NCBI GenBank assembly: GCA_001768235.1
Contig: MENK01000001.1
Coordinates: 82,267 to 146,266, forward strand
Source of the DNA: Bacteroidetes bacterium GWB2_32_14
GTDB lineage: Bacteria > Bacteroidota > Bacteroidia > Bacteroidales > UBA12077
Direction of reading: 5' to 3'
DNA: 64,000 bases
Part shown: positions 1 to 64,000 of the stretch, in pieces
How the letters are laid out: each line of letters starts with the position of its first letter
Position numbering within the stretch: the stretch's first letter is position 1
Notes under the pieces: model-generated
Told to the model about the DNA's origin: nothing
Databases searched by the model: none
The model's input: only the letters and a program-made list of their open reading frames with translations
Made by a program: the position numbers and the translations under genes

Positions 1-1
1 C

Positions 2-691
2 AAAAATCAATTTCAAAAAACAGATATTGAAATTCTTGCAAACAGTTACAATAACTCAAATCAAATTGATGTTGATAATATTCGCCACCATTTAAATGGG
101 GGTGAGAAACTTGCTGTTTTTAACGGAACCCTTCATATTGAAAACGGTAAAGTTGTTGAACCTGTTACCATAATTCATGCCCGCTCGATTGCGGAAAATA
201 TCAATATTTATGATAAAAAAGAATTATATACCGGAGAGTTAAACATAGTTTCAGGGAAGATTATTGAATTGTCTGGGTCATTAAAAGTAGAAGGAGAATC
301 ATTAGTTCATAGTGCACAATTAACTACAATTGCATTTACACGAGGCTTTTTGGGCCAATGGGGAAAATATATTGTTGCTATTGGAATTATGCTTTTTGCA
401 TTTTCAACAGCAATTTCCTGGTCGTACTATGGCGACAGGTCGGTTACATTTTTGTTTGGAGCAAAATATGTTGTTTTTTACAGGATACTTTTTGTTATCG
501 CCTTTTTCTTTGCATCATTTACAGATACAACCATTATCTGGAATTTATCGCTATTAACGGTTGTTTTTATGGCTATCCCTAATTTATTCGGTATTTTATT
601 CTTACGACGTGAGGTAAAAAGTACAATCAGGCAATATTGGATTGATTTTAAAGCCGAGCATTCTGAAGAAAAAATACCAGAGAAATTGTAA
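2..691 (+). CDS. Sodium:alanine (AGCS family) symporter, C-terminal part; 5' end lies outside the window
   Basis: Frame 2 is open from base 2 with no stop before 691. The C-terminal TM segments and 'ISWSYYGDR' resemble alanine/glycine:cation symporters. The TTG at 269 in the ORF track is probably internal. Confidence 0.7.
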   Translation, partial: KNQFQKTDIEILANSYNNSNQIDVDNIRHHLNGGEKLAVFNGTLHIENGKVVEPVTIIHARSIAENINIYDKKELYTGELNIVSGKIIELSGSLKVEGESLVHSAQLTTIAFTRGFLGQWGKYIVAIGIMLFAFSTAISWSYYGDRSVTFLFGAKYVVFYRILFVIAFFFASFTDTTIIWNLSLLTVVFMAIPNLFGILFLRREVKSTIRQYWIDFKAEHSEEKIPEKL

Positions 692-732
692 TAAACAGTA
701 TTGATAAAGCGGTGTTGTATTCAATTCCGCTT

Positions 733-2127
733 TTATTTTACCCTGAATCCTAATATAAGCATATCATCAACCTGCTCATACTTGTTTTGTAACCAGTATT
801 TCAGGTTATTTTCAAGTAATTTTTTCTGGTCATTCATAGGCTTATTGTTCATTCCAAGTAACATGTGACGGAATCGGCGCGACCGGAATTTTTTCCCTTG
901 TTCGCCTCCAAACTGATCAATAAATCCATCTGTAAAAAGATAAAAAGTATCACCTTCCTGTAACTCTATTTCGTGATTCTGAAAAGGGATTTCAATTGGA
1001 GTACTACCTATTGGATTTCGTGTAGGCTTGTATTCAATAAGTTTATTATCACGGAACAGGTAAAGCGGGTTGTTTGCGCCTGCATATTGCATTATTTTTT
1101 TATCGGGTTCTATAACACAAATGGCAATATCCATTCCGCTGTTTATCGAGTAATCTGAAGAAGAATGATTGAGCTGATCTTTTATTTCGTGCCGTAAAAC
1201 CTCGAGTGCCTGGTTTGCTTTACGTACTTCTTTTTTATTCGTGATTTCATTTATTAACGAAATTCCCAAAACACTCATGAGTGCTCCCGGAACACCATGC
1301 CCTGTACAATCTGCTATTACAATTATGATATAATCGTTTATATTTCTAAACCAGTAAAAATCACCGCTTACAATATCTTTAGGTTTAAAAAAAATAAAAT
1401 GTTCAGGCAACAATTTTTTTATATAATTCTGATTTGGAAGCAATGCTTTTTGAAGACTGCTGGCATATTGGATACTATCAGTCATTTGCTTTTTCTGGTC
1501 AGCAATTTCGTCCCGTTGTTTGGTCGAAATTATCTTCTCGTCCCGATAGCTTCGAACAAGAATTGCTACAACAAAATAGATGATAATAAATGAAAAAAGA
1601 AAGGTTATCGAAACATCATAAAATTTTACTGTTTCGCTTTCGTAATGTGTAACCAGGCTTGGAAATTTCATCTCCGTAATAAAAAGAAGAATTAGATTAG
1701 ATATAAAACCTGATATTACAATTATTCTATTTCTACCTTCGGTAATAATTACAAAAAATACCAATGCAATTAAATATACAAAAATAACCGGGCCCTGGGA
1801 GCCGGAGTTAAAAAACCAAACAGTTGACAATCCCAGTAGCGAATATATTATAAAATGAGTAAGTAATGGTTTGTATATTTTTCTTTTTCGCGAAAAATAA
1901 TAAAATGAAATAAAAATGATTGAAGAAATAAAAGTAAAAGCGGTTAATATACTGTTTAATTGCAAAGCAATATTTGTAATCGTAGCAAAAAAGGCAGCTA
2001 GTGCCGAGAAAAGACATACAGAATTAAAAAACCGATGCTCAAGACTATACTCGGTTCGCCGGCCAAAAAGAATATCAACAAAGCTATGTGGATAATATGT
2101 TGCAGTTGATTTGTTTTCTTTTACCAT
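733..2127 (-). CDS. Membrane-anchored PP2C/SpoIIE-family protein phosphatase
   Basis: N-terminal half has several hydrophobic TM helices. C-terminal half has SpoIIE/PP2C motifs ('VSGDFYWF', 'ADCTGHGVPGALMS', 'TDGFIDQFGG'). Confidence 0.8.
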   Translation of the reverse strand: MVKENKSTATYYPHSFVDILFGRRTEYSLEHRFFNSVCLFSALAAFFATITNIALQLNSILTAFTFISSIIFISFYYFSRKRKIYKPLLTHFIIYSLLGLSTVWFFNSGSQGPVIFVYLIALVFFVIITEGRNRIIVISGFISNLILLFITEMKFPSLVTHYESETVKFYDVSITFLFSFIIIYFVVAILVRSYRDEKIISTKQRDEIADQKKQMTDSIQYASSLQKALLPNQNYIKKLLPEHFIFFKPKDIVSGDFYWFRNINDYIIIVIADCTGHGVPGALMSVLGISLINEITNKKEVRKANQALEVLRHEIKDQLNHSSSDYSINSGMDIAICVIEPDKKIMQYAGANNPLYLFRDNKLIEYKPTRNPIGSTPIEIPFQNHEIELQEGDTFYLFTDGFIDQFGGEQGKKFRSRRFRHMLLGMNNKPMNDQKKLLENNLKYWLQNKYEQVDDMLILGFRVK

Positions 2128-2250
2128 TAATGTTTGTTAAGCCTCTTGTTTAGTGATTCATATTGATTGGCAGGCTTATTTGACTAGCTAATTTAAAACA
2201 AATTATTGAATAAGCAAATGAATTGTTTGATCATTAGTCAAATAGACGGG

Positions 2251-3666
2251 TTAAGAATATTTTCTTACAAGGAGCACAATATTTTCAACATGATATGTAT
2301 GCGGAAACATGTCAACAGGTTGCACTTTAATTACTTTATACTTTACGCTAAACAATTGAATATCGCGAGCCTGCGTTGCGGGATTGCAGCTTACATACAC
2401 AACTTTTTCAGGAGCCGCATTTAATATGGTTTCTACAACATCGGGATGCATTCCGGCTCTTGGCGGGTCGGTTATTATTACATCGGGTTTACCATGTTGC
2501 TTAATAAATGAGCTGGTGAGAATATCTTTTAAATCGCCTGCAAAAAACTCTGTATTATGAATAGTATTTATTTCTGAATTTATTTTTGCATCTTCAATAG
2601 CTTCTGGAACATATTCTATACCAATAACTTTTTTTGCTTGTTTGGCAACAAAATTGGCGATGGTTCCTGTTCCTGTATATAAATCATAAACAATTTCTTT
2701 ACCTGTTAACCCGGCAAAATCCCTTGCAACTTTATATAATCTGTAAGCCTGCCCGGAGTTGGTTTGATAAAAAGATTTTGCTCCGATTTTAAACTTTAAA
2801 TCTTCCATTTGCTCGAAAATATGATCTTTTCCTTTGAATAACACTACTTCTTGGTCTGTAATAGAATCATTTGATTTAGTGTTTATTATATACATTAAAG
2901 ATGTGATTTCCGGAAACAAAAAAGCAAGGTGATTTAGTAAATTTATTCTTTCATCAGCATCTTCATAATAAAAAACTACAATTGCCATTAACTCACCTGT
3001 AGATGAAGTTCTAATAATAAGGTTTCGCAAAAAACCTTCTTGTTTTCGCAAATCGAAGAAGCTTAATTTATGTTCATCGGTGTATTTTTTTACCTCATTT
3101 CGGATTGCATTTGATGGTTCGGGCTGTAACCAGCATTTATTGATATGTACGATTTTATCCCATAAACCGGGAACATGAAATCCTAAGGCATTGTTTCTTT
3201 CAATTTTTCCTTCCTTCTGAATTTCTTCTTTTGTTAACCAGCGATTATTTGAAAATGTAAATTCCAGTTTATTTCGGTAAAATGTAGTTTTTTCTGACGG
3301 GAGGATATAATCAATTTCGGGTAACTCAACTTTAGCAATTCGTTGCAGGTTATCAATTACCTGCTGGTGTTTGTATTTTAATTGTTCTTCATAAGGTAAG
3401 TTCTGCCATTTGCAACCTCCGCAAACTTCGAAATGTTCACAAACAGGAGTTAAACGTTTATCTGAATATTTACGAAACAGAACAGGTACAGCTTCCATGT
3501 AGCTTTTACGTTTCCGGGTAATTTGTAAATCAACCACATCGCCTGGTATAACTTTTGTTACAAAAACAACTTTATTGTCAATTTTTGCAATTGCTTTTCC
3601 TTCTGCTGCAATATTTGTAATCTCAACATTCTCAATTATTGGCAGTTTTTTTCTATCTCTTCCCAC
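2251..3666 (-). CDS. rlmD: 23S rRNA (uracil-5-)-methyltransferase RlmD/RumA
   Basis: TRAM-like N-terminus, Cys cluster 'CEHFEVCGGCKWQ', SAM-MTase motifs ('DLYTGTGTI', 'DPPRAG', 'YVSCNP'). The ORF is open to 3696, but the GTG at 3666 ('VGRDRKKLP') fits the usual N-terminus better. Confidence 0.85.
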   Translation of the reverse strand: MGRDRKKLPIIENVEITNIAAEGKAIAKIDNKVVFVTKVIPGDVVDLQITRKRKSYMEAVPVLFRKYSDKRLTPVCEHFEVCGGCKWQNLPYEEQLKYKHQQVIDNLQRIAKVELPEIDYILPSEKTTFYRNKLEFTFSNNRWLTKEEIQKEGKIERNNALGFHVPGLWDKIVHINKCWLQPEPSNAIRNEVKKYTDEHKLSFFDLRKQEGFLRNLIIRTSSTGELMAIVVFYYEDADERINLLNHLAFLFPEITSLMYIINTKSNDSITDQEVVLFKGKDHIFEQMEDLKFKIGAKSFYQTNSGQAYRLYKVARDFAGLTGKEIVYDLYTGTGTIANFVAKQAKKVIGIEYVPEAIEDAKINSEINTIHNTEFFAGDLKDILTSSFIKQHGKPDVIITDPPRAGMHPDVVETILNAAPEKVVYVSCNPATQARDIQLFSVKYKVIKVQPVDMFPHTYHVENIVLLVRKYS

Positions 3667-3779
3667 TTTGTAAAATTTTAAGTTGCAAAGATACAATAAT
3701 AGTTAGTTTGTTAAAACCTGGTGATTTTTTAAGTTGTTCTTTATAATCTTATCTTTGCGAAAAATTATCAGATATTTTT

Positions 3780-5723
3780 ATGATTTCAGTAGATCAGCTT
3801 ACGGTTGAATTTGGAGGATTTCAGTTATTTAACGATGTTTCTTTTATGGTTAATCCAAAAGACAGGATTGGCCTCGTGGGTAAAAATGGTTCCGGAAAAT
3901 CTACTTTGCTCAAGATTTTTATGCGAATGCAAACACCTGCAAAAGGAAAAGTTACGGTACCCGAAAGAATTCGCTTGGGTTATTTGCCTCAGCACATGTC
4001 ATGCAAAGACAGTAAAACTGTGATTGAAGAAACCCGGGAGGCATTTTTTGAGGTTCTTTTACTCGAAAAAAAAATAAGGGAAATTAATCATCACCTGACT
4101 AACAGAACAGATTATGAATCATCTGAATATTTAAAACTTATTCACGATTTAACCGAAGCAACCGATCAATACCAAATGATGGGCGGAGGTGCTATTGATG
4201 CTGATATTGAACAAACGTTATTTGGGTTGGGATTTCAAACCAAAGATTTTAACAGGCAAACATCAGAATTTAGTGGTGGCTGGCGAATGCGAATAGAGCT
4301 GGCTAAAATACTTTTGCAAAAACCTGATGTTTTGTTGCTCGACGAGCCAACGAATCATTTAGATATAGAAGCTATTCAATGGTTCGAAGATTTTTTAATC
4401 AATTATCCCGGAGCATTGGTTTTAATATCTCACGATCGCATGTTTCTTGACAATGTTACAAAACGTACCGTTGAATTATCGTTAGGTAAGGCATACGATT
4501 ACAATGTACCGTATTCAAAATATGTTGTTTTACGCAAAGAGCGCCGTGAACAACAAATGGCTGCATACCGTAACCAACAAAAAATGATTGAAGAAACAGA
4601 GGATTTTATCGAACGATTCAGGTATAAAGCCACGAAAGCCGTTCAGGTTCAGTCGCGTATTAAACAGCTTGATAAGATCGACCGCATTGAAGTTGATGAA
4701 GAAGACCTGGCATCATTAAATATTAAATTTCCACCTGCCCCACGATCTGGCGATGTAGTAATTACTGCCCGTGATTTATCGAAAAATTATGGCGACTTAG
4801 TGGTTTTTAAAGAGGTGGATTTAACCATTCACCGTGGCGACAGGGTTGCTTTTGTTGGCAGAAATGGTGAAGGTAAAACTACTCTTTCAAAGATAATTGT
4901 CGATAACCTGGAACATGGAGGAACTCTTAAAATCGGGCATAATGTATCTATTGGTTATTTTGCCCAAAACCAGGATGAAATTATGGATGAGAAGAAAACC
5001 GTGTTTCAGACCATTGATGATATTGCCGTTGGGGATGTAAGAACAAAAATCCGCGATATACTTGGCGCGTTCTTATTTAGCGGTGAAGATATTGATAAAA
5101 AGATAAAAGTACTTTCAGGAGGAGAACGATCGAGGCTTGCAATGGCGAAATTATTACTTCAGCCATATAACTTGCTGGTTCTCGATGAGCCTACCAATCA
5201 CCTTGATATGCGTTCGAAAGATATTTTAAAAGAGGCTCTTCTTGATTACAAAGGTACACTCATCCTGGTTTCACACGACAGGGAATTTCTCGATGGACTG
5301 GTTGATAAAGTATATGAATTTAAAAATCAAAAGGTTAAAGAACATTTGGGTGGTATCTTTGATTTTTTACAAAAACGTAAACTCGAGAACCTGAAGGAAC
5401 TTGAACGCAAGAATACCCAACAGGCATTGGTGAAAGACAAAAAAGAATCTGATAATAAAATGGCTTATCTGGAAAAAAAGGAAATTGATAAGCAAATCAG
5501 GAAAATAGAAAATAGTATTAAAACCAGTGAAGAGAATATAGATAAATTTGAAAAAGAAATTGAAAAAATAGCCCAGCTTATGTCCGATCCGAAAGCGCTT
5601 GGAGAAAACCCCTTACTCTTTAAAGATTATGAAATGCAAAAGCAAAACCTTCAAAAGGAAATGAGTAAATGGGAATCTTTTCATAAGGAATTGGAAATAT
5701 TAATGGTTAAAAAAGAGAAATAA
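3780..5723 (+). CDS. ABC-F family ATPase (two fused ABC domains, no TM domain, C-terminal coiled coil)
   Basis: Two Walker A sites ('GKNGSGKST', 'GRNGEGKTT'), two signature motifs ('FSGGWRMR', 'LSGGERSR'), two Walker B sites ('LLLDEPTNHLD', 'LVLDEPTNHLD'), and a Lys/Glu-rich tail. Confidence 0.9.
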   Translation: MISVDQLTVEFGGFQLFNDVSFMVNPKDRIGLVGKNGSGKSTLLKIFMRMQTPAKGKVTVPERIRLGYLPQHMSCKDSKTVIEETREAFFEVLLLEKKIREINHHLTNRTDYESSEYLKLIHDLTEATDQYQMMGGGAIDADIEQTLFGLGFQTKDFNRQTSEFSGGWRMRIELAKILLQKPDVLLLDEPTNHLDIEAIQWFEDFLINYPGALVLISHDRMFLDNVTKRTVELSLGKAYDYNVPYSKYVVLRKERREQQMAAYRNQQKMIEETEDFIERFRYKATKAVQVQSRIKQLDKIDRIEVDEEDLASLNIKFPPAPRSGDVVITARDLSKNYGDLVVFKEVDLTIHRGDRVAFVGRNGEGKTTLSKIIVDNLEHGGTLKIGHNVSIGYFAQNQDEIMDEKKTVFQTIDDIAVGDVRTKIRDILGAFLFSGEDIDKKIKVLSGGERSRLAMAKLLLQPYNLLVLDEPTNHLDMRSKDILKEALLDYKGTLILVSHDREFLDGLVDKVYEFKNQKVKEHLGGIFDFLQKRKLENLKELERKNTQQALVKDKKESDNKMAYLEKKEIDKQIRKIENSIKTSEENIDKFEKEIEKIAQLMSDPKALGENPLLFKDYEMQKQNLQKEMSKWESFHKELEILMVKKEK

Positions 5724-5883
5724 ATCCAATAAGGGGTAGGGTAATTATTTTGATTAAAGAGAAGTTCATAATTTTTAGAATAAAAATTAATTTTTCCGGA
5801 ATTATCTTTGAACTTTTATAGATTTGTAATAAATCTATTGATATCCAGTAAAATATAATAGAACGCTGATAACACAGATAATT

Positions 5884-6268
5884 ATGATGAATACAGATAA
5901 TTTTAAGCATTCAGAAATTACTGAAAAAATTATTAAAGCCTTTTATAAAGTTTACAATACCTTAGGATATGGGTTTTTTAGAAAAGGTATATGAAAATGC
6001 TTTGTTTATTGAACTAACAGCAATGGGCTTATTTGTTGAAAAACAAAAACAGATTAAAGTTTATTACGAAGGTAAACAAGTAGGTGAATACTATGCAGAT
6101 TTAACCCTTGAAGGATATGTAATTGTTGAATTAAAAGCTGTCGAAAATTCATGTGAAGAACATGAATATCAGCTGATTAATTATTTGAAAGCAACAGAAA
6201 TTGAAGTTGGTTTGCTCTTAAATTTTGGAAAAACCCCAGAGTTTAAACGTAAAGTATTTTCAAATTAA
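5884..6268 (+). pseudogene. GxxExxY-family (PD-(D/E)XK-like) protein gene interrupted by a +1 frameshift in a T6 run
   Basis: Frame 1 from ATG 5884 reads 'MMNTDNFKHSEITEKIIKAFYKVYNTLGYGFF' then stops. Frame 2 continues 'GFLEKVYENALFIEL...VELKAVE...QLINYLKAT...GLLLNFG'. Removing one T from tttttt at 5974-5979 joins them into a typical ~127-aa protein. Confidence 0.75.
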
Positions 6269-6346
6269 AAAAATCTTAATGAATCATAAAAATCAGCGGT
6301 ATCTGCGTTCTATTTTTGCTATATAATTTAAATAATAAGAATCAAT

Positions 6347-7627
6347 ATGATTAAAGAATTACGTTTGATAATTCTTCTTGTATCAGGGAGCATTTTGTAT
6401 TCATGTTCAACAAGGAAAATGAGTTTGCATTTTCAAAACCTTGATAAAATTTACGATCCATACAGCACATCAATTCATCCTGACATTCAAATTTATAACG
6501 ATTCCGATTCTTCGTCGCTTGTTGTTATTAAAATAAAATCACAGGAGTTGTTGTATAACCTTGCTAACGAAGAAAATAAATTACTTTCGAAAATAAGAGT
6601 TTCATATACCTTGTACGATCCATCAAAGAAAGAAGCCTTTATCGACAGTTTATCAGCCAGCTTTAGATTTGAAAAGAGTCAAATTCAGAATTATCACTTG
6701 ATTAATTTATCAGTACCAACAACTTTAGGCAGGAACTATATAATTGAATTAAGGATTTCTGACCAAAACAGGAGATCATCAATAAATTTTATCAGGCAGA
6801 TTAACCGTATCGAAAACTATACTGCCCGGGATTTTCTTATTTCCAATCCTGTAAATAATGATTACCATACGGATAATTATATTCGCGAAGGACAACGTTT
6901 TTCATTCAGTCATTACAACCATGACATAGACTCGATGTATGTGTTCTATTATAAAAATAATTTTATTACTCCAAAGCCACCATATATTACAGATACGATT
7001 TCAGAGTCTTTTTCAATTGCCGATACTGTATTTACCTGCTATGCCGATTCAATTGATTATTCATGCTTTAATAATGAAGGGATTTATTTTTTTAGCTCAT
7101 CAATGAGTACCCATAATGGATTTTATTTGTACAACTTTGGGAATAATTTCCCGGAATTTAAAAAACCTTCTGATTTAATAAAACCACTTTCGTATTTAAG
7201 TATTGATGATTCTATAGTTTCTGATACTTTAGATGAAAAAATGATAAAGCTGGAACTCGATAATTTCTGGCTTTCACGGGCAAAAAATATGGATCGTTCA
7301 CGTGAGCTGATAAAAGTATTTTATTCGAGGGTGAAATATGCCAATTATTATTTTACATCGTACAAACCCGGCTGGCAAACAGATAGAGGGATGATATATA
7401 TTATTTATGGTTCGCCCGATTATATTTTAAAAACGATAAACGAAGAACAATGGATTTACAATCCCAGTGATATTTGGCCGGGTAATGTATTTGTTTTTGA
7501 GAATATTCAACATAAATTCAGCCGGAATCATTATGTTTTAAACAGGTTAAAACAAAAATCAACAGGTTGGGACGATGCCGTAAAACTATGGAACAGTGGT
7601 GAAGTATATTATTATCAAAATCAATAA
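6347..7627 (+). CDS. GWxTD domain-containing protein (secreted or lipoprotein)
   Basis: Signal peptide with Cys ('LYSCS') and the C-terminal motif 'GWQTDRGMIYIIYGSPDYI'. Confidence 0.8.
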   Translation: MIKELRLIILLVSGSILYSCSTRKMSLHFQNLDKIYDPYSTSIHPDIQIYNDSDSSSLVVIKIKSQELLYNLANEENKLLSKIRVSYTLYDPSKKEAFIDSLSASFRFEKSQIQNYHLINLSVPTTLGRNYIIELRISDQNRRSSINFIRQINRIENYTARDFLISNPVNNDYHTDNYIREGQRFSFSHYNHDIDSMYVFYYKNNFITPKPPYITDTISESFSIADTVFTCYADSIDYSCFNNEGIYFFSSSMSTHNGFYLYNFGNNFPEFKKPSDLIKPLSYLSIDDSIVSDTLDEKMIKLELDNFWLSRAKNMDRSRELIKVFYSRVKYANYYFTSYKPGWQTDRGMIYIIYGSPDYILKTINEEQWIYNPSDIWPGNVFVFENIQHKFSRNHYVLNRLKQKSTGWDDAVKLWNSGEVYYYQNQ

Positions 7628-7629
7628 AA

Positions 7630-8370
7630 ATGACAAAAGAAACAGAATTTATTTTTGGTATTCGCTCCGTTATTGAAGCGATTAAAGCGGATAAGCTAAT
7701 TGACAAACTTATGATTCGTAGGGGGTTAACTGGTGAATTGAGCCATGAGTTATTAAACCTTGTGAAAGAATACCAGATACCTTACCAACTGGTTCCAAAC
7801 GAACGGATAAACCGCGTAACGCAAAAAAATCACCAGGGAGTTGTTGCATTTATTTCGCCTATTGAGTTCCAGAATATTGAGCAAATCGTTCCCTCGCTGT
7901 TTGAAGCCGGAAAGACTCCTTTGCTGGTAATTCTCGATAAAGTAACCGATGTACGTAACTTTGGTGCTATTACCAGAACATGTGAATGTGCAGCTGCAAA
8001 TGCTATTATTATCCCAGAAAAAGGTTCAGCACGAATATCGGGCGATGCAGTTAAAACATCGGCAGGGGCATTGCATAAAATACCCGTGTGCAGGGTTCAG
8101 AATTTGGCACAAACCATAAAATTTTTAAAATCGAGCGGGATACAGGTTGTTGCTGCAACAGAGAAAGCCGCTGATTTATATTATGAAATCGATTTTTCGC
8201 TACCAACGGCTATATTGTTAGGAGCAGAAGATAAAGGAGTTGAAGTCGAATATCTTAGAATAAGCGATAAGCTGGTAAAAATACCCGTTTTGGGCGAAAT
8301 AGAATCGCTAAATGTATCGGTTGCTGCTGGTATATTAATGTATGAAGCAGTAAAGCAGAGGTTAGCTTAG
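7630..8370 (+). CDS. rlmB: 23S rRNA (guanosine-2'-O)-methyltransferase RlmB (SpoU/TrmH family)
   Basis: SpoU substrate-binding N-terminus and TrmH motifs ('DKVTDVRNFGAITRT', 'LLGAEDKGV', 'ESLNVSVAAGILMYE'). Confidence 0.85.
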   Translation: MTKETEFIFGIRSVIEAIKADKLIDKLMIRRGLTGELSHELLNLVKEYQIPYQLVPNERINRVTQKNHQGVVAFISPIEFQNIEQIVPSLFEAGKTPLLVILDKVTDVRNFGAITRTCECAAANAIIIPEKGSARISGDAVKTSAGALHKIPVCRVQNLAQTIKFLKSSGIQVVAATEKAADLYYEIDFSLPTAILLGAEDKGVEVEYLRISDKLVKIPVLGEIESLNVSVAAGILMYEAVKQRLA

Positions 8371-8387
8371 TAAAAATACATTAAGGG

Positions 8388-9560
8388 TTATTGGTGTTTA
8401 AGCGTAAACTTAAAAGCCGATCCTTTATTCAAATCGCTTTCAACCCATATTTTACCCCCATTACGTTCAACAAATTCTTTACATAAAATTAATCCTAATC
8501 CTGTACCTTTTTCGTCAGATGTACCCGGGGTGGTGTGATGTACATCAATTCGGAAAAGTTTTTCCTTGTCTTCCTGTTTCATTCCTATACCATTGTCTAT
8601 AACTGAAATTTCAACTTCTTTATCTTTGAGCTCTGCTCTTATGGTTATTGCTCCTTCGGGGTTCGAGAATTTTATTGCATTGCTTATCAAATTTCGAAGT
8701 ACTGTTGTTATCATATTTTCATCTGCAAACACGGTACACTGATCATCAATTTTTATGTAAATTTTTAATTTTTTATTCTCGATATTCATCATCAGTAAAT
8801 CGATAGTATTTTCAATAATCTTTTTTAATGCAATATATTTGGGTTCAAACGGCACACTGCCGGTTTGTGAACGAGACCATTGAAGTAAATTCTCTAAAAG
8901 ATTATAAAGTTGTTTCGATGCCTGGTTCATAACATCGATAAATTCCTGGCTTTCTTTTTCTGAAAACGTGCTGAAATTCTCTGAAAGTATTTCGGTAAGA
9001 TTTAAAAACCCGGCAATAGGGTTACGCAAATCGTGTGCAATAATCGAAAAGAATTTGTCTTTACTGGCATTTAATTCGTGTAATTTTTTACGTTGCAGTT
9101 CGAGCTCTTCGTTTTGCAGGCTAATGGTTTTTTTTGCTTTTTTTAAATCAATCATTTTACCAAATAGCTCAATTGTGCGCTCCCTGAATTTTTGATTTGT
9201 TTTTTCGAGTTGTGATTGCTGGATTTCTATTTCATATTTTTGCTTCTCAAGTTGCTCATTTTGCTGGCTGATAATCTTTTTTGCTTTTTTTAAATCCACC
9301 ATTTTGCCAAATAGCTCAATAGTTCTCCCCCTGAATTTTTCGCTCGAGTCTTCAAGTTTCTTCTGCTGGATTTCAAGTTCTAAACGTTTCGTTTCTAAAT
9401 CAGAGTATTGTTTTGAAATGGTTTCATCAACTTTTTCAGGTAAACCCCAATTAATATCTTCGTTATGAATGATTAAATCTTCTTCTGTTTTTTTATGATT
9501 TATTGACATTCGCTTTCCCTTTCCCCTCGTGGTTTTAATGTTTTTATACTCTAAAATCAA
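8388..9560 (-). CDS. Soluble sensor histidine kinase with an internally duplicated coiled-coil N-terminus
   Basis: H-box 'FSIIAHDLRNPI', N-box 'LISNAIKFS', G-boxes 'DNGIGM' and 'GTGLGL'. No TM helix. TTG start overlaps the upstream stop; the alternative ATG 'MSINHKK' is at 9509. Confidence 0.8.
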   Translation of the reverse strand: MILEYKNIKTTRGKGKRMSINHKKTEEDLIIHNEDINWGLPEKVDETISKQYSDLETKRLELEIQQKKLEDSSEKFRGRTIELFGKMVDLKKAKKIISQQNEQLEKQKYEIEIQQSQLEKTNQKFRERTIELFGKMIDLKKAKKTISLQNEELELQRKKLHELNASKDKFFSIIAHDLRNPIAGFLNLTEILSENFSTFSEKESQEFIDVMNQASKQLYNLLENLLQWSRSQTGSVPFEPKYIALKKIIENTIDLLMMNIENKKLKIYIKIDDQCTVFADENMITTVLRNLISNAIKFSNPEGAITIRAELKDKEVEISVIDNGIGMKQEDKEKLFRIDVHHTTPGTSDEKGTGLGLILCKEFVERNGGKIWVESDLNKGSAFKFTLKHQ

Positions 9561-9889
9561 TACAAAAGATACATTTTTTCTTTATTTTTCCATCCTGCCT
9601 GGTAATCATTGCTTACAAAAAATATTTTTAATTCAGCCTGATAATCGTGATCGGCAAAGAATATTTTTTTTTTAGCCTGGTAACTTTGTTCAGTAAAAAA
9701 CCACAATCCTTTATTTTCTTTAGCCTGGTAATCGTACTTTACTTTGTAAACTAATAAATCTGCCTGATAGTCATATTGGGTAACAAATACTTTTAAATCA
9801 GCCTGGTAATCGTATGGTACGGAATATATTTTTTGAGAATATAAAATGCCTGGCATAATTAAAAACAAAAAACTGATAACTAGTTTCAT
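9557..9889 (-). CDS. Small secreted repeat protein with six copies of a (Y/H/N)DYQA(D/E/K/G) motif
   Basis: Signal peptide, then a periodic 'YDYQADLKVF' type repeat that is also visible in the DNA as a repeated gcctggtaatc. Function unknown. Confidence 0.6.
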   Translation of the reverse strand: MKLVISFLFLIMPGILYSQKIYSVPYDYQADLKVFVTQYDYQADLLVYKVKYDYQAKENKGLWFFTEQSYQAKKKIFFADHDYQAELKIFFVSNDYQAGWKNKEKMYLLY

Positions 9890-9891
9890 GA

Positions 9892-11169
9892 TTATTGCAG
9901 GTTAGAAAGGTTTAAACTTCTAATATCTTCACTTGAAGGACTCTGAAAAATGCTTAGCCCAAATTCAGGAATAACTGCAAGAATGTGATCAAAAATTTCT
10001 GCCTGAACCAGTTCGAATTTCACAAATGAAACCTCTTTGCAAAATACATAAATCTGAACAGGCAAGCCTTTTTCTGTTGGTTGCAAATGCCGTACAAGTA
10101 ATGTGTAAGGTGAATTAAGCGAATGTATTTTGGGATGATTATCAAGGTAGATTTCACAATATTTTCGAAAAACCTCAATGTTTGTAATATTCCTGCCGCT
10201 TAAACGATCGCTTTCATCAATTCCCAGAGCCTTGTTGTACTCATCAATTTTTGTTTGGTTTTCAATAATATAATCCTTTATAAGGTTTATTTTCTTGAAT
10301 TTTTCGAGCATTTCATGATTACAAAATGTAATACTTTTTAAATCGATATAAACGGAACGGGCTATTCGTCTTCCTTTTGAATCTTCCATTCCTTTCCAGT
10401 TCTGGAACGATTCCGACATTAATGCATATGTAGGAATGGTTACGATAGTTTTATCAAAATTCTGAACTTTAACTGTATTTAAAGTAATTTCGAGAACATC
10501 TCCGTCGGCATTTCTGCTGGGCATTGTAATCCAATCGCCAATCTTAACCATTTGATTAGCCGATAATTGTATTCCTGAAACCAGTCCTAAAATACTGTCT
10601 TTAAAAACCAATAACAATATAGCGGCTATAGCTCCTAAGCTTGCAAGTAACTTATAAGGCGATTTTCCCAGTATAATTGAAATAATAAAAATACTTCCGA
10701 TAAAGAAAACAAAAATACTTACTGTTTGAAGGTATCCTTTTATGGGCCTGTCTTTTGACGAAGGCATTGTTAAATATACCTCGTGAAGTGCATTTAAAAA
10801 GGCATTTACGATTAACATCCCAATAAAAATCATGTAAATATTTATGCCGGAAAGTATAATCTTTGACCAGTTTGGAAATTCTTCCAGCCCGTTTTTGGCA
10901 AATGCATAAATAATTACGGCTGGTACTAAGTGTGATAAGCGGTTTAGTAATTGCCTGTTTAGTAAAATATCGTCCCATTCCGATTTGCTTTTTTTTGCAA
11001 AGTTGTGAATGATGTTTACCAATACTTTTTTTGTTATAAAAAAGGCAATTAAGGATACTAAAAATATAAGAATTACTTCAATTCCGGTTTTTGCATAAAA
11101 TGCATATTCTTGCGTGAAACCAAAATGGATTAACCAGTCTTGTATTTTTGTACCAATATTTAAATTCAT
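9892..11169 (-). CDS. Mechanosensitive ion channel (MscS family) protein
   Basis: Multi-TM N-terminus and an MscS-like core ('VSGIQLSANQMVKIGDWI', 'DGDVLEITLNTVKVQNFDKTIVTIP'). Confidence 0.8.
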   Translation of the reverse strand: MNLNIGTKIQDWLIHFGFTQEYAFYAKTGIEVILIFLVSLIAFFITKKVLVNIIHNFAKKSKSEWDDILLNRQLLNRLSHLVPAVIIYAFAKNGLEEFPNWSKIILSGINIYMIFIGMLIVNAFLNALHEVYLTMPSSKDRPIKGYLQTVSIFVFFIGSIFIISIILGKSPYKLLASLGAIAAILLLVFKDSILGLVSGIQLSANQMVKIGDWITMPSRNADGDVLEITLNTVKVQNFDKTIVTIPTYALMSESFQNWKGMEDSKGRRIARSVYIDLKSITFCNHEMLEKFKKINLIKDYIIENQTKIDEYNKALGIDESDRLSGRNITNIEVFRKYCEIYLDNHPKIHSLNSPYTLLVRHLQPTEKGLPVQIYVFCKEVSFVKFELVQAEIFDHILAVIPEFGLSIFQSPSSEDIRSLNLSNLQ

Positions 11170-11251
11170 AAGGATTAAGTTTTTTTAATGTTTATTTGTA
11201 AATTTAGAGGGCAAAAATAATTCAAATAATTAGATTCCAAAACTTAGATTT

Positions 11252-12523
11252 ATGAAACCAGTATCATTATTCTTATTCCTTATTTTATCCTGTATTTCTT
11301 ATAGTCAGGGAACATATCAAGAGTATTTTACAGATCAATGTATGAGAGTTGATTTTATTTTTGGCGGCAATGCCGATACCGATATTGTATTTCTTGAACA
11401 AATTAAAAAAGAACCTTTCTGGGGAGGTTCAAAAGCATTGTTAATCGATTCTTTTAATTACGGAGAATATAAATTTGAAATTATTGATTCTGCAACCACA
11501 CAGGTAATTTTCTCACGAGGATTTTGTACTTTATTTGAAGAATGGCAAACAACAACCGAGGCACAATCCATTGACAGGAGCTATTATCAAACAATAACTT
11601 TCCCGTACCCTCTAAAACCGGTAATTCTTAAAGTGTATAGCAGAAAATGGGAAGGAGATTTTGAAGTAAAATTCGAAACGCGAATACATCCCGATAATTA
11701 TTTTATTAACCCCGAGATTAAAAGTATTCCTTATAAAAAACTTGTTGATAATGGTGATCCTGCAAAGAATGTTGACCTTGTTTTTTTAGCCGAGGGATAT
11801 ACCGAAAGTGAAATGGCAAAATTTGAATCGGATGCTCAACGAATGGTAAATTATTTATTTAGCCAGGAACCATTTAAATCAAATGCAAATAAATTTAATG
11901 TCTGGCTTGTAAATTCAGCATCGGAAGAATCGGGAACCGATATGCCGGGCTCTAAAATTTATAAAAAAACAGCATTAAACAGCAATTTTTATACTTTCGA
12001 CAGCGAACGGTACTTAACAACAACCGATGTGAAATCGGTTCGTGATTATGCCGGGGTTGTTCCATACGACGATATTTGTATCCTCGTGAATTCAAGTAAA
12101 TATGGTGGTGGTGGTGTTTATAATCACTATGCTATTTCTACAGTTAATCATGTTTTATCAGAGAAGGTTTTTATACATGAGTTTGGCCATTCATTTGCAG
12201 GATTAGGCGATGAGTATTACAATTCATCCACATCGTACAACGATTTTTACAACCTTGCTGTTGAGCCCTGGCAACCCAATCTGACTACAATGACTAATTT
12301 TGATATTAAGTGGAGTTCGATGATTAATAAAGAAATACCTGTTCCAACACCCCGTGGCAGCGAATACGAAAATGTGCTAGGGGCTTTCGAAGGCGGCGGA
12401 TATGTAAATAAAGGCATTTACAGCCCGATGATGGATTGTCGTATGAAAAGCAATGAAGCCAAAGGTTTTTGCCCTGTTTGCTCAAAGGCTATAATTGATA
12501 TGATTCAATTTAAAACGGAATAA
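11252..12523 (+). CDS. M64-family (IgA-peptidase-like) zinc metallopeptidase
   Basis: Signal peptide and zinc motif 'HEFGHSFAGLGDEY' in an M64-type layout. Confidence 0.8.
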   Translation: MKPVSLFLFLILSCISYSQGTYQEYFTDQCMRVDFIFGGNADTDIVFLEQIKKEPFWGGSKALLIDSFNYGEYKFEIIDSATTQVIFSRGFCTLFEEWQTTTEAQSIDRSYYQTITFPYPLKPVILKVYSRKWEGDFEVKFETRIHPDNYFINPEIKSIPYKKLVDNGDPAKNVDLVFLAEGYTESEMAKFESDAQRMVNYLFSQEPFKSNANKFNVWLVNSASEESGTDMPGSKIYKKTALNSNFYTFDSERYLTTTDVKSVRDYAGVVPYDDICILVNSSKYGGGGVYNHYAISTVNHVLSEKVFIHEFGHSFAGLGDEYYNSSTSYNDFYNLAVEPWQPNLTTMTNFDIKWSSMINKEIPVPTPRGSEYENVLGAFEGGGYVNKGIYSPMMDCRMKSNEAKGFCPVCSKAIIDMIQFKTE

Positions 12524-12536
12524 TCCTGATATAAAA

Positions 12537-12566
12537 AATGGAATAAAGACAGTTCTTTATTCCATT
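12537..12566. terminator. Bidirectional hairpin between convergent genes
   Basis: AATGGAATAAAG / CTTTATTCCATT perfect 12-bp stem with a 6-nt loop. Confidence 0.6.
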
Positions 12567-12586
12567 TCTCTTGTTTTTATTTCTTT

Positions 12587-12913
12587 CTATTCTTTTCTCG
12601 CGTGTTTTTTTGCAATAAAGTAATAGATAACCAGGGCCAAACCACCAAAAAGGAAAATCATTGAAACATAAGCTACTCCTTCTTCAAGGTTTGTTGATTT
12701 TGCTAAAATATCTCCAAATAAAAAACCTATGGCAATTCCAATACAGAAAATACCATATTTTAAACTGGGTGATACATTTGCTTCACTGTTGAAAATGTTA
12801 GCTGTTAAGCCCTTTTCAATTAAAGCGAGTCGTTCTTTTCTGCGTACATATAAATGGAATATTCCATAAACTACTGCAAAAAATGCAATTCCTACGATAA
12901 AATCAAAATCCAT
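12587..12913 (-). CDS. Small integral membrane protein of unknown function
   Basis: 108 aa with three predicted TM helices. No recognisable catalytic motif. Confidence 0.5.
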   Translation of the reverse strand: MDFDFIVGIAFFAVVYGIFHLYVRRKERLALIEKGLTANIFNSEANVSPSLKYGIFCIGIAIGFLFGDILAKSTNLEEGVAYVSMIFLFGGLALVIYYFIAKKHARKE

Positions 12914-13083
12914 AATTGTATTTATTTTAGTTAAACATTGTTTTAAGCTATGACGCTACCTTTTTAAAACAGGTTACATTTCTTATATAAATTTTGTAAA
13001 TTGGGTACGTATTTATTGGATTCAGCTTGCCTGCCTTTGGCAGGGATACAGGATTCAGGATATTTTAACTTTTATCTTATTTC

Positions 13084-13110
13084 TGTAACCTCTTATAAAG
13101 TAATTGCGTC
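13084..13110 (+). promoter_or_regulatory. Candidate ECF-type promoter (TGTAACC-N16-CGTC) upstream of the sigma gene
   Basis: The AAC-containing -35-like element and the CGTC -10-like element have ECF-typical spacing. The element ends ~10 nt before ATG 13121. Confidence 0.35.
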
Positions 13111-13120
13111 ATACAAACAA

Positions 13121-13702
13121 ATGAACAGAGTAAAAGACGATAAACAATATATCGACAGAATTGTTGGTGGTGATGTAAATGCATTCAGCTACATTGTTGA
13201 CAAGTACAAAGGTATGGTTTATACCCTGGCATTAAAGTTTTTGAAAAACCCTGAAGATGCCGAAGAACTTGCCCAGGATGTATTTATTAAAGCGTTTAAT
13301 GGATTGAGTGAATTTAAATTTGATTCTAAATTTTCAACATGGTTATATCGCATTACATACAATACGGCAATTTCGAAACTTAGAAAAAAACAAGTTGAAA
13401 CCTGTGATATAGATGATGTACATGTTCCTGAAAACCAGGTGTTAAGTGCTTATAATGCGATTAATGAATTAACAAAACAAGAACAAATAAAATATATTGA
13501 AATCGTTTTAAAAAATTTAAATGAAGAAGAAAGTGTAATTTTAACCCTGTTTTACTTAAATGAAAATTCGATACAGGAGATTTGTGAAATTACCGGTTTT
13601 TCAGAATCTAATGTAAAAGTTAAATTACACAGGGCCAGGAAAAGTTTTTACAATGAGTTAAAAAATATTTTAAAGGAAGAAGTAATATCCATCATACAAT
13701 GA
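13121..13702 (+). CDS. ECF-type RNA polymerase sigma factor
   Basis: Region 2 ('EDAEELAQDVFIKAF', 'FSTWLYRITYNTAI') and region 4 ('SIQEICEITGFSESNVKVKLHRARK'). The ORF-track start at 13001 adds an unlikely 40 aa, so ATG 13121 is preferred. Confidence 0.85.
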   Translation: MNRVKDDKQYIDRIVGGDVNAFSYIVDKYKGMVYTLALKFLKNPEDAEELAQDVFIKAFNGLSEFKFDSKFSTWLYRITYNTAISKLRKKQVETCDIDDVHVPENQVLSAYNAINELTKQEQIKYIEIVLKNLNEEESVILTLFYLNENSIQEICEITGFSESNVKVKLHRARKSFYNELKNILKEEVISIIQ

Positions 13703-14115
13703 AAAATAAAAAAATTGACATCGAGAAAATAACCCGCGAACTCATTCAGAAAGGCGAAGTTCAGCAACCGGGGGCAGATTTTACTAAGAATCTGATGGGT
13801 AGGATTTTAAAGAACCCGAATGTTACTGTTCAATTTATTAAACAGGAGAAAGATAAAAATTTTATCTGGGTATTATTTTCTCTTGCACTTGTTTTTATCG
13901 GATATATCGCCTTCTTTGTTTATAAAAACGGTTTGAATTCAATTGCCCAGGCAGAAAAAATCCATGCAATTTCTTATCTCAAATCTGTTTTCGATTTTTT
14001 TACAAAATTATGGTCTGAATTTAGCTTTTCCCCATACATACTCATTGCTTTTCTTGGAATTATTATTTTAATTTTATTCGATAAGTTTATTGTAAAATAC
14101 TTGTATTCAATATAG
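13699..14115 (+). CDS. Putative membrane anti-sigma factor, translationally coupled to the sigma gene
   Basis: ATGA overlap with the sigma gene stop. 138 aa with two TM helices. The call rests on position only. Confidence 0.45.
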   Translation: MKNKKIDIEKITRELIQKGEVQQPGADFTKNLMGRILKNPNVTVQFIKQEKDKNFIWVLFSLALVFIGYIAFFVYKNGLNSIAQAEKIHAISYLKSVFDFFTKLWSEFSFSPYILIAFLGIIILILFDKFIVKYLYSI

Positions 14116-14236
14116 AACAAGCTGGTAAAACAAAATTCTAAATAGGCCGTAATAAGTTATTGCCTATTTTTTTGCTTTTTAAGTTTTAGAATGTTGATTT
14201 TTACATAAATTTATCTTTTTTAATCAATAGTAAAAA

Positions 14237-14809
14237 TTGGAATCATTAAATAACGAGTTAATAATTGAAGGTATTCGTTCACAGAATCCTTATATACTCA
14301 ATCAAATATATACAAATTATTTCCCCGAAATCCGAAAATTTATTATTGATAATAATGGGACAATTCAGGATGCAAAAGATATTTTCCAGGAAGCAATAAT
14401 TATTATCTACAGGAAATTAAAGGTTGAGAACATTGTTATTACAAAATCGTTTAACTTATATCTGATAGGTGTTTGCAGGTATTTATGGTATCGCCAGGTT
14501 GCTTTTGTTAAAAACGAATCGGAACAACTGAATCATTTTGCGGAATATGAACGGTTGCCTGAATTTGAAATTGACGAAGTTGAAAAGAATGATAAGTACA
14601 AACTGTACCAGTTTCATTTTAAACAGTTGGGTATTGACTGCCAGAAAATTTTAGAAATGTTTTTAAATAATGTGCCAATAAAGGAGATAGCCAGGAAAAT
14701 GGGCAATACTTCTGAAAATTATATAAAAAGTCGAAAATACAAGTGTAAAGAACAATTGGTGAATAATATTAAAAACGATCCACGGTTTGCAAAGTATGAA
14801 AAGAAATAA
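14237..14809 (+). CDS. Second, divergent sigma-70/ECF-like sigma factor
   Basis: Region-2-like 'DAKDIFQEAIIIIYRKL', 'YLIGVCRYLWYRQ' and a region-4-like HTH 'PIKEIARKMGNTSENYIKSRKYKCKEQL'. TTG start. Confidence 0.7.
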   Translation: MESLNNELIIEGIRSQNPYILNQIYTNYFPEIRKFIIDNNGTIQDAKDIFQEAIIIIYRKLKVENIVITKSFNLYLIGVCRYLWYRQVAFVKNESEQLNHFAEYERLPEFEIDEVEKNDKYKLYQFHFKQLGIDCQKILEMFLNNVPIKEIARKMGNTSENYIKSRKYKCKEQLVNNIKNDPRFAKYEKK

Positions 14810-15533
14810 TTTCGATTTGACAGAAAGATATTTAATGGGCGATTTATCTGCGGAGGAAAGTACTGCTTTCGAGAAACTGATGGAAACAGATACTGAATTA
14901 AAAGCTGAATTAAATCTCGGGAAAGAGATTAATGAAGCAATTCTGGAATCGGATATTATGAATTTGCGCCATACCATGAGTGAAATCATGAATAAAAAAC
15001 AGAAGCCTGTATTCATTAAAAATCCATTTTTATGGCCGGCTACAGCTGCTGTTTTTATTCTGGCCATGATTATTAATACCTTATTTATAAGTTCACCCGC
15101 GGATAAGAATGATATTTTTAAAAAATATTACAAAGCATACCCGTCAGTATATAGCTCGAGAAGTTCTCAAAAACAATTGCGGGATCAACAATGCCTGAGA
15201 ATTGCTTTTGAACAATATGAAAAACCCGATTTTGAAAGTGCCGGTTTGTTGTTTAAAGAAATGTGGATCAAGGATTCAACAAATAATATGGCTAAATTTT
15301 ATTTATCTATAGCATTAATCGAGCAGAACAAAATGAATGAAGCCGAAAAGTATTTAAATGAACTAACTTTAAATAAACAACACTTATTTTATGAGCAATC
15401 GGTATGGTACCTGGCTTTGGTTTATTTAAATAATAATAAACCCGACGAAGCAGAAAGACTGTTAAATAAAATAATCTCGGAAAATTTATCGAATAAAACC
15501 CGGGCTAAGCAAATTCTGAAATCATTGAACTGA
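14796..15533 (+). CDS. Anti-sigma-like single-pass membrane protein with a C-terminal TPR domain (paralog A)
   Basis: Overlaps the sigma gene stop. N-terminal 'ERYLMGDLSAEESTAFEKLM' anti-sigma-type helix, TM 'FLWPATAAVFILAMIINTLFI', then TPR-like repeats ('WYLALVYLNNNKPDEA'). Confidence 0.65.
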   Translation: MKRNNFDLTERYLMGDLSAEESTAFEKLMETDTELKAELNLGKEINEAILESDIMNLRHTMSEIMNKKQKPVFIKNPFLWPATAAVFILAMIINTLFISSPADKNDIFKKYYKAYPSVYSSRSSQKQLRDQQCLRIAFEQYEKPDFESAGLLFKEMWIKDSTNNMAKFYLSIALIEQNKMNEAEKYLNELTLNKQHLFYEQSVWYLALVYLNNNKPDEAERLLNKIISENLSNKTRAKQILKSLN

Positions 15534-15537
15534 TTAT

Positions 15538-18357
15538 TTATTCTACAGGTTCAGGATAGTCATCCTTTTTTATTCTTGCCGAACGGTTTAACTTTTTTAC
15601 AATCAGAGTTACCAAAATTGCACCAAAAAGTACCCCGAACACGATGTAAATATACATGGCTGTATAGAGTGCATCGTTGTTCCCAATAACAACGTATCCC
15701 GACCAGAAATAGGGGTGAGCGTGTAATTGATCGGCATTCTGAAGAAACTCAATTTTTGCTTGTTGCAACGATTTTGATTTTGAAAATCCTTTTTTCAAAT
15801 CCTTGTAAAAAACAGTCATCAGTTTTACTCCCGAATTATCTTCGACCGACCATAAAGTCATTATTAACGATGGGCAACCTGCATATATGAATCCACGTGC
15901 TAAGCTCATAACTCCCTCGCCCTTTTGAAGGATTCCGGAACCGCTGTTGCACGAACTCAATACAGCCATCCTGCTTTTTAATTGCAAATTATATACTTCG
16001 TAGGTGTTTAAAAATCCGTCTTCGGTAGTATCGCTTGTTTGCGAAAAAGCCATTTTCGAATACATTGGGCTTTCATCGTTAAGTATGGTGTGCATTGCAA
16101 GGTGAAGAACATCAAATTCAGAGGCCTGTTGTTTAAATGTTTTTTCACTTGCATTTTCGTCTAAGAACAAGTTGCCCCCGATTAGTTTTGAAACGGTTTT
16201 TGCCTCTTCTTTTATTCCTTTTAACGGGTACAGTTTCTCCCTGTACTGTTGTCGTGTTAATATGACTCCCGGTTTCTGATTTTCCTGGTTATCGTATTTG
16301 GGTGCAAATGCAATAAGTTTTTTGGGAGCAATCTTCAGGTTATGTTCATTATCGAAAAGAATGCTTGCCGAATAGGTATAACTAATCGGGTTTTCAAACA
16401 AAAGATAATGCAATTTATTATAACTGATAGTGTTATAATTGCCCTCGTGGCAAAGTAAGGTTTCAAACGGGAGATAAGCCAGCTTTCCATCAGGGATAAT
16501 TATCAGGTGTTTTCCATTAATATAACCTGATACGGGAAGTATTAACTGTTTGTACAAATAGGATGATGATTTAATAAACCGGTTAAAATCTTCAAGATTA
16601 TGCTCCGAAAAGTTATTATCGGTTAAGCTGTTTATTTGCATTTCGAGATTTTCATCAAATCCGGGTTCTTTCTTTACACAAGTAAGCGAATAATCTGTTT
16701 TAGTTATTAAAAATATATAGACATTATCAGTACTTAAACAATATTCTATCACAGCATCTTTTTTCTTGATTCTTTCCTGTATATCTTTTATTTCAAACGA
16801 ATTATTCGAGAACTTTAACCTGAAATAATCAGGGTATTCCTTTTCAATCCTGGCAATAAGTTCGGCATGTTTTTCTTTTAATGTGAATATTTCTTTATTC
16901 CATGCAACAATAAACGTTTCATCAGGTTCTGCTTTTTTCCCCTCTTCATAAATCAGCTCTTCGAAAGTCCAGATACTTTTTTTCAATGAATTTTCGGTGT
17001 TCCGTATTTCCAGGGGTACATTTCCGGTTATCAATGCAGCATTGTTTTGTATTGCTTCGGAAAGTACGGCCGACTTTCCCGATTCAGAAAAACGAAATGC
17101 TTTTTCAAGATATTCTTTATTTCTTGTTGCTTCATATATCTTATAACTTGTTTCGAGTGTATGAATATATGTTTCGTGTTCGTTCTCGGCTAAGAAAAGC
17201 TTGCTCTGCTCACTCAAAAATCCGGAGCGGATTTCCCTGATAACATCTAATGCAAGTTCGCTGGCAGCTAGGCTGGCAGCCAGTGAATTGATGTTTGTTT
17301 TATCCTGTTCCCAGGTAAACTCTAAAGCAATGGATTTGTTTTTTAAGCTTCTTAATAACTGTGTTTTCGAAGAAACGGTACCGAGTTCAGGATTTGAACT
17401 ATAACCGGAGTCATTAAACTCCCTGGAGAGTGAGATTAATGATTTTTGAAAATAACTCAACGACTTTTGATATTCCCCGGTTTTTAAATAATACTCCCCG
17501 ATTTTAGAATATGCTCTTGCTGTTTCGGGATTCTTAATCCCTAAAATTTGTTTGTAAATCGATAATGCTTTTTCAAGGTTTTTTAACGATTCAGAGAGTT
17601 CGTTTTTGGAGTTTTGTAAAAACAGCCCATAGTTTAATTGATGTTGCGCATACCAGATGTTGTTTGTACCAAAATTTTTATGGATATTTTCGAGTGCTTT
17701 TAAATAATAAAATTCAGCTTTATCAGTGTTTCCTTCTTTTTCATACGAAAGGGCAAGGTTCTCGTATGTAGAATAAATAGTTTTATCTTCCTGTTTTAAT
17801 TTCAGACTATTTAAAAAACAAAGAATTGCCTTTTTGTTCTGATTAGTGTTTTTATATAAAATACCAAGATTATTATAAATTGATGCAATCAGCAACTTGT
17901 TTTTCATAGAGTCTGTATTTAGAATATTCAGTGATTCAGTATGATACAATTCTGCTTTTTCATAATCCTGTTGTCTTTCAAAAATTGTTGCCTTGTTTGC
18001 ATATACATATACAAGGCCTGGTGAATTGTGGCTTGATTTGTAAACTTGTTCGGCCTTGTTGTAACTCTGGATTGCTTCATCAAACCTGCCGTTCAATTTT
18101 TTTAGTATTCCAAAACTGATATAGGCCGATGCTAAATATTTTGTGTTGTTATTTTTTTCGAATATTTCAATAGATTTCCCGATATAGTAATAGGCACTAT
18201 CCAGGTTGCCCAGCTTACCGTATTCAATTCCTTTGGTTAAACTGAGAATCCCGTTTTCTAAAGTGTCAATACCAGACTGATTCTTGTAATTTGCTGAATT
18301 GCAGGCATTAATCAGGGTATGAGTTAGTATATAGATTATTAAAACGGATTTTTTCAT
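15538..18357 (-). CDS. Exported TPR-repeat CHAT-domain (caspase-like protease) protein with a C-terminal TM anchor
   Basis: Lipoprotein-like signal ('LINAC'), about 10 TPR-like repeats, and a CHAT catalytic-type region ('VLHLAMHT', 'MAVLSSCNSGSG', 'GFIYAGCPSLIMTLW'). Terminal hydrophobic helix followed by a basic tail. Confidence 0.85.
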   Translation of the reverse strand: MKKSVLIIYILTHTLINACNSANYKNQSGIDTLENGILSLTKGIEYGKLGNLDSAYYYIGKSIEIFEKNNNTKYLASAYISFGILKKLNGRFDEAIQSYNKAEQVYKSSHNSPGLVYVYANKATIFERQQDYEKAELYHTESLNILNTDSMKNKLLIASIYNNLGILYKNTNQNKKAILCFLNSLKLKQEDKTIYSTYENLALSYEKEGNTDKAEFYYLKALENIHKNFGTNNIWYAQHQLNYGLFLQNSKNELSESLKNLEKALSIYKQILGIKNPETARAYSKIGEYYLKTGEYQKSLSYFQKSLISLSREFNDSGYSSNPELGTVSSKTQLLRSLKNKSIALEFTWEQDKTNINSLAASLAASELALDVIREIRSGFLSEQSKLFLAENEHETYIHTLETSYKIYEATRNKEYLEKAFRFSESGKSAVLSEAIQNNAALITGNVPLEIRNTENSLKKSIWTFEELIYEEGKKAEPDETFIVAWNKEIFTLKEKHAELIARIEKEYPDYFRLKFSNNSFEIKDIQERIKKKDAVIEYCLSTDNVYIFLITKTDYSLTCVKKEPGFDENLEMQINSLTDNNFSEHNLEDFNRFIKSSSYLYKQLILPVSGYINGKHLIIIPDGKLAYLPFETLLCHEGNYNTISYNKLHYLLFENPISYTYSASILFDNEHNLKIAPKKLIAFAPKYDNQENQKPGVILTRQQYREKLYPLKGIKEEAKTVSKLIGGNLFLDENASEKTFKQQASEFDVLHLAMHTILNDESPMYSKMAFSQTSDTTEDGFLNTYEVYNLQLKSRMAVLSSCNSGSGILQKGEGVMSLARGFIYAGCPSLIMTLWSVEDNSGVKLMTVFYKDLKKGFSKSKSLQQAKIEFLQNADQLHAHPYFWSGYVVIGNNDALYTAMYIYIVFGVLFGAILVTLIVKKLNRSARIKKDDYPEPVE

Positions 18358-18577
18358 TTAATTCGTCACAAATTTTTTACAATATACTCTAAAATTGATT
18401 AAAAGTTAGTTTTTTTTGCATTTGTAAAACTCAGTAAATCAAAAGTATAAAAATTATTTTAAAAAAAGTTTAAAAATAATTTCAAAAACCGGGTTACCTT
18501 TTTTAAAAAAACTGCACATATAAGTGGAGAGAGAAACATAATTTTTATAAATAATAAAATCTAAAAAAACCAAAACC

Positions 18578-18736
18578 ATGAAAAGTTTAATTCACTTATT
18601 CGGGCAGGATGAACCCAAAAAATCATTCAAACAATTTGCACAACTCGGTACTAACGATATGCTGCTTGTAAAAGGCGGCGATGGTGATCCAATTGATGAT
18701 GATCTTTGGCCCCCGGTTCCACCGATTCAGAAATAA
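18578..18736 (+). CDS. Double-glycine-leader peptide 1, Cys-free acidic/Pro-rich core (52 aa); absent from the ORF track
   Basis: MKSLIHLFGQDEPKKSFKQFAQLGTNDMLLVKGG|DGDPIDDDLWPPVPPIQK. Hydrophobic residues sit at -4, -7, -12 and -15 relative to GG, as in C39-processed leaders. Confidence 0.7.
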   Translation: MKSLIHLFGQDEPKKSFKQFAQLGTNDMLLVKGGDGDPIDDDLWPPVPPIQK

Positions 18737-18767
18737 AGTTATTGATTTTATTAAAAGAACCAAAGCC

Positions 18768-18932
18768 ATGAAAAGTTTAATTCACTTATTCGGGCAGGAT
18801 GAACCCCAAAAATCATTTAAACAATTTGCACAACTTAGTACTAACGATATGTTGCTTGTAAAAGGCGGCGATGGAGAGCCACAAGACGATCTTTGGCCTC
18901 CAATTCCTCCCTTACCACCAACAACAAAATAA
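18768..18932 (+). CDS. Double-glycine-leader peptide 2, tandem paralog (54 aa)
   Basis: MKSLIHLFGQDEPQKSFKQFAQLSTNDMLLVKGG|DGEPQDDLWPPIPPLPPTTK. The leader DNA is almost identical to peptide 1. The ORF-track start at 18681 is read-through of the spacer. Confidence 0.7.
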   Translation: MKSLIHLFGQDEPQKSFKQFAQLSTNDMLLVKGGDGEPQDDLWPPIPPLPPTTK

Positions 18933-18994
18933 TATTTAAAACCTGAAAACCCAAAAGTTATTTTAAATATAAACCGTTCTAAAATTTAAAGTAT

Positions 18995-19747
18995 ATGAAT
19001 AGTTACAACCCTATTGTAGATAAATATATTTACGGGGAACTCGATACCGACGAAATGGTAGCTTTTGAGCAGTTGCTGGCAAACGATTCCCGTGTAAAAA
19101 AGGAGTATCATTTATACAACGATATAAACCATGCCATACTCGAGAAGGATGTTATGGTACTCCGCGGTACTCTCGATGGAATATATAATGAAATTGCCGA
19201 GCCAAAAGAAAAATATATTTCATCGGTTTTCTCTAAACGCAAGATGTATTACGCTGCCGCTTCGCTTGCCATGTTAATGGCTACAGGTGGTATTGTTAAC
19301 CAGTTAGCAAAAAACGACATGGGTAACGAAGCAATTTACAGCAAATATTTTACTCCTTACGAAGTAGCTGTTACTTATCGTTCAGGGAATGAAGAGGCTG
19401 ACAAACTGCTTTTATACGCGCTCCAGAAATACGAAGATGAGGAATATGATAAAGCTGTTGTTCTTTTCGAACAGGTACTCGAAAAACGAAATAATGATAT
19501 GGCTGCTAATTTATATTCAGGTATTTCTCTTATGGAAACTGAAAAATACCAAAAAGCAACACATTCGTTTCAGGCAATTATTGCACAAAATGATAACTTA
19601 TTTACTGAACAGGCAAAATGGTACCTGGCAATGTGTTACATTAAAACAAACAGTGTTTCTAAAGCAGAGAATATTTTAAATGATTTAATTGTTAAAAACA
19701 GCTATTATAAAGATATAGCCAAAAAAGTACTTAAAGAACTGGATTAA
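18995..19747 (+). CDS. Anti-sigma-like single-pass membrane TPR protein (paralog B of 14796..15533), with no adjacent sigma gene
   Basis: Same layout and alignable motifs as paralog A ('DKYIYGELDTDEMVAFEQLL'; TM 'YYAAASLAMLMATGGIV'; 'WYLAMCYIKTNSVSKAE'). Confidence 0.65.
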   Translation: MNSYNPIVDKYIYGELDTDEMVAFEQLLANDSRVKKEYHLYNDINHAILEKDVMVLRGTLDGIYNEIAEPKEKYISSVFSKRKMYYAAASLAMLMATGGIVNQLAKNDMGNEAIYSKYFTPYEVAVTYRSGNEEADKLLLYALQKYEDEEYDKAVVLFEQVLEKRNNDMAANLYSGISLMETEKYQKATHSFQAIIAQNDNLFTEQAKWYLAMCYIKTNSVSKAENILNDLIVKNSYYKDIAKKVLKELD

Positions 19748-19765
19748 CAATAAAATTTAAAAACA

Positions 19766-20488
19766 ATGAAACCACAATCTGGCACCATTAGTCGGGATGA
19801 CATTAAAGAAAGTAATGTTTCCGATAGCACCAGGAGTAGTTTTCTTTCGCATATATCGCATGGTATAAGAACGCCTTTAAACTCCATCATGGGTTTTTCC
19901 AATTTATTATTAGACAGGCAGCTTGTTGATGGTAAGCAAATTGAATATGCAAGGCGCATAGTTTCCAGCAGTAATGTATTGTTAAATTTTGTAGAGAACC
20001 TGATCGATTTGTCGCAATTCGATTCAAATAAATACAAGGTTACCCAACAGCAAGTTGATTTAAATTCATTGCTATGGAAAATAGCCGAAGATTTTATTAT
20101 TCAGAAAATTGATAAGGATTATTCTGAAATTGAACTTTCGGTGAATATCCATTCAGGAATCGAAGATTTTTTAATAACTACCGATTATGTATTGCTGAAA
20201 AAATCGTTAAACAGGCTTGTTGAGTTAGTTGCTGCTATTTATAAAACCGGGAAAATCGAGTTGGGATATTGCATTGAAAACAACCATGTACTTAAAATAT
20301 ATGTTCGTGAAAATAGCGACGAATATTTTAAACAGCAGGGCAACCTGGAGTTTAGGGATGATAACGGGGAAGATATGTTTAATGATTTCAATTTCGAAGT
20401 GCTTGTTCGTTCGATAGATCTTATTGGCGGGCGGGTTTGTACTGACTCAATTATGAATGAATATTATATCGAATTGCCAATAAATTGA
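19766..20488 (+). CDS. Soluble histidine-kinase-like protein: intact HisKA H-box, degenerate ATPase domain
   Basis: 'FLSHISHGIRTPLNSIMGFSNLL' is a good H-box. I could find no N-box (NxxxNAxK), DxGxG or GxGxGL in the C-terminal half. No TM helix. Confidence 0.65.
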   Translation: MKPQSGTISRDDIKESNVSDSTRSSFLSHISHGIRTPLNSIMGFSNLLLDRQLVDGKQIEYARRIVSSSNVLLNFVENLIDLSQFDSNKYKVTQQQVDLNSLLWKIAEDFIIQKIDKDYSEIELSVNIHSGIEDFLITTDYVLLKKSLNRLVELVAAIYKTGKIELGYCIENNHVLKIYVRENSDEYFKQQGNLEFRDDNGEDMFNDFNFEVLVRSIDLIGGRVCTDSIMNEYYIELPIN

Positions 20489-20547
20489 AAACAAAGATTT
20501 AAAACAATTATATAAAATAAATTAGAAAATAATAATACTAAAATACC

Positions 20548-20901
20548 ATGACAACATTTAATATATACTTACCAACAAAAAACGGGAAAATAGGAGTAGA
20601 GCTTAAACATATTCTTTACTTCGAATCCCTGGGCGACACCAATTTTATGGTGTTAAACAATGATGAAAAAATCGAGTTGTTAATGGCCGTTGATGAAATT
20701 GAGCAACTGCTGTGTTACCGTGGATTTTTCAGGTTTACACAAAACTACCTTGTAAACCTTAAAGCTGTTCAGCTTATATTCCCTGGCGATGCGTCGAAAG
20801 TGGTTCTCGAAAATGGTAAAGAAATTTTTGCACCGCAAAGCCGCCGTGAAGAACTTTTTAGAGAACTCGAGAAAGTGTACCAGGTTCACGCGACTATATA
20901 A
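20548..20901 (+). CDS. Stand-alone LytTR DNA-binding domain protein (no receiver domain)
   Basis: 117 aa. LytTR-like 'ILYFESLGDTNFMV...FFRFTQNYLVNLKAV'. The usual H-[RK]-S triad is replaced by T-Q-N. Confidence 0.7.
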   Translation: MTTFNIYLPTKNGKIGVELKHILYFESLGDTNFMVLNNDEKIELLMAVDEIEQLLCYRGFFRFTQNYLVNLKAVQLIFPGDASKVVLENGKEIFAPQSRREELFRELEKVYQVHATI

Positions 20902-20930
20902 TACAAGTTCTAAATAGTTTGTGTTTTTAA

Positions 20931-20969
20931 GTTCGGCTTGGTTTCCTTAACGGGAATACCTAGCCGAAC
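20931..20969 (+). terminator. Hairpin between the two LytTR genes
   Basis: GTTCGGCT...AGCCGAAC 8-bp stem with a long, partly paired loop. No clear T-tract. Confidence 0.35.
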
Positions 20970-21006
20970 AATTTACATTTAGTCTTGATTCTTAAAAATA
21001 AAATGT

Positions 21007-21366
21007 ATGATTGATTTAAATGGAAAAATATACATCCAATCCGAAGATGAAAAAATAATCCAAATTGAAGAAATAAAAAATATTGTTTATTTAGAAGCCG
21101 ACAATAGAAAAACGAAAGTTTATTGCTTCAACGGGAATCAGTATTTAATTAATAAATGCCTGAGTTACATAGAAGAAAGGATTACAAATAAAAATTTCTT
21201 TAAGATCCATAAATCATTTATCATTAATGTTGATTATTTAAAAAGTGTTAACTACAAAGGTGAAAAAAATGTAGTTCTTGAAAATGATATTAAAATTCAA
21301 ATAGCTTGTCGAAAATATCCTGAATTCAAGAGATTTTTGAAAGAGAAATTTTCGTTTTTTCAGTAA
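21007..21366 (+). CDS. Stand-alone LytTR DNA-binding domain protein (no receiver domain)
   Basis: 119 aa. Canonical 'IVYLEADNRKTKVY...FFKIHKSFIINVDYLKSV'. Confidence 0.8.
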   Translation: MIDLNGKIYIQSEDEKIIQIEEIKNIVYLEADNRKTKVYCFNGNQYLINKCLSYIEERITNKNFFKIHKSFIINVDYLKSVNYKGEKNVVLENDIKIQIACRKYPEFKRFLKEKFSFFQ

Positions 21367-21667
21367 ATGGTACTGTAATAGATTCAGACTAAATATATTC
21401 CCTTATTCGTTTTAACGATTGTTATAAAAAAGTTAACAAGTTTTAGTCAAAAATTTAATTGCGAAAATGCAAACTTTAGTTACGATAAAGTAATAAAATG
21501 CAACGATCATGTATTTGAACGGTTAGAACTAAATAATGAGGATTTTGATATAAGAATATTATGTCTAATTTAGGTTGTTTGAGTTCATTAAAAAAGCTCG
21601 GGTAGTTTATCGGTAAAGCAGGTATGAAAGAAAACTATGAAAATTAATTTAAAATAAAAGGCACGTT

Positions 21668-23287
21668 TTGAAAGAATCATTGATTTATATACTGAAAAGA
21701 ATTCTGAAAGAGAACAGGATTAAAGTTGACGAAAAAGAGCTGGAGTTTCAACTATTAAGCCATCCGTCGTACCCCAGCTTACATTCAGTTACGGGTGTTT
21801 TAGATCATTTTGCAATTAGTAACCTCGCGTTGGAAGTTCCTAAAAATATTGAAACTTTAAACCAATTACCCAGGTTTTTTCTTGCTTATATTAAAGATAT
21901 AAATAACGATGATTTAGTTTTGGTTACGAATAAAGATTCTAAAATATGTTTAATATATAATGAAAAAAGAACGGAAACTTTATCGACAGATAAATTTTTA
22001 AATGCATGGACAGGAGTAATTGTTGGAGTTGAAAAAGATAACGAAGTTGTTCCAAAAACGAACCCATTAGATTTAACCTTATTTACTTCATTTTTAACGA
22101 TAGTTTTATTAATTATCTTGTTTTTCTCTTTTAAACCGGATTTATTTCAGTCCCTGCATTTCTTATTATCATTTGCCGGATTAGCAATTAGTATAGTTAT
22201 TGTAAAACACGAGCTGGGTTTTCATTCTAAAATCGCAGATAAATTTTGTTCTGGAAATATTGATAAAATAAATTGTGATGATGTATTGAAATCGAAAGCA
22301 GCAAATTTTTTCGGAGTTTTTAAATTAAGTGATGTTGGAATTATTTATTTTTTATCCCTAACAGTATCCTGGCTATTATTATCAATGAATAAAGCAGGAT
22401 ATGATTCTTTAATTGTTATTTCAGTTTTAGCTATACCTTTTACTTTTTATTCAATAATTTATCAATATTTTGTTGTAAAAAAATGGTGTTTACTATGTTT
22501 AAGTGTAGTTTTAATATTGTGGTTGCAGGCAACTTCTCTTTTTATTGTTGATATAGATATTACCAGTTTATCTTTTACCTATAATAGTTTACTATTAGTT
22601 GCTTTTAGCTTCTTGCTCACAACCGTTTTTTGGCAATTTGTATTGCCTAAAATGAAAAAAGAAAAGGAATTAAGTATATTAAAAATTGAACATTACAAGT
22701 TTAAACGAAACTACAGCATATTTAATGCGCTTATATCAAGGTATGTTCAAATGAATACAGCAATCAATGGTACTAATGAGATTGTATTTGGGGATATGAA
22801 TAACCTTTTTAAAATTACAATTATTACGAACCCATTGTGCAGTTTTTGTAAAGGAGCACACGAACTGGTCGAAAACCTGTTAAAAAGCGGGAATAAGAAT
22901 ATTCAAATAACCATAAGATTTAATGTAAACCTGAATCGTGATGCTACTGATAATAAAATAGCCCTGAGATTATTAGAACTATACAATGTATCTGGTATAG
23001 AACAATGTTTAAACGCGATGCATGATATTTATGGTAAACTGTTACCCAAGAATTGGCTGGAAAAATGGGGCGAAGCCGGTAACCCCCAATATATTGAAAT
23101 ATTAAGGGCAGAAAAAGAGTGGTGTAAGCAAAACAATATCAACTTCACTCCTGAAATACTAATAAACGGGAGACCACTTCCAAAAGAATATGAAAGAAAT
23201 GATTTATTGTACTTTGTAGAAGATGTAGTTGAAAATGAGCAACAAAAAATTGAAAGCTCAATTTCAGAATTAGAATATACATCATAA
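21668..23287 (+). CDS. Three-domain membrane protein: catalytic-Cys-less C39-like domain, VKOR domain, thioredoxin/DsbA-like domain
   Basis: The N-terminal ~125 aa resemble a C39 fold, but 'SHPSYPSL' sits where the exporter has 'MDCGPSCL'. VKOR loop Cys pair 'CSGNIDKINC' and membrane CxxC 'WCLLC'. C-terminal 'NPLCSFCKGAH' CxxC. TTG start. Confidence 0.7.
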   Translation: MKESLIYILKRILKENRIKVDEKELEFQLLSHPSYPSLHSVTGVLDHFAISNLALEVPKNIETLNQLPRFFLAYIKDINNDDLVLVTNKDSKICLIYNEKRTETLSTDKFLNAWTGVIVGVEKDNEVVPKTNPLDLTLFTSFLTIVLLIILFFSFKPDLFQSLHFLLSFAGLAISIVIVKHELGFHSKIADKFCSGNIDKINCDDVLKSKAANFFGVFKLSDVGIIYFLSLTVSWLLLSMNKAGYDSLIVISVLAIPFTFYSIIYQYFVVKKWCLLCLSVVLILWLQATSLFIVDIDITSLSFTYNSLLLVAFSFLLTTVFWQFVLPKMKKEKELSILKIEHYKFKRNYSIFNALISRYVQMNTAINGTNEIVFGDMNNLFKITIITNPLCSFCKGAHELVENLLKSGNKNIQITIRFNVNLNRDATDNKIALRLLELYNVSGIEQCLNAMHDIYGKLLPKNWLEKWGEAGNPQYIEILRAEKEWCKQNNINFTPEILINGRPLPKEYERNDLLYFVEDVVENEQQKIESSISELEYTS

Positions 23288-23303
23288 AAGACCTTTTTCC
23301 CGG

Positions 23304-23401
23304 GGGGAAGGTTTATAAAGAAATTCTATTGCGAAGAATAAACCGAAACTTGACGGTTTAAAAAAGTTCAAGATTTTCTTTAACTAAAAATTCTTAATAA
23401 A
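23304..23401 (+). promoter_or_regulatory. Cassette upstream element, copy 1 (conserved promoter/operator-like repeat)
   Basis: Contains GCGAAGAATAAACCGAAACTTGACGG (23331-23356) and TTCAAG (23367-23372). TTGACGG lies 52 nt before the ATG. Confidence 0.55.
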
Positions 23402-23572
23402 ATGAAAGATTTAAAAAATTTAAAAGGTGCTAAAGTTCTTGGCAAAACAGAACAAAAAGCTATTAAGGGCGGAGTAATAGTTATTTGTGAAGGATGTCCG
23501 CCAATATCCGATTGTTGTGTAAATAACATTTGTGGCAAAATAGGTATAGGTGGAAAATGTTATGCCATTTAG
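23402..23572 (+). CDS. GG-leader Cys-rich bacteriocin-like precursor A (56 aa, 6 Cys in the core); absent from the ORF track
   Basis: MKDLKNLKGAKVLGKTEQKAIKGG|VIVICEGCPPISDCCVNNICGKIGIGGKCYAI. Confidence 0.75.
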   Translation: MKDLKNLKGAKVLGKTEQKAIKGGVIVICEGCPPISDCCVNNICGKIGIGGKCYAI

Positions 23573-23588
23573 TTTTATTTTATTCAGG

Positions 23589-23631
23589 TTAACTAGGAAT
23601 TATCTGGATTTTTCAGATAACTTCTAGTTAA
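23589..23631 (+). terminator. Hairpin after precursor A
   Basis: TTAACTAGGAATTATCTG / CAGATAACTTCTAGTTAA, 16 of 18 positions complementary. Confidence 0.5.
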
Positions 23632-23809
23632 TTATTTAGGTGGAATCCACAGTTTGCCTGACTTTAAAAAAGCAGTTGAAAATCAGGGTTTTATGCACGT
23701 GACATGCAGTTGTAACAGCTAAATGTTATTTTGAAGTGCTATGTAATATTTGCGATTTTTTTATTCTGCATACAAGTCAGAAATTGAATGCATACCACGA
23801 AATAATTTA

Positions 23810-23908
23810 CTCAAGGAAGATTTAAAAAGAAATTCATTCGCGAAGAATAAACCGAAACTTGACGGTTTTAAAATGCTCAAGATATTTTAACCTAAAATTT
23901 CTAATAAA
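23810..23908 (+). promoter_or_regulatory. Cassette upstream element, copy 2
   Basis: Differs from copy 3 at about five positions in 99 nt by my count. TTGACGG at 23859-23865 (50 nt before the ATG); CTCAAG at 23876-23881. Confidence 0.6.
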
Positions 23909-24055
23909 ATGAAAGATTTAAAGAAAATGAAAGGTGTTAAGATTCTTAGCAAAAAGGAGCAAAAAGCTATTAAAGGCGGATATGCTTGCAGAGAACCTGA
24001 AATGTGGTGCCCTCCCGGATCGATTTGTGTTGATGGGCTTTGTCGTCCAGTATAA
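23909..24055 (+). CDS. GG-leader Cys-rich bacteriocin-like precursor B (48 aa, 4 Cys)
   Basis: MKDLKKMKGVKILSKKEQKAIKGG|YACREPEMWCPPGSICVDGLCRPV (C-x6-C-x5-C-x4-C). Confidence 0.75.
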   Translation: MKDLKKMKGVKILSKKEQKAIKGGYACREPEMWCPPGSICVDGLCRPV

Positions 24056-24081
24056 TAGCAGATACGATTATTAACTAATTA

Positions 24082-24115
24082 AGAAGTTGTCTGAAAAAAT
24101 ATTCTGGCAACTTCT
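24082..24115 (+). terminator. Hairpin after precursor B
   Basis: AGAAGTTG ... CAACTTCT stem. Confidence 0.4.
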
Positions 24116-24198
24116 CTTAAAAATCATTACCTCCCCCTTGATATTTCCCCGGGGGAATAAAAAAGTTTAACATCAGTAATTGAATAAAAACTATTTTT

Positions 24199-24297
24199 CT
24201 AAAGGAAGATTTAAAAAGAAATTCTCTCGCGAAGAATAAACCGAAACTTGACGGTTTTAAAATGCTCAAGATATTTTAACCTAAAATTCTTAATAAA
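24199..24297 (+). promoter_or_regulatory. Cassette upstream element, copy 3
   Basis: GCGAAGAATAAACCGAAACTTGACGG at 24229-24254 and CTCAAG at 24265-24270. TTGACGG lies 50 nt before the ATG. Confidence 0.6.
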
Positions 24298-24453
24298 ATG
24301 AAAGATTTAAAAAAATTAAAAGGTGCTAAAATTCTTAGCAAAAAGGAGCAAATCTCAATTAAAGGTGGAAAAATTTATTGTGGTGATGGAAAACCTTGTC
24401 CTGTTGGTACAATATGTAATGGGACATGGTGTGAACCATATATTGAGGCATAG
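24298..24453 (+). CDS. GG-leader Cys-rich bacteriocin-like precursor C (51 aa, 4 Cys)
   Basis: MKDLKKLKGAKILSKKEQISIKGG|KIYCGDGKPCPVGTICNGTWCEPYIEA (C-x5-C-x5-C-x4-C). Confidence 0.75.
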   Translation: MKDLKKLKGAKILSKKEQISIKGGKIYCGDGKPCPVGTICNGTWCEPYIEA

Positions 24454-24471
24454 TATCAAATTTTAAATATC

Positions 24472-24503
24472 GAGAGAAAATCTTTGGTTTTCTCTCATTT
24501 TTA
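24472..24503 (+). terminator. Hairpin plus T-tract after precursor C
   Basis: GAGAGAAAA / TTTTCTCTC stem followed by ATTTTT. The sequence is related to the hairpin after precursor D. Confidence 0.6.
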
Positions 24504-24604
24504 ATTAAATAAGTTTAGATCGCTTTAAGTTAGAAATAATTAAGAAAGTTGTAAAATACTTACAATAAGTTGTGTTTAATTTTTAACTCAATGATAGCAT
24601 ATAT

Positions 24605-25540
24605 ATGGATATAATTAATAGCATCATAGATTTTGTTAAGGATAACTGGACTACAATATTTAGTGGTATTGGTACAACTATTTTAATTGGAATTCTCGGA
24701 TATATTGGTAAGCGTATGAAAAAAGGAAAAAAAATATCCCAAGAAGAAAAAAAAGTTATAAATCAAAGTGTGAATACTGGAGATAACTCAAAAGTAATTC
24801 AAAGTGCTGAAAACATCATAATTGACAATTCAGATGTTAAAATAAATAATGATTCAAAATCAACAGCCACAGAGCAAACAATTATTGTGCAAGCTGGTAG
24901 AGATGCTATATTGAATGTTAAACAAAGTCCGCCTGACATAAAATTAGTACGAGTAACAGTTGAAGATGATGAAACACAAAGAGGGCTGAAGCAAAAGCTG
25001 AATGTAATAATGAAAAATAATGGAGATAAAAGTGTATTTCTTTTAAGTGGTCATCTAGAGGTTATTGGTTGTGAAGACATTGTAAATCCAAATCATTTTG
25101 GAATGCATTATAAACTTAGTTTTGCTGATTGGAATTATGATGTTGATATTAATAGTGATAACCCTAGCTTTAAGGGACAACATATAATTGAACCAGATGA
25201 AGTAATTAACTTTAATGTCATAGTCGGTAGAAATGAAGGAGGCCTTAATTTATCAGTCTATAAATGTTTATTAAAGTTTAAATTTGATGAACACAAGGAT
25301 TTAGAATGTGGTCCATTTTTCTTGCTTATTTCTGGACCAACTGTTTGGGATGGAGGTTTTCAAGCCTGTGGACCAACTCCTGAACAATGGGGCAGAGCGC
25401 AAGTAGATAACATCAAACGTTTAGACAGTATAGGATATGATTATCGTCATCAAATTCATCCAGATTCAAGAAAATACCTTGAAGAAATAGACCCACATAT
25501 CTTTGAAAAACAAAAAACTAAACACAACACGCGGTCATAA
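24605..25540 (+). CDS. Hypothetical N-terminally membrane-anchored protein (311 aa) interrupting the cassette array
   Basis: Long clean ORF. TM helix 'IFSGIGTTILIGILGYIG', then a low-complexity Asn/Ser/Asp linker and a ~200-aa globular domain. I do not recognise any family motif. Confidence 0.55.
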   Translation: MDIINSIIDFVKDNWTTIFSGIGTTILIGILGYIGKRMKKGKKISQEEKKVINQSVNTGDNSKVIQSAENIIIDNSDVKINNDSKSTATEQTIIVQAGRDAILNVKQSPPDIKLVRVTVEDDETQRGLKQKLNVIMKNNGDKSVFLLSGHLEVIGCEDIVNPNHFGMHYKLSFADWNYDVDINSDNPSFKGQHIIEPDEVINFNVIVGRNEGGLNLSVYKCLLKFKFDEHKDLECGPFFLLISGPTVWDGGFQACGPTPEQWGRAQVDNIKRLDSIGYDYRHQIHPDSRKYLEEIDPHIFEKQKTKHNTRS

Positions 25541-25660
25541 AACATGCCGGTTTCAGTCGGTTTTCGAGCGTTTCGTCCCGCCTCGTAGGTTTGTAACGGG
25601 GGGTACAGACGCAGCCCCGCAATCCGGCACGTTTCATACCGCCAACGTTAGAGTATAGCA
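25541..25660. other. GC-rich, non-coding, structure-prone island of unknown nature
   Basis: Composition jumps sharply relative to the AT-rich surroundings. Complementary segments: ATGCCGG (25544-25550) / CCGGCA (25624-29), and CGGGG...CCCCG around 25597-25619. No ORF. Confidence 0.3.
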
Positions 25661-25697
25661 TGACGGGAAATTAAACTTTACAAAAATGACTGAAGCT

Positions 25698-25750
25698 TTG
25701 ACGGTCAACTAAATGCTCAAGGCAAATTATTAATTAAATAGTAACTTATT
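25698..25750 (+). promoter_or_regulatory. Cassette upstream element, truncated copy 4 (core only)
   Basis: TTGACGG at 25698-25704 (53 nt before the ATG) and CTCAAG at 25716-25721. The distal GCGAAGAATAAACCGAAAC part is absent. Confidence 0.5.
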
Positions 25751-25924
25751 ATGAAAGAATTAAAAAATTTAAAAGGTGCTAAAGTTCTTAGCAAAAAAGA
25801 GCAAATCTCAATTAAAGGCGGATTAGAAATTTGTGATATTTTTGGGCATGATTGCCATGAAGGTTATATTTGCAAATTAGTGAATTCAACCACGGGATGG
25901 TGCATTCCTGTAATCGAAGATTAA
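25751..25924 (+). CDS. GG-leader Cys-rich bacteriocin-like precursor D (57 aa, 4 Cys)
   Basis: MKELKNLKGAKVLSKKEQISIKGG|LEICDIFGHDCHEGYICKLVNSTTGWCIPVIED. Confidence 0.75.
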   Translation: MKELKNLKGAKVLSKKEQISIKGGLEICDIFGHDCHEGYICKLVNSTTGWCIPVIED

Positions 25925-25934
25925 TGTCTTGAAT

Positions 25935-25970
25935 AATGAGAGGGAACTTTTTGGTTTTCTCTCATTATTT
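25935..25970 (+). terminator. Hairpin after precursor D
   Basis: AATGAGAG / CTCTCATT stem. Shares 'tttggttttctctcatt' with the hairpin after precursor C. Confidence 0.55.
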
Positions 25971-26175
25971 AAAATTTAGAATTTAGAATAACTCATTTCT
26001 GCCCAGGATTTTGCCATGGGGCTAATCATTAAATAAAATAGTTTTAAATACAACAGTATCAATACAGAAGCAAATCGATTATAAAAAATCTTTGTAAATA
26101 AATGCAATTTATTTTCTGAATTATTAAAATTAATCCTAAGTCTGTTCAAGAGTTTTTAATATCTTTAAACCAAAA

Positions 26176-28392
26176 ATGCCTTTCCCCTTTTACCAACAGT
26201 TAGATGCCATGGATTGCGGCCCTTCGTGCCTGCGCATGATTGCGAAACATTATGGCAAGTCGTTTTCCTTACAAACCTTGCGCGATAAAAGCTATATTAC
26301 CCGCGAGGGTGTTTCTATGCTGGGTATTAGCGATGCAGCAGAAGCAATTGGATTTCGCAGCATGGGTGTTCGAATTACTTTCGAGCAGTTACTAAACGAA
26401 GCACCAATGCCTTGTATAGCACATTGGAAGCAAAATCACTTTGTGGTGGTTTATAAAATCAAACAAATTCTCCCGTCCCCCTTTAGAAAAGGAGGAGTAT
26501 TTGTACATGTGGCCGATCCGGCACGGGGATTGATAAAATTTACCAAGGAAGAGTTTATGTCGGGTTGGGCTAACACGAAAGAAGCGGGCGAAGATAAAGG
26601 TTTGTGCCTATTGCTGGAAACAACTCCCGACTTTTACAAGTCCGATAATGAAAAATTAAACAAATCGGGTTTCAAATTTTTGTTTTCGTATTTACGACCG
26701 TATAAAAAACTGATTATTCAGCTGGTATTAGGTTTATTGCTGGGTAGTTTATTGCAACTTATTTTTCCATTTTTAACCCAGAGCATTGTCGATAAAGGTA
26801 TCAATAACCAGGATTTGAGCTTTGTAACACTCATTATTATTGCACAACTGGTACTTATTTTTTCGCGAACTATAGTTGAATTTATTCGGAGCTGGATTTT
26901 ATTGCACCTGGGTACACGAATCAATATTTCGTTAATATCCGATTTTCTGATTAAATTAATGAAGTTACCGGTTTCCTTTTTCGATACTAAAATGATTGGT
27001 GACCTTATTCAACGAATTGGCGACCATAAACGTATCGAAAACTTTTTAACATCATCTACATTAAATATCCTGTTCTCATTTGTTAACCTGATCATATTTG
27101 GCATTGTTCTTCTTACATACAGTGTAAACATATTTCTTATTTTCCTTATAGGAAGTACATTATACACGCTTTGGATTTACCTGTTCATGAAAAAACGACG
27201 CGATTTGGATAATCGGAAGTTTGCCCAACTTTCGAGTAATCAAAGCAATGTAATTCAGTTGATTACCGGAATGCAGGAAATAAAACTGAACAACTGTGAA
27301 AAGCAAAAACGATGGGAGTGGGAGAGTATCCAGGCCAAGTTGTTCAAAGTAAATATGGATAGCTTATCATTGAGTCAGTACCAGCAGGCTGGCGGGGTTT
27401 TTATTAACGAAATAAAAAACATTGCAATCACGTTTATTGCAGCCAAATCAGTTATCGACGGACAAATGACTCTGGGTATGATGCTGGCAGTGCAATACAT
27501 CATTGGCCAGTTAAACAGCCCGATTAATCAAATGATTGGATTCTTGCAGGCTACCCAGGATGCGAAAATAAGCCTGGAACGCTTAGGTGAGATTCATCAA
27601 CGCGACAATGAAGAGTCGGACGAAACGCCTAAAATAAGTATTCTGCCTGAACACCGTGATTTAAATATTGATTTAATATCATTCCAGTACGAGGGGCCTC
27701 ATTCGCCTTTTGTGCTCGAAAATGTTGAATTAAATATCCCCGAGAAAAAAATTACAGCTGTAGTAGGTACCAGCGGTAGTGGTAAAACCACACTAATCAA
27801 GCTTTTACTTGGATTTTACGAGCCACAGAAAGGCAAAATAAAACTGGGTGATATTTACCTGAACAATATCAGTAATCGTATGTGGCGCGATAAGTGTGGT
27901 GTTGTTATGCAGGATGGATTTATTTTCTCCGATTCAATAGCAAATAATATTTCTGTTTCAGACGAGTTTCCCGATCGCGAAAAATTACTAAATGCCGTAA
28001 AGGTGGCCAATATACAGGATTTTATTGAATCTCTGCCTTTGGGCTATAATACAAAAATCGGACAGAATGGTGTTGGATTGAGCCAGGGGCAGAAACAACG
28101 AATACTCATTGCCCGTGCGGTGTATAAAAACCCTGAATTTATTTTCCTTGATGAGGCTACCAATGCACTCGACGCAAATAATGAACGTGTTATCATGGAA
28201 AACCTCGATCAGTTTTTTAAAGGGAAAACAGTTGTAGTTGTTGCACACCGATTGAGTACTGTAAAAAATGCCGACCAGATTGTAGTTTTGGAGCAAGGGA
28301 AAATAGTAGAAAGAGGTACCCATGCAGAGTTAACCAGGAAGAAAGGTGCTTATTACGAGTTGGTGAGGAATCAGTTGGAGTTAGGGAATTAA
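26176..28392 (+). CDS. Peptidase-C39-domain ABC transporter (double-glycine leader cleavage and export)
   Basis: N-terminal C39 with a candidate catalytic set (Q in 'YQQLD', C in 'MDCGPSC', H in 'QNHFVVV', D in 'VADPA'). Six-TM ABC membrane domain. Walker A 'GTSGSGKTT', signature 'LSQGQKQR', Walker B 'IFLDEATNALD'. Confidence 0.9.
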   Translation: MPFPFYQQLDAMDCGPSCLRMIAKHYGKSFSLQTLRDKSYITREGVSMLGISDAAEAIGFRSMGVRITFEQLLNEAPMPCIAHWKQNHFVVVYKIKQILPSPFRKGGVFVHVADPARGLIKFTKEEFMSGWANTKEAGEDKGLCLLLETTPDFYKSDNEKLNKSGFKFLFSYLRPYKKLIIQLVLGLLLGSLLQLIFPFLTQSIVDKGINNQDLSFVTLIIIAQLVLIFSRTIVEFIRSWILLHLGTRINISLISDFLIKLMKLPVSFFDTKMIGDLIQRIGDHKRIENFLTSSTLNILFSFVNLIIFGIVLLTYSVNIFLIFLIGSTLYTLWIYLFMKKRRDLDNRKFAQLSSNQSNVIQLITGMQEIKLNNCEKQKRWEWESIQAKLFKVNMDSLSLSQYQQAGGVFINEIKNIAITFIAAKSVIDGQMTLGMMLAVQYIIGQLNSPINQMIGFLQATQDAKISLERLGEIHQRDNEESDETPKISILPEHRDLNIDLISFQYEGPHSPFVLENVELNIPEKKITAVVGTSGSGKTTLIKLLLGFYEPQKGKIKLGDIYLNNISNRMWRDKCGVVMQDGFIFSDSIANNISVSDEFPDREKLLNAVKVANIQDFIESLPLGYNTKIGQNGVGLSQGQKQRILIARAVYKNPEFIFLDEATNALDANNERVIMENLDQFFKGKTVVVVAHRLSTVKNADQIVVLEQGKIVERGTHAELTRKKGAYYELVRNQLELGN

Positions 28393-28490
28393 AAAAGTTG
28401 CAGCAGTATGTAGCAGCAGGAAGCGGAAGTATTTAGTTAAGGTTAGTTGGTAGTATAAAAATTATAACTAAAATTTTAATATAATAGACA

Positions 28491-28862
28491 ATGGAGTTTG
28501 GGTTTAAACAGTTAAAAGTTTACCAAAAGGCATATCAGCTCGCAAAAGAGATATTTGAAATCAGCAAATCATTTCCTATAGAAGAGAAGTATTCTTTAAC
28601 AGATCAGATAAGAAGATCATCAAGAGCTGTTTGTGCTAATATTGCGGAAGCATATCGAAAAAGACGATATCCTAAACACTTTACATGTAAAATTACTGAC
28701 TCAGACGCTGAAGCTAGTGAGACTGTTGTTTGGCTTAATTTTGCAATGGATTCTAATTACATTTCTAAAGAAATTCAAATGCGATTAGAAAATGAATATG
28801 AAGAAGTTGAAAGAATGTTAGGTTCAATGGCCGATCATCCTGAAAAATTTTTACCAAAATAA
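28491..28862 (+). CDS. Four-helix-bundle protein ('23S rRNA intervening-sequence protein' family)
   Basis: 'FKQLKVYQKAYQLAKEIFEISKSFP..EKYSLTDQIRRSSRAVCANIAEAY' is the typical family signature. Wedged between the exporter and HlyD genes. Confidence 0.8.
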   Translation: MEFGFKQLKVYQKAYQLAKEIFEISKSFPIEEKYSLTDQIRRSSRAVCANIAEAYRKRRYPKHFTCKITDSDAEASETVVWLNFAMDSNYISKEIQMRLENEYEEVERMLGSMADHPEKFLPK

Positions 28863-28910
28863 ATTATACTGCATACTGCAACTGTCAACTGCAGCTTAAT
28901 AATAAATAGT

Positions 28911-30206
28911 ATGGAAGAACAAAATAAAATTGAACTTCGCTCGAATGATGTACAAGAAATTCTCAGCCGTCCACCAAAATGGATTGTGCGATGGGGTATT
29001 ACAATAATTCTGATTGTTGTTGTTATCTTGATTGCAGGGAGTTGGTTTTTTAAATATCCCGACATTATTACTGCAAAAATAGTATTGACTACAGAAAACC
29101 CACCATCTCCCGTAGTTGCTAAAACATCGGGCAAAATTCAGAACTTGTTTGTTACCGATAAGCAGGAAGTAAAAAAGAATCAGGTATTGGCAGTTATCGA
29201 GAATCCCGCAAATTTCAATGATATAAGTATAATCATTGAAAAATTAAACAACTTTAATTCAGATTCTTATTCCAATGAAATTTTTTCAGGGAGTTATAAT
29301 CTTGGCACTATTCAATCCTATTATGCTGATTTTATCAGAAATCTTGATGAATACCAAAAACTTGTTCAGATGGATTATCACCAGAAAAAAATCAATCTCT
29401 TGAAAAAAGAAATTATACAATACACAAAATACCTCGCAAATTTAAAAGTGCAAAACAACCTGCAAAAAAGAGAATACGAATTAATAGTGAACCAATTCTA
29501 TCGTGATTCAACTTTACACGATCAGCAGTTAATATCTGAGGCTGAATTTGAGAAATCGAAGTCATCCTTATTGTCAAAACAGTTTAGTCTTGAACAATCA
29601 AACATTGCACTTACCAATACCGAAATTCAGGTTCAAAATATTGAGCAGAGCATAGCAGAACTTGAGCTGCAGGAAGAAAAACAATTGTCGGATAAAAAGC
29701 TGCTAATCAAACAGTCGTGTGAAAATTTAATTGCAGCTATCGATTCCTGGAAATACCAGTATGTTTTAATTGCATCAACCGATGGTAAAGTTACATTTAA
29801 CAAGTTCTGGAATGAGAATCAATCGGTAAAATCAGGAGAAACAGTACTTACAATAATTCCGGATAATGAGGGTGAAATAATTGGTAAGGTTCAATTGTCG
29901 TTTCAGGGTGCCGGGAAAGTAAAAGAAGGACAACAGGTAAATATTCGATTCGATAATTATCCATATATGGAATTTGGAATGGTTAAAGGAGTGGTAAAAT
30001 CAATATCGCAAGTTCCCGATAATGATTATTATACTGCCGAAATACAGTTGCCCGGCGGATTAATTACATTTTACAATGAAAAACTCGATTTTAAGCAGGA
30101 AATGCAAGGTACAGCAGAGATTGTAACTGAAGATTTCCGGTTATTGGAACGTATTGTAAGGCCATTGCGGTACGTTTTAAATAAAAATACTAAGTTTGGG
30201 GGTTAA
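28911..30206 (+). CDS. HlyD-family membrane fusion/accessory protein for the peptide exporter
   Basis: N-terminal TM helix, long coiled-coil middle and a C-terminal beta-barrel-like region, immediately downstream of the C39 ABC transporter. Confidence 0.8.
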   Translation: MEEQNKIELRSNDVQEILSRPPKWIVRWGITIILIVVVILIAGSWFFKYPDIITAKIVLTTENPPSPVVAKTSGKIQNLFVTDKQEVKKNQVLAVIENPANFNDISIIIEKLNNFNSDSYSNEIFSGSYNLGTIQSYYADFIRNLDEYQKLVQMDYHQKKINLLKKEIIQYTKYLANLKVQNNLQKREYELIVNQFYRDSTLHDQQLISEAEFEKSKSSLLSKQFSLEQSNIALTNTEIQVQNIEQSIAELELQEEKQLSDKKLLIKQSCENLIAAIDSWKYQYVLIASTDGKVTFNKFWNENQSVKSGETVLTIIPDNEGEIIGKVQLSFQGAGKVKEGQQVNIRFDNYPYMEFGMVKGVVKSISQVPDNDYYTAEIQLPGGLITFYNEKLDFKQEMQGTAEIVTEDFRLLERIVRPLRYVLNKNTKFGG

Positions 30207-30396
30207 AAAGTTGTCAGAATTCAGAAATACGTTTACTTTGATATTATAGTATAAATAACGTTTTTAAAAAATGAAAAGAATATTTATTAAAAATAGGGAT
30301 GAATCATGAACCCTGAGAATTTAATTTATTTCTGAATCCTGTTTTTGATTAAATGGTATCACGATAATATTGATGGATTTTAAAATATAGATTGAA

Positions 30397-31125
30397 ATGT
30401 TAAAACATCCTTTTGGAATATATAATTTCCCTGTTAAATCGTACGATTCAGATCAGAATGGGAGATTAACTCTTCAGACACTGTTTCATTTCTTGCAAGA
30501 ATGTGCTTGGAATAATGCCCGAATGAACGATTTTGGTTACGAGTATCTCGAAAAAGAAAACACATACTGGGTTTTATCACGTGTATTGGTTCAAATAAAT
30601 GAATATCCTGAATGGAAAGATGAAATCAGCATAAAGACATGGCCTAAAGGTGCCGATGGATATTTTGCCTTACGTGATTTTCTTATTTTTAAAGATGACA
30701 AAGTAATTGGCCGTGCAACAACATCGTGGCTGATTCTCGATCGTGAAACAAAACGTCCCCGACGACTCGAAAATTTCAATTTTATTCACCAAAATTTTTT
30801 AAACGAAAGTGCCATTGATAAAAAACCGGATAAAATAAATTTGAATACAAGTTTGGCTGAACTCGATCGGCGCAAAGTATATCCGAGTGATTTAGATGTG
30901 AATAAACACGTGAATAATGCTACTTATGTTCGCTGGATGCTTGATGCTTATTTTTCGAATCATTCAAAATTAATTTCTGAATTTGAAATTAATTTTTTAT
31001 CTGAATTACTCATGCATGATGAATTTACAGTATTTGAAAGTTATACTAACGAAGAATTGTTTTATATCCTGAAAACTAACCAAGATAAAGAAGTTTGCAA
31101 AGCAAGATTGATTGCAAGCAAATAG
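30397..31125 (+). CDS. Acyl-ACP thioesterase
   Basis: Double hot-dog layout. 'LQECAWNNA...YWVLSR' and 'DLDVNKHVNNATYVRW' resemble FatA/B-like thioesterases. Confidence 0.75.
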   Translation: MLKHPFGIYNFPVKSYDSDQNGRLTLQTLFHFLQECAWNNARMNDFGYEYLEKENTYWVLSRVLVQINEYPEWKDEISIKTWPKGADGYFALRDFLIFKDDKVIGRATTSWLILDRETKRPRRLENFNFIHQNFLNESAIDKKPDKINLNTSLAELDRRKVYPSDLDVNKHVNNATYVRWMLDAYFSNHSKLISEFEINFLSELLMHDEFTVFESYTNEELFYILKTNQDKEVCKARLIASK

Positions 31126-31134
31126 AAATAAAAA

Positions 31135-31163
31135 TGCCTAAAACAGTATTATCATTTTAGGCA
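31135..31163. terminator. Bidirectional hairpin between convergent genes
   Basis: TGCCTAAAA / TTTTAGGCA 9-bp stem. Confidence 0.6.
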
Positions 31164-31189
31164 CTTATAATTTTAAATTTTAGGTATTT

Positions 31190-31573
31190 CTAAAATGGTA
31201 AATCATCAGGTTCGTTTTCAGGCGGAACATCATCCATAGTTGGAAGTGGTGGCATATCGTCATTTCTTCGCTGGTTTTGATTTTGCACTTTTTCAATTCG
31301 CCATGCATCAAGATTAGTAAAATAATTTACTTTTCCTTCTTTTTCCCACTTATTTCCACGTATGTTAAAACTAACCTTTATTTCATCGTTCATATTCAGT
31401 TGCTCAATAAGATTACATTTATCCTGGGTTAACTGAAATTTGATAAAATCCTTGAAATCCAATCCTCCGTTCGATTCTTTGGCTTCAATTACAAATTCAC
31501 GTTTCTTAAAGCGATCGCTCACCTGAACGGTATTGTATTTTTCTACTAACTTTCCTGTAATTTCGAAACTCAT
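31190..31573 (-). CDS. DUF3127-like OB-fold protein with an acidic Pro-rich tail
   Basis: 'MSFEITGKLVEKYNTVQVSDRFKKREFVIE' is a typical DUF3127 N-terminus. Confidence 0.65.
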   Translation of the reverse strand: MSFEITGKLVEKYNTVQVSDRFKKREFVIEAKESNGGLDFKDFIKFQLTQDKCNLIEQLNMNDEIKVSFNIRGNKWEKEGKVNYFTNLDAWRIEKVQNQNQRRNDDMPPLPTMDDVPPENEPDDLPF

Positions 31574-31575
31574 AA

Positions 31576-32010
31576 TTAGTCCTCGTGAATGATTATTTTT
31601 TCAATTACATCACCTTGCCTTATTTTATCAATTACTTCAAGCCCTTCGTAAATTTTTCCGAAAACGGTATGATTACGATCGAGATGTTGGGTGTTTTCGC
31701 GGTTGTGGCAAATAAAAAATTGCGATCCTCCTGTATCTCTGCCTGCATGAGCCATAGAAAGTACACCGCGGTCGTGGTACTGGTTATTTCCAGTTAGTTC
31801 ACATTTAATAGTATAACCCGGGCCACCCATTCCTGTTCCTTCTGGGCATCCACCCTGGATAACAAAATTTGGAATTACACGATGAAATGTTAGTCCATCG
31901 TAATATCCCTGTTTCGATAACTTAACAAAATTTGCAACAGTTCCGGGTGCATCTTCTTCAAAGAATTTCACCATTAGAGTTCCTTTTGCTGTTTTAATTT
32001 CTGCTTTCAT
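31576..32010 (-). CDS. Cyclophilin-type peptidyl-prolyl cis-trans isomerase
   Basis: '[13 protein letters not shown]', 'GGSQFFI' and 'HTVFGK' motifs. Confidence 0.9.
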
Positions 32011-32076
32011 TTTTCAACTGTTTTAAATAAAACAAGCACGTGAATAACGTGCTTGATAAAACTATATAAACACAAT

Positions 32077-32826
32077 TTATTTTGATTTGTTCGTTTTTTT
32101 CTGATTTAAGCTTACATTTTTTGGTTCTTCAGCAGGAACATCCATAACTTCCAATAACTCAACTTCAAAAATTAAAGCCATGTTTGCTTCAAGTTTTCCT
32201 CCTGGACGAACTCTTGTTCCATAACCCAATTCGGTAGGAATATAAAATTTGAATTTGGCACCTTCTTTCATAAGCTGCAAACCTTCAGTCCAACCTGTTA
32301 TAACTCCATTTAATCTGAATTCTGCCGGTTTATTTCTTTCGTATGAACTGTCAAACTCAGTACCATCAATTAAAGTCCCACGATAGTTTACTTTTACCAT
32401 ATCAGTTGCTGTTGGAGTTTTTCCGGTACCTTCAGTTATTATTTCATACTGCAAACCACTGGCAGTAGTAATTACTCCTTCACGTTTTTTATTTTCTTCC
32501 AAAAATGCTCTTCCATCTGTCAGGTTTTTTTCCATTGCTTTATTGCGTAACTCTGTAAAGTATTTGTTAAGCATAATTTTTATGGTGTCTTTACTAAATG
32601 CAGTTTCTTTATCTGAAAAAACATCGTCAAGTCCTTTGATAAATGCATCGTATTCTAAACCTTCGAATTTGGCACTTTTTAAACTGTTTGCAATATCAAC
32701 ACCAATAATATAGCTTACAGTGTCTTTATCTGTTTTTAAATTTACTTTAGATGGAACTTGTTGCCCACATGATGTTGCAATAATTGCAAAAGCAAATACA
32801 GTTAATAATAAGTTTGTAATTTTCAT
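32077..32826 (-). CDS. FKBP-type peptidyl-prolyl isomerase lipoprotein (FkpA/Mip-like)
   Basis: Lipoprotein signal ('ATSCG'), dimerisation helix and an FKBP core ('YRGTLIDGTEFDSS', 'LIFEVELL'). Confidence 0.85.
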   Translation of the reverse strand: MKITNLLLTVFAFAIIATSCGQQVPSKVNLKTDKDTVSYIIGVDIANSLKSAKFEGLEYDAFIKGLDDVFSDKETAFSKDTIKIMLNKYFTELRNKAMEKNLTDGRAFLEENKKREGVITTASGLQYEIITEGTGKTPTATDMVKVNYRGTLIDGTEFDSSYERNKPAEFRLNGVITGWTEGLQLMKEGAKFKFYIPTELGYGTRVRPGGKLEANMALIFEVELLEVMDVPAEEPKNVSLNQKKTNKSK

Positions 32827-32972
32827 AAAATTTATTTTTAAGTTTTTATTCGTTTTTTAATTTGAATTGCAAAGGTGATGAATTTATTTTTAATGTCAAA
32901 CACACCCGATTTAAAAAATGTTAAAAATTTAGTTGAAATATTGTACTTAATATTTATGATTTCAGTTTTTCA

Positions 32973-33632
32973 TTATTCATTTTTCTCTGCTCTGAGTATA
33001 TGTCTTTTTCCCGGGGGGCCTGCCAATCTTATAACTTTAAAACCTGCATCACGGAGATTTTGTTTTACACTTCCTTTTGAACTATAAGTAACTAAAATAC
33101 CATTCGGATTTAATGAATCATAAATTTTTTTAAAGTTCTCCGAACTCCACATTTCGGGTTGAATATCAGGTCCAAAGGCATCAAAATAAACAAGATCATA
33201 AAAATCTGTAAATCGATATTTATTCAAATCTGCATTTATTTTTTGAAGATAAAAATCTGTATGAATCATTACATTTTGGTTCCATGCACATTCATGCATC
33301 TTACTAAAAGTATCTATTAGTGTTGGATTAATAACTCCGGCATAATTTAAATTGCTTATCAATTTTAAATCCAATGGATATAGTTCTAATGCAGTGTAAT
33401 TTACCAGTGTGTTTTTTAAAATAGCCGTTTCACAAGTTAAGATAGCATTTAAACCTGTTCCAAATCCAACCTCCAATACATGAATTTTATTTTTTGTAAT
33501 AAATTGAAATCCGTTTTTTATAAAAACGTGCATTGATTCAGTATAAGCTCCGAAAGTAGAATGATAATGCTCGTTTAATTTCGAATTATACAGGGTTAAT
33601 GAGCCATCCAGAGTTTTTTTTATTTCCAGCAA
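32973..33632 (-). CDS. mnmD: tRNA (mnm5s2U34) methyltransferase MnmD-like (stand-alone MnmC methyltransferase domain)
   Basis: 'DGSLTLYNSKLNEHYHS..GA..ES.HVF', 'VLEVGFGTGLN' and 'DLVYFDAFGP' match the MnmC C-terminal/DUF752-type domain. Confidence 0.65.
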   Translation of the reverse strand: MLEIKKTLDGSLTLYNSKLNEHYHSTFGAYTESMHVFIKNGFQFITKNKIHVLEVGFGTGLNAILTCETAILKNTLVNYTALELYPLDLKLISNLNYAGVINPTLIDTFSKMHECAWNQNVMIHTDFYLQKINADLNKYRFTDFYDLVYFDAFGPDIQPEMWSSENFKKIYDSLNPNGILVTYSSKGSVKQNLRDAGFKVIRLAGPPGKRHILRAEKNE

Positions 33633-33861
33633 TTTGATTTAGAATTATATAGAATGAGTTTTTTTATGATTTCAAAAATAGTTAAAAAAATAAAAATTTA
33701 GAATGATTCTTAATAATATGTAATTAATTGATTAATAGTTTAATTTTAAAAATGGTTTTATTGAATATCGATAAGTAATTATTTTACAGTATTTTAGTGT
33801 GTAAATCGTAATATTTTTTTTTGTTAATTGCAATCATATTTATTAACCAAAAAAATTACCT

Positions 33862-35046
33862 ATGAAAAAAAGATTTTTATTATTAGTGGCTTTAACCGGA
33901 TTTGTAGCTATAACCGGTTGCCAAAAAAGTGACTCTGTTTTAAATAAAGCTGATGAAGTAGCTTTTATCGAAAGTGATCCACAAAATGGGGCAATTATCG
34001 AAGGTCAGTATGTAGTTGTATTAAATGAAACTTCATTTAAATTTTCGCAGGAAAAAGCAGCCAGCTACCTTGAAAAACAAAATGAAGTAAAACAAATTGC
34101 TCAAAGTTATTTTAAATCACTAGGTGTAAATTATGAATTAAAACAAACTTACGCTGAAACATTAAAAGGATTTTGTGTAAAACTTTCAAAAGAAGATGCA
34201 GAAACACTTAAAAATGATAACAGTATTAAATATGTTCTTCCTGACAGAATGTATGTAATGGCAAAACCAGTTCCTGCACCACCAGCTGAATCAATTCCAT
34301 GGGGTATTACAAGAGTTGGTTATGGAAGCGGAGTAGGCAAAACAGCTTGGATTATTGATACAGGCGTTGATTTAGATCACCCAGATTTAACTGTAAATGC
34401 TTCTAGAGGATATGATTTCATCAACAATGATGCTTTAGCTGATGATGATAATGGACATGGATCACATTGTGCTGGTACTGTTGCTGCTATCGATAATACA
34501 ATAGGTGTTGTTGGTGTTGCTGCTGGTGCTACAATCGTTCCTGTTAAAGTTCTTGATAAAAGAGGTAGCGGAGCATATTCTGTTATTATTGCTGGTGTTG
34601 ATTTTGTTGGTGCAAATGCAAGTGCTGGTGATGCTGCTAACATGAGTTTAGGTGGTGGCGTATATGAAGCTATTGATTTAGCTGTTTATAATGCATCTCA
34701 AAAAGGTATTTTCTTTTCATTAGCTGCTGGTAATGAAACTGACGATGCTAACAATCATTCTCCTGCAAGAGTTAATGGCCCATATATCTGGACTATTTCT
34801 GCTATGGATGTTAATGATAACTTTGCTTCTTTCTCAAACTATGGCAATCCTCCAGTTGATTTTTGCGAACCTGGTGTTAGCATTTATTCAACTTATATGA
34901 ATGGCGGTTTTGCTACATTAAGCGGAACTTCTATGGCTGCTCCACACATGTGCGGTATTTTATTAATGACAAACGGACATCCTGTAACTGATGGATATGT
35001 AAATAACGATCCTGATGGAAATCCAGATCCAATAGGTACTATTTAA
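33862..35046 (+). CDS. Subtilisin-like S8 serine peptidase lipoprotein with an I9 propeptide
   Basis: Lipobox 'AITGC'. Catalytic triad contexts 'IIDTGVD', 'HGSHCAGT' and 'SGTSMAAPH'. Confidence 0.9.
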   Translation: MKKRFLLLVALTGFVAITGCQKSDSVLNKADEVAFIESDPQNGAIIEGQYVVVLNETSFKFSQEKAASYLEKQNEVKQIAQSYFKSLGVNYELKQTYAETLKGFCVKLSKEDAETLKNDNSIKYVLPDRMYVMAKPVPAPPAESIPWGITRVGYGSGVGKTAWIIDTGVDLDHPDLTVNASRGYDFINNDALADDDNGHGSHCAGTVAAIDNTIGVVGVAAGATIVPVKVLDKRGSGAYSVIIAGVDFVGANASAGDAANMSLGGGVYEAIDLAVYNASQKGIFFSLAAGNETDDANNHSPARVNGPYIWTISAMDVNDNFASFSNYGNPPVDFCEPGVSIYSTYMNGGFATLSGTSMAAPHMCGILLMTNGHPVTDGYVNNDPDGNPDPIGTI

Positions 35047-35067
35047 TACAAAAGAGTTTATCTTGTT

Positions 35068-35096
35068 AAGGCCGTTAGAAATAACGGCCTTTTTTA
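35068..35096. terminator. Intrinsic terminator hairpin with T-tract, shared by convergent genes
   Basis: AAGGCCGTT agaaat AACGGCCTT followed by TTTT. Confidence 0.7.
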
Positions 35097-35999
35097 GTTT
35101 AACAAATCTGTCAATGCAGAATCCATGGTTTCAAAATTAAATCTAAAACCTTCATTCATTAATTTATCAGGTAAAACCTGCTGGCTGGCTAACAGCATTT
35201 CTTTAGCCAGGTCTCCCAGAAAAAACTTGAGAACTCTTTCCTGAATTGAAAAAAGTATTGGTTTATTGTATTTTCTTGAGATATTCTCAATAATTTCTTC
35301 CATTTTTACAGGCGTTGGAGCAGTTAAATTAAATGCTCCGGAAAGATGTTGATTTTTTATTAAAAATTCGATAGCCCTGATTTCATCCTGAATATGTATC
35401 CATGAAATATAATTTTGTCCCCGTCCTATAATTGCTCCAATGTTATATCGAAAGGGTTTGAGTAATTTAGGTAAAATGCCTCCATTTTTCCCGAAAACAA
35501 CTCCCGTTCGAATAATAATCCTGTTTATACCATAATTTACAACATCACGGGTCGAATTTTCCCATTGCTCACAAACATCTGATAGAAATCCTGTTCCTTT
35601 CGAACTCTCTTCATTACATGTGCTATTTATATTATATCCATAATAACCTATAGCTGATGCTTGTATAAGTATGCCTGGTTTGTTTGCAGCTTTTATACAT
35701 AGCTGTGTAATTAAATTACCTGTGTTAACCCGGCTAGTTATAATTTTTTGTTTTTGACTTTTTGTCCAAAGTCCCGAAGAAATATTTTCACCTGCAAGAT
35801 TAATTACTGCATCGGATTTATTAATTAGTTCGAGCAAGGTATTGTAGGTGAAATCATAAACTTTTACCGATTGGCTAAAAAGTGTTTTTGCTTTTATGGT
35901 GTTCCTTGTTACAACATTTACCGGGTAATTGTTTTCTACCAGGTACTGAACCAGTTCTTTTCCAATAAAACCTGTTGCACCAAAAATTGTAATCATCAT
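35094..35999 (-). CDS. TIGR01777/YfcH-like NAD-dependent epimerase-family oxidoreductase
   Basis: Rossmann 'IFGATGFIGKEL', ~300 aa with a DUF1731-like C-terminus. 4-bp overlap with the photolyase gene. Confidence 0.75.
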   Translation of the reverse strand: MMITIFGATGFIGKELVQYLVENNYPVNVVTRNTIKAKTLFSQSVKVYDFTYNTLLELINKSDAVINLAGENISSGLWTKSQKQKIITSRVNTGNLITQLCIKAANKPGILIQASAIGYYGYNINSTCNEESSKGTGFLSDVCEQWENSTRDVVNYGINRIIIRTGVVFGKNGGILPKLLKPFRYNIGAIIGRGQNYISWIHIQDEIRAIEFLIKNQHLSGAFNLTAPTPVKMEEIIENISRKYNKPILFSIQERVLKFFLGDLAKEMLLASQQVLPDKLMNEGFRFNFETMDSALTDLLN

Positions 36000-37303
36000 A
36001 TTTTATTCTTTTGAATAGCTTGTTTATATGCATCAATTGCTCTTATGCGGGCAAAATTATGTTCAACTACTGGTTTAGGGTATTTTTGTGTATTATATTC
36101 GGAAATCCATTTTCTAATGTATTCAAGTTTCGGGTCGAAACGATTGGTTTGTAATTCAGGGTTAAAAATCCTGAAATAAGGAACAGCATCGCAGCCTGTG
36201 CTTGCAGCCCATTGCCATCCTCCATTATTTGATGAAAGTTCATAATCCAGAAGTTTTTGTCCAAAATAAGCTTCGCCCCAACGCCAATCTATAAGCAGGT
36301 GTTTGGTTAGAAAACTTGCTGTAATCATTCTGACCCGGTTATGCATAAATCCTGTTTCGTTTAACTCGCGCATACCTGCATCAACAACAGGATAGCCGGT
36401 TTGTCCATTACACCATAACTCAAAATGTTTTTCGTTGTTTATCCATTCAATCCTGTCGTAAGCGGGTTTAAAAGAATTTTTTATCACATCAGGAAAGAAA
36501 TAAAGAATCATCATATAAAACTCACGCCAGATAAGCTCACTTAAAAATGAATCATTTAATCCCATCGTAGCTTTAATTAATTGCCTTATGCTTATTGTTC
36601 CGAATCGTAAATGAATACTTAGCCTGCTTGTTCCATCAATTGAAGGGAAATTCCTGAACTTATCGTAATATTTAATTTTTTCAAGATTAATTTCTTTTGA
36701 TGGAATATTCAAACCAGTTTGTTGAAAGCCCAAATCATTTAAAGATAAAAATTTAAAAGGTGTAGTTTTATGTAAGTTTGATAGTATTTTTTCAGAATAA
36801 TAAAATTTTAGTTCTTGTTTATTAAATTGTTCTTTCCATTTTTTCATGTAAGGAGTAAAAACAGTATATGGTTTTCCATCTGACTTTATGATTTCTTCTT
36901 TTTCAAAAATTACCTGGTCTTTATAACTGTAAACCGGAATATTTAATGATTTAAATGCATTTATAACAGAACGATCTCTTTCAAGGGCGTAAGGTTCATA
37001 ATCGTGATTAATAAATAATGCTTCAACCGGGTATGTATTTGTAATATTTCTAAATGCGTTAAGCGGAGAATCATATACAACATACAATGAACTCCCATAT
37101 TTTTCGAGATCCGATTTTAAATTCTTAATCTCGTTGTAAATAAAGTTAACTCTTCTATCATTTTTATATTCCAGTTTTTCCAGTATGTTCTTATCGAAAA
37201 TAAATACAGGAAGCACGTTTCCGTTTTTAAGTGCATGAAAAAATGCCCGATTATCGTGTAATCGTAAATCGCGTCGAAACCAAAAAAGATTAATTTTCGT
37301 CAT
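35996..37303 (-). CDS. Photolyase/cryptochrome family protein (CPD photolyase or Cry-DASH-like)
   Basis: 'LFWFRRDLRLHDN' N-terminus and an FAD-binding C-terminus ('GYPVVDAGMREL..TGFMHNRVRM', 'NNGGWQW'). Confidence 0.85.
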   Translation of the reverse strand: MTKINLFWFRRDLRLHDNRAFFHALKNGNVLPVFIFDKNILEKLEYKNDRRVNFIYNEIKNLKSDLEKYGSSLYVVYDSPLNAFRNITNTYPVEALFINHDYEPYALERDRSVINAFKSLNIPVYSYKDQVIFEKEEIIKSDGKPYTVFTPYMKKWKEQFNKQELKFYYSEKILSNLHKTTPFKFLSLNDLGFQQTGLNIPSKEINLEKIKYYDKFRNFPSIDGTSRLSIHLRFGTISIRQLIKATMGLNDSFLSELIWREFYMMILYFFPDVIKNSFKPAYDRIEWINNEKHFELWCNGQTGYPVVDAGMRELNETGFMHNRVRMITASFLTKHLLIDWRWGEAYFGQKLLDYELSSNNGGWQWAASTGCDAVPYFRIFNPELQTNRFDPKLEYIRKWISEYNTQKYPKPVVEHNFARIRAIDAYKQAIQKNKI

Positions 37304-37526
37304 AATTTTGATTAAAAGTAACCAGGTAAAGGTTTATATTTTTTAAATTTATAAAATATTGATTGTTTCTATCAGTCTTTTGTATTTAAACAAAAGAAGT
37401 TTTTATTTGTTTATGAATTATGTAATTAATGTTGTACAAATGAAAATCATGTGCAAAATGAACCAATATATAAACTTGTTGTTTTACACATTAAAATCGT
37501 AATAATACATCGAAAACTGTTGAATT

Positions 37527-38408
37527 ATGGCTAAATATTCAATTAAGGAATTAGAAAATTTATCGGGAATTAAGGCTCACACTATTCGGATATGGGAAAA
37601 GCGCTACAATATAATTAAACCTGATCGAACGGATACGAATATAAGGTATTATTGTGATACTGAACTTAAACGGTTATTGAATATAGCAATATTAAACCGG
37701 CATGGGATTAAAATTTCTAATATTGCACATTTATCAGATTCTGAATTAACAGATAAAGTCGTTTCTATATCAAGCGATCCTTCGGATGCAGAAAATAACA
37801 TTGAGAACATGGTTGTAGCCATGGTAGAAATGAATGAGAACCGTTTTGAGAAAATCTTGTCGCGATACATTATGCACGAAGGATTCGAGAATGCTGTTAT
37901 AAAAATTATTTTCCCATTTTTTGAAAAAATTGGATTGTTATGGCAAACAGGCTCAATTAACCCTGCGCACGAGCATTTTGTTTCGAATTTATTTCGGCAG
38001 AAATTAATGGTTGCAATCGATAATTTAATAGTAACTGATAATATTAATGCCAAAAAGTTTGTTTTATTTTTACCGGAAGGAGAATACCACGAACTTGGAT
38101 TGTTATTTTATTATTATTTAGTAAAAAAATCGGGTAAGTTGGTTTATTACCTCGGAAGTTCTGTTCCATATAATGATGTTGTTGAAACTGGTAAAATGAT
38201 AAAATCTGATTATTTTTTTACATCAATCACATCATCGCTCAACGGGACTAAGGCTGTAGATTATTTAAATAAGTTATCAAAAGAATTTCCATTTCAAACC
38301 ATTTTTATAACAGGGCTTCAGGTAAAGGAAGGATTGCACAATTTACCTTCAAATGTTCGTAAAATATCATCTCCCTTAGATTTAAACGAGTTTTTAAAAA
38401 TAAACTGA
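37527..38408 (+). CDS. CarH/LitR-type MerR-family regulator with an adenosylcobalamin-binding photoreceptor domain
   Basis: MerR HTH ('YSIKELENLSGIKAHTIRIWEKRY'). Exact Wx9EH motif ('WQTGSINPAHEH') and B12 lower-ligand motif ExHxxG ('EYHELG'). Confidence 0.8.
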   Translation: MAKYSIKELENLSGIKAHTIRIWEKRYNIIKPDRTDTNIRYYCDTELKRLLNIAILNRHGIKISNIAHLSDSELTDKVVSISSDPSDAENNIENMVVAMVEMNENRFEKILSRYIMHEGFENAVIKIIFPFFEKIGLLWQTGSINPAHEHFVSNLFRQKLMVAIDNLIVTDNINAKKFVLFLPEGEYHELGLLFYYYLVKKSGKLVYYLGSSVPYNDVVETGKMIKSDYFFTSITSSLNGTKAVDYLNKLSKEFPFQTIFITGLQVKEGLHNLPSNVRKISSPLDLNEFLKIN

Positions 38409-38436
38409 TTGTATTTAGAATTATTCTAAATTACTT

Positions 38437-38467
38437 ATCCTGCGTGTACTTCAGCAGGATTTTTTTG
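38437..38467 (+). terminator. Intrinsic terminator after the MerR/B12 regulator gene
   Basis: ATCCTGC ... GCAGGAT stem followed by TTTTTT. Confidence 0.65.
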
Positions 38468-38696
38468 TTTAATTATGGTGTATCAAGGGATGCAAAAGAT
38501 TAAACAAAAAAATGTTTTTTTTTGTAATTTAGAAACTATGAGCAAAATGGTATCTGATTGCCTAAATGTAGTGTTATGTATTGATATTACTTATTTAGAA
38601 ATGATATGAATTTAGTGGCGTGAGGGCTTTTGATATTTGGAATTCTGTTTAAATGTGTTGTATATTTGTTTAACGATAATTTAAAAAGTTACAACT

Positions 38697-39200
38697 ATGA
38701 CAGCAATGGAATTTAATCATCAATTAATAAGTTTGGAAAGTAAGTTGTCGCGATTTGCAATGAGTTTAACGTCAGATAAAGAAGAAGCTCATGATTTATT
38801 GCAGGAAACATACTTAAAAGCACTCTCGCACAGAGATAAATTTATAGGTTATTCGAATTTAAAGGCATGGACTTTTACAATTATGAAAAATACCTTTATT
38901 AATAATTACAGGAAACATCAAAAAGAAAATACACACAACGATGTAACCAAAAATATGTATTTTTTAAATATTTCCAGAGATATTTCTCCTGAAAAACCAG
39001 ATACAGAGTATTTTACGCAGGAAATATTAAAGCAGATAGATAGTTTGCCCGATGAATTTAAACAGCCTTTTAATATGTTCTTATCAGGTTATAAATATAA
39101 AGAAATAGCAGACGAACTGGAATTAAAAATTGGTACCGTGAAAAGCAGAATTTTCTTTACACGTAAAAAACTAATGGATAGTTTAAAAGATTTCCAGTAA
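38697..39200 (+). CDS. ECF-type RNA polymerase sigma factor
   Basis: Region 2 ('EEAHDLLQETYLKAL', 'KAWTFTIMKNTFIN') and region 4 ('YKEIADELELKIGTVKSRIFFTRKKL'). Confidence 0.85.
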   Translation: MTAMEFNHQLISLESKLSRFAMSLTSDKEEAHDLLQETYLKALSHRDKFIGYSNLKAWTFTIMKNTFINNYRKHQKENTHNDVTKNMYFLNISRDISPEKPDTEYFTQEILKQIDSLPDEFKQPFNMFLSGYKYKEIADELELKIGTVKSRIFFTRKKLMDSLKDFQ

Positions 39201-39241
39201 GAAATTAAGATTGTTGAATTAATAATTAGTGAACTTTTTGG

Positions 39242-39700
39242 TTATAAACTACCAAAAAGTTCTTTTATTTTATGTTCACGATAGGTGAATATTTCTTCTA
39301 CCTTTTTCTTAACGAATAATTTATGCACGAGCTTTCCAAAAATGCCATAAGGTAAATCATAGAAAAGAATATCGGTCATTTCAATTCCATTTTCAATCTT
39401 GCTAAAATGATGTTCGTGATGCCAGATAGTATAAGGGCCTTTAATCTGGTTGTCGATAAAATACTTGTGCTCTTTAATCTGGGTAATTTCTGTAGCCCAC
39501 TTAATTGAAATATTCAGAACAGGACTAATTGTATAAGTAATAATCATTCCGGGGTACATATCACCAACATCTGACCTCGAAATAACAGAAAATTTCATAT
39601 ACGATGGAGTAATTAGCCCCAGGTTTTCAGGCTTCGAAAAAAAATCCCAGGCATGGGTTAATTTGATTGGTATTTGTTGCGTCCTTTTAAGCTTATACAT
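39242..39700 (-). CDS. SRPBCC-superfamily (START/cyclase-dehydrase-like) protein
   Basis: ~150 aa from the internal ATG ('MYKLKRTQQIPIKLTHAWDFFSKPENL'). The ORF-track start at 39787 is probably too far upstream. Confidence 0.55.
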   Translation of the reverse strand: MYKLKRTQQIPIKLTHAWDFFSKPENLGLITPSYMKFSVISRSDVGDMYPGMIITYTISPVLNISIKWATEITQIKEHKYFIDNQIKGPYTIWHHEHHFSKIENGIEMTDILFYDLPYGIFGKLVHKLFVKKKVEEIFTYREHKIKELFGSL

Positions 39701-39929
39701 TCTTTTGTTTAGAAACCAAATTGTTAAATATCTTTCATATAACAAGCAAGCTGCAAATTTGTTTTCAATGAATTGGTTTCCAAACATGAAATTACAAATA
39801 AAATAGTTAGGTATTGCAATAACTCGGAATATTCAATGCAAATAGTATGGTTATTTATTCTTTTTTTGATAAGTCAAAGATTTGATTTACAGTTAATATT
39901 TTCTAATTTCGAATTTTAAAAATATTAAT

Positions 39930-40703
39930 ATGACAGATTATCATATACATACAATATTATCTGATGGGATAGATACTCATGAAGCATGTTTAAGAATGGC
40001 ATCAGAATATAATGTATCGGAAATTGGTTTTTCAGATCATATTTGTCTTAATTATCCCGAATGGGCTGTAAGGGAAGAAGATTTGACCTATATGAAAGAA
40101 AAAGTGACTAAAATTAAAAATACAACAGATTTGCCGTTTAAGGTAAAATTTGGTGCTGAAATAGATTATTTGTCGGACAAAAAAGATGAAATCCAAACAA
40201 TTATTCAAAAACTAAAATTAGATTATGTTATAGGTTCTGTACACTTTATAAATGGATGGAATTTCGATACCGAACCGTTTAATTACGAAACCAAGAATAT
40301 TGATCATCTTTATAACGAATACTTTAGGTTAATTCAGGAAGCAGCAATATCCGGTTTATTTGATATTATTGGACATGCTGATGTAATTAAAAAGTTTAAT
40401 TATAAACCATCGTTTAAACTCGATAAATTATACAAACAAACAGCTAAAATATTTAGTAAAGCAGATATAGCAATTGAATTAAATACAAGTGGTTTGTTTA
40501 AACCTTGCAATGAGTATTATCCTTCGACAGAGTTTTTAAAGATGTGTTTTAAAGAAAAGGTTCCTGTTACGTTGGGTTCCGATGCACATCAGGCAGTTGA
40601 TATTGCACGAAATTTTAAAAAAGCAATAAACCTTTTAAAAGTTACCGGATATAAGCAGATTGCTGTTTTCGAAAAAAGGAAAAGAACACTTATTCCAATT
40701 TGA
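39930..40703 (+). CDS. PHP-domain histidinol-phosphatase (HisJ-family) hydrolase
   Basis: 'DYHIHT..SDG', 'GFSDH', 'GSVHF', 'GHAD' and 'GSDAH' metal-ligand pattern. Confidence 0.7.
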   Translation: MTDYHIHTILSDGIDTHEACLRMASEYNVSEIGFSDHICLNYPEWAVREEDLTYMKEKVTKIKNTTDLPFKVKFGAEIDYLSDKKDEIQTIIQKLKLDYVIGSVHFINGWNFDTEPFNYETKNIDHLYNEYFRLIQEAAISGLFDIIGHADVIKKFNYKPSFKLDKLYKQTAKIFSKADIAIELNTSGLFKPCNEYYPSTEFLKMCFKEKVPVTLGSDAHQAVDIARNFKKAINLLKVTGYKQIAVFEKRKRTLIPI

Positions 40704-40705
40704 GT

Positions 40706-40960
40706 TTAGTCTCTATTTTCGTTTGAAAAAGAATTTTTAAATTCTCCGAGTATATCTTTTGCTTTTTCAATATCCTTATTTGCAACAAAGACCTTTGATT
40801 CAATCCCTTGCAAACCTCCACTAAATCCGGCAACCAGGCCGGAATTCATGTTGTTTATCACCATTGCGGCAACGTGGTTGTCTTCAAGTATTTCTTTCAA
40901 TACATGCGCATCAATATCTGAGCAGGTAAATAGTAGTTTTAATTCTTCAGGATTTGTCAT
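40706..40960 (-). CDS. Small DUF2007-like protein
   Basis: 84 aa with a beta-alpha-beta-like pattern. Weak family recollection only. Confidence 0.4.
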   Translation of the reverse strand: MTNPEELKLLFTCSDIDAHVLKEILEDNHVAAMVINNMNSGLVAGFSGGLQGIESKVFVANKDIEKAKDILGEFKNSFSNENRD

Positions 40961-40972
40961 AATATTAAAATT

Positions 40973-41662
40973 TTAAAAATCAATATTTTCAGTGCTTATT
41001 AATTCAAGAGTATCCAGGTTTAAAGCAGATAAATACCCATATTCTTTAATTTGCTTATATACGCAACCGGAATCAATGCAAAGGATTTTATTTTTATTTT
41101 CAATATTTTTCAATATTTGTTTTTTTGGAAGCTGGGTATGCCCGTGTATGATAAATTTCCCTTTCGTTAAATCCGAATTGTAATTCTCTTCACGAGTCCA
41201 TATCATACTTATTTTATCATTAAAAGGATTATCAGAATTAAAATTTATCCCGGCATGAACCAGGATAAATTTTTCTGTTTCAATAAAATAGGGCATCGAT
41301 TCAATAAATTCAATATATTTTTTTGGGATATAACCGGTTAAATGATAAATTCCATTAGGTACATTATAGTTTTTAAGAGTTTGTGATGCTCCATTGTTCA
41401 TCCAAAGCAAATAATCTTCAATATTATTATTTAAATATGTGCTTAACATCATTTCTTCGTGATTTCCCCTGATAATATGAATTGCTTGTTTTGAGTGTTT
41501 AAGATCAATTAAATAATCAAGCACTGATTTGGAATCAGGCCCCCTGTCGATATAATCGCCTAAAAAATAATATGTATTATCAGAAGAAACAGCTTCAATA
41601 GTCTTTATCAACTCTTTCAATGTTTTTATACAACCATGAATGTCGCTAATGGCGTAATGCAT
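40973..41662 (-). CDS. Metallophosphoesterase (PPP-family Ser/Thr phosphatase or ApaH-like)
   Basis: 'ISDIHG', 'GDYIDRG', 'RGNHE' and 'GHT' motifs. Confidence 0.85.
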   Translation of the reverse strand: MHYAISDIHGCIKTLKELIKTIEAVSSDNTYYFLGDYIDRGPDSKSVLDYLIDLKHSKQAIHIIRGNHEEMMLSTYLNNNIEDYLLWMNNGASQTLKNYNVPNGIYHLTGYIPKKYIEFIESMPYFIETEKFILVHAGINFNSDNPFNDKISMIWTREENYNSDLTKGKFIIHGHTQLPKKQILKNIENKNKILCIDSGCVYKQIKEYGYLSALNLDTLELISTENIDF

Positions 41663-41771
41663 GTCTAGTTTATTAAGTTTATAAATTAGGCATATTTATA
41701 TCAATATTCAAGTTTTAATAAATAAAAAAACCATCCTTATGGAGGACGGTTTCTTTAATGCAATTTATTTT

Positions 41772-43403
41772 TTAATAATACAAGTACCGCTTGATTTTAT
41801 GTGTTGCAGTTTTTTCGAATGGTGTAGAATATGATACTACAGCATATACACGAGAGAATTTATTTACTCTTGAGTTAACATATTCCTGTAGCTCTATACT
41901 AAGCTCATCAATCTTTTCTTTGATATAATGCATAGCTTCTTCTTTAAACTCGTTAAATTGTTTTTCCAGCTCTTCATGGTTAAAGTGAACTAAAGCTACC
42001 AGTTTCCCTTTTTGTTCAACTACAACAGATTCAACAACGTATTTAAAGTTATTAATTACAGATTCAATTTCCTCGGGGTAAATATTCTCTCCACTTGCAC
42101 CAACAATCATGTTTTTTATTCGTCCACGAATAAAAAGGTAGTTGTCTTTATCAAAATAACCTAAATCGCCAGTTTTAAGCCAGCCATCAGGAGTTAGAAC
42201 CTCGCTTGTAATTTGTGGTTCTTTATAGTAACCTTTCATAATATTATCTCCTTTAGCCCAAACTTCTCCTTCGCCAGTTACTGAATCCGGGTTGTTGATT
42301 TTTATCTGAACCCCTTTTAATACCGGGCCTGTAGCTCGTAGTTTAACCTGATGAGGATTCGCTCCCGATAACAGGGGAGATGATTCGGTTAAACCATATC
42401 CGATAGCATAAGGGAATTTGGCTTCACGTAAAAATTTTTCAACTGTCGGATCAAGAGGAGCCCCGCCAACACCAAAGAATACCAGTTCACCACCAAATGT
42501 ACCGTATAGCTTTTTACCTGCTAACCGGTTTAGTATTTTTCTAATAAATCCGACTTTGTACAAAGCTGAAATTACTTTCCCATTTGTAAATTTGGGTAAT
42601 ATCTGGTTACGATATATTTTCTCGATTACCATTGGAACGCTTAATATATGCGTAGGCCTTACAATTTTTAAAGCAGGTAATAAAACTGCTGCTGTTGGTG
42701 GTTTTTCAAGATAATAAACTGATGCACCTTGCATTAATGGAAGTACAAAACCCAATGTATTCTCGTAAGTGTGAGATAATGGTAAAATAGATAAAAACTT
42801 GTGTGTAGAGTTCACGGGCTCAATAGATAAAACCTGAATGGCATTATTTACAATATTCTTATGAGTTAGCATAACACCTTTAGACTTGCCTGTTGTGCCG
42901 GATGTATATATGATTGATGCTACATCGCTTTCTTGCACAATATAATTAGGCGAATCTTTTAAAATCATATCGTGTTGTGTTCCTCTTTCAATAGTTAAAT
43001 CATCGGAATATATTATTGTATCTAGTAAATCCTGTTTAAGTTTTTCGATTTTCGGGTACATCAGTTTCGAAACAATAATTGCTTTACTTTCCGAATGTTC
43101 AATGATATTCTGAATTTCGTTTTCGTGAAAATCAGGTAACATTGGTACTGCAATTGCCCCCATTGATGTTATTGCGAAATAAGCAATTCCCCAATTGGGC
43201 ATATTTCTGCTTAAAATAGCAACCTTATCGCCTTTTTGGATATTAAAGCTTGCAAGCAGTACCTGCATTTTTTCAATTTCAGCTTTTAAATCAGTATATG
43301 TTAATGGGTTTCCATTTACATAAGTTAAAGCTGTATTATTTCCATACAATTGAAAACTGTTTTCTAAAAGTGCAGGAATGGTTTGGTTTTTCAGTTTTGT
43401 CAT
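41772..43403 (-). CDS. AMP-dependent long-chain acyl-CoA synthetase
   Basis: 'YTSGTTGKSKGV' AMP-binding motif, 'GYGLTE' and 'TGDLG'. Confidence 0.85.
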   Translation of the reverse strand: MTKLKNQTIPALLENSFQLYGNNTALTYVNGNPLTYTDLKAEIEKMQVLLASFNIQKGDKVAILSRNMPNWGIAYFAITSMGAIAVPMLPDFHENEIQNIIEHSESKAIIVSKLMYPKIEKLKQDLLDTIIYSDDLTIERGTQHDMILKDSPNYIVQESDVASIIYTSGTTGKSKGVMLTHKNIVNNAIQVLSIEPVNSTHKFLSILPLSHTYENTLGFVLPLMQGASVYYLEKPPTAAVLLPALKIVRPTHILSVPMVIEKIYRNQILPKFTNGKVISALYKVGFIRKILNRLAGKKLYGTFGGELVFFGVGGAPLDPTVEKFLREAKFPYAIGYGLTESSPLLSGANPHQVKLRATGPVLKGVQIKINNPDSVTGEGEVWAKGDNIMKGYYKEPQITSEVLTPDGWLKTGDLGYFDKDNYLFIRGRIKNMIVGASGENIYPEEIESVINNFKYVVESVVVEQKGKLVALVHFNHEELEKQFNEFKEEAMHYIKEKIDELSIELQEYVNSRVNKFSRVYAVVSYSTPFEKTATHKIKRYLYY

Positions 43404-43705
43404 TGAGCTATATTATAACGAAATTAAAAGAATATGTTATAAAGCACTAAAAATTCAATTGCCAAATATACAACTAATATGATAAAGTTATCCGTTATAT
43501 AAACATATTACAACTGGTAAATGTTTACACGATATTTAAAATGATGAATAATAAGAGATTAACGGTAGATTTAATGATTATTTTTTATTAACAACATTGG
43601 TTAAAAATAGAAATTAAAACTTTTGATTTAATCAGGTTCGATGGGTAATTGGTGAACCGGAAATTTTCAGTGCCGGATTTAATTTGCAATGATTTTATTG
43701 TAGCA

Positions 43706-46186
43706 CTAATCTTTATTTTCTTTAGTGATCCATTTATTAATTAGTAAAAACAGGTTTTCTTTTTTTATTGGTTTTGTAATATATTCGTCTCCACCTGCAT
43801 CAAAGCTTAATTTTTCGTCATTCTGCATTGCATGGGCTGTTTGAATAATAATAGGAATTTCAGGATTAAAATTTTTAATACGCGTTGTAGCTTCAAGCCC
43901 GTTCATTCCTGGCATTTTAATATCCATCAATATTAAATCTATTTTTTGATGCCCTTTGCAAATTTCTAAAGCTTCAAATCCATTTTCAGCTTTTAAAAGG
44001 TTTAATCCCTTATTTTTTAATAGTATCTCGAGAAATTTATAGTTGCTGTCTTCATCCTCGGCAATTAATATGGTTTTATTTTTCCATAAAGAAAAATCAG
44101 AAATCATTTCTGAGTCTTTATGTATAAGCTTAATGTTATTAAAATCGGGCAAGTTTAAAGGTAAGTTAAAATAAAATGTTGTTCCTTTTTTGGGAACGGA
44201 TTCAAGCCATATTTTCCCACCTAACCGCTCAATAAGATTTTTAGTTATTGTAAGTCCTAAACCTGTTCCGCGGTATAATTTTGATTTATCGTTTTCTATT
44301 TTTATAAAACTCTGGAAAATTTCATCGTATTTTTCTTTATCAATTCCAATGCCTGTATCTTTTATATAAAACTCAATTTTGGTATCGTTTTCTTTAACCA
44401 GGTAACCAAGCTCAATCGTTCCGTTATCGGTAAATTTAAATGCATTATCAATTAAATTAGTAAGTATTTGTTTAAGCCTGAACGGGTCTGTCTTTAACTT
44501 TAAATTTTGATTAATTATTTTTTTATTTACCTTGAAATTAATATGTGTTTTATTAATCTTTTTTCGGGTCTCGTTATAAAATTCGACTAGTTCTTGAATA
44601 ATTAAATTCATATTTGTTTCCCGTATTGAAACCGAAAGCTGGTTTGCTTCAATCTTTGCCAGGTCTATTATGTCATCAATTAAATGGAGCAAAGTATCGC
44701 AATTGTTGTTAATATGAGAGACAAGTTCTTCGCGTTCGTTTACATCAGTGTTATAATCAACAAGTAGGTCGGAAAAACCGATGATAGCATTCATTGGAGT
44801 TCTTATTTCATGCGACATGTTTGCTAAAAATGATGATTTTAAACGGTCAGACTCTTCTGCTTTTTCTTTTGCCAGTTTCAAATCAATCTCGGTTTTATAT
44901 CGTTTGGTAATATCATGGCAGATGCCAACTATTCCTAATGGATTTTCATTTTCATCGGTAAAAGGTACTTTTAATATGTCGAGTAAAAATTCTTGCCCAT
45001 CGGTATTCTTCTCCCACGATTCAAAACGAATGCTTGTATTTTCAGAAATTAATTTAAAATCGGTTTCAAAAAAATATTGAGCCTGTTCGTTAGGGAAAAG
45101 GTCAAAATCAGTCTTTTCTTTAATATTATCGAACTGCAAATTATAGAACCTGGCAAAAGCCTGATTACAACCTAAATATTTGTTGAATTTATCTTTGTAA
45201 AAAATTAAATCGGGGATGGAATTAATCATGGAGTTAAGCAGCGATTTTTCTTTAATGAGTTCCTCTTCAGCTCTTTTTCGTTCGTGCAATTCGAGTTGCA
45301 GTTCCGATGTTTTTGCAGCAACTTGTTTTCTTAACGACCACGACCAGAAAATTATTGAAATCAGGATAAATCCAAATGGAATGAGTATCCATGCAATTAT
45401 TGTATAAACTTTGGTTTTGATATCAGATTTTTCATATATGCCAAACCATTTATCATAAATCAGGTCGTACTCTCCGGTTGCTTTAATAATTTGTAACCCA
45501 TCATTTAATTGGGCAACTAACTCTGGTTTGTCTTTATTTATTCCAAATGCAAGCTCAAGAGGTTGAATTGCAGAACCTACAGGTTTAAGGTTCGTGAGAT
45601 TAAACTCGTTTATTGCAAATTGGCCCTGAAGTTTATTTATCATGGCACAATCATATTCTCCGGCAGAAAGAAGCCTTAAAGCAGTTTGATAATCTTTTAC
45701 AGGAATAATGAATTCTGTTAAGCGATTTGAAACTATGTAGTCATGCATTATATCGCCTTTAACAACAATCACTTGTTTGCCGCTAATATCATCTATTGAA
45801 TTTATTTCTTCTCCTTTTCGAACAAACAAAGAGTGAGAAATATAAACATAAGTTGTAGAAAAACGAATAACTCTGCTTCGTTCGGGTGAAGGAGACATTG
45901 CTGTAAGTCCGTCAATTTTGCCTGATTCTAATTCGGCCCTTACTGTACTCCATGGCCCTAACTCAATTTTAATATTTAAACCCATTGTTCTTGCAACAGC
46001 ATGCAATAATTCTACACTAAACCCATCAGGCTGGTTTTGATTATTAATTAGCTGATACGGAGGATATTCATTGTTACCCTTAAAATACAACGTGTCGTTA
46101 TTGTAACAAAAAGCCTGAATATTTGCAAAAGGAATGATGAAAAAAAAGAGGGAGATTATTGAAATTCTAAGGCTCATATGAATCAT
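43706..46186 (-). CDS. Hybrid sensor histidine kinase/response regulator with a periplasmic solute-binding-like sensor and a PAS domain
   Basis: Signal/TM, SBP_bac_3-like domain, TM, PAS, H-box 'FLANMSHEIRTPMN', 'NLIDNAFKFT', 'DTGIGI', 'GTGLGL', then a receiver ('LMDIKMPGMNG'). Confidence 0.85.
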   Translation of the reverse strand: MIHMSLRISIISLFFFIIPFANIQAFCYNNDTLYFKGNNEYPPYQLINNQNQPDGFSVELLHAVARTMGLNIKIELGPWSTVRAELESGKIDGLTAMSPSPERSRVIRFSTTYVYISHSLFVRKGEEINSIDDISGKQVIVVKGDIMHDYIVSNRLTEFIIPVKDYQTALRLLSAGEYDCAMINKLQGQFAINEFNLTNLKPVGSAIQPLELAFGINKDKPELVAQLNDGLQIIKATGEYDLIYDKWFGIYEKSDIKTKVYTIIAWILIPFGFILISIIFWSWSLRKQVAAKTSELQLELHERKRAEEELIKEKSLLNSMINSIPDLIFYKDKFNKYLGCNQAFARFYNLQFDNIKEKTDFDLFPNEQAQYFFETDFKLISENTSIRFESWEKNTDGQEFLLDILKVPFTDENENPLGIVGICHDITKRYKTEIDLKLAKEKAEESDRLKSSFLANMSHEIRTPMNAIIGFSDLLVDYNTDVNEREELVSHINNNCDTLLHLIDDIIDLAKIEANQLSVSIRETNMNLIIQELVEFYNETRKKINKTHINFKVNKKIINQNLKLKTDPFRLKQILTNLIDNAFKFTDNGTIELGYLVKENDTKIEFYIKDTGIGIDKEKYDEIFQSFIKIENDKSKLYRGTGLGLTITKNLIERLGGKIWLESVPKKGTTFYFNLPLNLPDFNNIKLIHKDSEMISDFSLWKNKTILIAEDEDSNYKFLEILLKNKGLNLLKAENGFEALEICKGHQKIDLILMDIKMPGMNGLEATTRIKNFNPEIPIIIQTAHAMQNDEKLSFDAGGDEYITKPIKKENLFLLINKWITKENKD

Positions 46187-46315
46187 GCAGTATTTGAAAA
46201 AAATAGAATTAACTCTTTATACGTTACGTTACAAATAAAAGTTGTTACTATATTTGTTACCGTTTAAGCATAAAACCAGATGCATGTGATTTAATATTAG
46301 AATGGAGCTAATTTT

Positions 46316-47473
46316 ATGAGAAATATAACAATCAATTATATCCTGTTTATATTATTAATTTTGTGTTCTTGTAAAGAAAAAACAAGCCAGAATGAAAATG
46401 TTTTTTCTAAGGCAAACAGTTTATTAGAGTGTGATATTAAATACGCCAAAGGTTTTAAAATAGAGCATTATGCAAATTTTAAATTAATAACAATTACCGA
46501 TCCCTGGCAAGGCGCTAAAAATATTCAATATAGATATGTTTTAGCCGATGATATTTCTGGTTTACCCCGGTTCCCTGATGATATTAAATTAATTAAAACA
46601 CCTGTATCCAGAGTTGTTTGTTTATCAACTACTCATATAGCTTTTATTGATATTTTAAATAAAAACAACTCTATAGTAGGCGTATCAGGTACTCAATATG
46701 TTTATAATCCTGCCGTAAGAAATGAAATAAACAATCATAAAATTGTTGATGTAGGATATGATAATAATCTGAATTATGAATTAATTGCCAGCTTAAAACC
46801 CGATTTAGTTATTACTTATGGTGTTGGAAGTCAGGTTGCCGGGTATAATCAGAAATTAAGTGAGCTTGGTATAAATACCGTGATAAATGCAGAATACCTG
46901 GAGGAACATCCTTTAGGCAAACTCGAGTGGATTAAATTTATAGCGACATTTTATAATCTTGGTGATTCTGCTTCAGATTATTTTAATAATGTGGAAAAAC
47001 AATACAACGAATTGGTAAGACTTACATCAGGCTTAGAAAAGAAACCAGAAGTTCTGATTGGAATGCCATGGAAAGATACCTGGTATGTACCTGGTGGAAA
47101 ATCGTACATGGCCAAATTGGTTGAAGATGCAGGAGGAGATTATATTTGGAGTGATAACGAATCAAGAGAAAGCCTGGCTTTAGATATTGAACGGGTATTT
47201 GCTCTTGGACAAAATGCTGAAATTTGGCTGAATACTGGGAGCATTAATAATAAAAAGGAAATTCTTACTATTGATGAACGTTTTCAACGTTTTGCCCCAT
47301 ATAAAAATGGCCACATATTCAATAATAACAACAGGATAAATAATTTTGGAGGAATTGATTATTGGGAATCAGGCATAGTTAATCCGCATGTTATTTTACA
47401 CGACATGATTTCTATTTTTCATCCGGAACTTTTAACTGATTGTAAGCTGGTGTATTATAAAGCGATAGATTAA
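46316..47473 (+). CDS. ABC transporter periplasmic binding lipoprotein (BtuF/FhuD-like, iron-siderophore/cobalamin class)
   Basis: Lipobox 'LILCSC'. 'VVCLSTTHIAFI' and 'KPDLVITYG' are typical of class III binding proteins. First gene of a binding-protein/permease/ATPase operon. Confidence 0.75.
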   Translation: MRNITINYILFILLILCSCKEKTSQNENVFSKANSLLECDIKYAKGFKIEHYANFKLITITDPWQGAKNIQYRYVLADDISGLPRFPDDIKLIKTPVSRVVCLSTTHIAFIDILNKNNSIVGVSGTQYVYNPAVRNEINNHKIVDVGYDNNLNYELIASLKPDLVITYGVGSQVAGYNQKLSELGINTVINAEYLEEHPLGKLEWIKFIATFYNLGDSASDYFNNVEKQYNELVRLTSGLEKKPEVLIGMPWKDTWYVPGGKSYMAKLVEDAGGDYIWSDNESRESLALDIERVFALGQNAEIWLNTGSINNKKEILTIDERFQRFAPYKNGHIFNNNNRINNFGGIDYWESGIVNPHVILHDMISIFHPELLTDCKLVYYKAID

Positions 47474-47544
47474 ATGTAAATTGAATGAAATCAGATTCGG
47501 TATTTTGTTTAAATTTGTTTTCTCATTTTATCTATTAAAAAATC

Positions 47545-48579
47545 TTGAAATCGAATTTTAAAACATTTCTTGTTTGGGCTTTTCTTATTATAATATTATT
47601 TACATTATTTGTATTCGATATTTTTTTAGGTTCTGTAAAAATTCCTTTTAGAGAAATATTTCATATACTTTTTACCGGGAAATCTGAATATTCAGAATAT
47701 TCTGCCATTGTATTGTATTTCCGTATTCCCAAAGCTTTAACTGCCTTATTTGCCGGATTTGCATTATCAGTAAGTGGGTTACAAATGCAGACAATATTTA
47801 AGAACCCGTTGGCCGGGCCTTATGTATTGGGAATAAGTGCAGGTGCAAGCCTGGGTGTTGCCATACTCGTATTGGGAGTCTCATCATTTACTGTAATTAA
47901 TCAGTTTGGAGTTATTGGAAACTGGTTAATTGTAATAGCTGCATGGATTGGTTCCGGTTTGATTTTATTCCTGATTTTAGCAATTTCCGTGAGGGTTAAA
48001 GATATCATGACGATTCTTATTTTAGGTATAATGTTTGGCAGTGCAACAACTTCAATTGTAAGTATTTTACAATATTTTAGCAGCGAAAGTATGCTAAAAG
48101 CATTTGTTATTTGGACAATGGGTAGCCTGGGAGGTGTTTCAAAATCACAACTTTTTGTATTAATTCCAAGTGTTAGTATTGGACTAATTATGGCTTTTTT
48201 ATCAGTAAAAATGTTAAATGCAATGCTCGTGGGGGAGAATTATGCTAAGAGCATGGGCTTAAACATTAAACTATCACGTTTTTTTGTGTTTTTTAGTACA
48301 AGTCTTTTGGCTGGAAGCATTACTGCATTTTGCGGGCCAATAGGATTTATTGGCATTGCTGTTCCTCATATTGCCCGAATGATTTTTAAAACAGCGAATC
48401 ATAAGATTCTTCTTCCTGGTACAATGCTTATAGGTGGAAGTGTTCTTCTTTTTAGTGATATGATTTCTCAGTTACCCGGGAAAGAAAGTTCTTTGCCAAT
48501 TAATTCAATAACTGCACTGGTTGGTATTCCTATAGTTATCTGGATTATAATTCGCAAGCAAAAATTTTCAACTATGTAA
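47545..48579 (+). CDS. FecCD/BtuC-family ABC permease
   Basis: About ten TM helices. 'AGFALSVSGLQMQTIFKNPLAGPYVLGIS' and 'GPIGFIGIAVPHIAR' motifs. Confidence 0.85.
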   Translation: MKSNFKTFLVWAFLIIILFTLFVFDIFLGSVKIPFREIFHILFTGKSEYSEYSAIVLYFRIPKALTALFAGFALSVSGLQMQTIFKNPLAGPYVLGISAGASLGVAILVLGVSSFTVINQFGVIGNWLIVIAAWIGSGLILFLILAISVRVKDIMTILILGIMFGSATTSIVSILQYFSSESMLKAFVIWTMGSLGGVSKSQLFVLIPSVSIGLIMAFLSVKMLNAMLVGENYAKSMGLNIKLSRFFVFFSTSLLAGSITAFCGPIGFIGIAVPHIARMIFKTANHKILLPGTMLIGGSVLLFSDMISQLPGKESSLPINSITALVGIPIVIWIIIRKQKFSTM

Positions 48580-49610
48580 TGCTTAATATGGAAACAAGAA
48601 AACATATTTTGGAAATTCATAACCTCGAAATTGGATATCATATTTCCAAAAGAATACATAATTCTCTGGTTTCAAATATTAACTTAACTGCATCTGAAGG
48701 CGAACTTATTGCCGTAATCGGAAAAAACGGAGTAGGAAAGAGCACCTTATTACGAAATATTGCCGGGTTGCAAAATTCCATACAAGGTGATATTTTATTA
48801 AACAAAAAAAATATAATCGGATATTCCCGCGCTGATTTTGCAAGGTTGGTCAGCTTTGTTTCTACAGAAATAGTAAATATTAATAACCTGAGAGTTTTCG
48901 ATCTGGTTGCTCTTGGCAGGTTTCCGCATACCAATTGGTTTGGGAAGCTGGAAACAAAAGATTTGAAAAGTGTATCGAAAGCATTGGAAATGGTGGGCAT
49001 GAAAAGTTTTGTAAACAAAAACATTAACGAAATATCTGATGGGGAACGCCAGCGGGTTATGATAGCCCGTACTTTAGCCCAGGATACTCCTGTTATTGTT
49101 CTCGACGAACCTACGGCTTTTCTCGATTTGCCAAATAAATATGAAATAGTTCATTTGCTGAACAATTTATCGAAAACCGAAAATAAAACCATTATTTTCT
49201 CAACTCACGATTTGAATATTGCCATTCAGGAAACCGACAAAATATGGCTAATGCTTAACGATAGTATAATTGAAGGAGCACCCGAAGACCTGATTCTGAA
49301 CGAAACATTTAACCAGATTTTCGATAATTCAAAATTAAGTTTTGATAGAGTAAAAGGTGATTTCAGGATGAAACGAAAATATACTGAAAAGATAGGCTTG
49401 TTTGGTGAAGGTATTTATTATACCTGGACTAAGAAAGCTCTTGAACGCATGAACTTTACAGTAGAAAAGGGGAATGATTCAATTGAACATGTAGTTGTTG
49501 AGCAGAATAATGAAATTGTTATATGGAAACTTATTGATACGAATGAAATTCTTGAATTTAATTCTATTTACAACTTGTCGAATCATTTGAAAAACGGCAG
49601 AAACCCATAG
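48579..49610 (+). CDS. ABC transporter ATPase (FecE/BtuD-like) with an extra ~90-aa C-terminal domain
   Basis: Walker A 'GKNGVGKST', signature 'ISDGERQR', Walker B 'IVLDEPTAFLD'. Start overlaps the permease stop. Confidence 0.85.
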   Translation: MLNMETRKHILEIHNLEIGYHISKRIHNSLVSNINLTASEGELIAVIGKNGVGKSTLLRNIAGLQNSIQGDILLNKKNIIGYSRADFARLVSFVSTEIVNINNLRVFDLVALGRFPHTNWFGKLETKDLKSVSKALEMVGMKSFVNKNINEISDGERQRVMIARTLAQDTPVIVLDEPTAFLDLPNKYEIVHLLNNLSKTENKTIIFSTHDLNIAIQETDKIWLMLNDSIIEGAPEDLILNETFNQIFDNSKLSFDRVKGDFRMKRKYTEKIGLFGEGIYYTWTKKALERMNFTVEKGNDSIEHVVVEQNNEIVIWKLIDTNEILEFNSIYNLSNHLKNGRNP

Positions 49611-49707
49611 TGAAACAAAAATAAAACCCGCCAACTAAAATGAACCTCAAAATGTGGGGTGCAGATTAAACCGGGCGGGTTTTATTTTTAATATTTACTC
49701 AGGAATA

Positions 49708-51165
49708 TTACTCGTTTTCCTGTGTTGTAAAATCAATCTCGGAGATTTTCTTTTTCCCAAGTTCAATATTTAAAATATTTTCGACGGTTTCAGCTCCAAT
49801 CCGTTTAGCAACTATTTTTTTATCCTTATCGAGCAGGTAAAGGGTAGGAGTACTGTACACATTATAGAAAAAGCGAAAATTAGTCAGGTTGTATGGATCC
49901 CAGCAATTAATCCAGTCAATATGATTTTCTTCAATATATTTCATCCATTCTGTTTTATCAGCCTGAGTATATACTGCAAGTACTTCAAACTCATTCCGGT
50001 CGAACTTATTGTAAATTTCCCAAACCTGTGGAACAACTTTTTTACAATGGCCACAATCAGGTTCCCAAAACATAAGCAATGTAAACTTTGCTTTTATTTC
50101 GCTTAACCGTGCATATTCTCCTGTAACAGTTTCCATTTTTAAATCCTGGGCAATACCCCCGATTAAGTTAAATTTAAGTTTTGCAACTTGTTCGCGAAGC
50201 TTAGTCAACGTTTCTTTATCAAGCCAGTTTACTTTTCCAGATAAATAGTAAGTTTCGGCAACATGTACAAAAACCTTGTCCATTCCCATGATGGTACTTT
50301 GCTGAAAAGTATTTATAAAATAGCGCATTACATATTGAAAAACTTCATCGTTTGCCGATGCTTTTTTGGCAACAATATCAATATATTTATTAATAGTATC
50401 GGGATTTTGTACAAGAACTTTTGTGAAGTAATATTCTATTTTATTATGCAATATGGGTGTTCTCAATAACCTGTTATCTGCAAGGTTAATATTATCGAAA
50501 TAATGATTTTGATTGAAGTTGTATGAATGAAACCATTTAACGGAATCTTTATTCTGAATACTTTCAGGAACTTCAATTTCAGGTATTTCAATTCCTATCA
50601 TTGCTTTAATTATCGATTCTAAAAGTGTCCCGGGGTTTTCGGTAATGAGTTTGTTCCACTCCTTTTTAACTTCCATGTCCAGGCCTTTTAATTGATCTTG
50701 TAATATCACTAATGTATCAGCATTCATATAGTTTTCTTTCATTTTTTGCTGAATAACCTGTGATTTCTCATTCATCGTGATCATATAATCCTGGTACGCT
50801 TTAAAAGCCGTATTTTCTTTGGAGCCTTTAACCTGCATTCTTTTTAATAAATCGTCTTTGTTGGATTCAATTGAGAATTCCTGGTCAGAACCAATTAATA
50901 TTTCAAAATAATTTTTTGATGGCAATACAACCAGGTAAATTCCCTGAGGTAAAAGCGAATCTCCTTTAAAAACTCCTTCACCTTTAGTATCCAATTTTAT
51001 GGTATCGTCCAGGTATTGTTTATTGCCATAGTGGTGTGCCAGGTAAATATCCGTATCGCTTAATCCGTTAATCTTTATATTGATGTTATGTTTTTGAGCT
51101 GTGGCCGTACAAGCTCCAAAAAGAATAGTGATAAATGCAAATACGATTGATTTTTTTATATTCAT
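49708..51165 (-). CDS. TlpA/thioredoxin-like thiol:disulfide oxidoreductase lipoprotein with a large N-terminal domain
   Basis: Lipobox 'LFGAC' and C-terminal redoxin fold with 'WEPDCGHCKK'. Confidence 0.75.
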   Translation of the reverse strand: MNIKKSIVFAFITILFGACTATAQKHNINIKINGLSDTDIYLAHHYGNKQYLDDTIKLDTKGEGVFKGDSLLPQGIYLVVLPSKNYFEILIGSDQEFSIESNKDDLLKRMQVKGSKENTAFKAYQDYMITMNEKSQVIQQKMKENYMNADTLVILQDQLKGLDMEVKKEWNKLITENPGTLLESIIKAMIGIEIPEIEVPESIQNKDSVKWFHSYNFNQNHYFDNINLADNRLLRTPILHNKIEYYFTKVLVQNPDTINKYIDIVAKKASANDEVFQYVMRYFINTFQQSTIMGMDKVFVHVAETYYLSGKVNWLDKETLTKLREQVAKLKFNLIGGIAQDLKMETVTGEYARLSEIKAKFTLLMFWEPDCGHCKKVVPQVWEIYNKFDRNEFEVLAVYTQADKTEWMKYIEENHIDWINCWDPYNLTNFRFFYNVYSTPTLYLLDKDKKIVAKRIGAETVENILNIELGKKKISEIDFTTQENE

Positions 51166-51356
51166 AATTGTATTTTTTTAATTCAACCAACAAATATATT
51201 TAATATTTTAAATACTTATTCACTGTTTCGTTTAATCTTAAACACGAACGATTCTAAAACGTTTTTAGTTCAATTATAATATTCTTATATGTTTATTTTA
51301 ATCATATGATTATCTTTGTTCGCTTAAAAATAAAGTTTAATAATTTGTATGTTTTT

Positions 51357-53150
51357 ATGAATATTGAAATGCAATTGAAGGATAAGGTTTTGGAAGCTGT
51401 TCAACATATTTATAGCCAGCAGGTTGATGAAAGTGCGATTCAAATCCAGAAAACAAGAAAAGATTTTGAAGGTGATTTTACCCTGGTTGTATTTCCATTG
51501 TTAAGGGTTTCAAAAAAACCACCTGAACAAACGGCTGAAGAAATTGGAAAATATCTGTGCGATAATATTCATGAAATTAGCGGGTATAATGTAATTAAAG
51601 GGTTTCTGAATCTTACTTTAAATAGTAGTTTCTGGGTTTTATTCTTGAATAATGTAGCAGGCAAAGAGCATTATGGATATATAACTGAAAAAGAAAATCC
51701 AAGTACTGTTCTGATTGAATATTCATCGCCAAATACAAACAAACCGTTACATCTTGGGCATATACGCAACAATTTGTTAGGATATGCAGTGGCAAATATA
51801 ATCGCCTCGCAAGGCGATAAGGCTATAAAAGTTAATCTTGTAAACGATCGCGGAATACATATTTGCAAATCAATGCTGGCCTGGCAAAAGTGGGGCAATG
51901 GAATAACTCCCGAAAAAGCAGGTAAAAAAGGCGATCATTTGGTAGGTGATTTCTATGTTATGTTCGATAAGGAATATAAAATACAAATTGAAGAACTAAT
52001 AGAAAAGGGACAAACTGAAGAAGAAGCAAAGAAAAATGCCCCACTAATTATTGAGGCACAGGATATGCTTCGAAAGTGGGAAGCAAAAGACTCTTCAACG
52101 ATTGCCTTGTGGAAAGAAATGAACCATTGGGTTTTACGAGGTTTCGATGTTACCTATAAAAACCTGGGAATAGATTTTGATAAAGTATATTTCGAATCGG
52201 ACACGTATAAGCTTGGAAAAGAAATTGTTCAGGAAGGATTAAAAAAGGGAGTTTTCTTTAAAAAAGACGATGGTTCGGTTTGGGTTGATTTAACCGATGA
52301 AGGACTCGATCAGAAATTACTTCTTCGTGCCGATGGTACATCTGTTTATATAACCCAGGATATTGGCACGGCCCACCAGCGTTTTGATGATTTTAAAGCA
52401 AATGAACTGATATATGTAGTTGGAAATGAGCAAAACTATCATTTTCAGGTATTAAAACTCATCATGCAAAAATTGGGATATTCATTCTCTGAATATTTAT
52501 TTCATCTTTCGTATGGTATGGTTGAGTTGCCCGAAGGTAAAATGAAATCGCGCGAAGGAACAGTAGTTGATGCTGATGATTTAATGGAAGAAATGATTCG
52601 AACAGCCGAAGAAATGTCACGCGAATTAGGTAAGCTCGATGATTATGGCGAAAACGAGAAAAATCAAATAATAAGAACAATTGGACTTGGAGCATTAAAA
52701 TATTTTATTCTCAAGGTTGATCCGAAAAAAAATATGACTTTTGACCCGAAAGAATCGATTGATTTTAATGGAAATACCGGTCCATTTATTCAATACAGCT
52801 ATGCACGAATCCGATCGTTAATTAAAAAAGCTCAGGCAAAAGAAATTCAAATACCTGCTGAAATACCTTCAGTAATCGATATTAATATAAAAGAACTTCA
52901 GTTAATTAAACTCATTCATACTTATCCCGAGATTTTATACGAGGCATCTGAAAACCTAAGTCCTGCAATTGTTGCCAATTATATTTATGAAATGGCAAAG
53001 GAATACAATCAGTTTTATCATGAATACCCTATTCTTAGCGAAGAAAAAGCTGGTATCTCTGTTTTCAGGTTATTCCTTTCTTTACAAGTTGGGAAAATTA
53101 TTCAATCAGGAATGAGTTTGCTCGGAATAGATGTTCCCGAACGCATGTAG
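51357..53150 (+). CDS. argS: Arginine--tRNA ligase
   Basis: 'SSPNTNKPLHLGHIRN' (HIGH) and 'MKSREG' (KMSKS-like), plus a DALR anticodon-binding C-terminus. ATG 51357 is preferred over 51306. Confidence 0.9.
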   Translation: MNIEMQLKDKVLEAVQHIYSQQVDESAIQIQKTRKDFEGDFTLVVFPLLRVSKKPPEQTAEEIGKYLCDNIHEISGYNVIKGFLNLTLNSSFWVLFLNNVAGKEHYGYITEKENPSTVLIEYSSPNTNKPLHLGHIRNNLLGYAVANIIASQGDKAIKVNLVNDRGIHICKSMLAWQKWGNGITPEKAGKKGDHLVGDFYVMFDKEYKIQIEELIEKGQTEEEAKKNAPLIIEAQDMLRKWEAKDSSTIALWKEMNHWVLRGFDVTYKNLGIDFDKVYFESDTYKLGKEIVQEGLKKGVFFKKDDGSVWVDLTDEGLDQKLLLRADGTSVYITQDIGTAHQRFDDFKANELIYVVGNEQNYHFQVLKLIMQKLGYSFSEYLFHLSYGMVELPEGKMKSREGTVVDADDLMEEMIRTAEEMSRELGKLDDYGENEKNQIIRTIGLGALKYFILKVDPKKNMTFDPKESIDFNGNTGPFIQYSYARIRSLIKKAQAKEIQIPAEIPSVIDINIKELQLIKLIHTYPEILYEASENLSPAIVANYIYEMAKEYNQFYHEYPILSEEKAGISVFRLFLSLQVGKIIQSGMSLLGIDVPERM

Positions 53151-53221
53151 TCCTGTTTATTATTGCTTGCAGGTAGTATTTTTTATTGTATTTTTGCACA
53201 AGTTAAAAATGGTTTTAATAT

Positions 53222-54553
53222 ATGTTTGAAAATTTATCGGAACGGCTGGAGAAGTCGTTTAAATTATTAAAAGGTGAAGGAAGAATTTCGGAAATAAATG
53301 TTGCCGAGACACTTAAAGAAGTTCGTCGCGCGTTACTCGATGCCGATGTAAACTATAAAATTGCCAAAACATTCACCGATACAGTTAAACAGAAAGCCCT
53401 GGGACAGAATGTACTTTCTGCTTTAAAACCAGGCCAGGTAATGGTTAAAATTGTTCATGATGAGCTTGTCGAACTCATGGGTGGGCAAACAATGGATATT
53501 AATCTTAAAGGTAATCCAACAGTAATATTAATTGCAGGTTTACAGGGTTCAGGTAAAACAACTTTTTCAGGAAAACTTGCAAAATACCTGAAATCTAAAA
53601 AACAAAAAAGCCCGTTGTTGGTAGCCTGCGACATATATCGCCCCGCGGCTATCGAACAGCTAAGAGTTTTAGGAGAGCAAATACAGGTTCCCGTATATAC
53701 TGAAGAAGGAAGTAAAGATCCTGTTCAAATTGCAAAGAATGCAATAAAGCAAGCTAAAAAAGACGGACAAAACCTGGTAATTGTCGATACTGCCGGTCGT
53801 TTAGCCATTGATGAGCAAATGATGAACGAGATAGCGGCAATCAAAAAAGCAATCGAACCACAAGAGATTTTATTCGTTGTCGATTCTATGACAGGGCAGG
53901 ATGCTGTAAATACGGCTAAGGAATTCAACGACAGGCTTGATTTCGACGGTGTTGTCCTTACGAAACTCGATGGTGATACCCGTGGTGGTGCTGCATTATC
54001 AATTCGTTCTGTTGTTAATAAACCACTAAAATTTGTTGGTACTGGCGAAAAACTTGATGCTATTGATGTATTCCACCCTGAACGTATGGCCGACCGTATT
54101 TTAGGCATGGGTGATATTGTATCATTGGTTGAACGTGCACAGGATCAGTATAATGTTGAAGAAGCAAGAAAATTAAGTAAAAAAATTGCCAAGAATCAGT
54201 TCGATTTCAACGATTTTATTTCACAGATTGAACAAATCAAGAAAATGGGTAATTTGAAAGATTTGGCGGGCATGATTCCCGGCATGGGCAAGATGATGAA
54301 AAATATTGATATCGACGATGATGCATTTAAAGGAATTGAAGCAATTATTCATTCTATGACACCCGAAGAAAGAAATAATCCTGAATTACTAAATGGAAGT
54401 CGCCGCAAAAGAATAGCAATGGGCAGTGGAACCGACATACAGGAAGTTAATCGACTGGTAAAACAATTCGACGAGACTAAAAAAATGATGAAAATGATGA
54501 AAGATGGTAAAGGTATGTCTGGTTTGATGAGTAAAATGAAAGGAATGAGATAA
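53222..54553 (+). CDS. ffh: Signal recognition particle protein Ffh
   Basis: N/G domains ('GLQGSGKTT', 'DTAGR', 'TKLDGD') and a Met-rich M domain. Confidence 0.95.
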   Translation: MFENLSERLEKSFKLLKGEGRISEINVAETLKEVRRALLDADVNYKIAKTFTDTVKQKALGQNVLSALKPGQVMVKIVHDELVELMGGQTMDINLKGNPTVILIAGLQGSGKTTFSGKLAKYLKSKKQKSPLLVACDIYRPAAIEQLRVLGEQIQVPVYTEEGSKDPVQIAKNAIKQAKKDGQNLVIVDTAGRLAIDEQMMNEIAAIKKAIEPQEILFVVDSMTGQDAVNTAKEFNDRLDFDGVVLTKLDGDTRGGAALSIRSVVNKPLKFVGTGEKLDAIDVFHPERMADRILGMGDIVSLVERAQDQYNVEEARKLSKKIAKNQFDFNDFISQIEQIKKMGNLKDLAGMIPGMGKMMKNIDIDDDAFKGIEAIIHSMTPEERNNPELLNGSRRKRIAMGSGTDIQEVNRLVKQFDETKKMMKMMKDGKGMSGLMSKMKGMR

Positions 54554-54610
54554 TATTTTTTCCCTGAACAAAACAGTATTTTTCTGGTTTTCTCAATAAA
54601 AAGAATAATT

Positions 54611-55498
54611 ATGAATCTTATCGACGGAAATAAAATTTCAGCAGAAGTTAAGGATGAAATAGCTTTAGAAGTAACACGAATGAAAGAACGTGGTGAAAAA
54701 GTTCCTCATCTGGCGGCTTTAATTGTTGGTCACGATGGTGCAAGCGAAACATACGTAGGTAACAAAGAAAAAGCATGCAAACAGGTTGGCTTCGATTCTA
54801 CCGTTATACGTTTTGAAGAATCTGTTACTGAAAAAGAGATTCTTGAAAAAGTGAATGAGTTCAATAATAATCCCTCAATTGATGGATTTATTATTCAATT
54901 GCCTTTACCAAAGCACATTTCAGAGCAAAAAGTCATTGAAGCTATCGATCCCAGGAAAGATGTTGACGGGTTTCATCCGATAAATTTAGGAAGAATGGTA
55001 ATTGGTTTGCCTGCTTATGTTTCAGCTACACCCGCGGGTATTATTGAATTATTTAAAAGATATAAAATAGAAACATCGGGTAAAAATGTTGTTGTAATTG
55101 GCCGTAGCAATATAGTTGGAAAGCCTATCAGTATTTTATTAAGTCAGAAAGCCAGTCCGGGCGATGCAACAGTAACTTTAACGCATAGCCGCACAAAAAA
55201 CCTGAAAGAAGTGGTGTCCAGGGCTGATATTGTTATTGCTGCTTTGGGTAACCCCGAGTTTTTAACTGCCGATATGGTTAAAGATGGTGCTGTGGTTATT
55301 GATGTTGGTATAACCCGTGTAAAATCAGAAAAAACCAAGTCGGGTTGGAAATTAATTGGAGATGTTAAATTTGACGAGGTTTCACAAAAAGCTTCTTTTA
55401 TAACTCCTGTACCTGGAGGTGTTGGGCTAATGACAATAGTTTCATTACTCCAGAATACTTTGAAAGCAGCTAAAGGTGAAATTTATCCAAAAAAATAA
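54611..55498 (+). CDS. folD: Bifunctional methylenetetrahydrofolate dehydrogenase/methenyl-THF cyclohydrolase
   Basis: 'YVGNKEKAC', 'QLPLP', 'DVDGFHP', 'GRSNIVGKP' and 'PVPGGVG'. Confidence 0.95.
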
Positions 55499-55517
55499 TA
55501 GTGTTTTTATAAAAGTG

Positions 55518-55548
55518 AAAAAGGGACCTTTTACAGTCCCTTTTTCTT
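55518..55548 (+). terminator. Intrinsic terminator after folD
   Basis: AAAAGGGAC cttttaca GTCCCTTTTT. Confidence 0.7.
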
Positions 55549-55861
55549 TGCAGATACATGATGCATTCTTTGAAGCAGAAGAATTGTTTAGGGGTTAAAT
55601 TATCACAGAATTATTTTTGAAAAAGCAAAATAACGTCGTTGGTTTGTATGTCTGAAAACTGCGTTGTTAAATTGTCCGTGATTGTTTAGGATTCACTGAT
55701 TCATAATATTATTACACCATTCCTGCAAATTATCAAAGAACTTTATAAATAAATTTTAGTTTTATTTTTAAGATACATTGAGAAGATGTAAGAAATAAAA
55801 AATAGGTTGCGTTAAGAATTAAAAAATTTGTTAAGAGTAGTAATTTCCCGTGTACTTGTTG

Positions 55862-56476
55862 TTAAAGAACAAGTTCCCCAATGCCCTGCCTTATAATTTC
55901 AAAATCATCATTTGTACAATTAACAACGGTTGAAGCTTCGTTTTTTCCATATCCTCCATCGATAACAAAATCAACCAGTTTTTCATATTTTTCATGTATC
56001 AATTCAGGATCGGTCATATAATCTAAAATCTCATCATCGTGGTGTAATGATGTTGTCATTATTGGATTTCCCAATTTTTCAACTATTTCGACAGCTATTT
56101 TATTATCGGGAATACGAATACCAACGGTTTTCTTTTTTTCTTTATAAAACCTCGGAACATTATTGTTTGCAGTAAGAATAAATGTAAACGGGCCGGGTAA
56201 ATTGTGTTTTAAGATTTTAAAAGTAGCATTATTAATATGAGCAGTAAATTCAGAAACCTGGCTTAAACTCGAACAAATAAGAGAAAAGTTTTCTTTTAAC
56301 GCATTTTTCCCTTTAAGCCGGACAATTTTATCGAATGCTTTCGGGCTGTTAATATCCCAGGCTAATCCATAAACCGTATCGGTAGGATAAACAATTAATC
56401 CATCCTTTTTAAGAGCTTCAATTACTTTTGAAATTTCTCTTGGATTGGGATTCTCGGGATGTATTTGTATAAGCAT
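55862..56476 (-). CDS. tsaC: L-threonylcarbamoyladenylate synthase (TsaC/YrdC family)
   Basis: 'YPTDTVYGLA', 'KGR'-like 'LKGKNALKENFSLI', 'PGPFTFIL' and 'GIRIPD'. ATG at 56476 is preferred. Confidence 0.85.
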   Translation of the reverse strand: MLIQIHPENPNPREISKVIEALKKDGLIVYPTDTVYGLAWDINSPKAFDKIVRLKGKNALKENFSLICSSLSQVSEFTAHINNATFKILKHNLPGPFTFILTANNNVPRFYKEKKKTVGIRIPDNKIAVEIVEKLGNPIMTTSLHHDDEILDYMTDPELIHEKYEKLVDFVIDGGYGKNEASTVVNCTNDDFEIIRQGIGELVL

Positions 56477-56576
56477 ATTATTTTTTAATAAAACAAGATG
56501 CAAATGTAAGAAACAAAAGAGAAGAAGTATTTAAAACAGTCTGAAATTTACAATTTCCGATTTTTTTTAATTAAAA

Positions 56577-56613
56577 AAGTTGTTTCAAAAGGGTAAAACT
56601 CCTGAAACAACTT
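56577..56613 (-). terminator. Intrinsic terminator after the aldolase gene (minus strand)
   Basis: AAGTTGTTTCA / TGAAACAACTT 11-bp stem, with a U-tract on the minus strand. Confidence 0.65.
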
Positions 56614-56634
56614 GCAAATGAAACAACTATTTTT

Positions 56635-57291
56635 TTACCCGTTTACTTTTTTGTAATCAGCTAAGAATTTTTCCAAACCAATGTCAGTAAGTGGGTGATT
56701 TAATAATCCTAATATTGCACTAAGCGGGCAGGTAGCTACATCTGCACCTGCTTCCATACACTGAATAATGTGCATGGTATGACGAATAGATGCTGCCAGA
56801 ACCTGAGTTTCGAAACCATAGAAATTGTACATATCAACAATCTGGGCAATTAATGCAACACCATCAGTTGAAATATCATCTAAACGTCCAATAAATGGAG
56901 ATACATATGTTGCACCTGCTTTTGCCGCCAGTAATGCCTGGCCTGCAGAAAACACCAATGTGCAGTTTGTTCTAATTCCTTTGCCGGTTAAATACTTTAT
57001 TGCTTTAATTCCATCTTTTGTCATAGGAACTTTAACAACAATTTGTGGATGCAATGCAGCAAGTTTCTCACCTTCTTTTATCATTCCTGCATAATCTGTT
57101 GATATTACTTCAGCACTAACATCGCCATCAACTATTTCGCAAATGGCCTTATAATGATTGATAATGTTTTGTTCGCCTTTTATTCCTTCTTTAGCCATTA
57201 ATGATGGATTGGTTGTTACACCATCGAGTACTCCTAAATCCTGGGCTTCCCTGATTTGGTCGAGATTAGCTGTATCAATAAAAAATTTCAT
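56635..57291 (-). CDS. Fructose-6-phosphate aldolase / short transaldolase (TalC/Fsa family)
   Basis: 218 aa. 'MKFFIDTAN', 'GVTTNPSL' and 'VKVPMT' (Schiff-base Lys context). Confidence 0.9.
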
Positions 57292-57376
57292 AATGTATTT
57301 TGATGTTTAATTAATAATCAGATTCAGATGCGAAAATAATTCAATTTTTCGAGTATAAAAACCAATATGTAAATGT

Positions 57377-57817
57377 TTAAGATATCGGGATATTTTCCTT
57401 TTTAAGATTTTCGTAAATACCATATTTCCTGCAATACCTGTAAAGCCAGCTATATTCAATTTCGATATTTAAATTTTCTTTAATTTTTTTTTGAAGTTGT
57501 TCAATCGTTTTTACACTTTTTGCTGATGCAATTCGCTTAATTTTACTTTTGTATGGAGTAAGTTTCGATTTTCGTCGTTGTGAATATTTATAATGTAATA
57601 ATCCTTCTGTTCCCCGGTTTAAATAAATTTTTGTCCAGTCGGCAATTGAATCTTCATGGATTTTTAAAAGCCGGGTTATATTTTCGTTTTTCTGGCCTTC
57701 GTTTTTTAACAGGATGCAATATGCCCGTTTCAGAATATTCTTATGTTTCTGATTTTCACGAACTATTCTTTTTAATTCGAATTCTTCGCTATCTGAAAGG
57801 TTTATCCTGTAACTCAT
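57377..57817 (-). CDS. Orphan IS630-like transposase N-terminal HTH protein (no DDE domain present)
   Basis: 'KRAYCILLKNEGQKNENITRLLKIHEDSIADWTKIYLNRGTEGL' resembles the IS630/Tc1 orfA double-HTH. No catalytic ORF follows. ATG 57817 is preferred over 57901. Confidence 0.5.
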   Translation of the reverse strand: MSYRINLSDSEEFELKRIVRENQKHKNILKRAYCILLKNEGQKNENITRLLKIHEDSIADWTKIYLNRGTEGLLHYKYSQRRKSKLTPYKSKIKRIASAKSVKTIEQLQKKIKENLNIEIEYSWLYRYCRKYGIYENLKKENIPIS

Positions 57818-57989
57818 TTTTTTAATAGATAGAATGTATAAATACATTTTGAAAAAATACTGTTTAAAAACGAACCTGGCACAAATTCTTATCCCGGGCA
57901 AAGCGAAGAATCAAAAATAACACTAAATAATGATTCTTTATTTTGCTCAGGACGACTTTAAATAATTTTTTTAAACAGTATCTGGAAAA

Positions 57990-58562
57990 CTAAAAAATAA
58001 AGGATCGTATTCCAATCCCAAAATAGATTTCATTACCCGAAAGAGAATTATCACCTAATGTGGTTCTGGAGAAATAAGTAATCCTGGTATTTAAAGCTAC
58101 CGCTTTTGATAACATAAACATAACTCCAAGACTGGTAGATGAGTTTATTCCTTTTGAATCACCTTCATAATCTGTTGATGTATCTTTATAGGAATAAAAA
58201 TCTACAAAAATGGATTCACTTATAAAAGGATATACTTTTTGATCTCTGTGCCCGGCTATACAATACATGAAAGTAGGGCCAACACCTACAGTATTATTGC
58301 TGTATTCGCCAGACTTATAATATGAATATTGAAATTCTGCTCCAATAGCAAATGATGGAGCAACAAAAAATAAAAAATCAGGATTAAAATTAAATGACAT
58401 ATTCCTGTCACCATCTGTGTTTTCGTACAATTCACCACCACTCGAATAAAAGCTAATACCTCCGCCTAAAGATAAACTTCCTCTGTCGGTGGCAAATTCA
58501 GGTTGTGAATAAACACTGTTAATAAGCAATACCATAAGAAACAAAAAAAATAGTTTTTTCAT
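57990..58562 (-). CDS. Small outer-membrane beta-barrel protein
   Basis: Signal peptide, alternating amphipathic strands and a C-terminal aromatic residue ('GIRSFIF'). Confidence 0.7.
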   Translation of the reverse strand: MKKLFFLFLMVLLINSVYSQPEFATDRGSLSLGGGISFYSSGGELYENTDGDRNMSFNFNPDFLFFVAPSFAIGAEFQYSYYKSGEYSNNTVGVGPTFMYCIAGHRDQKVYPFISESIFVDFYSYKDTSTDYEGDSKGINSSTSLGVMFMLSKAVALNTRITYFSRTTLGDNSLSGNEIYFGIGIRSFIF

Positions 58563-58626
58563 GACTTTAATTTTTAGGGTTAACGAGTAAAATTACAAAG
58601 GATAGTTTTAAAAACCAAAAGAGCAT

Positions 58627-58740
58627 AAAAAAGCCGGGCAAGCTACTTACATCGCTCCGCTACAACCGTTTACCCTTGCTTCCTTCCGAACCTGGGGGAG
58701 TTCAACGGGAGCTGGTCGTATAAGACTTACCCGGGGGCAC
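58627..58740 (-). ncRNA. ffs: Small (4.5S-type) signal recognition particle RNA
   Basis: The minus strand reads ...CCCCCAGGUUCGGAAGGAAGCAAGGGUAAACGG..., the conserved domain IV motif with its GGAA tetraloop. The ends pair (CCGGGUAAG / CUUGCCCGG) and a U-tract follows. It forms a GC-rich island in an AT-rich intergenic region. Confidence 0.85.
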
Positions 58741-58836
58741 AAAAATAGCAATAAATTGATTCTTTTCAAATAAATAATTTATAATTTCTAAAAAAACGGA
58801 TATATTTGTTTCTACCTTAACTAAAAATTATATTCT

Positions 58837-59379
58837 ATGAACGAAAAATCTACATTCTGGAAAACAAGTATTACAAACGGGGCAATTTTAGGTATTGCTT
58901 TAATTATTTACTCTGTTCTTTTATTTATTTTCGATTTAAGTATGAACAAGAGCCTTGGTTATATTAATTACGTGATTCTTTTAGCCGGGTTAATCTGGTT
59001 TACAAAATCATATCGTGATAATAACATGGGTGGAATAATTTCTTATGGACAAGCACTGGGTTTTGGAACTATGGTTGTAGTTTTTGCTGCATTAATTTCT
59101 GGTATTTATGGTTATATTTTTATGAAATTTATCGATCCTTCAATAATTGATAAAATAATTGCATTAGGTGAAGAAGAGATGTTAAAAAGAGGAATGTCTG
59201 ATGAACAAATTGAAATGGCTCAATCTATGCAAAAGAATTTTATGAATCCAGGATTTATAAATATTATGGGTTTTGTAGTTACTTCAATCTGGGGATTTGT
59301 ATTAGCTTTAATAACTTCCGCGTTTATTAAAAAAGAGGGCGACCCTTTTAAAACCGCAATGCAAGAAACTGGAGAATAA
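58837..59379 (+). CDS. DUF4199-like membrane protein
   Basis: 180 aa, four TM helices, 'GAILGIALIIYSVLLFI' type N-terminus as seen in Bacteroidota DUF4199 proteins. Confidence 0.6.
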   Translation: MNEKSTFWKTSITNGAILGIALIIYSVLLFIFDLSMNKSLGYINYVILLAGLIWFTKSYRDNNMGGIISYGQALGFGTMVVVFAALISGIYGYIFMKFIDPSIIDKIIALGEEEMLKRGMSDEQIEMAQSMQKNFMNPGFINIMGFVVTSIWGFVLALITSAFIKKEGDPFKTAMQETGE

Positions 59380-59420
59380 TAAATAAGGGAGAATTCTTTC
59401 TCCTGTTTAATTTTAAAAAT

Positions 59421-60374
59421 ATGGATATCTCGGTTGTAATACCTTTATATAACGAAGAAGAATCGCTTCCCGAGTTGGTTGAATGGATTGATCGCGTGAT
59501 GAAAGACAACAACTTTTCATACGAGGTCATTTTGGTTGACGACGGAAGCTCGGATCATTCGTGGAAGATAATAAGCCAACTAGGTGAAAAGAATAAAAAC
59601 ATCAAAGGAATAAAATTTCGCAGGAATTATGGTAAGTCAGCTGCTTTACATACAGGATTTAGCGAAACAAAAGGTAACGTGATTATTACCATGGATGCCG
59701 ATTTACAGGATAGCCCTGATGAAATTCCTGAATTATACCGAATGATTCAATCAGAAGGATACGACCTTGTTTCCGGGTGGAAAAAGAAACGATACGATCC
59801 AATCAGTAAAACCATACCGAGTAAATTATTTAACCGAACAGCCCGTGCATTAACCGGAATAAAACTACATGATTTTAATTGCGGGCTTAAAGCATACAAA
59901 AACGAAGTGGTTAAAAATATTGAAGTGTATGGCGAAATGCACCGTTATATTCCCGTGATAGCTAAAAAGGCCGGTTATAAAAAGATTGGTGAAAAAGTGG
60001 TTCAACATCAGGAGAGAAAATACGGAGTTACCAAATTTGGTATCGATCGTTTTGTTAAAGGATATCTCGATTTATTATCGATCACGTTTATTACCAAATT
60101 TGGGCAAAGGCCTATGCATTTATTTGGTACCCTGGGTACTTTGATGTTTATTGTTGGTTTTTTATCTGCCGCATGGCTGGGAGCAAAAAAGATATATTTT
60201 ATTTCTAAAGGTGTTCCTGCTGATTTGGTTACAAAGAGTCCCTACTTTTTTTTGGCACTTACATCAATGATTATAGGCACTCAATTATTTTTAACTGGTT
60301 TTCTTGGAGAAATGATTTCCAGGAGTTCCAGTAACAGGAATAATTATCTTATTGAGGGGAAAAATAATTTGTAA
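59421..60374 (+). CDS. GT2-family polyprenyl-phosphate glycosyltransferase with two C-terminal TM helices
   Basis: 'SVVIPLYNEEE', 'VDDGSSD' and 'MDADLQD' (DxD), with an ArnC/DPM1-like layout. Confidence 0.85.
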   Translation: MDISVVIPLYNEEESLPELVEWIDRVMKDNNFSYEVILVDDGSSDHSWKIISQLGEKNKNIKGIKFRRNYGKSAALHTGFSETKGNVIITMDADLQDSPDEIPELYRMIQSEGYDLVSGWKKKRYDPISKTIPSKLFNRTARALTGIKLHDFNCGLKAYKNEVVKNIEVYGEMHRYIPVIAKKAGYKKIGEKVVQHQERKYGVTKFGIDRFVKGYLDLLSITFITKFGQRPMHLFGTLGTLMFIVGFLSAAWLGAKKIYFISKGVPADLVTKSPYFFLALTSMIIGTQLFLTGFLGEMISRSSSNRNNYLIEGKNNL

Positions 60375-60377
60375 ATA

Positions 60378-61496
60378 TTATAAGCTTTCCGCAAACTGAA
60401 TTAATGATTTAGCAAGATGATCCCACGATAGCTCGTTTTTTAGGCGGGCTATATTCTTTTTAAATGAAATTTGGTCTTTAATCGCGAAGAACTCGATAAT
60501 TTTTTCAGCAAGTTTTTCTGCATCAGGCTGTTCAACTATCAAGCCGGTATCTTTATCGCTGATAGTTTCACGTAATCCTCCGACATCTGTTGCTATTATT
60601 GGCAAATCAAAATGAAAGGAAATATAGGTTATTCCACTTTGTGTAGCCGATTTGTAGGGCAGGATGCAAACATCGGCAGCAGAGAAAAACAGGGGTACTT
60701 TATCATCGGGAATATAATCGACAAAAAGGCCTATATTTTCTTTATTGGGCAGGCTGTTAATCTGCTCCTGGTACCTGGTAAAACTACCATAAACCTCACC
60801 AGCAATAATTAAATAATACTCAGGGCTGAGTTTTCTAAAGCTGTCGATTAAAATGTCAAGCCCTTTGTAGTCGCGGATAAAACCAAAAAATAACAATACT
60901 TTTTTATTCTCAGGTATCCCCAGTATTTTTTGAGCTTTTAGTTTATCTGTTATCTGGTCAAAATGATTATAAATTGGATGCAAATGCTTTATATATTTAG
61001 ATACTGGTTTTAATAAAAGCAGGTCTTTTTCTACAGATTCACTCATTACAACAAAGCCATCGTTTTGTTTCAGGAAAAAAGATGTAAAAGGTTTATCAAA
61101 GAAATGTTTTTCGTGAGAAATTACATTATCTAAGATTGTAATAACCTTTGTATTCTCAGGCATTTTTTTTGCGACAAGTCCCAGTGATGGGCCAAAGAAC
61201 GACATCCAGTATTTCATTATTAAAATATCAGGATTCCATTGTTTTATTTCGTGCGCTGTTTTAAAGTAAGTTAATGGATTAATCGTGTTTAATACGGGTA
61301 AACTATTAATAATATCTGCTTTATCTCCCTGCTGTACATATTGGGTCTTACCAGGGAACAATAATTTTGGATATTGCGTGGTAAAAGTAAATGCTTTTAC
61401 TTCATGTTCTTTTTCAAGTGCCCTGTATAACGATGCATTAAATTGTGCTATACCACCTCTGAAAGGATAAAATGTGGAGAGATATGCAATTTTCAT
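60378..61496 (-). CDS. GT4-family (GT-B fold) glycosyltransferase
   Basis: C-terminal 'ADVCILPY..ATQSG' and 'GGLRETI' (E-x7-E-like) motifs. Confidence 0.8.
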   Translation of the reverse strand: MKIAYLSTFYPFRGGIAQFNASLYRALEKEHEVKAFTFTTQYPKLLFPGKTQYVQQGDKADIINSLPVLNTINPLTYFKTAHEIKQWNPDILIMKYWMSFFGPSLGLVAKKMPENTKVITILDNVISHEKHFFDKPFTSFFLKQNDGFVVMSESVEKDLLLLKPVSKYIKHLHPIYNHFDQITDKLKAQKILGIPENKKVLLFFGFIRDYKGLDILIDSFRKLSPEYYLIIAGEVYGSFTRYQEQINSLPNKENIGLFVDYIPDDKVPLFFSAADVCILPYKSATQSGITYISFHFDLPIIATDVGGLRETISDKDTGLIVEQPDAEKLAEKIIEFFAIKDQISFKKNIARLKNELSWDHLAKSLIQFAESL

Positions 61497-61511
61497 GAAG
61501 TATATTTTGAT

Positions 61512-62606
61512 TTAAAATTTTTCCTTATACAGGGTTAAGATTTCACGAAGCACTATATCCGTTTTCAGGTCTTTCATACAATGATTTTCTCTTTTACAGG
61601 TATTTCCATAATAACAATCACATCCTGTTGGTGGTTCAACAATTACTCCATTATTGTACAATTCGAATTCGTGCCTGTTAAAAATGTTATTAAATAAAAC
61701 CAGTGGTTTTCTGAGGGCAATGGCAATATGCATCATCATGGTTACCAGTGAAATAATCATATCGCAATTCGATGTTAACGCGATAAACTCTTCTAATGAA
61801 AAATATCCGGGGTAGTATGCACCCGTTTTAGCAGATAATTGTTTGTTTCGTTCATCTTCATCCTGTCCGCCCAGTAAAACAGGGTAAAAATTATTATCAT
61901 TCAGTTTCCCAATTAGTTCTATCCAGTATTCATCAGGCCATAAACGTGTTTGCCAGCGAGTGCCACAGCCCGTATTCATTCCAATAATTATCTTGTTTTC
62001 TGCATTCTTTCGTAAAGACTCCCATTTCCCGGCAAGATTCATATTTAAATTTATCAGGTAAGGTTCTTTATTGAACTTTAAGTGACAAATTTCGAAGATT
62101 TCCTCAGGATAACTTTTCGTGTTTTTCTTTGAGATATTATCAAAAATGCCTGTAATTAATTTATTCTCTGCATTTGGAGTAGCAACATCAATGTGATTAT
62201 CGTGCCATATAAATCCATATTTTTCGGTTGCTTTAACTTCGCTGAGTAATATACAAGCTTCTGTATCTTTATCAAGATTTATGGCAATGTCGTATCTCTT
62301 GTTTTTAATTTTATAAATGGAACGGAACTCAAACCGGTGAATCTCATTAATTAAATCGGGAGGTAAAATTTGCGGGGTATCGGTTACCCATGTAATATGG
62401 CATTCGGGGTACAGTTCGCGATATTTTACAACAAGAGGTGTTGTTCGGATAACATCACCCATTGCGCCTAACTTTATTATTAGAATTTTTTTATCGAAGA
62501 TTTTATATTCATCACAGGTATCGCAGTTTTTATCTCTCAATTTATTAGGCTTACAAGGTATTTCTCCCTTAAAGAATTTACAATCAAATTTGATTTTCTT
62601 AATCAT
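61512..62606 (-). CDS. GT9-family (heptosyltransferase-like) glycosyltransferase with Cys clusters at both termini
   Basis: 'ILIIKLGAMGDVIRTTPL' is a GT9 hallmark. N-terminal C-x8-C-x9-C-x2-C and C-terminal C-x-C-x6-C-x5-C clusters. Confidence 0.75.
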   Translation of the reverse strand: MIKKIKFDCKFFKGEIPCKPNKLRDKNCDTCDEYKIFDKKILIIKLGAMGDVIRTTPLVVKYRELYPECHITWVTDTPQILPPDLINEIHRFEFRSIYKIKNKRYDIAINLDKDTEACILLSEVKATEKYGFIWHDNHIDVATPNAENKLITGIFDNISKKNTKSYPEEIFEICHLKFNKEPYLINLNMNLAGKWESLRKNAENKIIIGMNTGCGTRWQTRLWPDEYWIELIGKLNDNNFYPVLLGGQDEDERNKQLSAKTGAYYPGYFSLEEFIALTSNCDMIISLVTMMMHIAIALRKPLVLFNNIFNRHEFELYNNGVIVEPPTGCDCYYGNTCKRENHCMKDLKTDIVLREILTLYKEKF

Positions 62607-62645
62607 AAAAGGTTTGTTTTGCAGAATACGAATAAAATAACATTT

Positions 62646-63158
62646 TTAATTTGCCACGATAAAAATAGATATAATTTGTATAATATTTATCATTAAGCAT
62701 AATGTTCGGGTAGCTTTTAGCTTTAAAATAACTTTTCTGTCGATTGGAAATGTCATTTCATCCTCTTCGATGTCTTTAATTTTTTGCCACCTAAATGAAA
62801 TGTTCCCATTTTTCATTTCAGTGAAATCGAAAGGCTTTGTTGATATCTTGAAATTTATTGGTTCAATAAACCGGGTTAAGTAATAAATGCTTATAAGTTG
62901 ATGGCCTTCGAAGAAATACGCGGGTTGAAAATAATCTGTAGTGTAAAAATGGTTTATAATTTCAATTTTCTGATTCATCTCTTCCCAGGCTTCACGCTTT
63001 AAACAATCAATAGGGCCTTCTCCATAGTTCATTCCTCCACCCGGGAATTTAGTCATTTTTGTATCAAGCATAAATTCATCACTAAGCAGGACTTCATCAG
63101 TCTGGTTAATAAAAATTCCATAAACACGAATAATAAATTTGTTTGTTTTTGGTTCCAT
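62646..63158 (-). CDS. NUDIX hydrolase
   Basis: Nudix box 'GGGMNYGEGPIDCLKREAWEEMN'. Confidence 0.8.
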   Translation of the reverse strand: MEPKTNKFIIRVYGIFINQTDEVLLSDEFMLDTKMTKFPGGGMNYGEGPIDCLKREAWEEMNQKIEIINHFYTTDYFQPAYFFEGHQLISIYYLTRFIEPINFKISTKPFDFTEMKNGNISFRWQKIKDIEEDEMTFPIDRKVILKLKATRTLCLMINIIQIISIFIVAN

Positions 63159-63159
63159 A

Positions 63160-64000
63160 TCAACAATTATTTCTTATAAATTCGAGTATTTCATTTTTTC
63201 TGTCAGAATGAAACCAGGCAATTTCTTTATCACGGCCAAACCACGAGATTTGTCTTTTGGCATAATGGCGTGAATTTTGTTTTATTAATTCAATGGCTTT
63301 TTCAAGAGTACTTGAACCATCAAAATAGTCAAACAGTTCTTTGTAACCAACCGTATTTAATGAATTCAGGAGCCTGTCTTTATAAAATATGCGGGCTTCA
63401 TCAATCAGTCCATCATCAATCATTTGATCAACCCTCAGGTTGATGCGTTCATATAATTCATTCCTGTTGCGTTGCAATCCTATTTTTACAATTTTAAAAT
63501 CCCGTGTTCTTCGCGGCTTGGTCAAAAATGTTGAATAAGGTTTCCCTGTTTGCAAAGTAACTTCCAATGCTTTTAAAATTCGTTTAGGGTTTCTTATGTC
63601 AGCTTCTTTGTAATAATCGGGATCAAGCATTTTAAGGTGCATGCGCAAACTCTCGATACCTTCTTTATTCAACCTGTTTATTAATTCAGCGCGGAGTTCC
63701 TGATCTATAGTTGGTAAATCATCAATTCCTTTACAAACAGCATCGATATATAAACCAGAACCTCCTGTCATTATAACGGTTTCATTTTTCAGGAATAGTT
63801 TGTCAAGCAACTCCAGCACTTCAACCTCGAACATACTCGCGTTGTAATAATCGTAAATGGATTTGTTGCCAATAAAATGATGTTTTACTTTATTTAATTG
63901 AATGTTGGTTGGAACAGCTGTGCCAATCTTGAGTTCTTTATATATCTGGCGCGAGTCGCACGATATTATTTCAGTATTTAGTTCTTGTGCAATTTCAATA
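63160..64000 (-). CDS. miaA: tRNA dimethylallyltransferase MiaA; N-terminus lies outside the window
   Basis: The reading frame stays open upstream of the ATG at 63834 to the window edge ('SCDSRQIYKELKIGTAVP', 'GGSGLYI', 'YAKRQISWF'). Confidence 0.85.
   Translation of the reverse strand, partial: IEIAQELNTEIISCDSRQIYKELKIGTAVPTNIQLNKVKHHFIGNKSIYDYYNASMFEVEVLELLDKLFLKNETVIMTGGSGLYIDAVCKGIDDLPTIDQELRAELINRLNKEGIESLRMHLKMLDPDYYKEADIRNPKRILKALEVTLQTGKPYSTFLTKPRRTRDFKIVKIGLQRNRNELYERINLRVDQMIDDGLIDEARIFYKDRLLNSLNTVGYKELFDYFDGSSTLEKAIELIKQNSRHYAKRQISWFGRDKEIAWFHSDRKNEILEFIRNNC

Follow-up and report, generated by a model that had tools for sequence, protein, structure and literature searches.

Pairs of ECF sigma and anti-sigma factors are a major route of bacterial signaling, and for most groups the input is obscure. 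In Myxococcus xanthus, the ECF sigma factor DdvS is partnered by DdvA, a transmembrane anti-sigma factor with a periplasmic TPR-CHAT region (PMC6061681, PMC11506125; PDB 8rot, 8rw5). The CHAT domain of DdvA has been proposed, not demonstrated, to act as a site-1-like protease before cleavage by RseP, and no CHAT autoproteolysis was observed (PMC11506125). In Craspase (type III-E CRISPR), the ECF-like CASP-sigma is inhibited by Csx30, which the TPR-CHAT protease Csx29 cleaves (PMC10028731). For bacteroidetocin loci, no regulator has been described (PMC6671954).

Here we discuss a locus within a 64,000-nucleotide stretch of DNA (the window, whose first nucleotide is position 1) from Bacteroidetes bacterium GWB2_32_14, contig MENK01000001.1. 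The locus is a split, peptide-linked variant of the DdvA/DdvS- and Craspase-like systems. A sequence-only reading of the window had suggested that an exported CHAT protein cleaves TPR-bearing anti-sigma factors and knew of no characterized example of the mechanism; DdvA/DdvS and Craspase (PMC10028731) are now recognized as related systems. All open reading frames of the module are present where that reading had placed them. No paper on this Bacteroidota set of sigma factor (SIG), anti-sigma-like protein (ASIG), and CHAT protein was found in full-text literature searches.

Comparison with Described Systems

Like DdvS/DdvA, the window combines an ECF sigma factor and a single-pass anti-sigma-like protein with a TPR-CHAT protein that has a His/Cys dyad and is predicted to be periplasmic, and the role proposed for CHAT in both systems is a site-1-like step ahead of RseP. 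The two differ in chain architecture. DdvA carries its ASD, TM, scaffold, TPR, and CHAT in one dimeric chain that would cut itself in trans, whereas the window encodes an ASD-TM-small TPR protein and a TPR-CHAT protein that runs from a signal peptide to a C-terminal TM, and the two are on separate genes in all related loci. DdvA has a CHCC zinc ASD, in contrast to the window module, which has no zinc ligands. No sequence similarity is detectable, with PDB sequence and profile searches (full CHAT protein or a 21-sequence CHAT-domain profile) reaching none of DdvA, craspase, and separase. The DdvS regulon is a CBASS/CRISPR defense island, whereas the window has a GG-leader peptide operon beside a bacteriocin-like locus. 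DdvA-like proteins have been reported only in Myxococcota and one Comamonas, whereas the window family is large and belongs to Bacteroidota.

Craspase also encodes a TPR-CHAT protease near an inhibitor of an ECF-type sigma factor, cleavage of the inhibitor being the Craspase feature, and the window TPR-CHAT protein finds its best structural match in Csx29 (see below). However, Craspase works in the cytoplasm in a complex with Cas7-11, its trigger is target RNA, and Csx30 is a soluble protein with no relationship to the TM/TPR proteins of the window. No CRISPR genes were seen among the window neighbors examined. With RseA/DegS/RseP and RsiW/PrsW/RasP, the window shares a single-pass anti-sigma-like protein with a putative cytoplasmic ASD, an extracytoplasmic sensor, and a candidate dedicated site-1 protease in the same compartment. 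In contrast to these canonical RIP systems, that candidate is neither a serine protease nor a metalloprotease but a cysteine protease of caspase fold that carries a large TPR array; its gene is linked to the sigma operon, and an exported peptide made by the cell itself is the candidate cue. A further set of likenesses is found with ComC/ComAB/ComDE, BlpC/BlpAB/BlpHR, Pln, and the bacteroidetocin loci (PMC6671954), in which a GG-leader peptide is encoded beside a C39 ABC exporter. The Gram-positive GG pheromone and bacteroidetocin loci also resemble the window in their LytTR proteins, autoinduction-like arrangement, and Cys-rich GG peptides with a thiol oxidoreductase. The Gram-positive circuits use a membrane histidine kinase and a REC-LytTR regulator, whereas the transducer in the window would be ECF sigma, anti-sigma, and CHAT, and the HisKA protein of the window is soluble and its LytTR proteins are without receiver domains.

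The Sigma Factor and Its Coupled Anti-Sigma-Like Protein

SIG (14237..14809, + strand; 190 aa) is a divergent ECF-type (group IV) sigma factor. Its score against TIGR02937 is 36 bits, which is below the 42.9-bit cut-off, yet the whole model is covered end to end, and most of 201 SIG homologues carry PF04542. The AF2 model (pLDDT 81) has two helical domains, sigma2 (residues ~6-102) and sigma4 (~113-188), joined by a short disordered linker and accompanied by no other domain, as in ECF group IV. All of its best PDB matches in Foldseek are ECF sigma factors (sigmaE 1or7, SigL, BldN, AlgU).

ASIG1 (14796..15533, + strand) follows as a co-transcribed candidate cognate anti-sigma. Translation probably starts at the ATG at 14796, for a 14-nt overlap with SIG that takes in the SIG stop codon (14807-14809); in related loci, the SIG and ASIG genes either adjoin or share 4 nt. 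The ASIG1 stop (15531-15533) converges on that of the CHAT gene (15538-15540) with a gap of 4 bp. ASIG1 has one TM (residues 85-103), K/R-richer flanks on the N-terminal side, and TPRs on the C-terminal side. Across the family, each of 81 sequences has a single hydrophobic segment, with a mean K+R count of 3.3 upstream and 1.3 downstream, and by this charge bias the topology is predicted to be N-in/C-out with a periplasmic TPR domain. The earlier claims of translational coupling to a single-pass protein, a TPR domain facing the periplasm, and only 4 bp between convergent stops thus all hold, the second at the level of topology prediction.

The cytoplasmic side of ASIG is harder to classify. 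Its N-terminal module of ~60 aa is degenerate and zf-HC2/ASD-like, and 4 of 15 family members match zf-HC2 (PF13490), the best of them at E 7.9e-6. The window protein itself gave no passing Pfam match for this module, PF13490 included. The anti-sigmaE model NF010501 matched weakly (E 0.0075), and a PDB profile search returned RsrA only, again weakly (E 0.79). A profile search with the 76-aa ASD-like module against a 5.8-billion-protein set yielded three 60-aa fragments only. Where zinc ligands (HxxxCxxC) would align, the residues are F/E/D/L with no conserved His or Cys, and the module is at best a putative non-zinc ASD. Clade-B proteins (clade B is the sister of clade A, the window's clade) have three to four tandem ASD-like modules, which is atypical for anti-sigmas. 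On the other side of the membrane lies a conserved juxtamembrane segment (Y-x2-YY-x2-Y-x6-RS) whose Arg-Ser is ~20 residues past the TM. Arg125 is invariant (81/81), Ser126 is present in 75/81 sequences, and the RS is retained in distant ASIG homologues. On the TPR domain, F201, E203, W207, and Y208 are conserved surface residues.

An Exported TPR-CHAT Protein

The gene convergent with ASIG1 (15538..18357, - strand) encodes a 939-aa caspase-like protein. Residues 599-893 match CHAT (PF12770) at 1.3e-56, with multiple TPR matches in the N-terminal part. H752 and H756 (HLAMH) and C803 (SSCNSG), with H756/C803 as the dyad, are invariant in 47/47 orthologues and in 49/49 wider homologues, which reach down to 28% identity; the His and Cys contexts singled out by the sequence-only reading therefore survive proper alignment. 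The window protein has a signal peptide at its N-terminus and, toward the C-terminus, a TM (residues 902-920) with KKLNRSARIKK after it; in 46/46 full-length orthologues, a signal peptide is likewise combined with a C-terminal TM and K/R tail. This arrangement would place the TPR and CHAT domains outside the cytoplasm, facing the periplasm and hence in the compartment predicted for the ASIG TPR domains, in agreement with the earlier proposal of an anchored extracytoplasmic CHAT domain. The same reading had called the signal lipoprotein-type, which can be set aside because the lipobox-like Cys is not conserved and the orthologues have ordinary signal peptides. Its estimate of about 10 TPRs is corrected by the model to ~7 canonical TPR hairpins and ~4 further helical hairpins.

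The structural model (pLDDT 86.7, pTM 0.80) has an N-terminal TPR superhelix packed against a CHAT fold of the separase/Csx29/DdvA type, and Foldseek matched it to Csx29 (8eey_B, E 2.5e-15), separase (2e-14), and DdvA (1.6e-13).

The Peptide Operon and ASIG2

Two GG-leader peptide precursors are encoded divergently from the CHAT gene, PEP1 (18578..18736, + strand), with leader end ...LLVKGG and core DGDPIDDDLWPPVPPIQK, and PEP2 (18771..18932, + strand), with core DGEPQDDLWPPIPPLPPTTK. The cores are short, acidic, and Asp-rich (Pro-rich in the window) and vary among lineages like pherotypes. A C39-peptidase ABC transporter gene (PCAT, 26176-28392; Peptidase_C39 match 1.5e-31) and an HlyD gene (28911-30206) lie nearby in the window; in clade-B loci, no PCAT was found within 10 kb. 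Cys-rich GG bacteriocin-like peptides adjoin the locus, together with a thiol oxidoreductase.

The gene after PEP2 encodes ASIG2 (18995..19747, + strand), a paralog with the same architecture as ASIG1, 31% identical to it over the full length (E 3e-35). Its TM is weaker and Ala/Gly-rich (1.4-1.7). Both the paralogy and the position after the Pro-rich peptides, with no sigma gene of its own, had been recognized from the sequence. A decoy role had been suggested alongside a second input, and the decoy is unlikely. ASIG2 is in a motif-led operon, identity among its orthologues is 53-56% versus 39-40% for the sigma-coupled ASIG1, nearly all out-group family members are closer to ASIG2 than to ASIG1, and in several lineages the sole anti-sigma-like gene sits at the ASIG2 position. 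Because it lies downstream of a promoter-like motif and is the more conserved, family-typical copy, ASIG2 probably provides anti-sigma feedback and does not serve as a decoy.

Only 19 nt past ASIG2 is a gene for a HisKA-containing kinase-like protein (19766..20488, + strand), which on account of this short gap probably shares the operon. The protein is conserved in clade A and is soluble, with no TM and no clear HATPase_c match; HK genes adjoin ASIG in three related loci (L083, L085, L086). Two DNA-binding proteins that consist of LytTR only, with no receiver domain, follow (20548-20901 and 21007-21366, + strand) and might act as a second tier of regulation over the bacteriocin-like genes farther downstream.

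A Bipartite Promoter-like Motif

A bipartite motif, GGGTTACCTTTT-N11-(C)ACATA, occurs once in the window (18491..18519, + strand), before the peptide operon, and is conserved before the peptide gene in clade A. Its second block, ACATA, deviates from the family consensus GAATA(A/T). Using a search pattern that did not include the GAATA block, 105 sites of the core were found versus 10.6 expected, and 76 of the full sites with GAATW at exactly +11 were found versus 0.05 expected. The motif lies 73-94 nt before a GG-leader peptide gene in 48 loci, and in 28 clade-B loci it precedes the SIG ATG by 39-43 nt. We infer from this comparative pattern that the 18491 site is a SIG-dependent promoter of the peptide operon. 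In clade A, the SIG gene is without the GGGTTACCTTTT-N11-GAATA motif and is located behind a terminator and a TAnnTTTG-like box, so SIG autoregulation is not expected in the window. The terminator-like hairpin and T-run, read from the sequence at 14141..14173 (+ strand), separate SIG from an upstream ECF pair, and a hairpin with T-run is at the same position in 17 clade-A loci, followed by the box.

Other explanations for the motif were considered. It might be the site of another regulator, either LytTR or a canonical ECF sigma, which would leave the peptide operon and ASIG2 outside SIG control; clade-A loci do encode LytTR proteins and a second ECF pair, and the departure of the window's second block from GAATA would suit a different factor. 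We regard this as very unlikely. Clade B has the motif before both SIG and the peptide gene yet has no LytTR gene and no second ECF gene nearby, the motif accompanies the SIG family to distant loci such as L081, and its -35/-10 architecture and short distance to the start codon are as expected of an ECF promoter. An inverted repeat before the peptide gene (TCACCT...AGGTGA) could suggest a hairpin, and was rejected since the window and L001 variants are without co-variation and clade-B sites retain the first block with a GAATA second block. A 72-nt cassette before the Cys-rich peptides (GGTTTA...GAATAA) was also rejected as a SIG site, its spacing being 4 nt longer than that of the motif. An E. 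coli-type sigma-70 and terminator scan, which does not cover Bacteroidota promoter types, gave nothing above shuffled background.

Conservation of the Module

An ECF-type sigma factor, one or more anti-sigma-like proteins, an exported TPR-CHAT protease, and usually a GG-leader peptide make up a real conserved gene module of Bacteroidota. Of the related loci, 55 span at least 16 kb of sequence; 49 of these encode the anti-sigma-like protein and 43 encode TPR-CHAT (CHAT is absent within 10 kb in the other 12), and 39 have the complete four-part set. A ~190-aa sigma factor and a ~250-aa single-pass TPR protein are encoded beside each of seven distant CHAT homologues (29-37% identity). Chance association is excluded because the synteny is kept in dozens of genomes, and the co-occurrence of CHAT-TPR with this sigma/anti-sigma family, which the sequence-only reading had offered as a check, is strongly borne out. 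With 1,444 representatives of 50%-identity clusters in the anti-sigma-like family (E<=1e-10) and at least 597 CHAT homologues, the module is far more widespread than the DdvA type. The GG-leader peptide is a near-constant fourth component. In lineages including L081 and L082, the sigma/ASIG/CHAT trio is present with no GG peptide nearby, and the peptide is therefore not a universal trigger. The earlier idea that peptide binding gates CHAT cannot hold in every lineage for the same reason. New here are the bipartite motif, ASIG2 as a probable feedback anti-sigma, and the GG-leader peptide as a near-constant component.

Proposed Circuit and Competing Explanations

We propose, tentatively and with somewhat less than even confidence, that the module is a protease-driven peptide-sensing switch over the bacteriocin-like locus. 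Through their cytoplasmic modules, ASIG1 and ASIG2 would tether SIG to the membrane, and the ASIG TPR domains and the TPR-CHAT protease would, by predicted topology, share the periplasm. A periplasmic cue would lead CHAT to clip the conserved ASIG juxtamembrane segment with its invariant Arg-Ser. This site-1 cut, a trans version of the proposal for the fused anti-sigma DdvA, would be followed by intramembrane proteolysis and release of the sigma factor; by analogy with DdvA, a role for CHAT as the site-1-type protease of the TPR anti-sigma is plausible. Free SIG would then transcribe from GGGTTACCTTTT-N11-GAATA promoters, as comparative genomics suggests, and the single promoter in the window would drive PEP1-PEP2-ASIG2-HisKA-LytTR-LytTR. 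The output would be an exported short, acidic, Pro-rich peptide, fresh anti-sigma for negative feedback, and LytTR regulators that may turn on the adjacent bacteriocin-like export locus. The likeliest periplasmic cue and trigger of CHAT is the peptide, which the C39 ABC transporter would cleave and export; this step is the least certain of all and would close an autoinduction loop. The full version, a quorum-sensing-like peptide-pheromone circuit in which the peptide binds a periplasmic TPR domain and turns on CHAT, CHAT cuts the anti-sigma at Arg-Ser, and the freed sigma factor transcribes more peptide, new anti-sigma, and LytTR regulators that fire the bacteriocin-like locus, with sigma/anti-sigma and a periplasmic caspase-fold protease as transducer in place of a histidine kinase, is possible and, on balance, doubtful.

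The relation between CHAT and the peptide can also be turned around. The peptide gene almost always adjoins the CHAT gene in divergent orientation, the short, acidic, Asp-rich cores vary like pherotypes, and the long TPR array of the CHAT protein is suited to peptide binding, which would fit a CHAT domain that trims the pro-peptide or quenches the signal. The ASIG TPR domain, with its own conserved surface residues, would then be the receptor, and other envelope proteases would perform the site-1 step. We think this unlikely, since the trio is retained in lineages where no GG peptide is detected, leader removal is already explained by the dedicated C39 peptidase, and the fusion of ASD, TM, TPR, and CHAT in DdvA argues for a direct link between anti-sigma and CHAT. 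Catalysis itself might be secondary if the TPR-CHAT protein is mainly a bulky noncatalytic co-receptor or shield in the periplasm, bound to the ASIG TPR domain and blocking the site-2 protease until a signal releases it. The bulky TPR-CHAT of DdvA does block RseP, and catalytic mutants were without phenotype in the conditions tested. Against this, the His/Cys dyad and active-site motifs are invariant in 49 homologues down to 28% identity, which indicates selection for catalysis. Alternatively, CHAT would be an effector protease with unrelated envelope substrates whose gene is only co-regulated with the module, and in the L081/L084/L087 layout, where CHAT is downstream of a T9SS-cargo gene (motif-bearing in L081), CHAT could be sigma output rather than input. 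In the window's clade and in clade B, however, the motif beside CHAT points away from the CHAT gene, and we judge a mainly noncatalytic or effector role to be quite improbable.

Significance

Returning to the protease-driven switch, the window holds protease and candidate substrate in two proteins that can be separately purified and mutated, and the module supplies a candidate ligand, the short exported peptide, and a candidate promoter as read-out. The idea of a caspase-like site-1 protease is therefore directly testable. If the pheromone reading is true, the module would provide a ligand-triggered case of CHAT as a site-1 protease, which DdvA has yet to yield. If the peptide does serve as the cue, peptide signaling of a new kind would operate in a Gram-negative phylum, and bacteroidetocin-type loci, which are important in competition within gut and environmental communities, would have a regulatory logic proposed for them for the first time.

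A conserved core of sigma factor, anti-sigma-like protein, and CHAT protease

The open reading frames named in the sequence-only reading are all present, beginning with the sigma gene (SIG, 14237-14809, forward strand), whose product matches a protein of Bacteroidetes bacterium GWC2_33_15 at 100% identity. No Pfam model passes on the window SIG, and TIGR02937 (sigma70-ECF) matches it end to end at 36 bits, which is below the cut-off of 42.9 bits. We accept SIG as a divergent ECF-type sigma on the strength of its family and its predicted fold, because PF04542 is found in most of the family's at least 201 proteins and an AF2 model (22 family members, pLDDT 81) shows a disordered linker between two helical domains and finds its best PDB matches only among ECF sigmas (E. 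coli sigmaE/RseA, Mtb SigL, BldN, and AlgU). Within the sigma4 domain, C135 and C170 are invariant in 22 of 22 aligned family members and C80 is nearly so; a redox or metal role for these cysteines is possible. Directly upstream of SIG in the window lie a canonical ECF sigma (13001-13702) and a 138-aa protein with two TM segments (13699-14115), followed by a terminator hairpin (14141-14173) that separates this pair from SIG.

The CHAT gene (15538-18357, reverse strand) encodes a 939-aa TPR-CHAT caspase-like protein that matches PF12770 at 1.3e-56. The His and Cys contexts picked out from the sequence hold up on alignment: H752, H756, and C803 do not vary among 47 orthologues or among 49 homologues whose identity falls as low as 28%. 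Because 46 of 46 full-length orthologues begin with a signal peptide and end in a TM plus a K/R-rich tail, the predicted topology is one in which the TPR array and the CHAT protease domain must be extracytoplasmic, as had been proposed for the protease domain, and tethered to the inner membrane. The lipoprotein-type signal, also proposed, is not a conserved feature: orthologues do not share the lipobox-like Cys of the window copy. The top matches of an AF2 model of CHAT (pLDDT 86.7, pTM 0.80) are Craspase Csx29 (E 2.5e-15), human separase (2e-14), and Myxococcus DdvA (1.6e-13), none of which was reached by PDB sequence and profile searches.

A sigma-profile scan of one genome per GTDB species yielded 80 loci, annotated by phmmer against the window proteins, that fall into two clades. 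Clade A, the window's own (17 loci, sigma identity 46-72%), repeats the entire window array in the order canonical ECF pair, SIG, ASIG1, convergent CHAT, peptide, ASIG2, HisKA, and one to three LytTR genes, often with an added C39-like/VKOR gene or PCAT-HlyD pair; the canonical ECF pair upstream of SIG is present in 16 of the 17. The sister clade B consists of Prolixibacteraceae, including Sunxiuqinia, Mangrovibacterium, Draconibacterium, and Mariniphaga, with the layouts SIG-ASIG-CHAT(-) or SIG-CHAT(-)-ASIG(+). Where at least 16 kb of sequence was available (55 loci), ASIG is present in 49 and CHAT in 43, CHAT being absent within 10 kb in the other 12. All seven more distant CHAT homologues (29-37% identity) adjoin a sigma of about 190 aa and a single-pass TPR protein of about 250 aa. 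Two layouts occur among them: L083, L085, and L086 have HK-ASIG-peptide divergent from CHAT, a convergent sigma, and an adjacent PCAT, and L081, L084, and L087 have SIG-ASIG, then a T9SS-cargo protein, then CHAT. Because linkage holds in both clades and around the distant CHAT homologues, the sigma/ASIG/CHAT trio is, by gene neighborhood, the conserved core. Components have also been duplicated repeatedly: L084 (2606-9354) carries two tandem TPR-CHAT genes, and L027, L060, and L080 have the promoter-peptide-ASIG cassette twice in identical or near-identical copies.

Two anti-sigma-like proteins

The likeliest start of ASIG1 (14796-15533) is the ATG at 14796, which gives a 14-nt overlap with the SIG stop codon (14807-14809) and bears out the coupling of the two genes; its own stop (15531-15533) is indeed 4 bp from that of the convergent CHAT gene. 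In clade-A relatives (e.g., L001:11292-11303), the convergent 3′ ends of ASIG and CHAT overlap by up to about 25 nt and no terminator lies between them, so the two convergent transcripts must overlap. ASIG2 (18995-19747) is a full-length paralog of ASIG1 (31% identity, E 3e-35), as had been recognized. Both proteins consist of an N-terminal helical module of about 60 aa, one hydrophobic segment, a conserved juxtamembrane stretch, and a C-terminal TPR domain. K/R residues average 3.3 on the N-terminal side of the hydrophobic segment versus 1.3 on the other side (81 sequences), and the predicted topology places the anti-sigma domain (ASD) in the cytoplasm and both TPR domains and CHAT in the periplasm. 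The N-terminal module resembles a zf-HC2 anti-sigma domain in which other residues stand in place of the zinc ligands. PF13490 is matched by 4 of 15 family members (best E 7.9e-6) and not by the window protein, and a PDB profile search reached RsrA only weakly, at E 0.79; the module likely belongs to the ASD. On the periplasmic side, conservation is highest at an Arg-Ser pair about 20 residues past the TM (Arg125 in 81 of 81 sequences, Ser126 in 75 of 81), which distant homologues also retain.

The ASIG family comprises 1,444 representatives (50%-identity clusters, E<=1e-10), nearly all of them about 250 or about 500 aa long. The clade-B proteins are of the longer kind, with three or four tandem copies of the ASD-like module of about 60 aa ahead of the TM; such proteins occur in the Prolixibacteraceae loci L021, L038, L056, and L079 and in about 45 other clade-B loci (e.g., L056:6407-7912). 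Tandem ASD-like modules are unusual among anti-sigma factors and might let one protein hold several sigmas. Between the two window paralogs, ASIG2 is the family-typical copy because it is better conserved among orthologues (53-56% identity versus 39-40% for ASIG1), scores above ASIG1 with nearly every out-group family member that was tested, and has the post-peptide position in which the sole anti-sigma-like gene of several lineages sits. The suggestion that this paralog is a decoy is thus better replaced: since it lies inside the operon downstream of the promoter-like motif described below, ASIG2 is probably a sigma-induced feedback anti-sigma.

A promoter-like motif and the peptide operon

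Footprinting across clade A picked out, between the CHAT and peptide genes, a conserved block that proved to be part of a bipartite motif, GGGTTACCTTTT-N11-GAATA. Searching all 80 loci with the first-half pattern GGGT[CT]ACCTTTT (at most one mismatch), which excludes the second block, found 105 sites versus 10.6 in shuffles, and 76 of the 105 have GAATW at exactly 11 nt after the first half versus 0.05 expected. In 28 clade-B loci the motif lies 39-43 nt upstream of the sigma start codon, which is the classic arrangement of ECF autoregulation, and clade B has a second position beside the CHAT gene, oriented away from it. In both clades (48 loci), it lies 73-94 nt upstream of a small GG-leader peptide gene. 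The window has a single copy, at 18491, 87 nt upstream of the first peptide gene; ahead of SIG, clade A carries not the motif but a terminator hairpin followed by a TAnnTTTG-like box. In Sunxiuqinia-type loci (L019, L020, L025, L027, L028, L030, and L035; e.g., L020:10754-10850), the motif and the first 6-17 sigma codons (MIKYTN...) are duplicated as a remnant ahead of an ASIG-like gene.

The operon after the window motif reads PEP1 (18578-18736), PEP2 (18771-18932), ASIG2, HisKA, LytTR, LytTR, with short intergenic gaps. The peptides have a GG leader and an acidic core of 10-25 aa, often Pro-rich. Lineages each conserve a core of their own, which is what one would expect of a signal and not of a toxin. 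The genes at 19766-21366 encode a kinase-like protein, soluble and HisKA-only, that lacks a TM and gives no clear ATPase-domain match, together with two LytTR-only proteins that have no receiver domain. Although they do not form a canonical two-component pair, clade A conserves them in its peptide operon. Soluble HK genes also adjoin ASIG in L083, L085, and L086 and lie near the module in L081.

Farther downstream, 21668-30206 looks like a bacteroidetocin-type locus, a type for which no regulator was described (PMC6671954). It encodes a C39-like/VKOR/thioredoxin fusion (21668-23287), four Cys-rich GG-leader peptides (23402-23572, 23909-24055, 24298-24453, and 25751-25924), a C39 ABC exporter (PCAT, 26176-28392), and HlyD (28911-30206). 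A conserved cassette of about 72 nt precedes each of the first three Cys-rich peptide genes (23306, 23815, and 24204), and a 23S_rRNA_IVP/bAvd-like four-helix protein gene (28491-28862) separates the PCAT gene from that of HlyD. Also within this locus, 24605-25540 encodes a 311-aa protein that has an N-terminal TM, matches no Pfam model, and could be an immunity or accessory protein.

Proposed mechanism and relation to known systems

The sequence-only reading, in which CHAT acts as a peptide-gated site-1-type protease on the anti-sigmas, is supported in part and can be sharpened; the observation on which it was built stands. Sequence analysis establishes the parts and their predicted topology, an intact catalytic dyad, tight gene linkage, and a family-specific bipartite motif that precedes the sigma gene, the peptide operon, or both. 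We propose that ASIG would bind SIG, that a CHAT cut close to the invariant Arg-Ser of ASIG would serve as site-1 cleavage ahead of intramembrane proteolysis, that released SIG would read the motif, and that the exported peptide would be the cue in the periplasm and so complete an autoinduction loop. The peptide step cannot hold for every locus, since no GG peptide lies near the module in L081 and L082 and clade B has no PCAT nearby.

Three rival readings are less likely. CHAT could instead mature or degrade the peptide, it could be a noncatalytic shield or an output protease, or the motif could be read by a factor other than SIG. The only regulators shared by every motif-bearing locus are SIG, ASIG, and CHAT; most simply read, the motif would be the SIG promoter.

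The sequence-only reading knew of no characterized example of such a mechanism, and two relevant systems exist. In M. xanthus, DdvA combines ASD, TM, TPR, and CHAT in a single anti-sigma chain, and its periplasmic CHAT has been proposed to perform self-cleavage as the site-1 step before RseP, although cleavage was not observed and the trigger is unknown (PMC11506125). In Craspase, the TPR-CHAT protease Csx29 cleaves Csx30, a cytoplasmic inhibitor that binds an ECF-like sigma (PMC10028731). By analogy, the Bacteroidota module would work like a split, trans-acting DdvA. It falls outside the DdvA family because its protease and anti-sigma are separate genes rather than one chain, its ASD lacks zinc ligands, it has no detectable sequence similarity to DdvA and comes from a different taxon, and, as output, it has a peptide/bacteriocin locus in place of a defence island. 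Full-text literature searches found no published study or description of the Bacteroidota system, widespread as the module is. Its protease, substrate, candidate ligand, and promoter read-out can be separated for tests of a mechanism that, even for the closest characterized relative, is still a hypothesis.

Follow-up and report, generated by a model that had tools for sequence, protein, structure and literature searches.

What controls a set of double-glycine (GG) leader peptide genes whose neighbours include LytTR regulators, but neither a receiver domain nor a membrane kinase, is the question raised by one stretch of contig MENK01000001.1 from the uncultured Bacteroidales member Bacteroidetes bacterium GWB2_32_14, analysed here over 64,000 nucleotides (hereafter the window). 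A preliminary description had read the region 18358-30206 as an island that is either a Bacteroidota analogue of Blp/Com-type circuits or a new regulatory logic. The HMM check bore out each of its domain calls (Pfam), and every gene that it listed was found on the + strand where it had been placed. Its anatomy of two unrelated GG-peptide classes, one catalytic peptidase-containing ABC transporter (PCAT) and one C39-like/VKOR/thioredoxin-fold fusion proved right. The interval was drawn too narrowly: the genes within it stand, but the functional unit spans 14237-30206 and includes, at 14237-18357, a sigma/anti-sigma/CHAT module that encodes an ECF-like sigma, a further TPR protein of the anti-sigma-like kind and a TPR-CHAT protein (Table 1). 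Two genes inside the interval had also gone unlisted, those of the orphan 311-aa protein and of a 23S_rRNA_IVP-like protein. The whole is very probably a modular peptide-toxin production island, bacteriocin-like in nature and built from two separable layers.

Table 1. Features of the island, in window coordinates.
Feature	Position	Strand	Basis
SIGL, divergent ECF-type sigma-like protein, 190 aa	14237..14809	+	TIGR02937, weak Sigma70_r4_2
ASTPR0, anti-sigma-like single-pass membrane protein, C-terminal TPR	14787..15533	+	Pfam TPR_19
TPR-CHAT caspase-like protease, predicted periplasmic	15538..18357	-	Pfam CHAT 1.3e-56, TPR_12
WPP-operon promoter-region motif, GGKTCACCTTTT-N-GGAAT.AATARGTGAGA family	18492..18528	+	14 upstream regions, 12 loci aligned
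WPP GG-leader peptide 1, 34-aa leader, core DGDPIDDDLWPPVPPIQK	18578..18736	+	leader consensus, family alignment
WPP GG-leader peptide 2, core DGEPQDDLWPPIPPLPPTTK	18768..18932 (ATG 18768)	+	tandem duplicate
ASTPR, anti-sigma-like N-domain, one TM helix, periplasmic TPR; candidate receptor or switch	18995..19747	+	Pfam TPR_19
HKL, soluble HisKA-only pseudo-kinase, RetS-like	19766..20488	+	Pfam HisKA 56 bits
LytTR-A, stand-alone, 117 aa	20548..20901	+	Pfam LytTR only, no receiver
LytTR-B, stand-alone, 119 aa	21007..21366	+	Pfam LytTR 67 bits, no receiver
Non-catalytic C39-like / 6-TM VKOR / DsbA-like fusion; candidate leader-guided disulfide oxidase	21668..23287	+	Pfam
Promoter cassette 1, core 23345-23372	23306..23401	+	upstream repeat, core motif
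Cys-rich GG peptide 1, 6 Cys in core	23402..23572	+	sequence, dN/dS
Promoter cassette 2, core 23853-23881	23815..23908	+	upstream repeat, core motif
Cys-rich GG peptide 2, 4 Cys	23909..24055	+	L002 orthologue, dN/dS 0.18
Promoter cassette 3, core 24242-24270	24204..24297	+	upstream repeat, core motif
Cys-rich GG peptide 3, 4 Cys	24298..24453	+	sequence, dN/dS
Orphan 311-aa protein, N-terminal TM helix	24605..25540	+	ORF
Promoter core 4	25691..25721	+	core motif
Cys-rich GG peptide 4, 4 Cys	25751..25924	+	L002 orthologue, dN/dS 0.11
Catalytic PCAT	26176..28392	+	Pfam C39 109 bits, ABC_membrane, ABC_tran
23S_rRNA_IVP / bAvd-like four-helix-bundle protein, passenger	28491..28862	+	domain match
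HlyD-family periplasmic adaptor	28911..30206	+	HlyD_3; TIGR01843 111 bits

The two layers emerge when the window is set beside 13 related loci, the chassis loci all deriving from MAGs or metagenome contigs. One layer, the chassis, runs from the sigma/anti-sigma genes through CHAT, a Cys-free GG peptide (here termed WPP), the anti-sigma-like TPR protein, HKL and the LytTR gene or genes to PCAT and HlyD, and synteny places the same order in L002, L004, L081-L085 and L161-L168. The predicted co-conservation of neighbours in the same order was found across the 13 related loci, with 33-56% identity for the HisKA-only protein. The other layer is a cargo that, in syntenic chassis loci with both ends visible, occupies the slot between the LytTR genes and PCAT. 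In the window it consists of a second LytTR gene, the VKOR fusion and four Cys-rich GG peptides, each with its own promoter cassette; the VKOR fusion and Cys peptides also fill the slot in L002, L004 and L166, and lanthipeptide, radical-SAM or YcaO clusters fill it elsewhere (LanB/LanC in L163, a radical SAM gene in L165, LanM with YcaO and rSAM in L161), while L081, L164 and L168 carry no cargo. On its own, the VKOR/Cys-peptide cassette is widespread (282 GTDB species genomes, Bacteroidota), and in most of 80 fetched loci it reads VKOR fusion, 1-11 GG peptides, PCAT, HlyD.

The WPP gene, in 1-2 copies, is always first in the regulator operon, and the TPR-CHAT gene is divergent to it wherever chassis loci show that flank. 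This class had been described as Cys-free and Pro-rich; the former holds, but the latter is no family trait, the constant feature being an acidic stretch followed by W-P-P, with D-x-W-P-P invariant. The leader of WPP peptide 1, read from the sequence, matches the double-glycine consensus (V-4, M-7, D-8, L-12, F-15), and the two tandem copies share 91% nucleotide identity with a dN/dS of 0.18 between them (0.18-0.55 for the class). Alignment recovers 15 W-P/A-P peptides across 12 pseudo-kinase-bearing loci and, in L081, a divergent homologue without Trp; about 77 VKOR-only loci gave no convincing match. All six short ORFs that had been proposed as genes are conserved, with orthologues in other genomes and pairwise dN/dS of 0.11-0.55, and are under purifying selection.

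Downstream of the peptides, ASTPR gives a weak match to the anti-sigma model NF052375 and has KRK before its TM helix; among its orthologues (n=13) the periplasmic part is 63% conserved, against 50% for the N-domain. The preliminary description had next seen a histidine kinase-like protein with a degenerate ATPase, and HKL fits this well: Pfam finds HisKA and no HATPase_c, no TM segment is present, and the AF2 model combines a DHp with a CA-like fold whose lid is disordered. The family comprises about 90 clusters, all HisKA-only and of 240-260 aa except for a few fragments. Its H-box His is invariant, the acidic residue that follows is replaced by an invariant Gly, and no ATP-binding glycine motif is conserved among the invariant columns. 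A parallel is offered by RetS, which works by protein-protein contact and not by autophosphorylation. RetS of Pseudomonas aeruginosa, which pairs with GacS (PDB 6dk7, 6dk8, 7n0e; the first two the top Foldseek matches), is the best structural match of this 240-aa protein; unlike RetS, HKL is soluble, lacks sensor and receiver domains, carries Gly after its H-box His and is encoded beside a LytTR gene. LytTR-A follows HKL directly in 14/14 loci, at spacings from a 4-nt overlap to a gap of about 110 nt. LytTR-B varies from 0 to 2 copies in chassis loci: at least one gene of this type occurs in every cargo-bearing locus, none in 2/3 no-cargo loci and one in L168; a LytB-like gene also lies directly 5' of the VKOR gene in six Flavobacteriaceae/Bacteroidales loci. 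The reported absence of a receiver domain and a membrane kinase is thus upheld, since both LytTR proteins are LytTR-only and the HisKA-only protein is soluble.

The module upstream adds a second set of regulators. SIGL scores 36 bits against TIGR02937 (sigma70-ECF), under the cut-off of 42.9, while precomputed Sigma70_r2 matches exist for its orthologues in L163 and L165-L168; its gene is conserved in chassis loci and overlaps that of ASTPR0. Residues 12-55 of ASTPR0 weakly match anti-sigmaE, and the protein is 31% identical to ASTPR, each of the two having separate orthologues. The TPR-CHAT protein retains the His (LAMHT) and Cys (SSCNSG) motifs, and its sequence begins with a signal- or lipoprotein-like segment and has, at the C-terminal end, a TM helix with K/R residues behind it.

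As had been noticed, the promoters of the Cys-rich peptides are repeated: a 72-nt repeat, 88-89% identical, precedes three of them, and the core motif precedes all four. Counted over the + strand of 80 related loci, the conserved element of about 45 nt has 114 occurrences, whereas shuffles gave 1-5. It can be read as a sigmaE-like promoter (GAAACTT-N16/17-TCAAG) and also as a palindrome, CTTGA-N14-TCAAG around TTTTAAAA, and 40/72 loci without a LytTR gene in the vicinity contain it. Direct repeats of the LytTR type (9 bp, 20-22-nt spacing) were not consistently found in either WPP or Cys-peptide promoters. A terminator hairpin (24472-24496) lies 3' of peptide 3. The orphan 311-aa protein, whose gene is followed by a GC-rich tail (25541-25660), matches nothing in Pfam or NCBIfam and has no homologue in the loci scanned; it is possibly an immunity protein or an insertion, and the locus has no clear immunity gene. 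At the exporter end, PCAT matches TIGR01193/TIGR03796 and displays, as read from its sequence, the motifs Q-x5-DCG, HFVV and DP; the 23S_rRNA_IVP gene recurs in several chassis loci and is absent from L168. No outer-membrane channel gene is present in the locus.

The VKOR fusion combines a weak Peptidase_C39 match (22.2 bits) with VKOR (62 bits) and Thioredoxin_4, and in 115 homologues C194, C203, C274xxC277 and C391xxC394 are invariant. Its AF2 model (pLDDT 87.6) has six TM helices, and Foldseek relates its ends to the PCAT1/ComA peptidase domain and to DsbA/BdbD/ScsC. The C39-like domain of HlyB is likewise non-catalytic and tethers the secretion substrate. Among bacterial VKOR-thioredoxin fusions, that of Synechococcus (PDB 4nv2/4nv6) shares the four conserved VKOR cysteines and a fifth helix leading into a Trx-fold CxxC domain; the island's fusion has a DsbA/BdbD-like Trx part, an additional TM helix that brings the predicted N-terminal leader-binding domain to the side of the redox centres, and inverted loop charges. 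Across the 115 homologues, one side has mean K+R counts per loop of 0.03, 0.17 and 0.50; the CxxC/DsbA-like side has 1.77 and 6.5. From this charge bias we consider it likely that all redox parts face the cytoplasm, the positive-inside rule being a predictor only.

Taken together, these elements suggest the following scheme. PCAT would cleave both peptide classes after GG and export them, and the mature acidic WPP peptide (about 18-20 aa) would act as an autoinducer-like signal, sensed by ASTPR through its highly conserved periplasmic TPR domain, with cleavage by the TPR-CHAT protease possibly involved. Cytoplasmic partners would then be freed, LytTR-A via the pseudo-kinase and/or the ECF-like sigma, and would activate both the WPP operon and the promoters of the cargo. 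In the VKOR fusion, the C39-like domain, itself non-catalytic, would hold the leader of the Cys-rich precursors ahead of export while the adjoining DsbA-like domain makes 2-3 disulfides, electrons passing via VKOR to quinone. By the topology prediction this chemistry would take place on the cytoplasmic face, which would suit the exporter, since it draws its substrate from the cytoplasm.

Whether the WPP peptide is a signal seems to us evenly balanced. The position and behaviour of its gene are those of BlpC/ComC-type pheromone genes: it heads the regulator operon with a conserved promoter of its own, its core is short, Cys-free and acidic around the invariant D-x-W-P-P, and it is retained under any cargo and in the three loci with none. 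These features count against the rather unlikely view that the peptide is instead an exported effector, be it an anionic antimicrobial or adhesion-modulating peptide or a CHAT substrate or decoy, while the regulators answer another cue such as envelope stress or competitor molecules. That view gains from the retention of the exporter in L081, L164 and L168, whose product the WPP peptide could therefore be, from C-terminal tails that are highly variable in the family alignment, as in toxins, and from a candidate receptor that is highly conserved and does not co-vary with them; the acidic run before W-P-P could also be a caspase-like cleavage site. The signal model must further reckon with the outer membrane: to act between cells, the peptide, at about 2 kDa, would need to pass back through it. 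Inherited synteny within one Bacteroidales lineage, with the regulators controlling unrelated genes and the peptide and exporter genes being mere neighbours, is very improbable as a full account. Most chassis loci do share a conserved chromosomal site, flanked by a DUF6249/ECF-sigma pair on one side and an acyl-ACP thioesterase on the other, with the flanking MS channel and M64 peptidase also syntenic, and plain vertical synteny may account for some of the co-conservation. Yet other genomic contexts exist (L161, L082 and L083 only), and with differing flanks in L161/L162, L082 and L083 the CHAT, WPP, TPR protein, pseudo-kinase and LytTR genes stay together beside RiPP genes; moreover, the cargo sits in the same slot in the syntenic loci with both ends visible, WPP peptides need PCAT, and the sigma/anti-sigma-TPR/CHAT trio also accompanies VKOR cassettes in another order, Flavobacteriales.

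Two further alternatives concern the cargo. Its promoters might be ECF-sigma promoters driven by SIGL, released when TPR-CHAT cuts the anti-sigma-like partner in a split DdvA/DdvS arrangement, the LytTR proteins only tuning the WPP operon or acting as BlpS-like repressors. In most of 116 unique sites the -10-like TCAAG does lie 26-30 nt 5' of the ATG, which leaves no space for a separate core promoter, at least eight Flavobacteriaceae loci (L039, L062, L066, L067, L070, L078-L080) carry the trio directly 5' of the VKOR gene, and DdvA and the BlpS repressor provide precedents. We nevertheless find this doubtful: the element is palindromic, as for a dimeric regulator; it occurs in many loci without a nearby sigma gene and is missing (≤4 mismatches) from 6/8 of the sigma/CHAT Flavobacteriaceae loci; no-cargo chassis loci keep the trio, which must therefore have other targets; and the SIGL gene has a housekeeping-type promoter with a sigmaA-type TAGATTTG box and no copy of the motif upstream. 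The VKOR fusion, for its part, might adopt the canonical orientation, with Cys loop, CxxC, DsbA-like and C39-like domains all periplasmic and oxidation following delivery by PCAT. The cytoplasm is reducing, the Foldseek matches of the C-terminal domain include periplasmic or extracytoplasmic oxidoreductases, and, to our knowledge, the bacterial VKOR-Trx and DsbA-like proteins that have been characterised work outside the cytoplasm. However, the 135-aa N-terminal domain lacks a signal peptide and is homologous to the N-domains of PCAT and HlyB, which are cytoplasmic, and a GG leader is present only until the peptide is exported. The loops that are cytoplasmic in the canonical view have lost K/R (the means of 0.17 and 0.50 above) while the TM3-TM4 loop has gained KK, and the membrane topology of A. 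pernix VKOR reportedly promotes disulfide formation in two compartments, as the title of Hibender 2017 has it. We regard the canonical orientation as rather unlikely, and a cytoplasm-facing oxidase remains our preferred reading.

Several of these components have precedents. Receiver-less LytTR regulators of bacteriocin genes are known from the LRS HdrRM/BrsRM (PMC6193735) and BlpS (PMC8545106), and a disulfide enzyme beside GG peptides from bacteroidetocin loci (PMC6671954). The latter, class IIf loci of Bacteroides/Prevotella (Coyne et al. 2019, PMC6671954), resemble the island in gene content: GG-leader Cys-containing small peptides, many of the ORFs unannotated, a multi-TM protein and a thiol oxidoreductase as proposed disulfide formers, and a PCAT-type exporter. 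The island, in contrast, fuses the membrane and oxidoreductase functions and adds the non-catalytic C39-like domain, has leaders of 24 aa (versus 15-16) and cores of 24-33 aa (versus 42), and possesses an HlyD adaptor, tandem peptides each with a promoter cassette and a dedicated regulatory module, whereas the four-gene bacteroidetocin regions have no regulator gene. With HdrRM/BrsRM of S. mutans (Zou et al. 2018, PMC6193735), which control bacteriocin genes there, it shares a stand-alone LytTR protein and a co-encoded membrane protein without enzymatic domains; here, however, the partner is anti-sigma-like/TPR, DUF3021/DUF2154 are not among the Pfam results, a HisKA-only gene intervenes between the two genes, and a search of the operon promoter did not turn up the hallmark 9-bp direct repeats with their 12-bp spacing. 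In DdvS/DdvA of Myxococcus xanthus (PMC11506125), too, an ECF-type sigma is paired with an anti-sigma that spans the membrane once and has a small domain in the cytoplasm, and a caspase-like TPR-CHAT module lies in the periplasm, the last proposed as a site-1 protease. In the island, TPR-CHAT is encoded separately, with its own signal peptide and an anchor at the C-terminus, the TPR domain of the anti-sigma-like proteins is only a short one, and the output would be peptide toxins rather than CBASS/CRISPR defence.

A comparison for the whole is with streptococcal Blp/Com systems (BlpC/BlpAB/BlpHR; gallocin GSP-BlpHR-BlpS, PMC8545106), with which the island shares a GG-leader peptide encoded with its regulators, a shared PCAT, LytTR DNA-binding proteins including a LytTR-only protein reminiscent of BlpS, and constant regulatory and transport genes around variable cargo (in Blp, the bacteriocin-immunity region). 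It differs in having no membrane histidine kinase, ATP-binding domain or receiver domain; in their place are anti-sigma-like TPR membrane proteins, a soluble pseudo-kinase, an ECF-like sigma and a periplasmic TPR-CHAT protease, and its host cell is diderm. Judged from sequence, the initial proposal of a Bacteroidota analogue of Blp/Com or a new logic thus appears supported: a constant regulator/exporter chassis with variable bacteriocin/RiPP cargo is blp-like, and the Cys-free peptide is kept whatever the cargo. For the full model, the best reading, towards which we lean with moderate confidence, is a Blp-like bacteriocin platform that is under peptide control and wired non-canonically. The island may be the first candidate in Bacteroidota for a circuit in which a peptide signal governs bacteriocin production.

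The locus is classified here as a double-glycine (GG) peptide bacteriocin island with dedicated regulation. An ORF list together with Pfam and NCBIfam scans recovered every gene named in the preliminary description, all on the + strand, and its reading is supported overall, with boundaries widened and precedents added. The named genes stand; the start of the unit does not, as three more genes lie directly upstream, and two genes within the interval had gone unlisted (see table). The sigma-like protein among the upstream genes matches Sigma70_r4_2 at E = 0.034, and its orthologues carry precomputed Sigma70_r2 matches. The two TPR membrane proteins share 31% identity, and each has separate orthologues. 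A signal-like segment at the N-terminus and a TM anchor at the C-terminus predict a periplasmic location for the TPR-CHAT protein. Directly upstream of the sigma-like gene, at window 13001-14115, are a canonical ECF sigma factor (Sigma70_r2, r4_2) and a 138-aa membrane protein; this pair is kept in the related loci L081 and L163-L168, and the 138-aa partner also in L002. Elsewhere in the window, 9557-9889 (-) encodes a 110-aa secreted protein made of repeated 'YDYQA(D/K)L' units, adjoined by a histidine kinase (8388-9560, -) with an internally duplicated coiled-coil segment in its N-terminal part.

Features of the extended island (window coordinates)
Feature	Coordinates	Strand	Basis or remark
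ECF-type sigma-like gene, divergent	14237-14809		TIGR02937 36.2 bits, below cut-off 42.9
Paralogue of TPR membrane protein	14787-15533		Overlaps sigma-like gene
TPR-CHAT protein, 939 aa	15538-18357	-	CHAT 1.3e-56
Cys-free GG-leader peptides, two	18578-18736; 18768-18932	+	ORF list
TPR membrane protein, 250 aa	18995-19747	+	Small N-domain, single hydrophobic helix, C-terminal TPRs
HisKA-only protein, 240 aa, soluble	19766-20488	+	Pfam
LytTR-only proteins, 117 and 119 aa (LytTR-A, LytTR-B)	20548-20901; 21007-21366	+	Pfam
C39-like/VKOR/thioredoxin-fold fusion, 539 aa	21668-23287	+	Pfam
Cys-rich GG peptides, four	23402-23572; 23909-24055; 24298-24453; 25751-25924	+
Orphan 311-aa protein	24605-25540		Previously unlisted; interrupts Cys-peptide array
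Peptidase-containing ABC transporter (PCAT)	26176-28392	+	Pfam; strong C39 match
23S_rRNA_IVP / bAvd-like four-helix-bundle gene	28491-28862		Previously unlisted; between PCAT and HlyD
HlyD	28911-30206	+

The short ORFs are conserved coding sequence, as had been proposed: orthologues or paralogues of both peptide classes occur in other genomes with dN/dS below 1 (Nei-Gojobori; Cys-free peptides 0.18-0.55, Cys-rich peptides 0.11-0.49), and two of the Cys-rich peptides have clear orthologues in L002. A GG leader is expected to be hydrophobic at positions -4, -7, -12 and -15 and acidic at -8; the leaders of the Cys-free class (here termed WPP peptides) read V-4, M-7, D-8, L-12 and F-15, in agreement with this consensus. 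Those of the Cys-rich class, in which a leader of 24 aa precedes a core of 24-33 aa, read I-4, E-8 and L-12 before the GG, and the GG-leader pattern is maintained in the family alignment. The WPP family leader takes the form MKTLKN.F...KS.N.FS..L....M(L/I).IKGG and is followed by a core consisting of an acidic run, then W-P-P and lastly a variable tail, as in the predicted mature peptide DGDPIDDDLWPPVPPIQK. Fifteen W-P-P-type peptides were found across 12 loci bearing the HisKA-only protein, and L081 carries a divergent homologue that lacks the Trp. No convincing WPP match was found among ~77 loci having only the VKOR cassette, a protein database search with the WPP peptide returned itself and its neighbour as the sole matches, and NCBIfam models gave weak matches or none against the six peptides. 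The PCAT encoded at 26176-28392 has what is expected of a catalytic C39 exporter, namely an N-terminal peptidase of an ABC transporter with Gln/Cys/His/Asp: Peptidase_C39 scores 109 bits, with the motifs QQLDAMDCGPSC, NHFVVV and ADP.

The regulatory proteins bear out the earlier picture of a receiver-less system without a membrane kinase. LytTR is the sole domain match in both LytTR proteins, which holds in all related loci too, and the only histidine kinase-like protein lacks a TM segment. This protein (hereafter the pseudo-kinase) has no HATPase_c match, and its 41 homologues have no conserved ATP-binding motifs, in keeping with the degenerate ATPase first described. The residue that follows the His of the H-box is normally acidic; here the H-box S-H-G-I-R-T-P-L-N is invariant across the 41 homologues, with Gly in place of the acidic residue. 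An AF2 model (pLDDT 77.6) comprises a DHp hairpin and a CA-like alpha/beta domain with a short lid of low confidence, and GacS and RetS match best in the PDB by both sequence and fold, ahead of ordinary kinases and DivL. In several loci the pseudo-kinase gene abuts LytTR-A or overlaps it by a few nucleotides, which suggests that the two proteins form a complex.

Comparison across loci demonstrates a modular architecture and its conservation; the domain content and the coding status of the short ORFs are likewise shown. A metagenome scan with the HisKA-only protein yielded five true orthologous loci (L081-L085), and a protein search recovered ~90 clusters of this family, all HisKA-only and, barring a few fragments, of 240-260 aa; every cluster with an organism name comes from Bacteroidota MAGs. 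Genomic context was also examined for L161-L168. Co-occurrence in the same gene order, which the preliminary description had put forward as a check, was found in most of the loci carrying this regulatory chassis, the arrangement being partial or rearranged in L082-L085 and L161-L162. The order runs from the ECF sigma factor and 138-aa protein through the sigma-like and anti-sigma-like TPR proteins, a divergent CHAT gene, a small GG peptide, the anti-sigma-like TPR protein, the HisKA-only protein, LytTR-A and zero to two further LytTR genes to the cargo, which is followed by PCAT, an optional IVP gene, HlyD and an acyl-ACP thioesterase. The IVP gene occupies the same place in L002, L081, L164 and L165 and is missing from L168. 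Cargo is absent from L081, L164 and L168; it consists of the VKOR fusion with Cys peptides in the window, L002, L004 and L166, of LanB/LanC lanthipeptide genes in L163, of a radical SAM gene with a peptide in L165, and of LanM, YcaO and radical SAM genes in L161, and is listed as unknown in L167. L081 represents the chromosomal site of the window without LytTR-B, the fusion, the Cys peptides and the orphan gene. In L161, where the chassis lies in a genomic context unlike that of the other loci, two near-identical WPP peptide genes (1085-1246 and 6729-6890) sit on either side of the LanM-type lanthipeptide cluster, and the regulator genes are followed downstream by those for YcaO and radical SAM.

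The VKOR fusion has >600 database relatives. An alignment-based scan of genome contigs placed it in 282 GTDB species genomes; the same scan with a single fusion sequence as query gave no matches. Eighty loci were fetched, from Bacteroidales, Marinilabiliales (Labilibaculum, Ancylomarina, Marinifilum) and Flavobacteriaceae (Tenacibaculum, Aquimarina, Lutibacter and others), and in these the fusion usually comes first, then 1-11 Cys-rich GG peptides in tandem, then PCAT and HlyD. The genes upstream vary by lineage: a receiver-containing regulator that by eye looks LuxR-type, a sigma-like/anti-sigma-TPR/CHAT trio, a 113-aa LytTR protein, or nothing recognisable. In eight Flavobacteriaceae loci (L039, L062, L066, L067, L070, L078-L080) the sigma-like and anti-sigma-like TPR genes are divergent from a small gene, TPR-CHAT and the VKOR fusion, and the trio therefore recurs with the VKOR cassette in another order; these loci are without the WPP peptide, pseudo-kinase and LytTR-A. 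CPBP proteins are often associated with bacteriocin immunity, and L002 carries, by eye and from motifs, a CPBP-family (Abi-like) membrane protease next to a radical-SAM/SPASM-like protein between its Cys peptides and PCAT (13599-15624), the spot held in the window by the orphan 311-aa gene. Directly 3' of that orphan gene is a GC-rich segment of ~120 nt (25541-25660) in surroundings of ~32% GC, which has no Rfam match, is single-copy in the window and folds no better than shuffles; a foreign insertion may have left it behind as a scar. An Rfam scan of 17000-31000 gave a chance snoRNA match and nothing else.

Within the fusion, six cysteines are invariant across 115 homologues, forming the VKOR loop pair (C194, C203), the TM CxxC (C274, C277) and the CxxC of the C-terminal domain (C391, C394). 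The protein has the hallmarks of a VKOR-thioredoxin oxidase (VKOR at 62 bits, a CxxC in TM4 and a C-terminal domain with a DsbA-like fold), and its N-domain is without the catalytic Cys and His of C39. An AF2 model (pLDDT 87.6) has six TM helices; by Foldseek, the N-domain resembles the peptidase domains of PCAT1 and ComA, and the C-domain resembles oxidoreductases of the DsbA/BdbD/ScsC type. A search of PDB sequences with the fusion profile gave no match, and the VKOR segment alone matches Synechococcus VKOR weakly. Six helices would put the N-domain and the DsbA-like domain on the same membrane face as the VKOR redox sites. Mean K+R content across the 115 homologues is 0.03 in loop a-b, 0.17 in c-d, 0.50 in e-f, 1.77 in the loop before the CxxC helix and 6.5 after helix 6, whereas in Synechococcus VKOR the positive charges sit on the counterparts of loops c-d and e-f. 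By the positive-inside rule, helix count and charge bias, the basis of this prediction, would place the fusion in an orientation opposite to that of VKORs with periplasmic active sites. The membrane topology of A. pernix VKOR has reportedly been studied as well. A cytoplasm-facing, leader-guided oxidase would be the predicted outcome because the charge pattern is joined by the absence of a signal peptide and because the peptides carry their leaders only until they are exported.

The WPP operon and the Cys peptides have two distinct, conserved promoter types. The repeated promoters noted at the outset are real: upstream of three Cys-peptide genes are 72-nt repeats sharing 88-89% identity, and all four genes have a core motif ahead of them. 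This long, conserved element has the consensus TCGCGAAGAATAGAC-N-AAACCTTGA..GTCTT.AAATG.TCAAGG, ends 26-30 nt ahead of the ATG in most of 116 unique sites, and occurs 114 times on the + strand of the 80 fetched loci vs 1-5 times in shuffles. From its sequence it can be read either as a sigmaE-like promoter (GAAACTT-N16/17-TCAAG) or as a palindromic operator (CTTGA-N14-TCAAG). The WPP operon has a promoter motif of its own, conserved in 14 sites; in the window its promoter region spans 18492-18577, and that of the first Cys-peptide gene 23306-23401. The region upstream of the sigma-like gene shows a TAnnTTTG box of the housekeeping type, with both peptide motifs absent, the PCAT upstream region is poorly conserved, and neither region helps to assign a regulator.

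LytTR-B was considered as the driver of the Cys-peptide element, and co-occurrence lends this no support: among loci scanned within 10 kb, the motif is present in 7/8 with a small LytTR gene vs 40/72 without. A 12-nt direct repeat at a 21-nt period is classic LytTR binding-site geometry, and L004 has a perfect one, ATACGCAAAT(A/G)C, at ~9874-9906, upstream of its VKOR-fusion gene (10001). It was seen in L004 only, the equivalents in the window and L002 being weak, and GC-containing LytTR-type repeats of 20-22-nt period were not consistently found in 7 WPP or 8 Cys promoters. The notion that variable WPP tails co-vary with their receptor as pherotypes is likewise unsupported; no part of the TPR membrane protein at 18995-19747 is more strongly conserved than its periplasmic TPR region, residues ~110-250 (mean identity 63% vs 50% for the cytoplasmic N-domain). 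A sigma-70-type promoter scan gave 76 matches vs 72.8 expected from shuffles and so no excess, and a terminator scan gave one convincing terminator. In the window as in L002 and L004, a hairpin lies between LytTR-A and the gene that follows it.

For the cargo, bacteroidetocin loci are the closest match. Each member of their set of four genes (a multi-TM protein, a Cys-containing GG peptide, a thiol oxidoreductase and a PCAT) has an apparent functional counterpart here, with VKOR and DsbA-like parts fused; bacteroidetocins have a leader of 15-16 aa and a mature peptide of ~42 aa (PMC6671954), from which the Cys peptides differ in both leader and core length. For the architecture, the closest match is the Blp/Com loci. 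The WPP gene resembles a pheromone gene in position, leader and conservation, accompanied by regulators and a shared PCAT, its signalling role being putative. Unlike Blp/Com, the island has neither a membrane histidine kinase with a functional ATP-binding domain, the model of its kinase-like protein appearing RetS-like, nor a response regulator that joins a receiver to LytTR. A LytTR-only protein is common to this locus and to LRS, where the partner is a DUF3021/DUF2154 membrane inhibitor (PMC6193735); here TPR and weak anti-sigma matches are found instead, and the direct repeats of LRS are not consistently present in the 7 WPP and 8 Cys promoters. BlpS provides a precedent for LytTR-only proteins in bacteriocin loci (PMC8545106), and DdvS/DdvA one for a periplasmic TPR-CHAT acting on an anti-sigma (PMC11506125), although in DdvA the TPR-CHAT is fused to the anti-sigma and here it is a separate protein on the opposite strand. 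Our limited literature search found no account of a C39-like/VKOR/DsbA fusion, of WPP peptides or of the chassis, which leaves novelty unproven.

The mechanism that we propose is an inference. PCAT would process both peptide classes, and the acidic 'D-x-W-P-P' peptide, once exported, would signal in the manner of an autoinducer to the strongly conserved periplasmic TPR region of the anti-sigma-like membrane protein, possibly with the assistance of the caspase-like TPR-CHAT protease. Output might then pass via the RetS-like pseudo-kinase and LytTR-A and/or the ECF-like sigma, and the fusion would oxidise the Cys-rich cargo peptides before export. As a further possibility, to which we attach low confidence, these parts would make up a Bacteroidota peptide-pheromone circuit unlike any described, with the chassis in control of an exchangeable bacteriocin/RiPP cargo; in one such cargo a naturally inverted, cytoplasm-facing and leader-guided VKOR-DsbA oxidase would install the disulfides. 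If borne out, the signalling route and this oxidase could prove new in kind.

Peptide-based control of bacteriocins is textbook knowledge for Firmicutes; we know of none in Bacteroidota, and no description of it was found in the literature searched. The locus family offers a concrete candidate: its peptide motif and promoters are defined, one protein domain is a putative receptor, and its cargoes vary in a natural series. It suggests an arrangement so far undescribed, in which an anti-sigma-like TPR protein, a HisKA-only pseudo-kinase and stand-alone LytTR proteins stand beside an ECF/TPR-CHAT module. The ~45-nt promoter cassette is a practical handle for mining unannotated peptide genes. Hundreds of Bacteroidota species carry the fusion, a predicted disulfide oxidase that would be guided by the leader peptide and may act at the cytoplasmic face; this bears on how diderm bacteria make exported peptides rich in disulfides, and the enzyme could become a tool for their production.

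Follow-up and report, generated by a model that had tools for sequence, protein, structure and literature searches.

We describe a conserved gene cassette of Bacteroidales that may steer neighbouring bacteriocin or RiPP genes with no need for ATP-driven histidine phosphorylation, a reading that we favour while rating it at slightly less than an even chance. It resembles a signalling pathway put together from components of two-component systems yet not run on the usual phosphorelay. At its centre lies psHK, a pseudokinase maintained by selection and not the leftover of a truncated kinase. Both histidine pseudokinases and LytTR regulators that stand alone were known before, each as rare oddities studied separately; here the two are tightly coupled, alongside a dedicated peptide and a candidate TPR sensor, and this in 30 or more species of uncultured Bacteroidales. 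No description of the cassette was found in the literature on LytTR proteins in Bacteroidetes, LRS, bacteroidetocins, pseudokinases or CHAT and ECF proteins.

The DNA analysed is a 64-kb stretch (the window), to which all coordinates refer. The three open reading frames from which a reading made on the letters alone (the sequence-only reading) had started, those of psHK, LytA and LytB, are all present and form the core of the following set.

18578..18736, + strand: pepS copy 1, a 52-aa double-glycine-leader peptide; predicted mature part DGDPIDDDLWPPVPPIQK
18768..18932, + strand: pepS copy 2, a tandem duplicate; predicted mature part DGEPQDDLWPPIPPLPPTTK
18995..19747, + strand: TPR250, with an N-terminal helical domain, a TM-like helix (YYAAASLAMLMATGGIV) and a C-terminal TPR region; Pfam TPR_19 and related families
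19766..20488, + strand: psHK, 240 aa, a soluble histidine pseudokinase consisting of a DHp hairpin and a degenerate CA-like domain
20548..20901, + strand: LytA, 117 aa, acidic, non-canonical and receiver-less; Pfam LytTR, E = 1.2e-10, residues 17–105
20931..20969, + strand: GC-rich hairpin in the LytA–LytB spacer; RNA fold z-score −4.98
21007..21366, + strand: LytB, 119 aa, basic, canonical and receiver-less; Pfam LytTR, E = 1.8e-18, residues 22–111

In Pfam, psHK matches HisKA alone (E = 3.9e-15), with no HATPase-type family at E ≤ 1, and across an alignment of 41 family members HisKA is matched by 41/41 and any HATPase family by 0/41. In the hhalign alignment of the psHK profile with canonical kinases (probability 99.8% over 224 columns), the N-box asparagine is replaced by a hydrophobic residue, the G1 box (DxGxG) by 'IRP...' and the G2 box (GxGLGL) by FDYFNY, with the F box likewise replaced in profile–profile alignment; all boxes are also replaced in an alignment with the closest intact kinases. 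At the former G2 site, SFDYFN has become a newly conserved motif of the psHK family, and the ATP-lid region (183–201) is disordered in the AlphaFold2 (AF2) model and evolves neutrally. The absence of N, G1 and G2 boxes, claimed from the letters alone, is borne out by these profile alignments and by the family-wide Pfam result, but the C-terminal half has not been lost: it is a degenerate CA-like domain. The AF2 model (pLDDT 80.9) comprises the DHp and an α/β domain, and Foldseek with this model retrieves DHp–CA structures over about 220–245 columns, RetS first and GacS among the top matches. Because the C-terminal half keeps a CA-like fold by AF2, Foldseek and hhalign, the CA domain is degenerate rather than missing, and the idea of a kinase cut short of its CA domain is rejected. 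The description of psHK as lacking transmembrane and sensor regions likewise stands, with no TM-like segment (maximum 19-residue Kyte–Doolittle hydropathy 1.0) and with just ~19 residues before the DHp helix, which leaves psHK without a sensor domain. On these features we propose that psHK is a dimeric DHp plus CA-like pseudokinase that would be unable to bind ATP or autophosphorylate.

The H-box of psHK, SHGIRTPLN, had been called textbook, which is correct for the acceptor histidine, since H32 aligns with that of canonical kinases, but not for the next position, where the acidic residue is replaced by an invariant glycine. The window protein has Gly here in place of Glu or Asp, as do 90/90 core family clusters, and an acidic residue following the histidine is required for autokinase activity (PMC3510030). 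Measured against a canonical HisKA kinase, psHK therefore has the DHp and the histidine and lacks both the acidic residue and the HATPase_c boxes. In psHK, H32, G33, R35, T36 and P37 are invariant; across the core family the invariants are His, Arg (H+3), Thr (H+4) and Pro (H+5), the Thr at H+4 being the phosphatase residue (PMC3510030), so that the pattern is equally compatible with phosphoryl chemistry having been kept or with docking of a receiver. This gives substance to a different reading, which we consider unlikely: that psHK is directed at a receiver, be it as a dedicated phosphatase, as a phosphotransferase like Spo0B or ChpT, or as a sensor that, like DivL, reads the phosphorylated form of an unlinked response regulator, with the LytTR proteins being co-transcribed outputs or separately controlled. 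The invariance of the whole H-G-I-R-T-P motif in 90/90 core clusters speaks for it, as do the two best-studied pseudokinases, RetS and DivL, which both act on receiver domains: RetS, the top structural match, dephosphorylates the GacS receiver by means of HExxT despite its degenerate ATPase (PMC5992135), and DivL continues to dock DivK~P although its His site is occupied by Tyr (PMC4211667).

Natural variants of the histidine weigh on this question. One psHK orthologue (P0187; loci L035, L088 and L089) carries Tyr in place of His, and another (P0186; L087) carries Asp within a degenerate H-box; both lie in the cassette. The Tyr variant is compatible with receiver docking, because Tyr-bearing DivL docks DivK~P. 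By contrast, the His-to-Asp orthologue, in which the RTPLN motif is degraded as well, remains inside the cassette, which counts against a receiver-directed role, and the existence of His-less orthologues in the cassette makes phosphotransfer through the psHK histidine impossible as a family-wide function. Nor is the acceptor histidine conserved in all orthologues, as would be expected of a Spo0B/ChpT-type protein. The best reading of these variants is that histidine phosphorylation would be dispensable in cassette signalling, and they provide a ready-made test of the importance of the conserved histidine.

Receiver domains were sought at three scales. Pfam searches of every ORF of at least 100 aa in the island (13001–30206) detected none, and phmmer searches with CheY, Spo0F and hybrid kinases as queries against the ORFs from all six frames of the window found a single one, inside an unrelated hybrid kinase (43706–46186) 23 kb from the cassette. 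Across 29 related species-representative genomes, no receiver lies within 10 kb of the cassette; receivers were detected in unrelated loci of the same scan, a positive control that validates the REC model. The adjacent receiver partner of a canonical kinase is accordingly missing from the island and from these 10-kb flanks, and the constant neighbour of psHK is instead a receiver-less LytTR protein, as would not be expected if psHK were receiver-directed. In favour of such a role, the window also holds an orphan kinase (8388–9560), its hybrid kinase lacks an Hpt, and the closest intact relatives of psHK are orphan soluble kinases with no adjacent regulator, beside the same sigma/TPR/CHAT module that neighbours the cassette. 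The sequence-only reading had summarized the locus as phosphorelay parts without a relay and had named intact ATP-binding boxes or a genetically linked receiver partner as grounds for giving that up; the boxes are gone family-wide and no linked receiver was found in the window or the 29 genomes, so the description holds, as does its claim that the island encodes no receiver.

On the output side, LytA and LytB match LytTR alone in Pfam and are bare LytTR domains, as had been stated; all LytTR homologues found are 110–143 aa long, and neither protein has the N-terminal receiver fused to LytTR that marks LytR/AgrA-type regulators. The observation that the first LytTR carries T-Q-N for H-K-S is correct and extends to its orthologous group, which has T-Q-N, N-N-R, N-H-K or similar where H-K-S is expected; a homologue search with LytA gave 12 close relatives. 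LytA-group proteins have a median net charge of −3 and a pI of 5.7, and the equivalents of the AgrA DNA contacts R218 and R233 are Ser and Asn/Ser, respectively. LytB-group proteins have a median net charge of +4, a pI of 9.0 and Lys or Arg at the AgrA DNA-contact positions; LytB of the window, which also retains the FFKIHKSFIIN motif, is the probable DNA-binding output. The contrast matches that expected of an adaptor and a DNA binder. An earlier suggestion of one active and one modulatory subunit agrees with the charges and contact residues, but has to be revised in that LytA is the constant partner and LytB the optional one, present in 0–2 copies per related locus; because 7/31 loci have LytA without LytB, LytA is not merely a modulator of LytB. 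A stable stem-loop occurs at the equivalent place in most of 22 related LytA–LytB spacers, with unrelated sequences, and is a possible terminator or attenuator.

The related loci come from 29 GTDB species representatives and from metagenome contigs. Wherever the contig suffices, the order pepS, TPR250, psHK, LytA and then 0–2 LytB genes is constant, L023 being the sole locus without a visible LytA. The TPR250, psHK and LytA genes are spaced 4–40 nt apart across 30 species: TPR250 lies directly 5′ of psHK in every cassette with sufficient contig (median gap 21 nt, n = 32), and psHK is followed by LytA at a median gap of 11 nt (31 loci), often near-overlapping. The psHK family amounts to ~90 clusters in fixed synteny and the TPR250 family to ~85; even behind the divergent pseudokinases P0188 and P0194, LytTR genes come next downstream. 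Missing catalytic motifs and missing receiver domains are also what decaying, functionless remnants of a former two-component system would display, but to this explanation we attach a next to negligible probability. Synteny is kept in 29 species with ORFs intact in all related loci except one, and dN/dS is 0.09–0.18 across TPR250 (0.10), psHK (0.13 overall, 0.17 in the CA-like half), LytA (0.09) and LytB, indicating purifying selection, which together rule it out; in addition, a 22-residue stretch of psHK is near-invariant in 41 sequences of ~40% overall identity. A fold kept while its motifs are lost, and maintained by selection, is what characterizes pseudokinases of the RetS/DivL kind.

Upstream of psHK, the helix YYAAASLAMLMATGGIV of TPR250 is conserved, Ala/Gly-rich and of moderate hydropathy (1.2–2.1 across orthologues), and is probably, with some uncertainty, a transmembrane helix; the AF2 model of the protein is poor (pLDDT 59). 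The two pepS copies, directly repeated and 91% identical, have a ~55-aa homologue 5′ of the TPR gene in at least 27 related loci, with a conserved leader (MKTLKN.F....KKS.N.F...L....M..IKGG) followed by an acidic stretch and LWPP, and no Cys. TPR250 is a candidate for the sensor of the cassette. A role as an RRNPP-type cytoplasmic TPR receptor is not favoured, given that a paralogue of TPR250 has a clear transmembrane segment at the same position and that the peptide carries a GG-export leader, although the modest hydropathy of the segment would be compatible with it. That paralogue belongs to a neighbouring module:

14237-14809, + strand: divergent ECF-like sigma factor
14787-15533, + strand: TPR anti-sigma-like protein, its gene overlapping the sigma gene
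15538-18357, − strand: TPR-CHAT lipoprotein

The relationship extends over the full length of TPR250 (32% identity, E = 1e-39). Because TPR250 is always adjacent to the cassette genes and is a paralogue of this anti-sigma-like neighbour, an HdrM/BrsM-like role as an inhibitor of the LytTR regulators would be plausible by analogy. The same kinship could, however, mean that TPR250 is a second anti-sigma for the ECF-like sigma factor and that the island is run by a proteolytic sigma/anti-sigma/CHAT module, akin to a split DdvS/DdvA, with psHK and the LytTR proteins accessory or aimed at other targets. DdvA does join an anti-sigma domain to TPR-CHAT (PMC11506125), and every related locus whose flank is long enough has the sigma/TPR/CHAT module (14237..18357) on the upstream side of the cassette. 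Yet the anti-sigma matches of the N-terminal domain are weak (NCBIfam, E 0.01–0.02), a profile of the N-terminal 82 residues of TPR250 has no meaningful match in the PDB, and neither the 4–40-nt spacing of TPR250, psHK and LytA in 30 species nor the strong purifying selection on psHK and LytA is explained by it. We regard this second anti-sigma role as improbable.

Promoter elements and the genes downstream of the cassette bear on what is controlled.

18491..18534, + strand: promoter block upstream of pepS, GGGTTACCTTTT ... GCACATATAAGTGGAGAG
21668-23287, + strand: C39-like/VKOR/thioredoxin protein, cargo
23350..23372, 23859-23881, 24248-24270 and 25698-25721, + strand: four copies of the box TTGACGGT-N10-TCAAG, before bacteriocin-type peptide genes
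23402-23572, 23909-24055, 24298-24453 and 25751-25924, + strand: four Cys-rich GG-leader peptides, cargo
26176-28392, + strand: C39-ABC exporter, cargo
28911-30206, + strand: HlyD-type protein, cargo

The promoter block, GGGTYACCTTTT-N~12-GGAAT.AATAGGTG, aligns across 27 related loci, has one exact match in the window and is unlike the Bacteroidetes sigma-A consensus. The box before the bacteriocin-type genes (palindromic AAACCG-N8-CGGTTT / TTGACGGT-N10-TCAAG) has four matches against none expected, and L003, L016 and L018 also carry it in front of this peptide family. Both elements are unlike LytTR direct-repeat sites, which lends some support to a second anti-sigma role for TPR250, and they could belong to two adjoining sigma factors. 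In the upstream regions of the cassette, a scan by crude criteria for LytTR-type direct repeats (9-mers, 20–22 bp start to start) gave no positionally conserved pair in 27 aligned loci and none at all in most; consensus promoter and terminator scans were uninformative, and Rfam had no matches in 18000–26500. The cargo (21668..30206) is probably under cassette control. Its gene set in the window matches bacteroidetocin-type loci, the description of which mentions no regulators (PMC6671954). Downstream of the cassette, the cargo is consistently of RiPP or bacteriocin type but varies by species (lanthipeptide, YcaO, radical-SAM or none), as expected of a portable regulatory module; the cassette of L006, with no RiPP cargo downstream, counts against control of such genes. 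Because it flags adjoining RiPP or bacteriocin clusters of several chemistries, the cassette is a useful genome-mining marker.

We suggest that psHK may have been kept as a protein–protein adaptor, like the repurposed kinases RetS and DivL, linking the TPR sensor to the LytTR outputs. TPR250, probably single-pass, would sense most likely the exported double-glycine peptide pepS; its state would be relayed through psHK to the acidic LytTR-fold LytA and, where LytB exists, the state of LytA would decide whether LytB is free to activate target promoters. What binds what, which ligand is sensed, which way control runs and which promoters are targeted are inferences in this scheme. If the cassette works as proposed, a DHp/CA fold and a LytTR domain can be rewired into a sequestration-based relay, and Bacteroidota would have a peptide-signalling route for controlling the production of antimicrobial peptides, a process of which little is understood in the phylum. 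A bolder form, possible though doubtful, is that retired two-component parts provide phosphorylation-free peptide signalling between Bacteroidales cells: the TPR domain of the anti-sigma-like membrane protein would read pepS, whose acidic LWPP core is conserved, and the protein would hold or release the psHK dimer; psHK in turn would hold or release the receiver-less LytTR proteins, and these, once released, would switch on bacteriocin or RiPP clusters. If true, no earlier pathway would have a histidine-kinase fold in direct control of a receiver-less LytTR domain, and Bacteroidota would have a native peptide quorum-sensing system.

Several known systems share parts of this arrangement. Spo0B and ChpT form soluble, dimeric bundles of the DHp type, and their CA-like domain has lost ATP binding. 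They need their histidine and shuttle phosphate between receiver domains, whereas psHK has in-cassette orthologues without the histidine and no linked receivers. RetS of Pseudomonas aeruginosa (PDB 6DK7, 6DK8 and 7N0E) is the best match to psHK in both sequence and structure. Like psHK, it combines a DHp with a degenerate HATPase domain without G-boxes, and it cannot autophosphorylate (PMC5992135); it acts through protein–protein contact with another signalling protein, its target being the kinase GacS. RetS is, however, a large membrane-bound hybrid sensor that has a periplasmic domain and two receivers and keeps HExxT, whereas psHK, a soluble protein of 240 aa, has H-G-x-x-T, lacks a receiver and is coupled to LytTR proteins that lack one too. 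DivL of Caulobacter crescentus uses the kinase fold as a non-catalytic sensor and adaptor with a Tyr acceptor site, like P0187 of L035 (PMC4211667); unlike psHK, it has PAS domains, reads DivK~P (a phosphorylated single-domain response regulator) and controls CckA, and no receiver partner is visible for psHK in the window or the 10-kb flanks.

The neighbouring sigma-like, TPR anti-sigma-like and TPR-CHAT genes resemble DdvS/DdvA of Myxococcus xanthus, in which DdvA holds anti-sigma, TPR and CHAT regions in one polypeptide with a zinc-binding N-terminal bundle (PMC11506125). In the neighbouring module, unlike in DdvA, these regions are divided between two proteins without the CHCC residues, and, unlike the cassette, DdvSA involves no kinase-like or LytTR proteins.

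HdrRM and BrsRM of Streptococcus mutans are receiver-less LytTR regulators held by an adjacent membrane protein, with no part for phosphorylation, and control bacteriocin genes (PMC6193735). The cassette shares with LRS such a receiver-less regulator, LytB having the canonical motif and basic contact residues. LRS autoregulate through ~9-bp direct repeats, 11–13 bp apart and ~10 bp upstream of the −35 element (PMC6193735); the scan of the 27 aligned upstream regions gave no positionally conserved pair of this kind. Their inhibitors are multi-pass or DUF2154-type and NfeD-like (PMC6193735), a description that sets them apart from TPR250. An LRS operon has two genes, that of the regulator coming first, whereas in every cassette with sufficient contig TPR250 shares the operon with the LytTR genes and psHK lies between; the cassette LytTR proteins also fall into two classes. 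In Gram-positive bacteria, ComCDE, BlpCHR and AgrBDCA unite a GG-leader peptide exported through a C39-ABC transporter, a kinase-family protein, LytTR outputs and bacteriocin cargo; their kinases are polytopic HPK10 proteins with working ATPase domains, and their regulators carry receiver domains. The Bacteroidales cassette has the same outline cast, with both phospho-parts missing and a TPR protein as the candidate sensor.

Each of the three open reading frames noted in the sequence-only reading is present as described, and together with their neighbours they form a compact cassette, in a stretch of about 33% G+C that has the look of Bacteroidales DNA and whose close homologues all come from Bacteroidales or Bacteroidota metagenome-assembled genomes:

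18578-18736 and 18768-18932, two copies of pepS, a double-glycine-leader peptide gene duplicated in the window
18995-19747 (+), TPR250, a TPR protein
19766-20488 (+), psHK, 240 aa; Pfam HisKA only (E 3.9e-15), with no HATPase family at E<=1
20548-20901 (+), LytA, an acidic receiver-less LytTR protein, 117 aa; Pfam LytTR only
20931-20969, a GC-rich hairpin between LytA and LytB
21007-21366 (+), LytB, a basic receiver-less LytTR protein, 119 aa; Pfam LytTR only

Structural modelling and profile comparison indicate that the 240-aa protein is a pseudokinase rather than a truncated kinase, with a degenerate CA domain as its C-terminal half. The protein has no hydrophobic segment and about 19 residues ahead of the first DHp helix, as expected from the earlier claim that it lacks a transmembrane or sensor domain. 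Its alignment-based AlphaFold model (pLDDT 80.9) consists of a DHp hairpin and, after it, an alpha/beta domain; Foldseek aligns this model with complete DHp-CA structures over ~220-245 columns, ranking RetS first, then GacS, ZraS, WalK, HK853 and DivL, and hhalign matches the family to canonical kinases with a probability of 99.8% over 224 columns. A truncated kinase was rejected on the presence of this CA-like fold in all three analyses. The same hhalign comparison bears out the loss of the ATP-binding boxes: the N-box Asn is replaced by a hydrophobic residue, G1 (DxGxG) by IRP..., G2 (GxGLGL) by a new conserved motif, (S)FDYFN, and the ATP lid by a short, disordered, acidic linker. None of 41 aligned members matches a HATPase-type Pfam family, and throughout the family (~90 sequence clusters; members of 240-260 aa) HisKA is the sole annotation. 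Purifying selection acts on the whole protein (dN/dS 0.13 overall, 0.17 in the CA-like half), with drift confined to the lid-replacement linker; decay of the cassette genes is excluded by this selection and by conserved synteny.

The H-box, S-H-G-I-R-T-P-L-N, lies in a run of 22 consecutive, nearly invariant positions. It had been called textbook, which holds for the His and for the Thr at H+4, retained in all core clusters, but not for the acidic residue that canonically follows the His, since Gly takes its place in 90 of 90. Only kinase activity depends on the acidic residue, and only phosphatase activity on the Thr/Asn (Willett and Kirby, PMC3510030). The invariant H..RTP motif favours the main alternative, in which psHK still works with a receiver protein whose gene lies elsewhere, either as its phosphatase or by sensing its phosphorylated state; we regard this as rather unlikely. 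Pfam scans of all island ORFs detected no receiver domain, in agreement with the sequence-only reading. Across all six-frame ORFs of the 64 kb, phmmer searches with CheY, Spo0F and hybrid kinases found a single one, inside an unrelated hybrid kinase (43706-46186 (-); SBP_bac_3-PAS-HisKA-HATPase-REC, no Hpt domain). The window also encodes, beside DUF6150 and MscS genes, an orphan histidine kinase of 390 aa (8388-9560 (-)) that is intact; in principle, the pseudokinase could partner with either of the two. In related loci (29 GTDB species plus contigs), our REC model found no receiver within 10 kb of the pseudokinase, while readily detecting receivers in unrelated kinase loci from the same scan; the genetically linked receiver partner that would count against a module without a relay is therefore not seen.

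Divergent members bear on the need for the His. When 1.84 billion representatives were scanned exhaustively with HMMER, a small core family emerged and then a few divergent short pseudokinases. Two of these reside in the same cassette type (CHAT, peptide, TPR, psHK, LytTR): one, P0187, carries Tyr at the His position and occurs in three assemblies (L035, L088 and L089); the other, P0186 (locus L087), carries Asp there and has a degraded RTPLN motif. Further divergent pseudokinases with H-D or H-R are likewise followed by LytTR genes. Because these in-cassette orthologues have lost the His, phosphotransfer through it is not a universal requirement in the family. The His-less forms are compatible with receiver docking, since DivL, with Tyr at this site, still binds DivK~P (PMC4211667). 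The closest intact kinases (in L038 and P0262) are soluble, 311 aa long and retain all boxes; they adjoin the same sigma/TPR/CHAT module with no peptide or LytTR genes, which suggests that psHK descends from an orphan soluble kinase of this type. Both kinases (9911-10846 in L038) end in a tail containing TWPE, reminiscent of the LWPP of pepS, perhaps by coincidence.

Homologue-encoding contigs and a scan of GTDB representative genomes (29 species), annotated with HMMs built for this analysis, reveal an invariant order wherever the contig extends: pepS (~55 aa), TPR250 (~250 aa), psHK, LytA and 0-2 copies of LytB, with LytA missing in one locus (L023). Median gaps are 21 nt between TPR250 and psHK, 11 nt between psHK and LytA, and 95 nt between LytA and LytB. 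The hairpin in this last spacer (RNA fold z -4.98) has a stable counterpart at the equivalent place in most of 22 related spacers; its recurrence despite unrelated sequences points to a conserved terminator or attenuator parting TPR250-psHK-LytA from LytB. The two LytTR groups differ consistently, and the T-Q-N that the earlier reading saw in place of H-(R/K)-S in the first protein is one of several replacements present in its group. AgrA residues are numbered on what we take to be its sequence, in which H169, N201 and R233 fall correctly.

LytA and LytB in related loci
Presence: LytA, all loci but one; LytB, 0-2 copies
H-K-S motif: LytA, T-Q-N, N-N-R, N-H-K and similar; LytB, kept
AgrA R218 equivalent: LytA, Ser; LytB, Lys/Arg
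AgrA R233 equivalent: LytA, Asn/Ser; LytB, Arg
Median net charge: LytA, -3; LytB, +4
Median pI: LytA, 5.7; LytB, 9.0

Upstream of every cassette, wherever the flank is long enough, lies a trio (14237-18357): the gene for a divergent ECF-like sigma, a TPR anti-sigma-like gene that overlaps it and, in the opposite orientation, the gene for a TPR-CHAT lipoprotein that has a transmembrane helix at its C terminus; the trio resembles a split version of DdvS/DdvA of Myxococcus (PMC11506125). Beyond it, at 13001-14115, come a second, canonical ECF sigma (233 aa) and then a two-TM protein of 138 aa that matches no family; related loci keep this pair upstream of the island too. TPR250 and the anti-sigma-like protein are paralogues over their full length (32% identity, E 1e-39), and control could run mainly through the sigma/anti-sigma/CHAT module with TPR250 as a second anti-sigma, an explanation that we consider improbable. 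The strongly hydrophobic transmembrane helix of the paralogue, variable in sequence, is matched in position in TPR250 by an Ala/Gly-rich segment, YYAAAS.ALL.ATGG.V, that is conserved in sequence and only moderately hydropathic and is probably a transmembrane helix with a specific packing partner. The AF2 model of TPR250 is poor, and its N-terminal profile found no match in the PDB. The pepS product combines a conserved double-glycine leader with a Cys-free mature part in which an acidic run leads into LWPP and then a short tail, Pro-rich or acidic; the peptide DGDPIDDDLWPPVPPIQK is a candidate ligand for the TPR domain of TPR250.

A conserved pepS promoter block (18491-18534; GGGTYACCTTTT-N~12-GGAAT.AATAGGTG) is shared by 27 loci and occurs only once in the window; as it is unlike the Bacteroidetes housekeeping promoter, the ECF-like sigma next door may recognise it. 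LytTR-type direct repeats were not found upstream of the cassette in 27 aligned loci. In front of every bacteriocin-type peptide gene stands a conserved box, AAACCG-N8-CGGTTT overlapping TTGACGGT-N10-TCAAG (four copies versus none expected; 23306-23377, 23815-23886, 24204-24275 and 25680-25725); L003, L016 and L018 have it ahead of the same peptide family. One copy serves a fourth peptide gene (23909-24055; 48 aa; MKDLKKMKGVKILSKKEQKAIKGG-YACREPEMWCPPGSICVDGLCRPV) that fell under our 50-aa ORF cut-off. Cargo downstream of the cassette varies by species: bacteroidetocin-like Cys-rich GG-peptides, a VKOR/thioredoxin protein and a C39-ABC exporter in the window and L001 (compare the bacteroidetocin loci, PMC6671954), lanthipeptide genes in L004, YcaO and radical-SAM genes in L003 and L005, and no RiPP-like genes in L006. 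Among the bacteriocin genes, a 311-aa ORF (24605-25540) matches no family and has a single hydrophobic segment, at its N-terminal end; its product could serve in immunity or as an accessory protein. Between the C39-ABC exporter and an HlyD-type gene, here as in L001, lies the gene for a '23S rRNA intervening-sequence protein' (28491-28862; four-helix bundle, bAvd-like).

We tentatively propose, as a credible reading that falls somewhat short of probable, that the cassette is a signalling module in which His phosphorylation is dispensable: psHK would act as a dimeric adaptor linking the TPR250 sensor to the LytTR outputs, with pepS as the likely signal and the adjacent RiPP or bacteriocin genes as targets. 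The carriers are all uncultured and the mechanism is inferred, but the cassette itself is well defined, widely conserved and open to experiment. Both histidine pseudokinases and LytTR systems without receivers are already known; the literature searched yielded no description of a pseudokinase and receiver-less LytTR proteins sharing one cassette with a GG-leader peptide and a TPR protein of the anti-sigma-like kind. The proposed mechanism would share its logic partly with the streptococcal LytTR regulatory systems (PMC6193735) and partly with repurposed kinases such as RetS and DivL.
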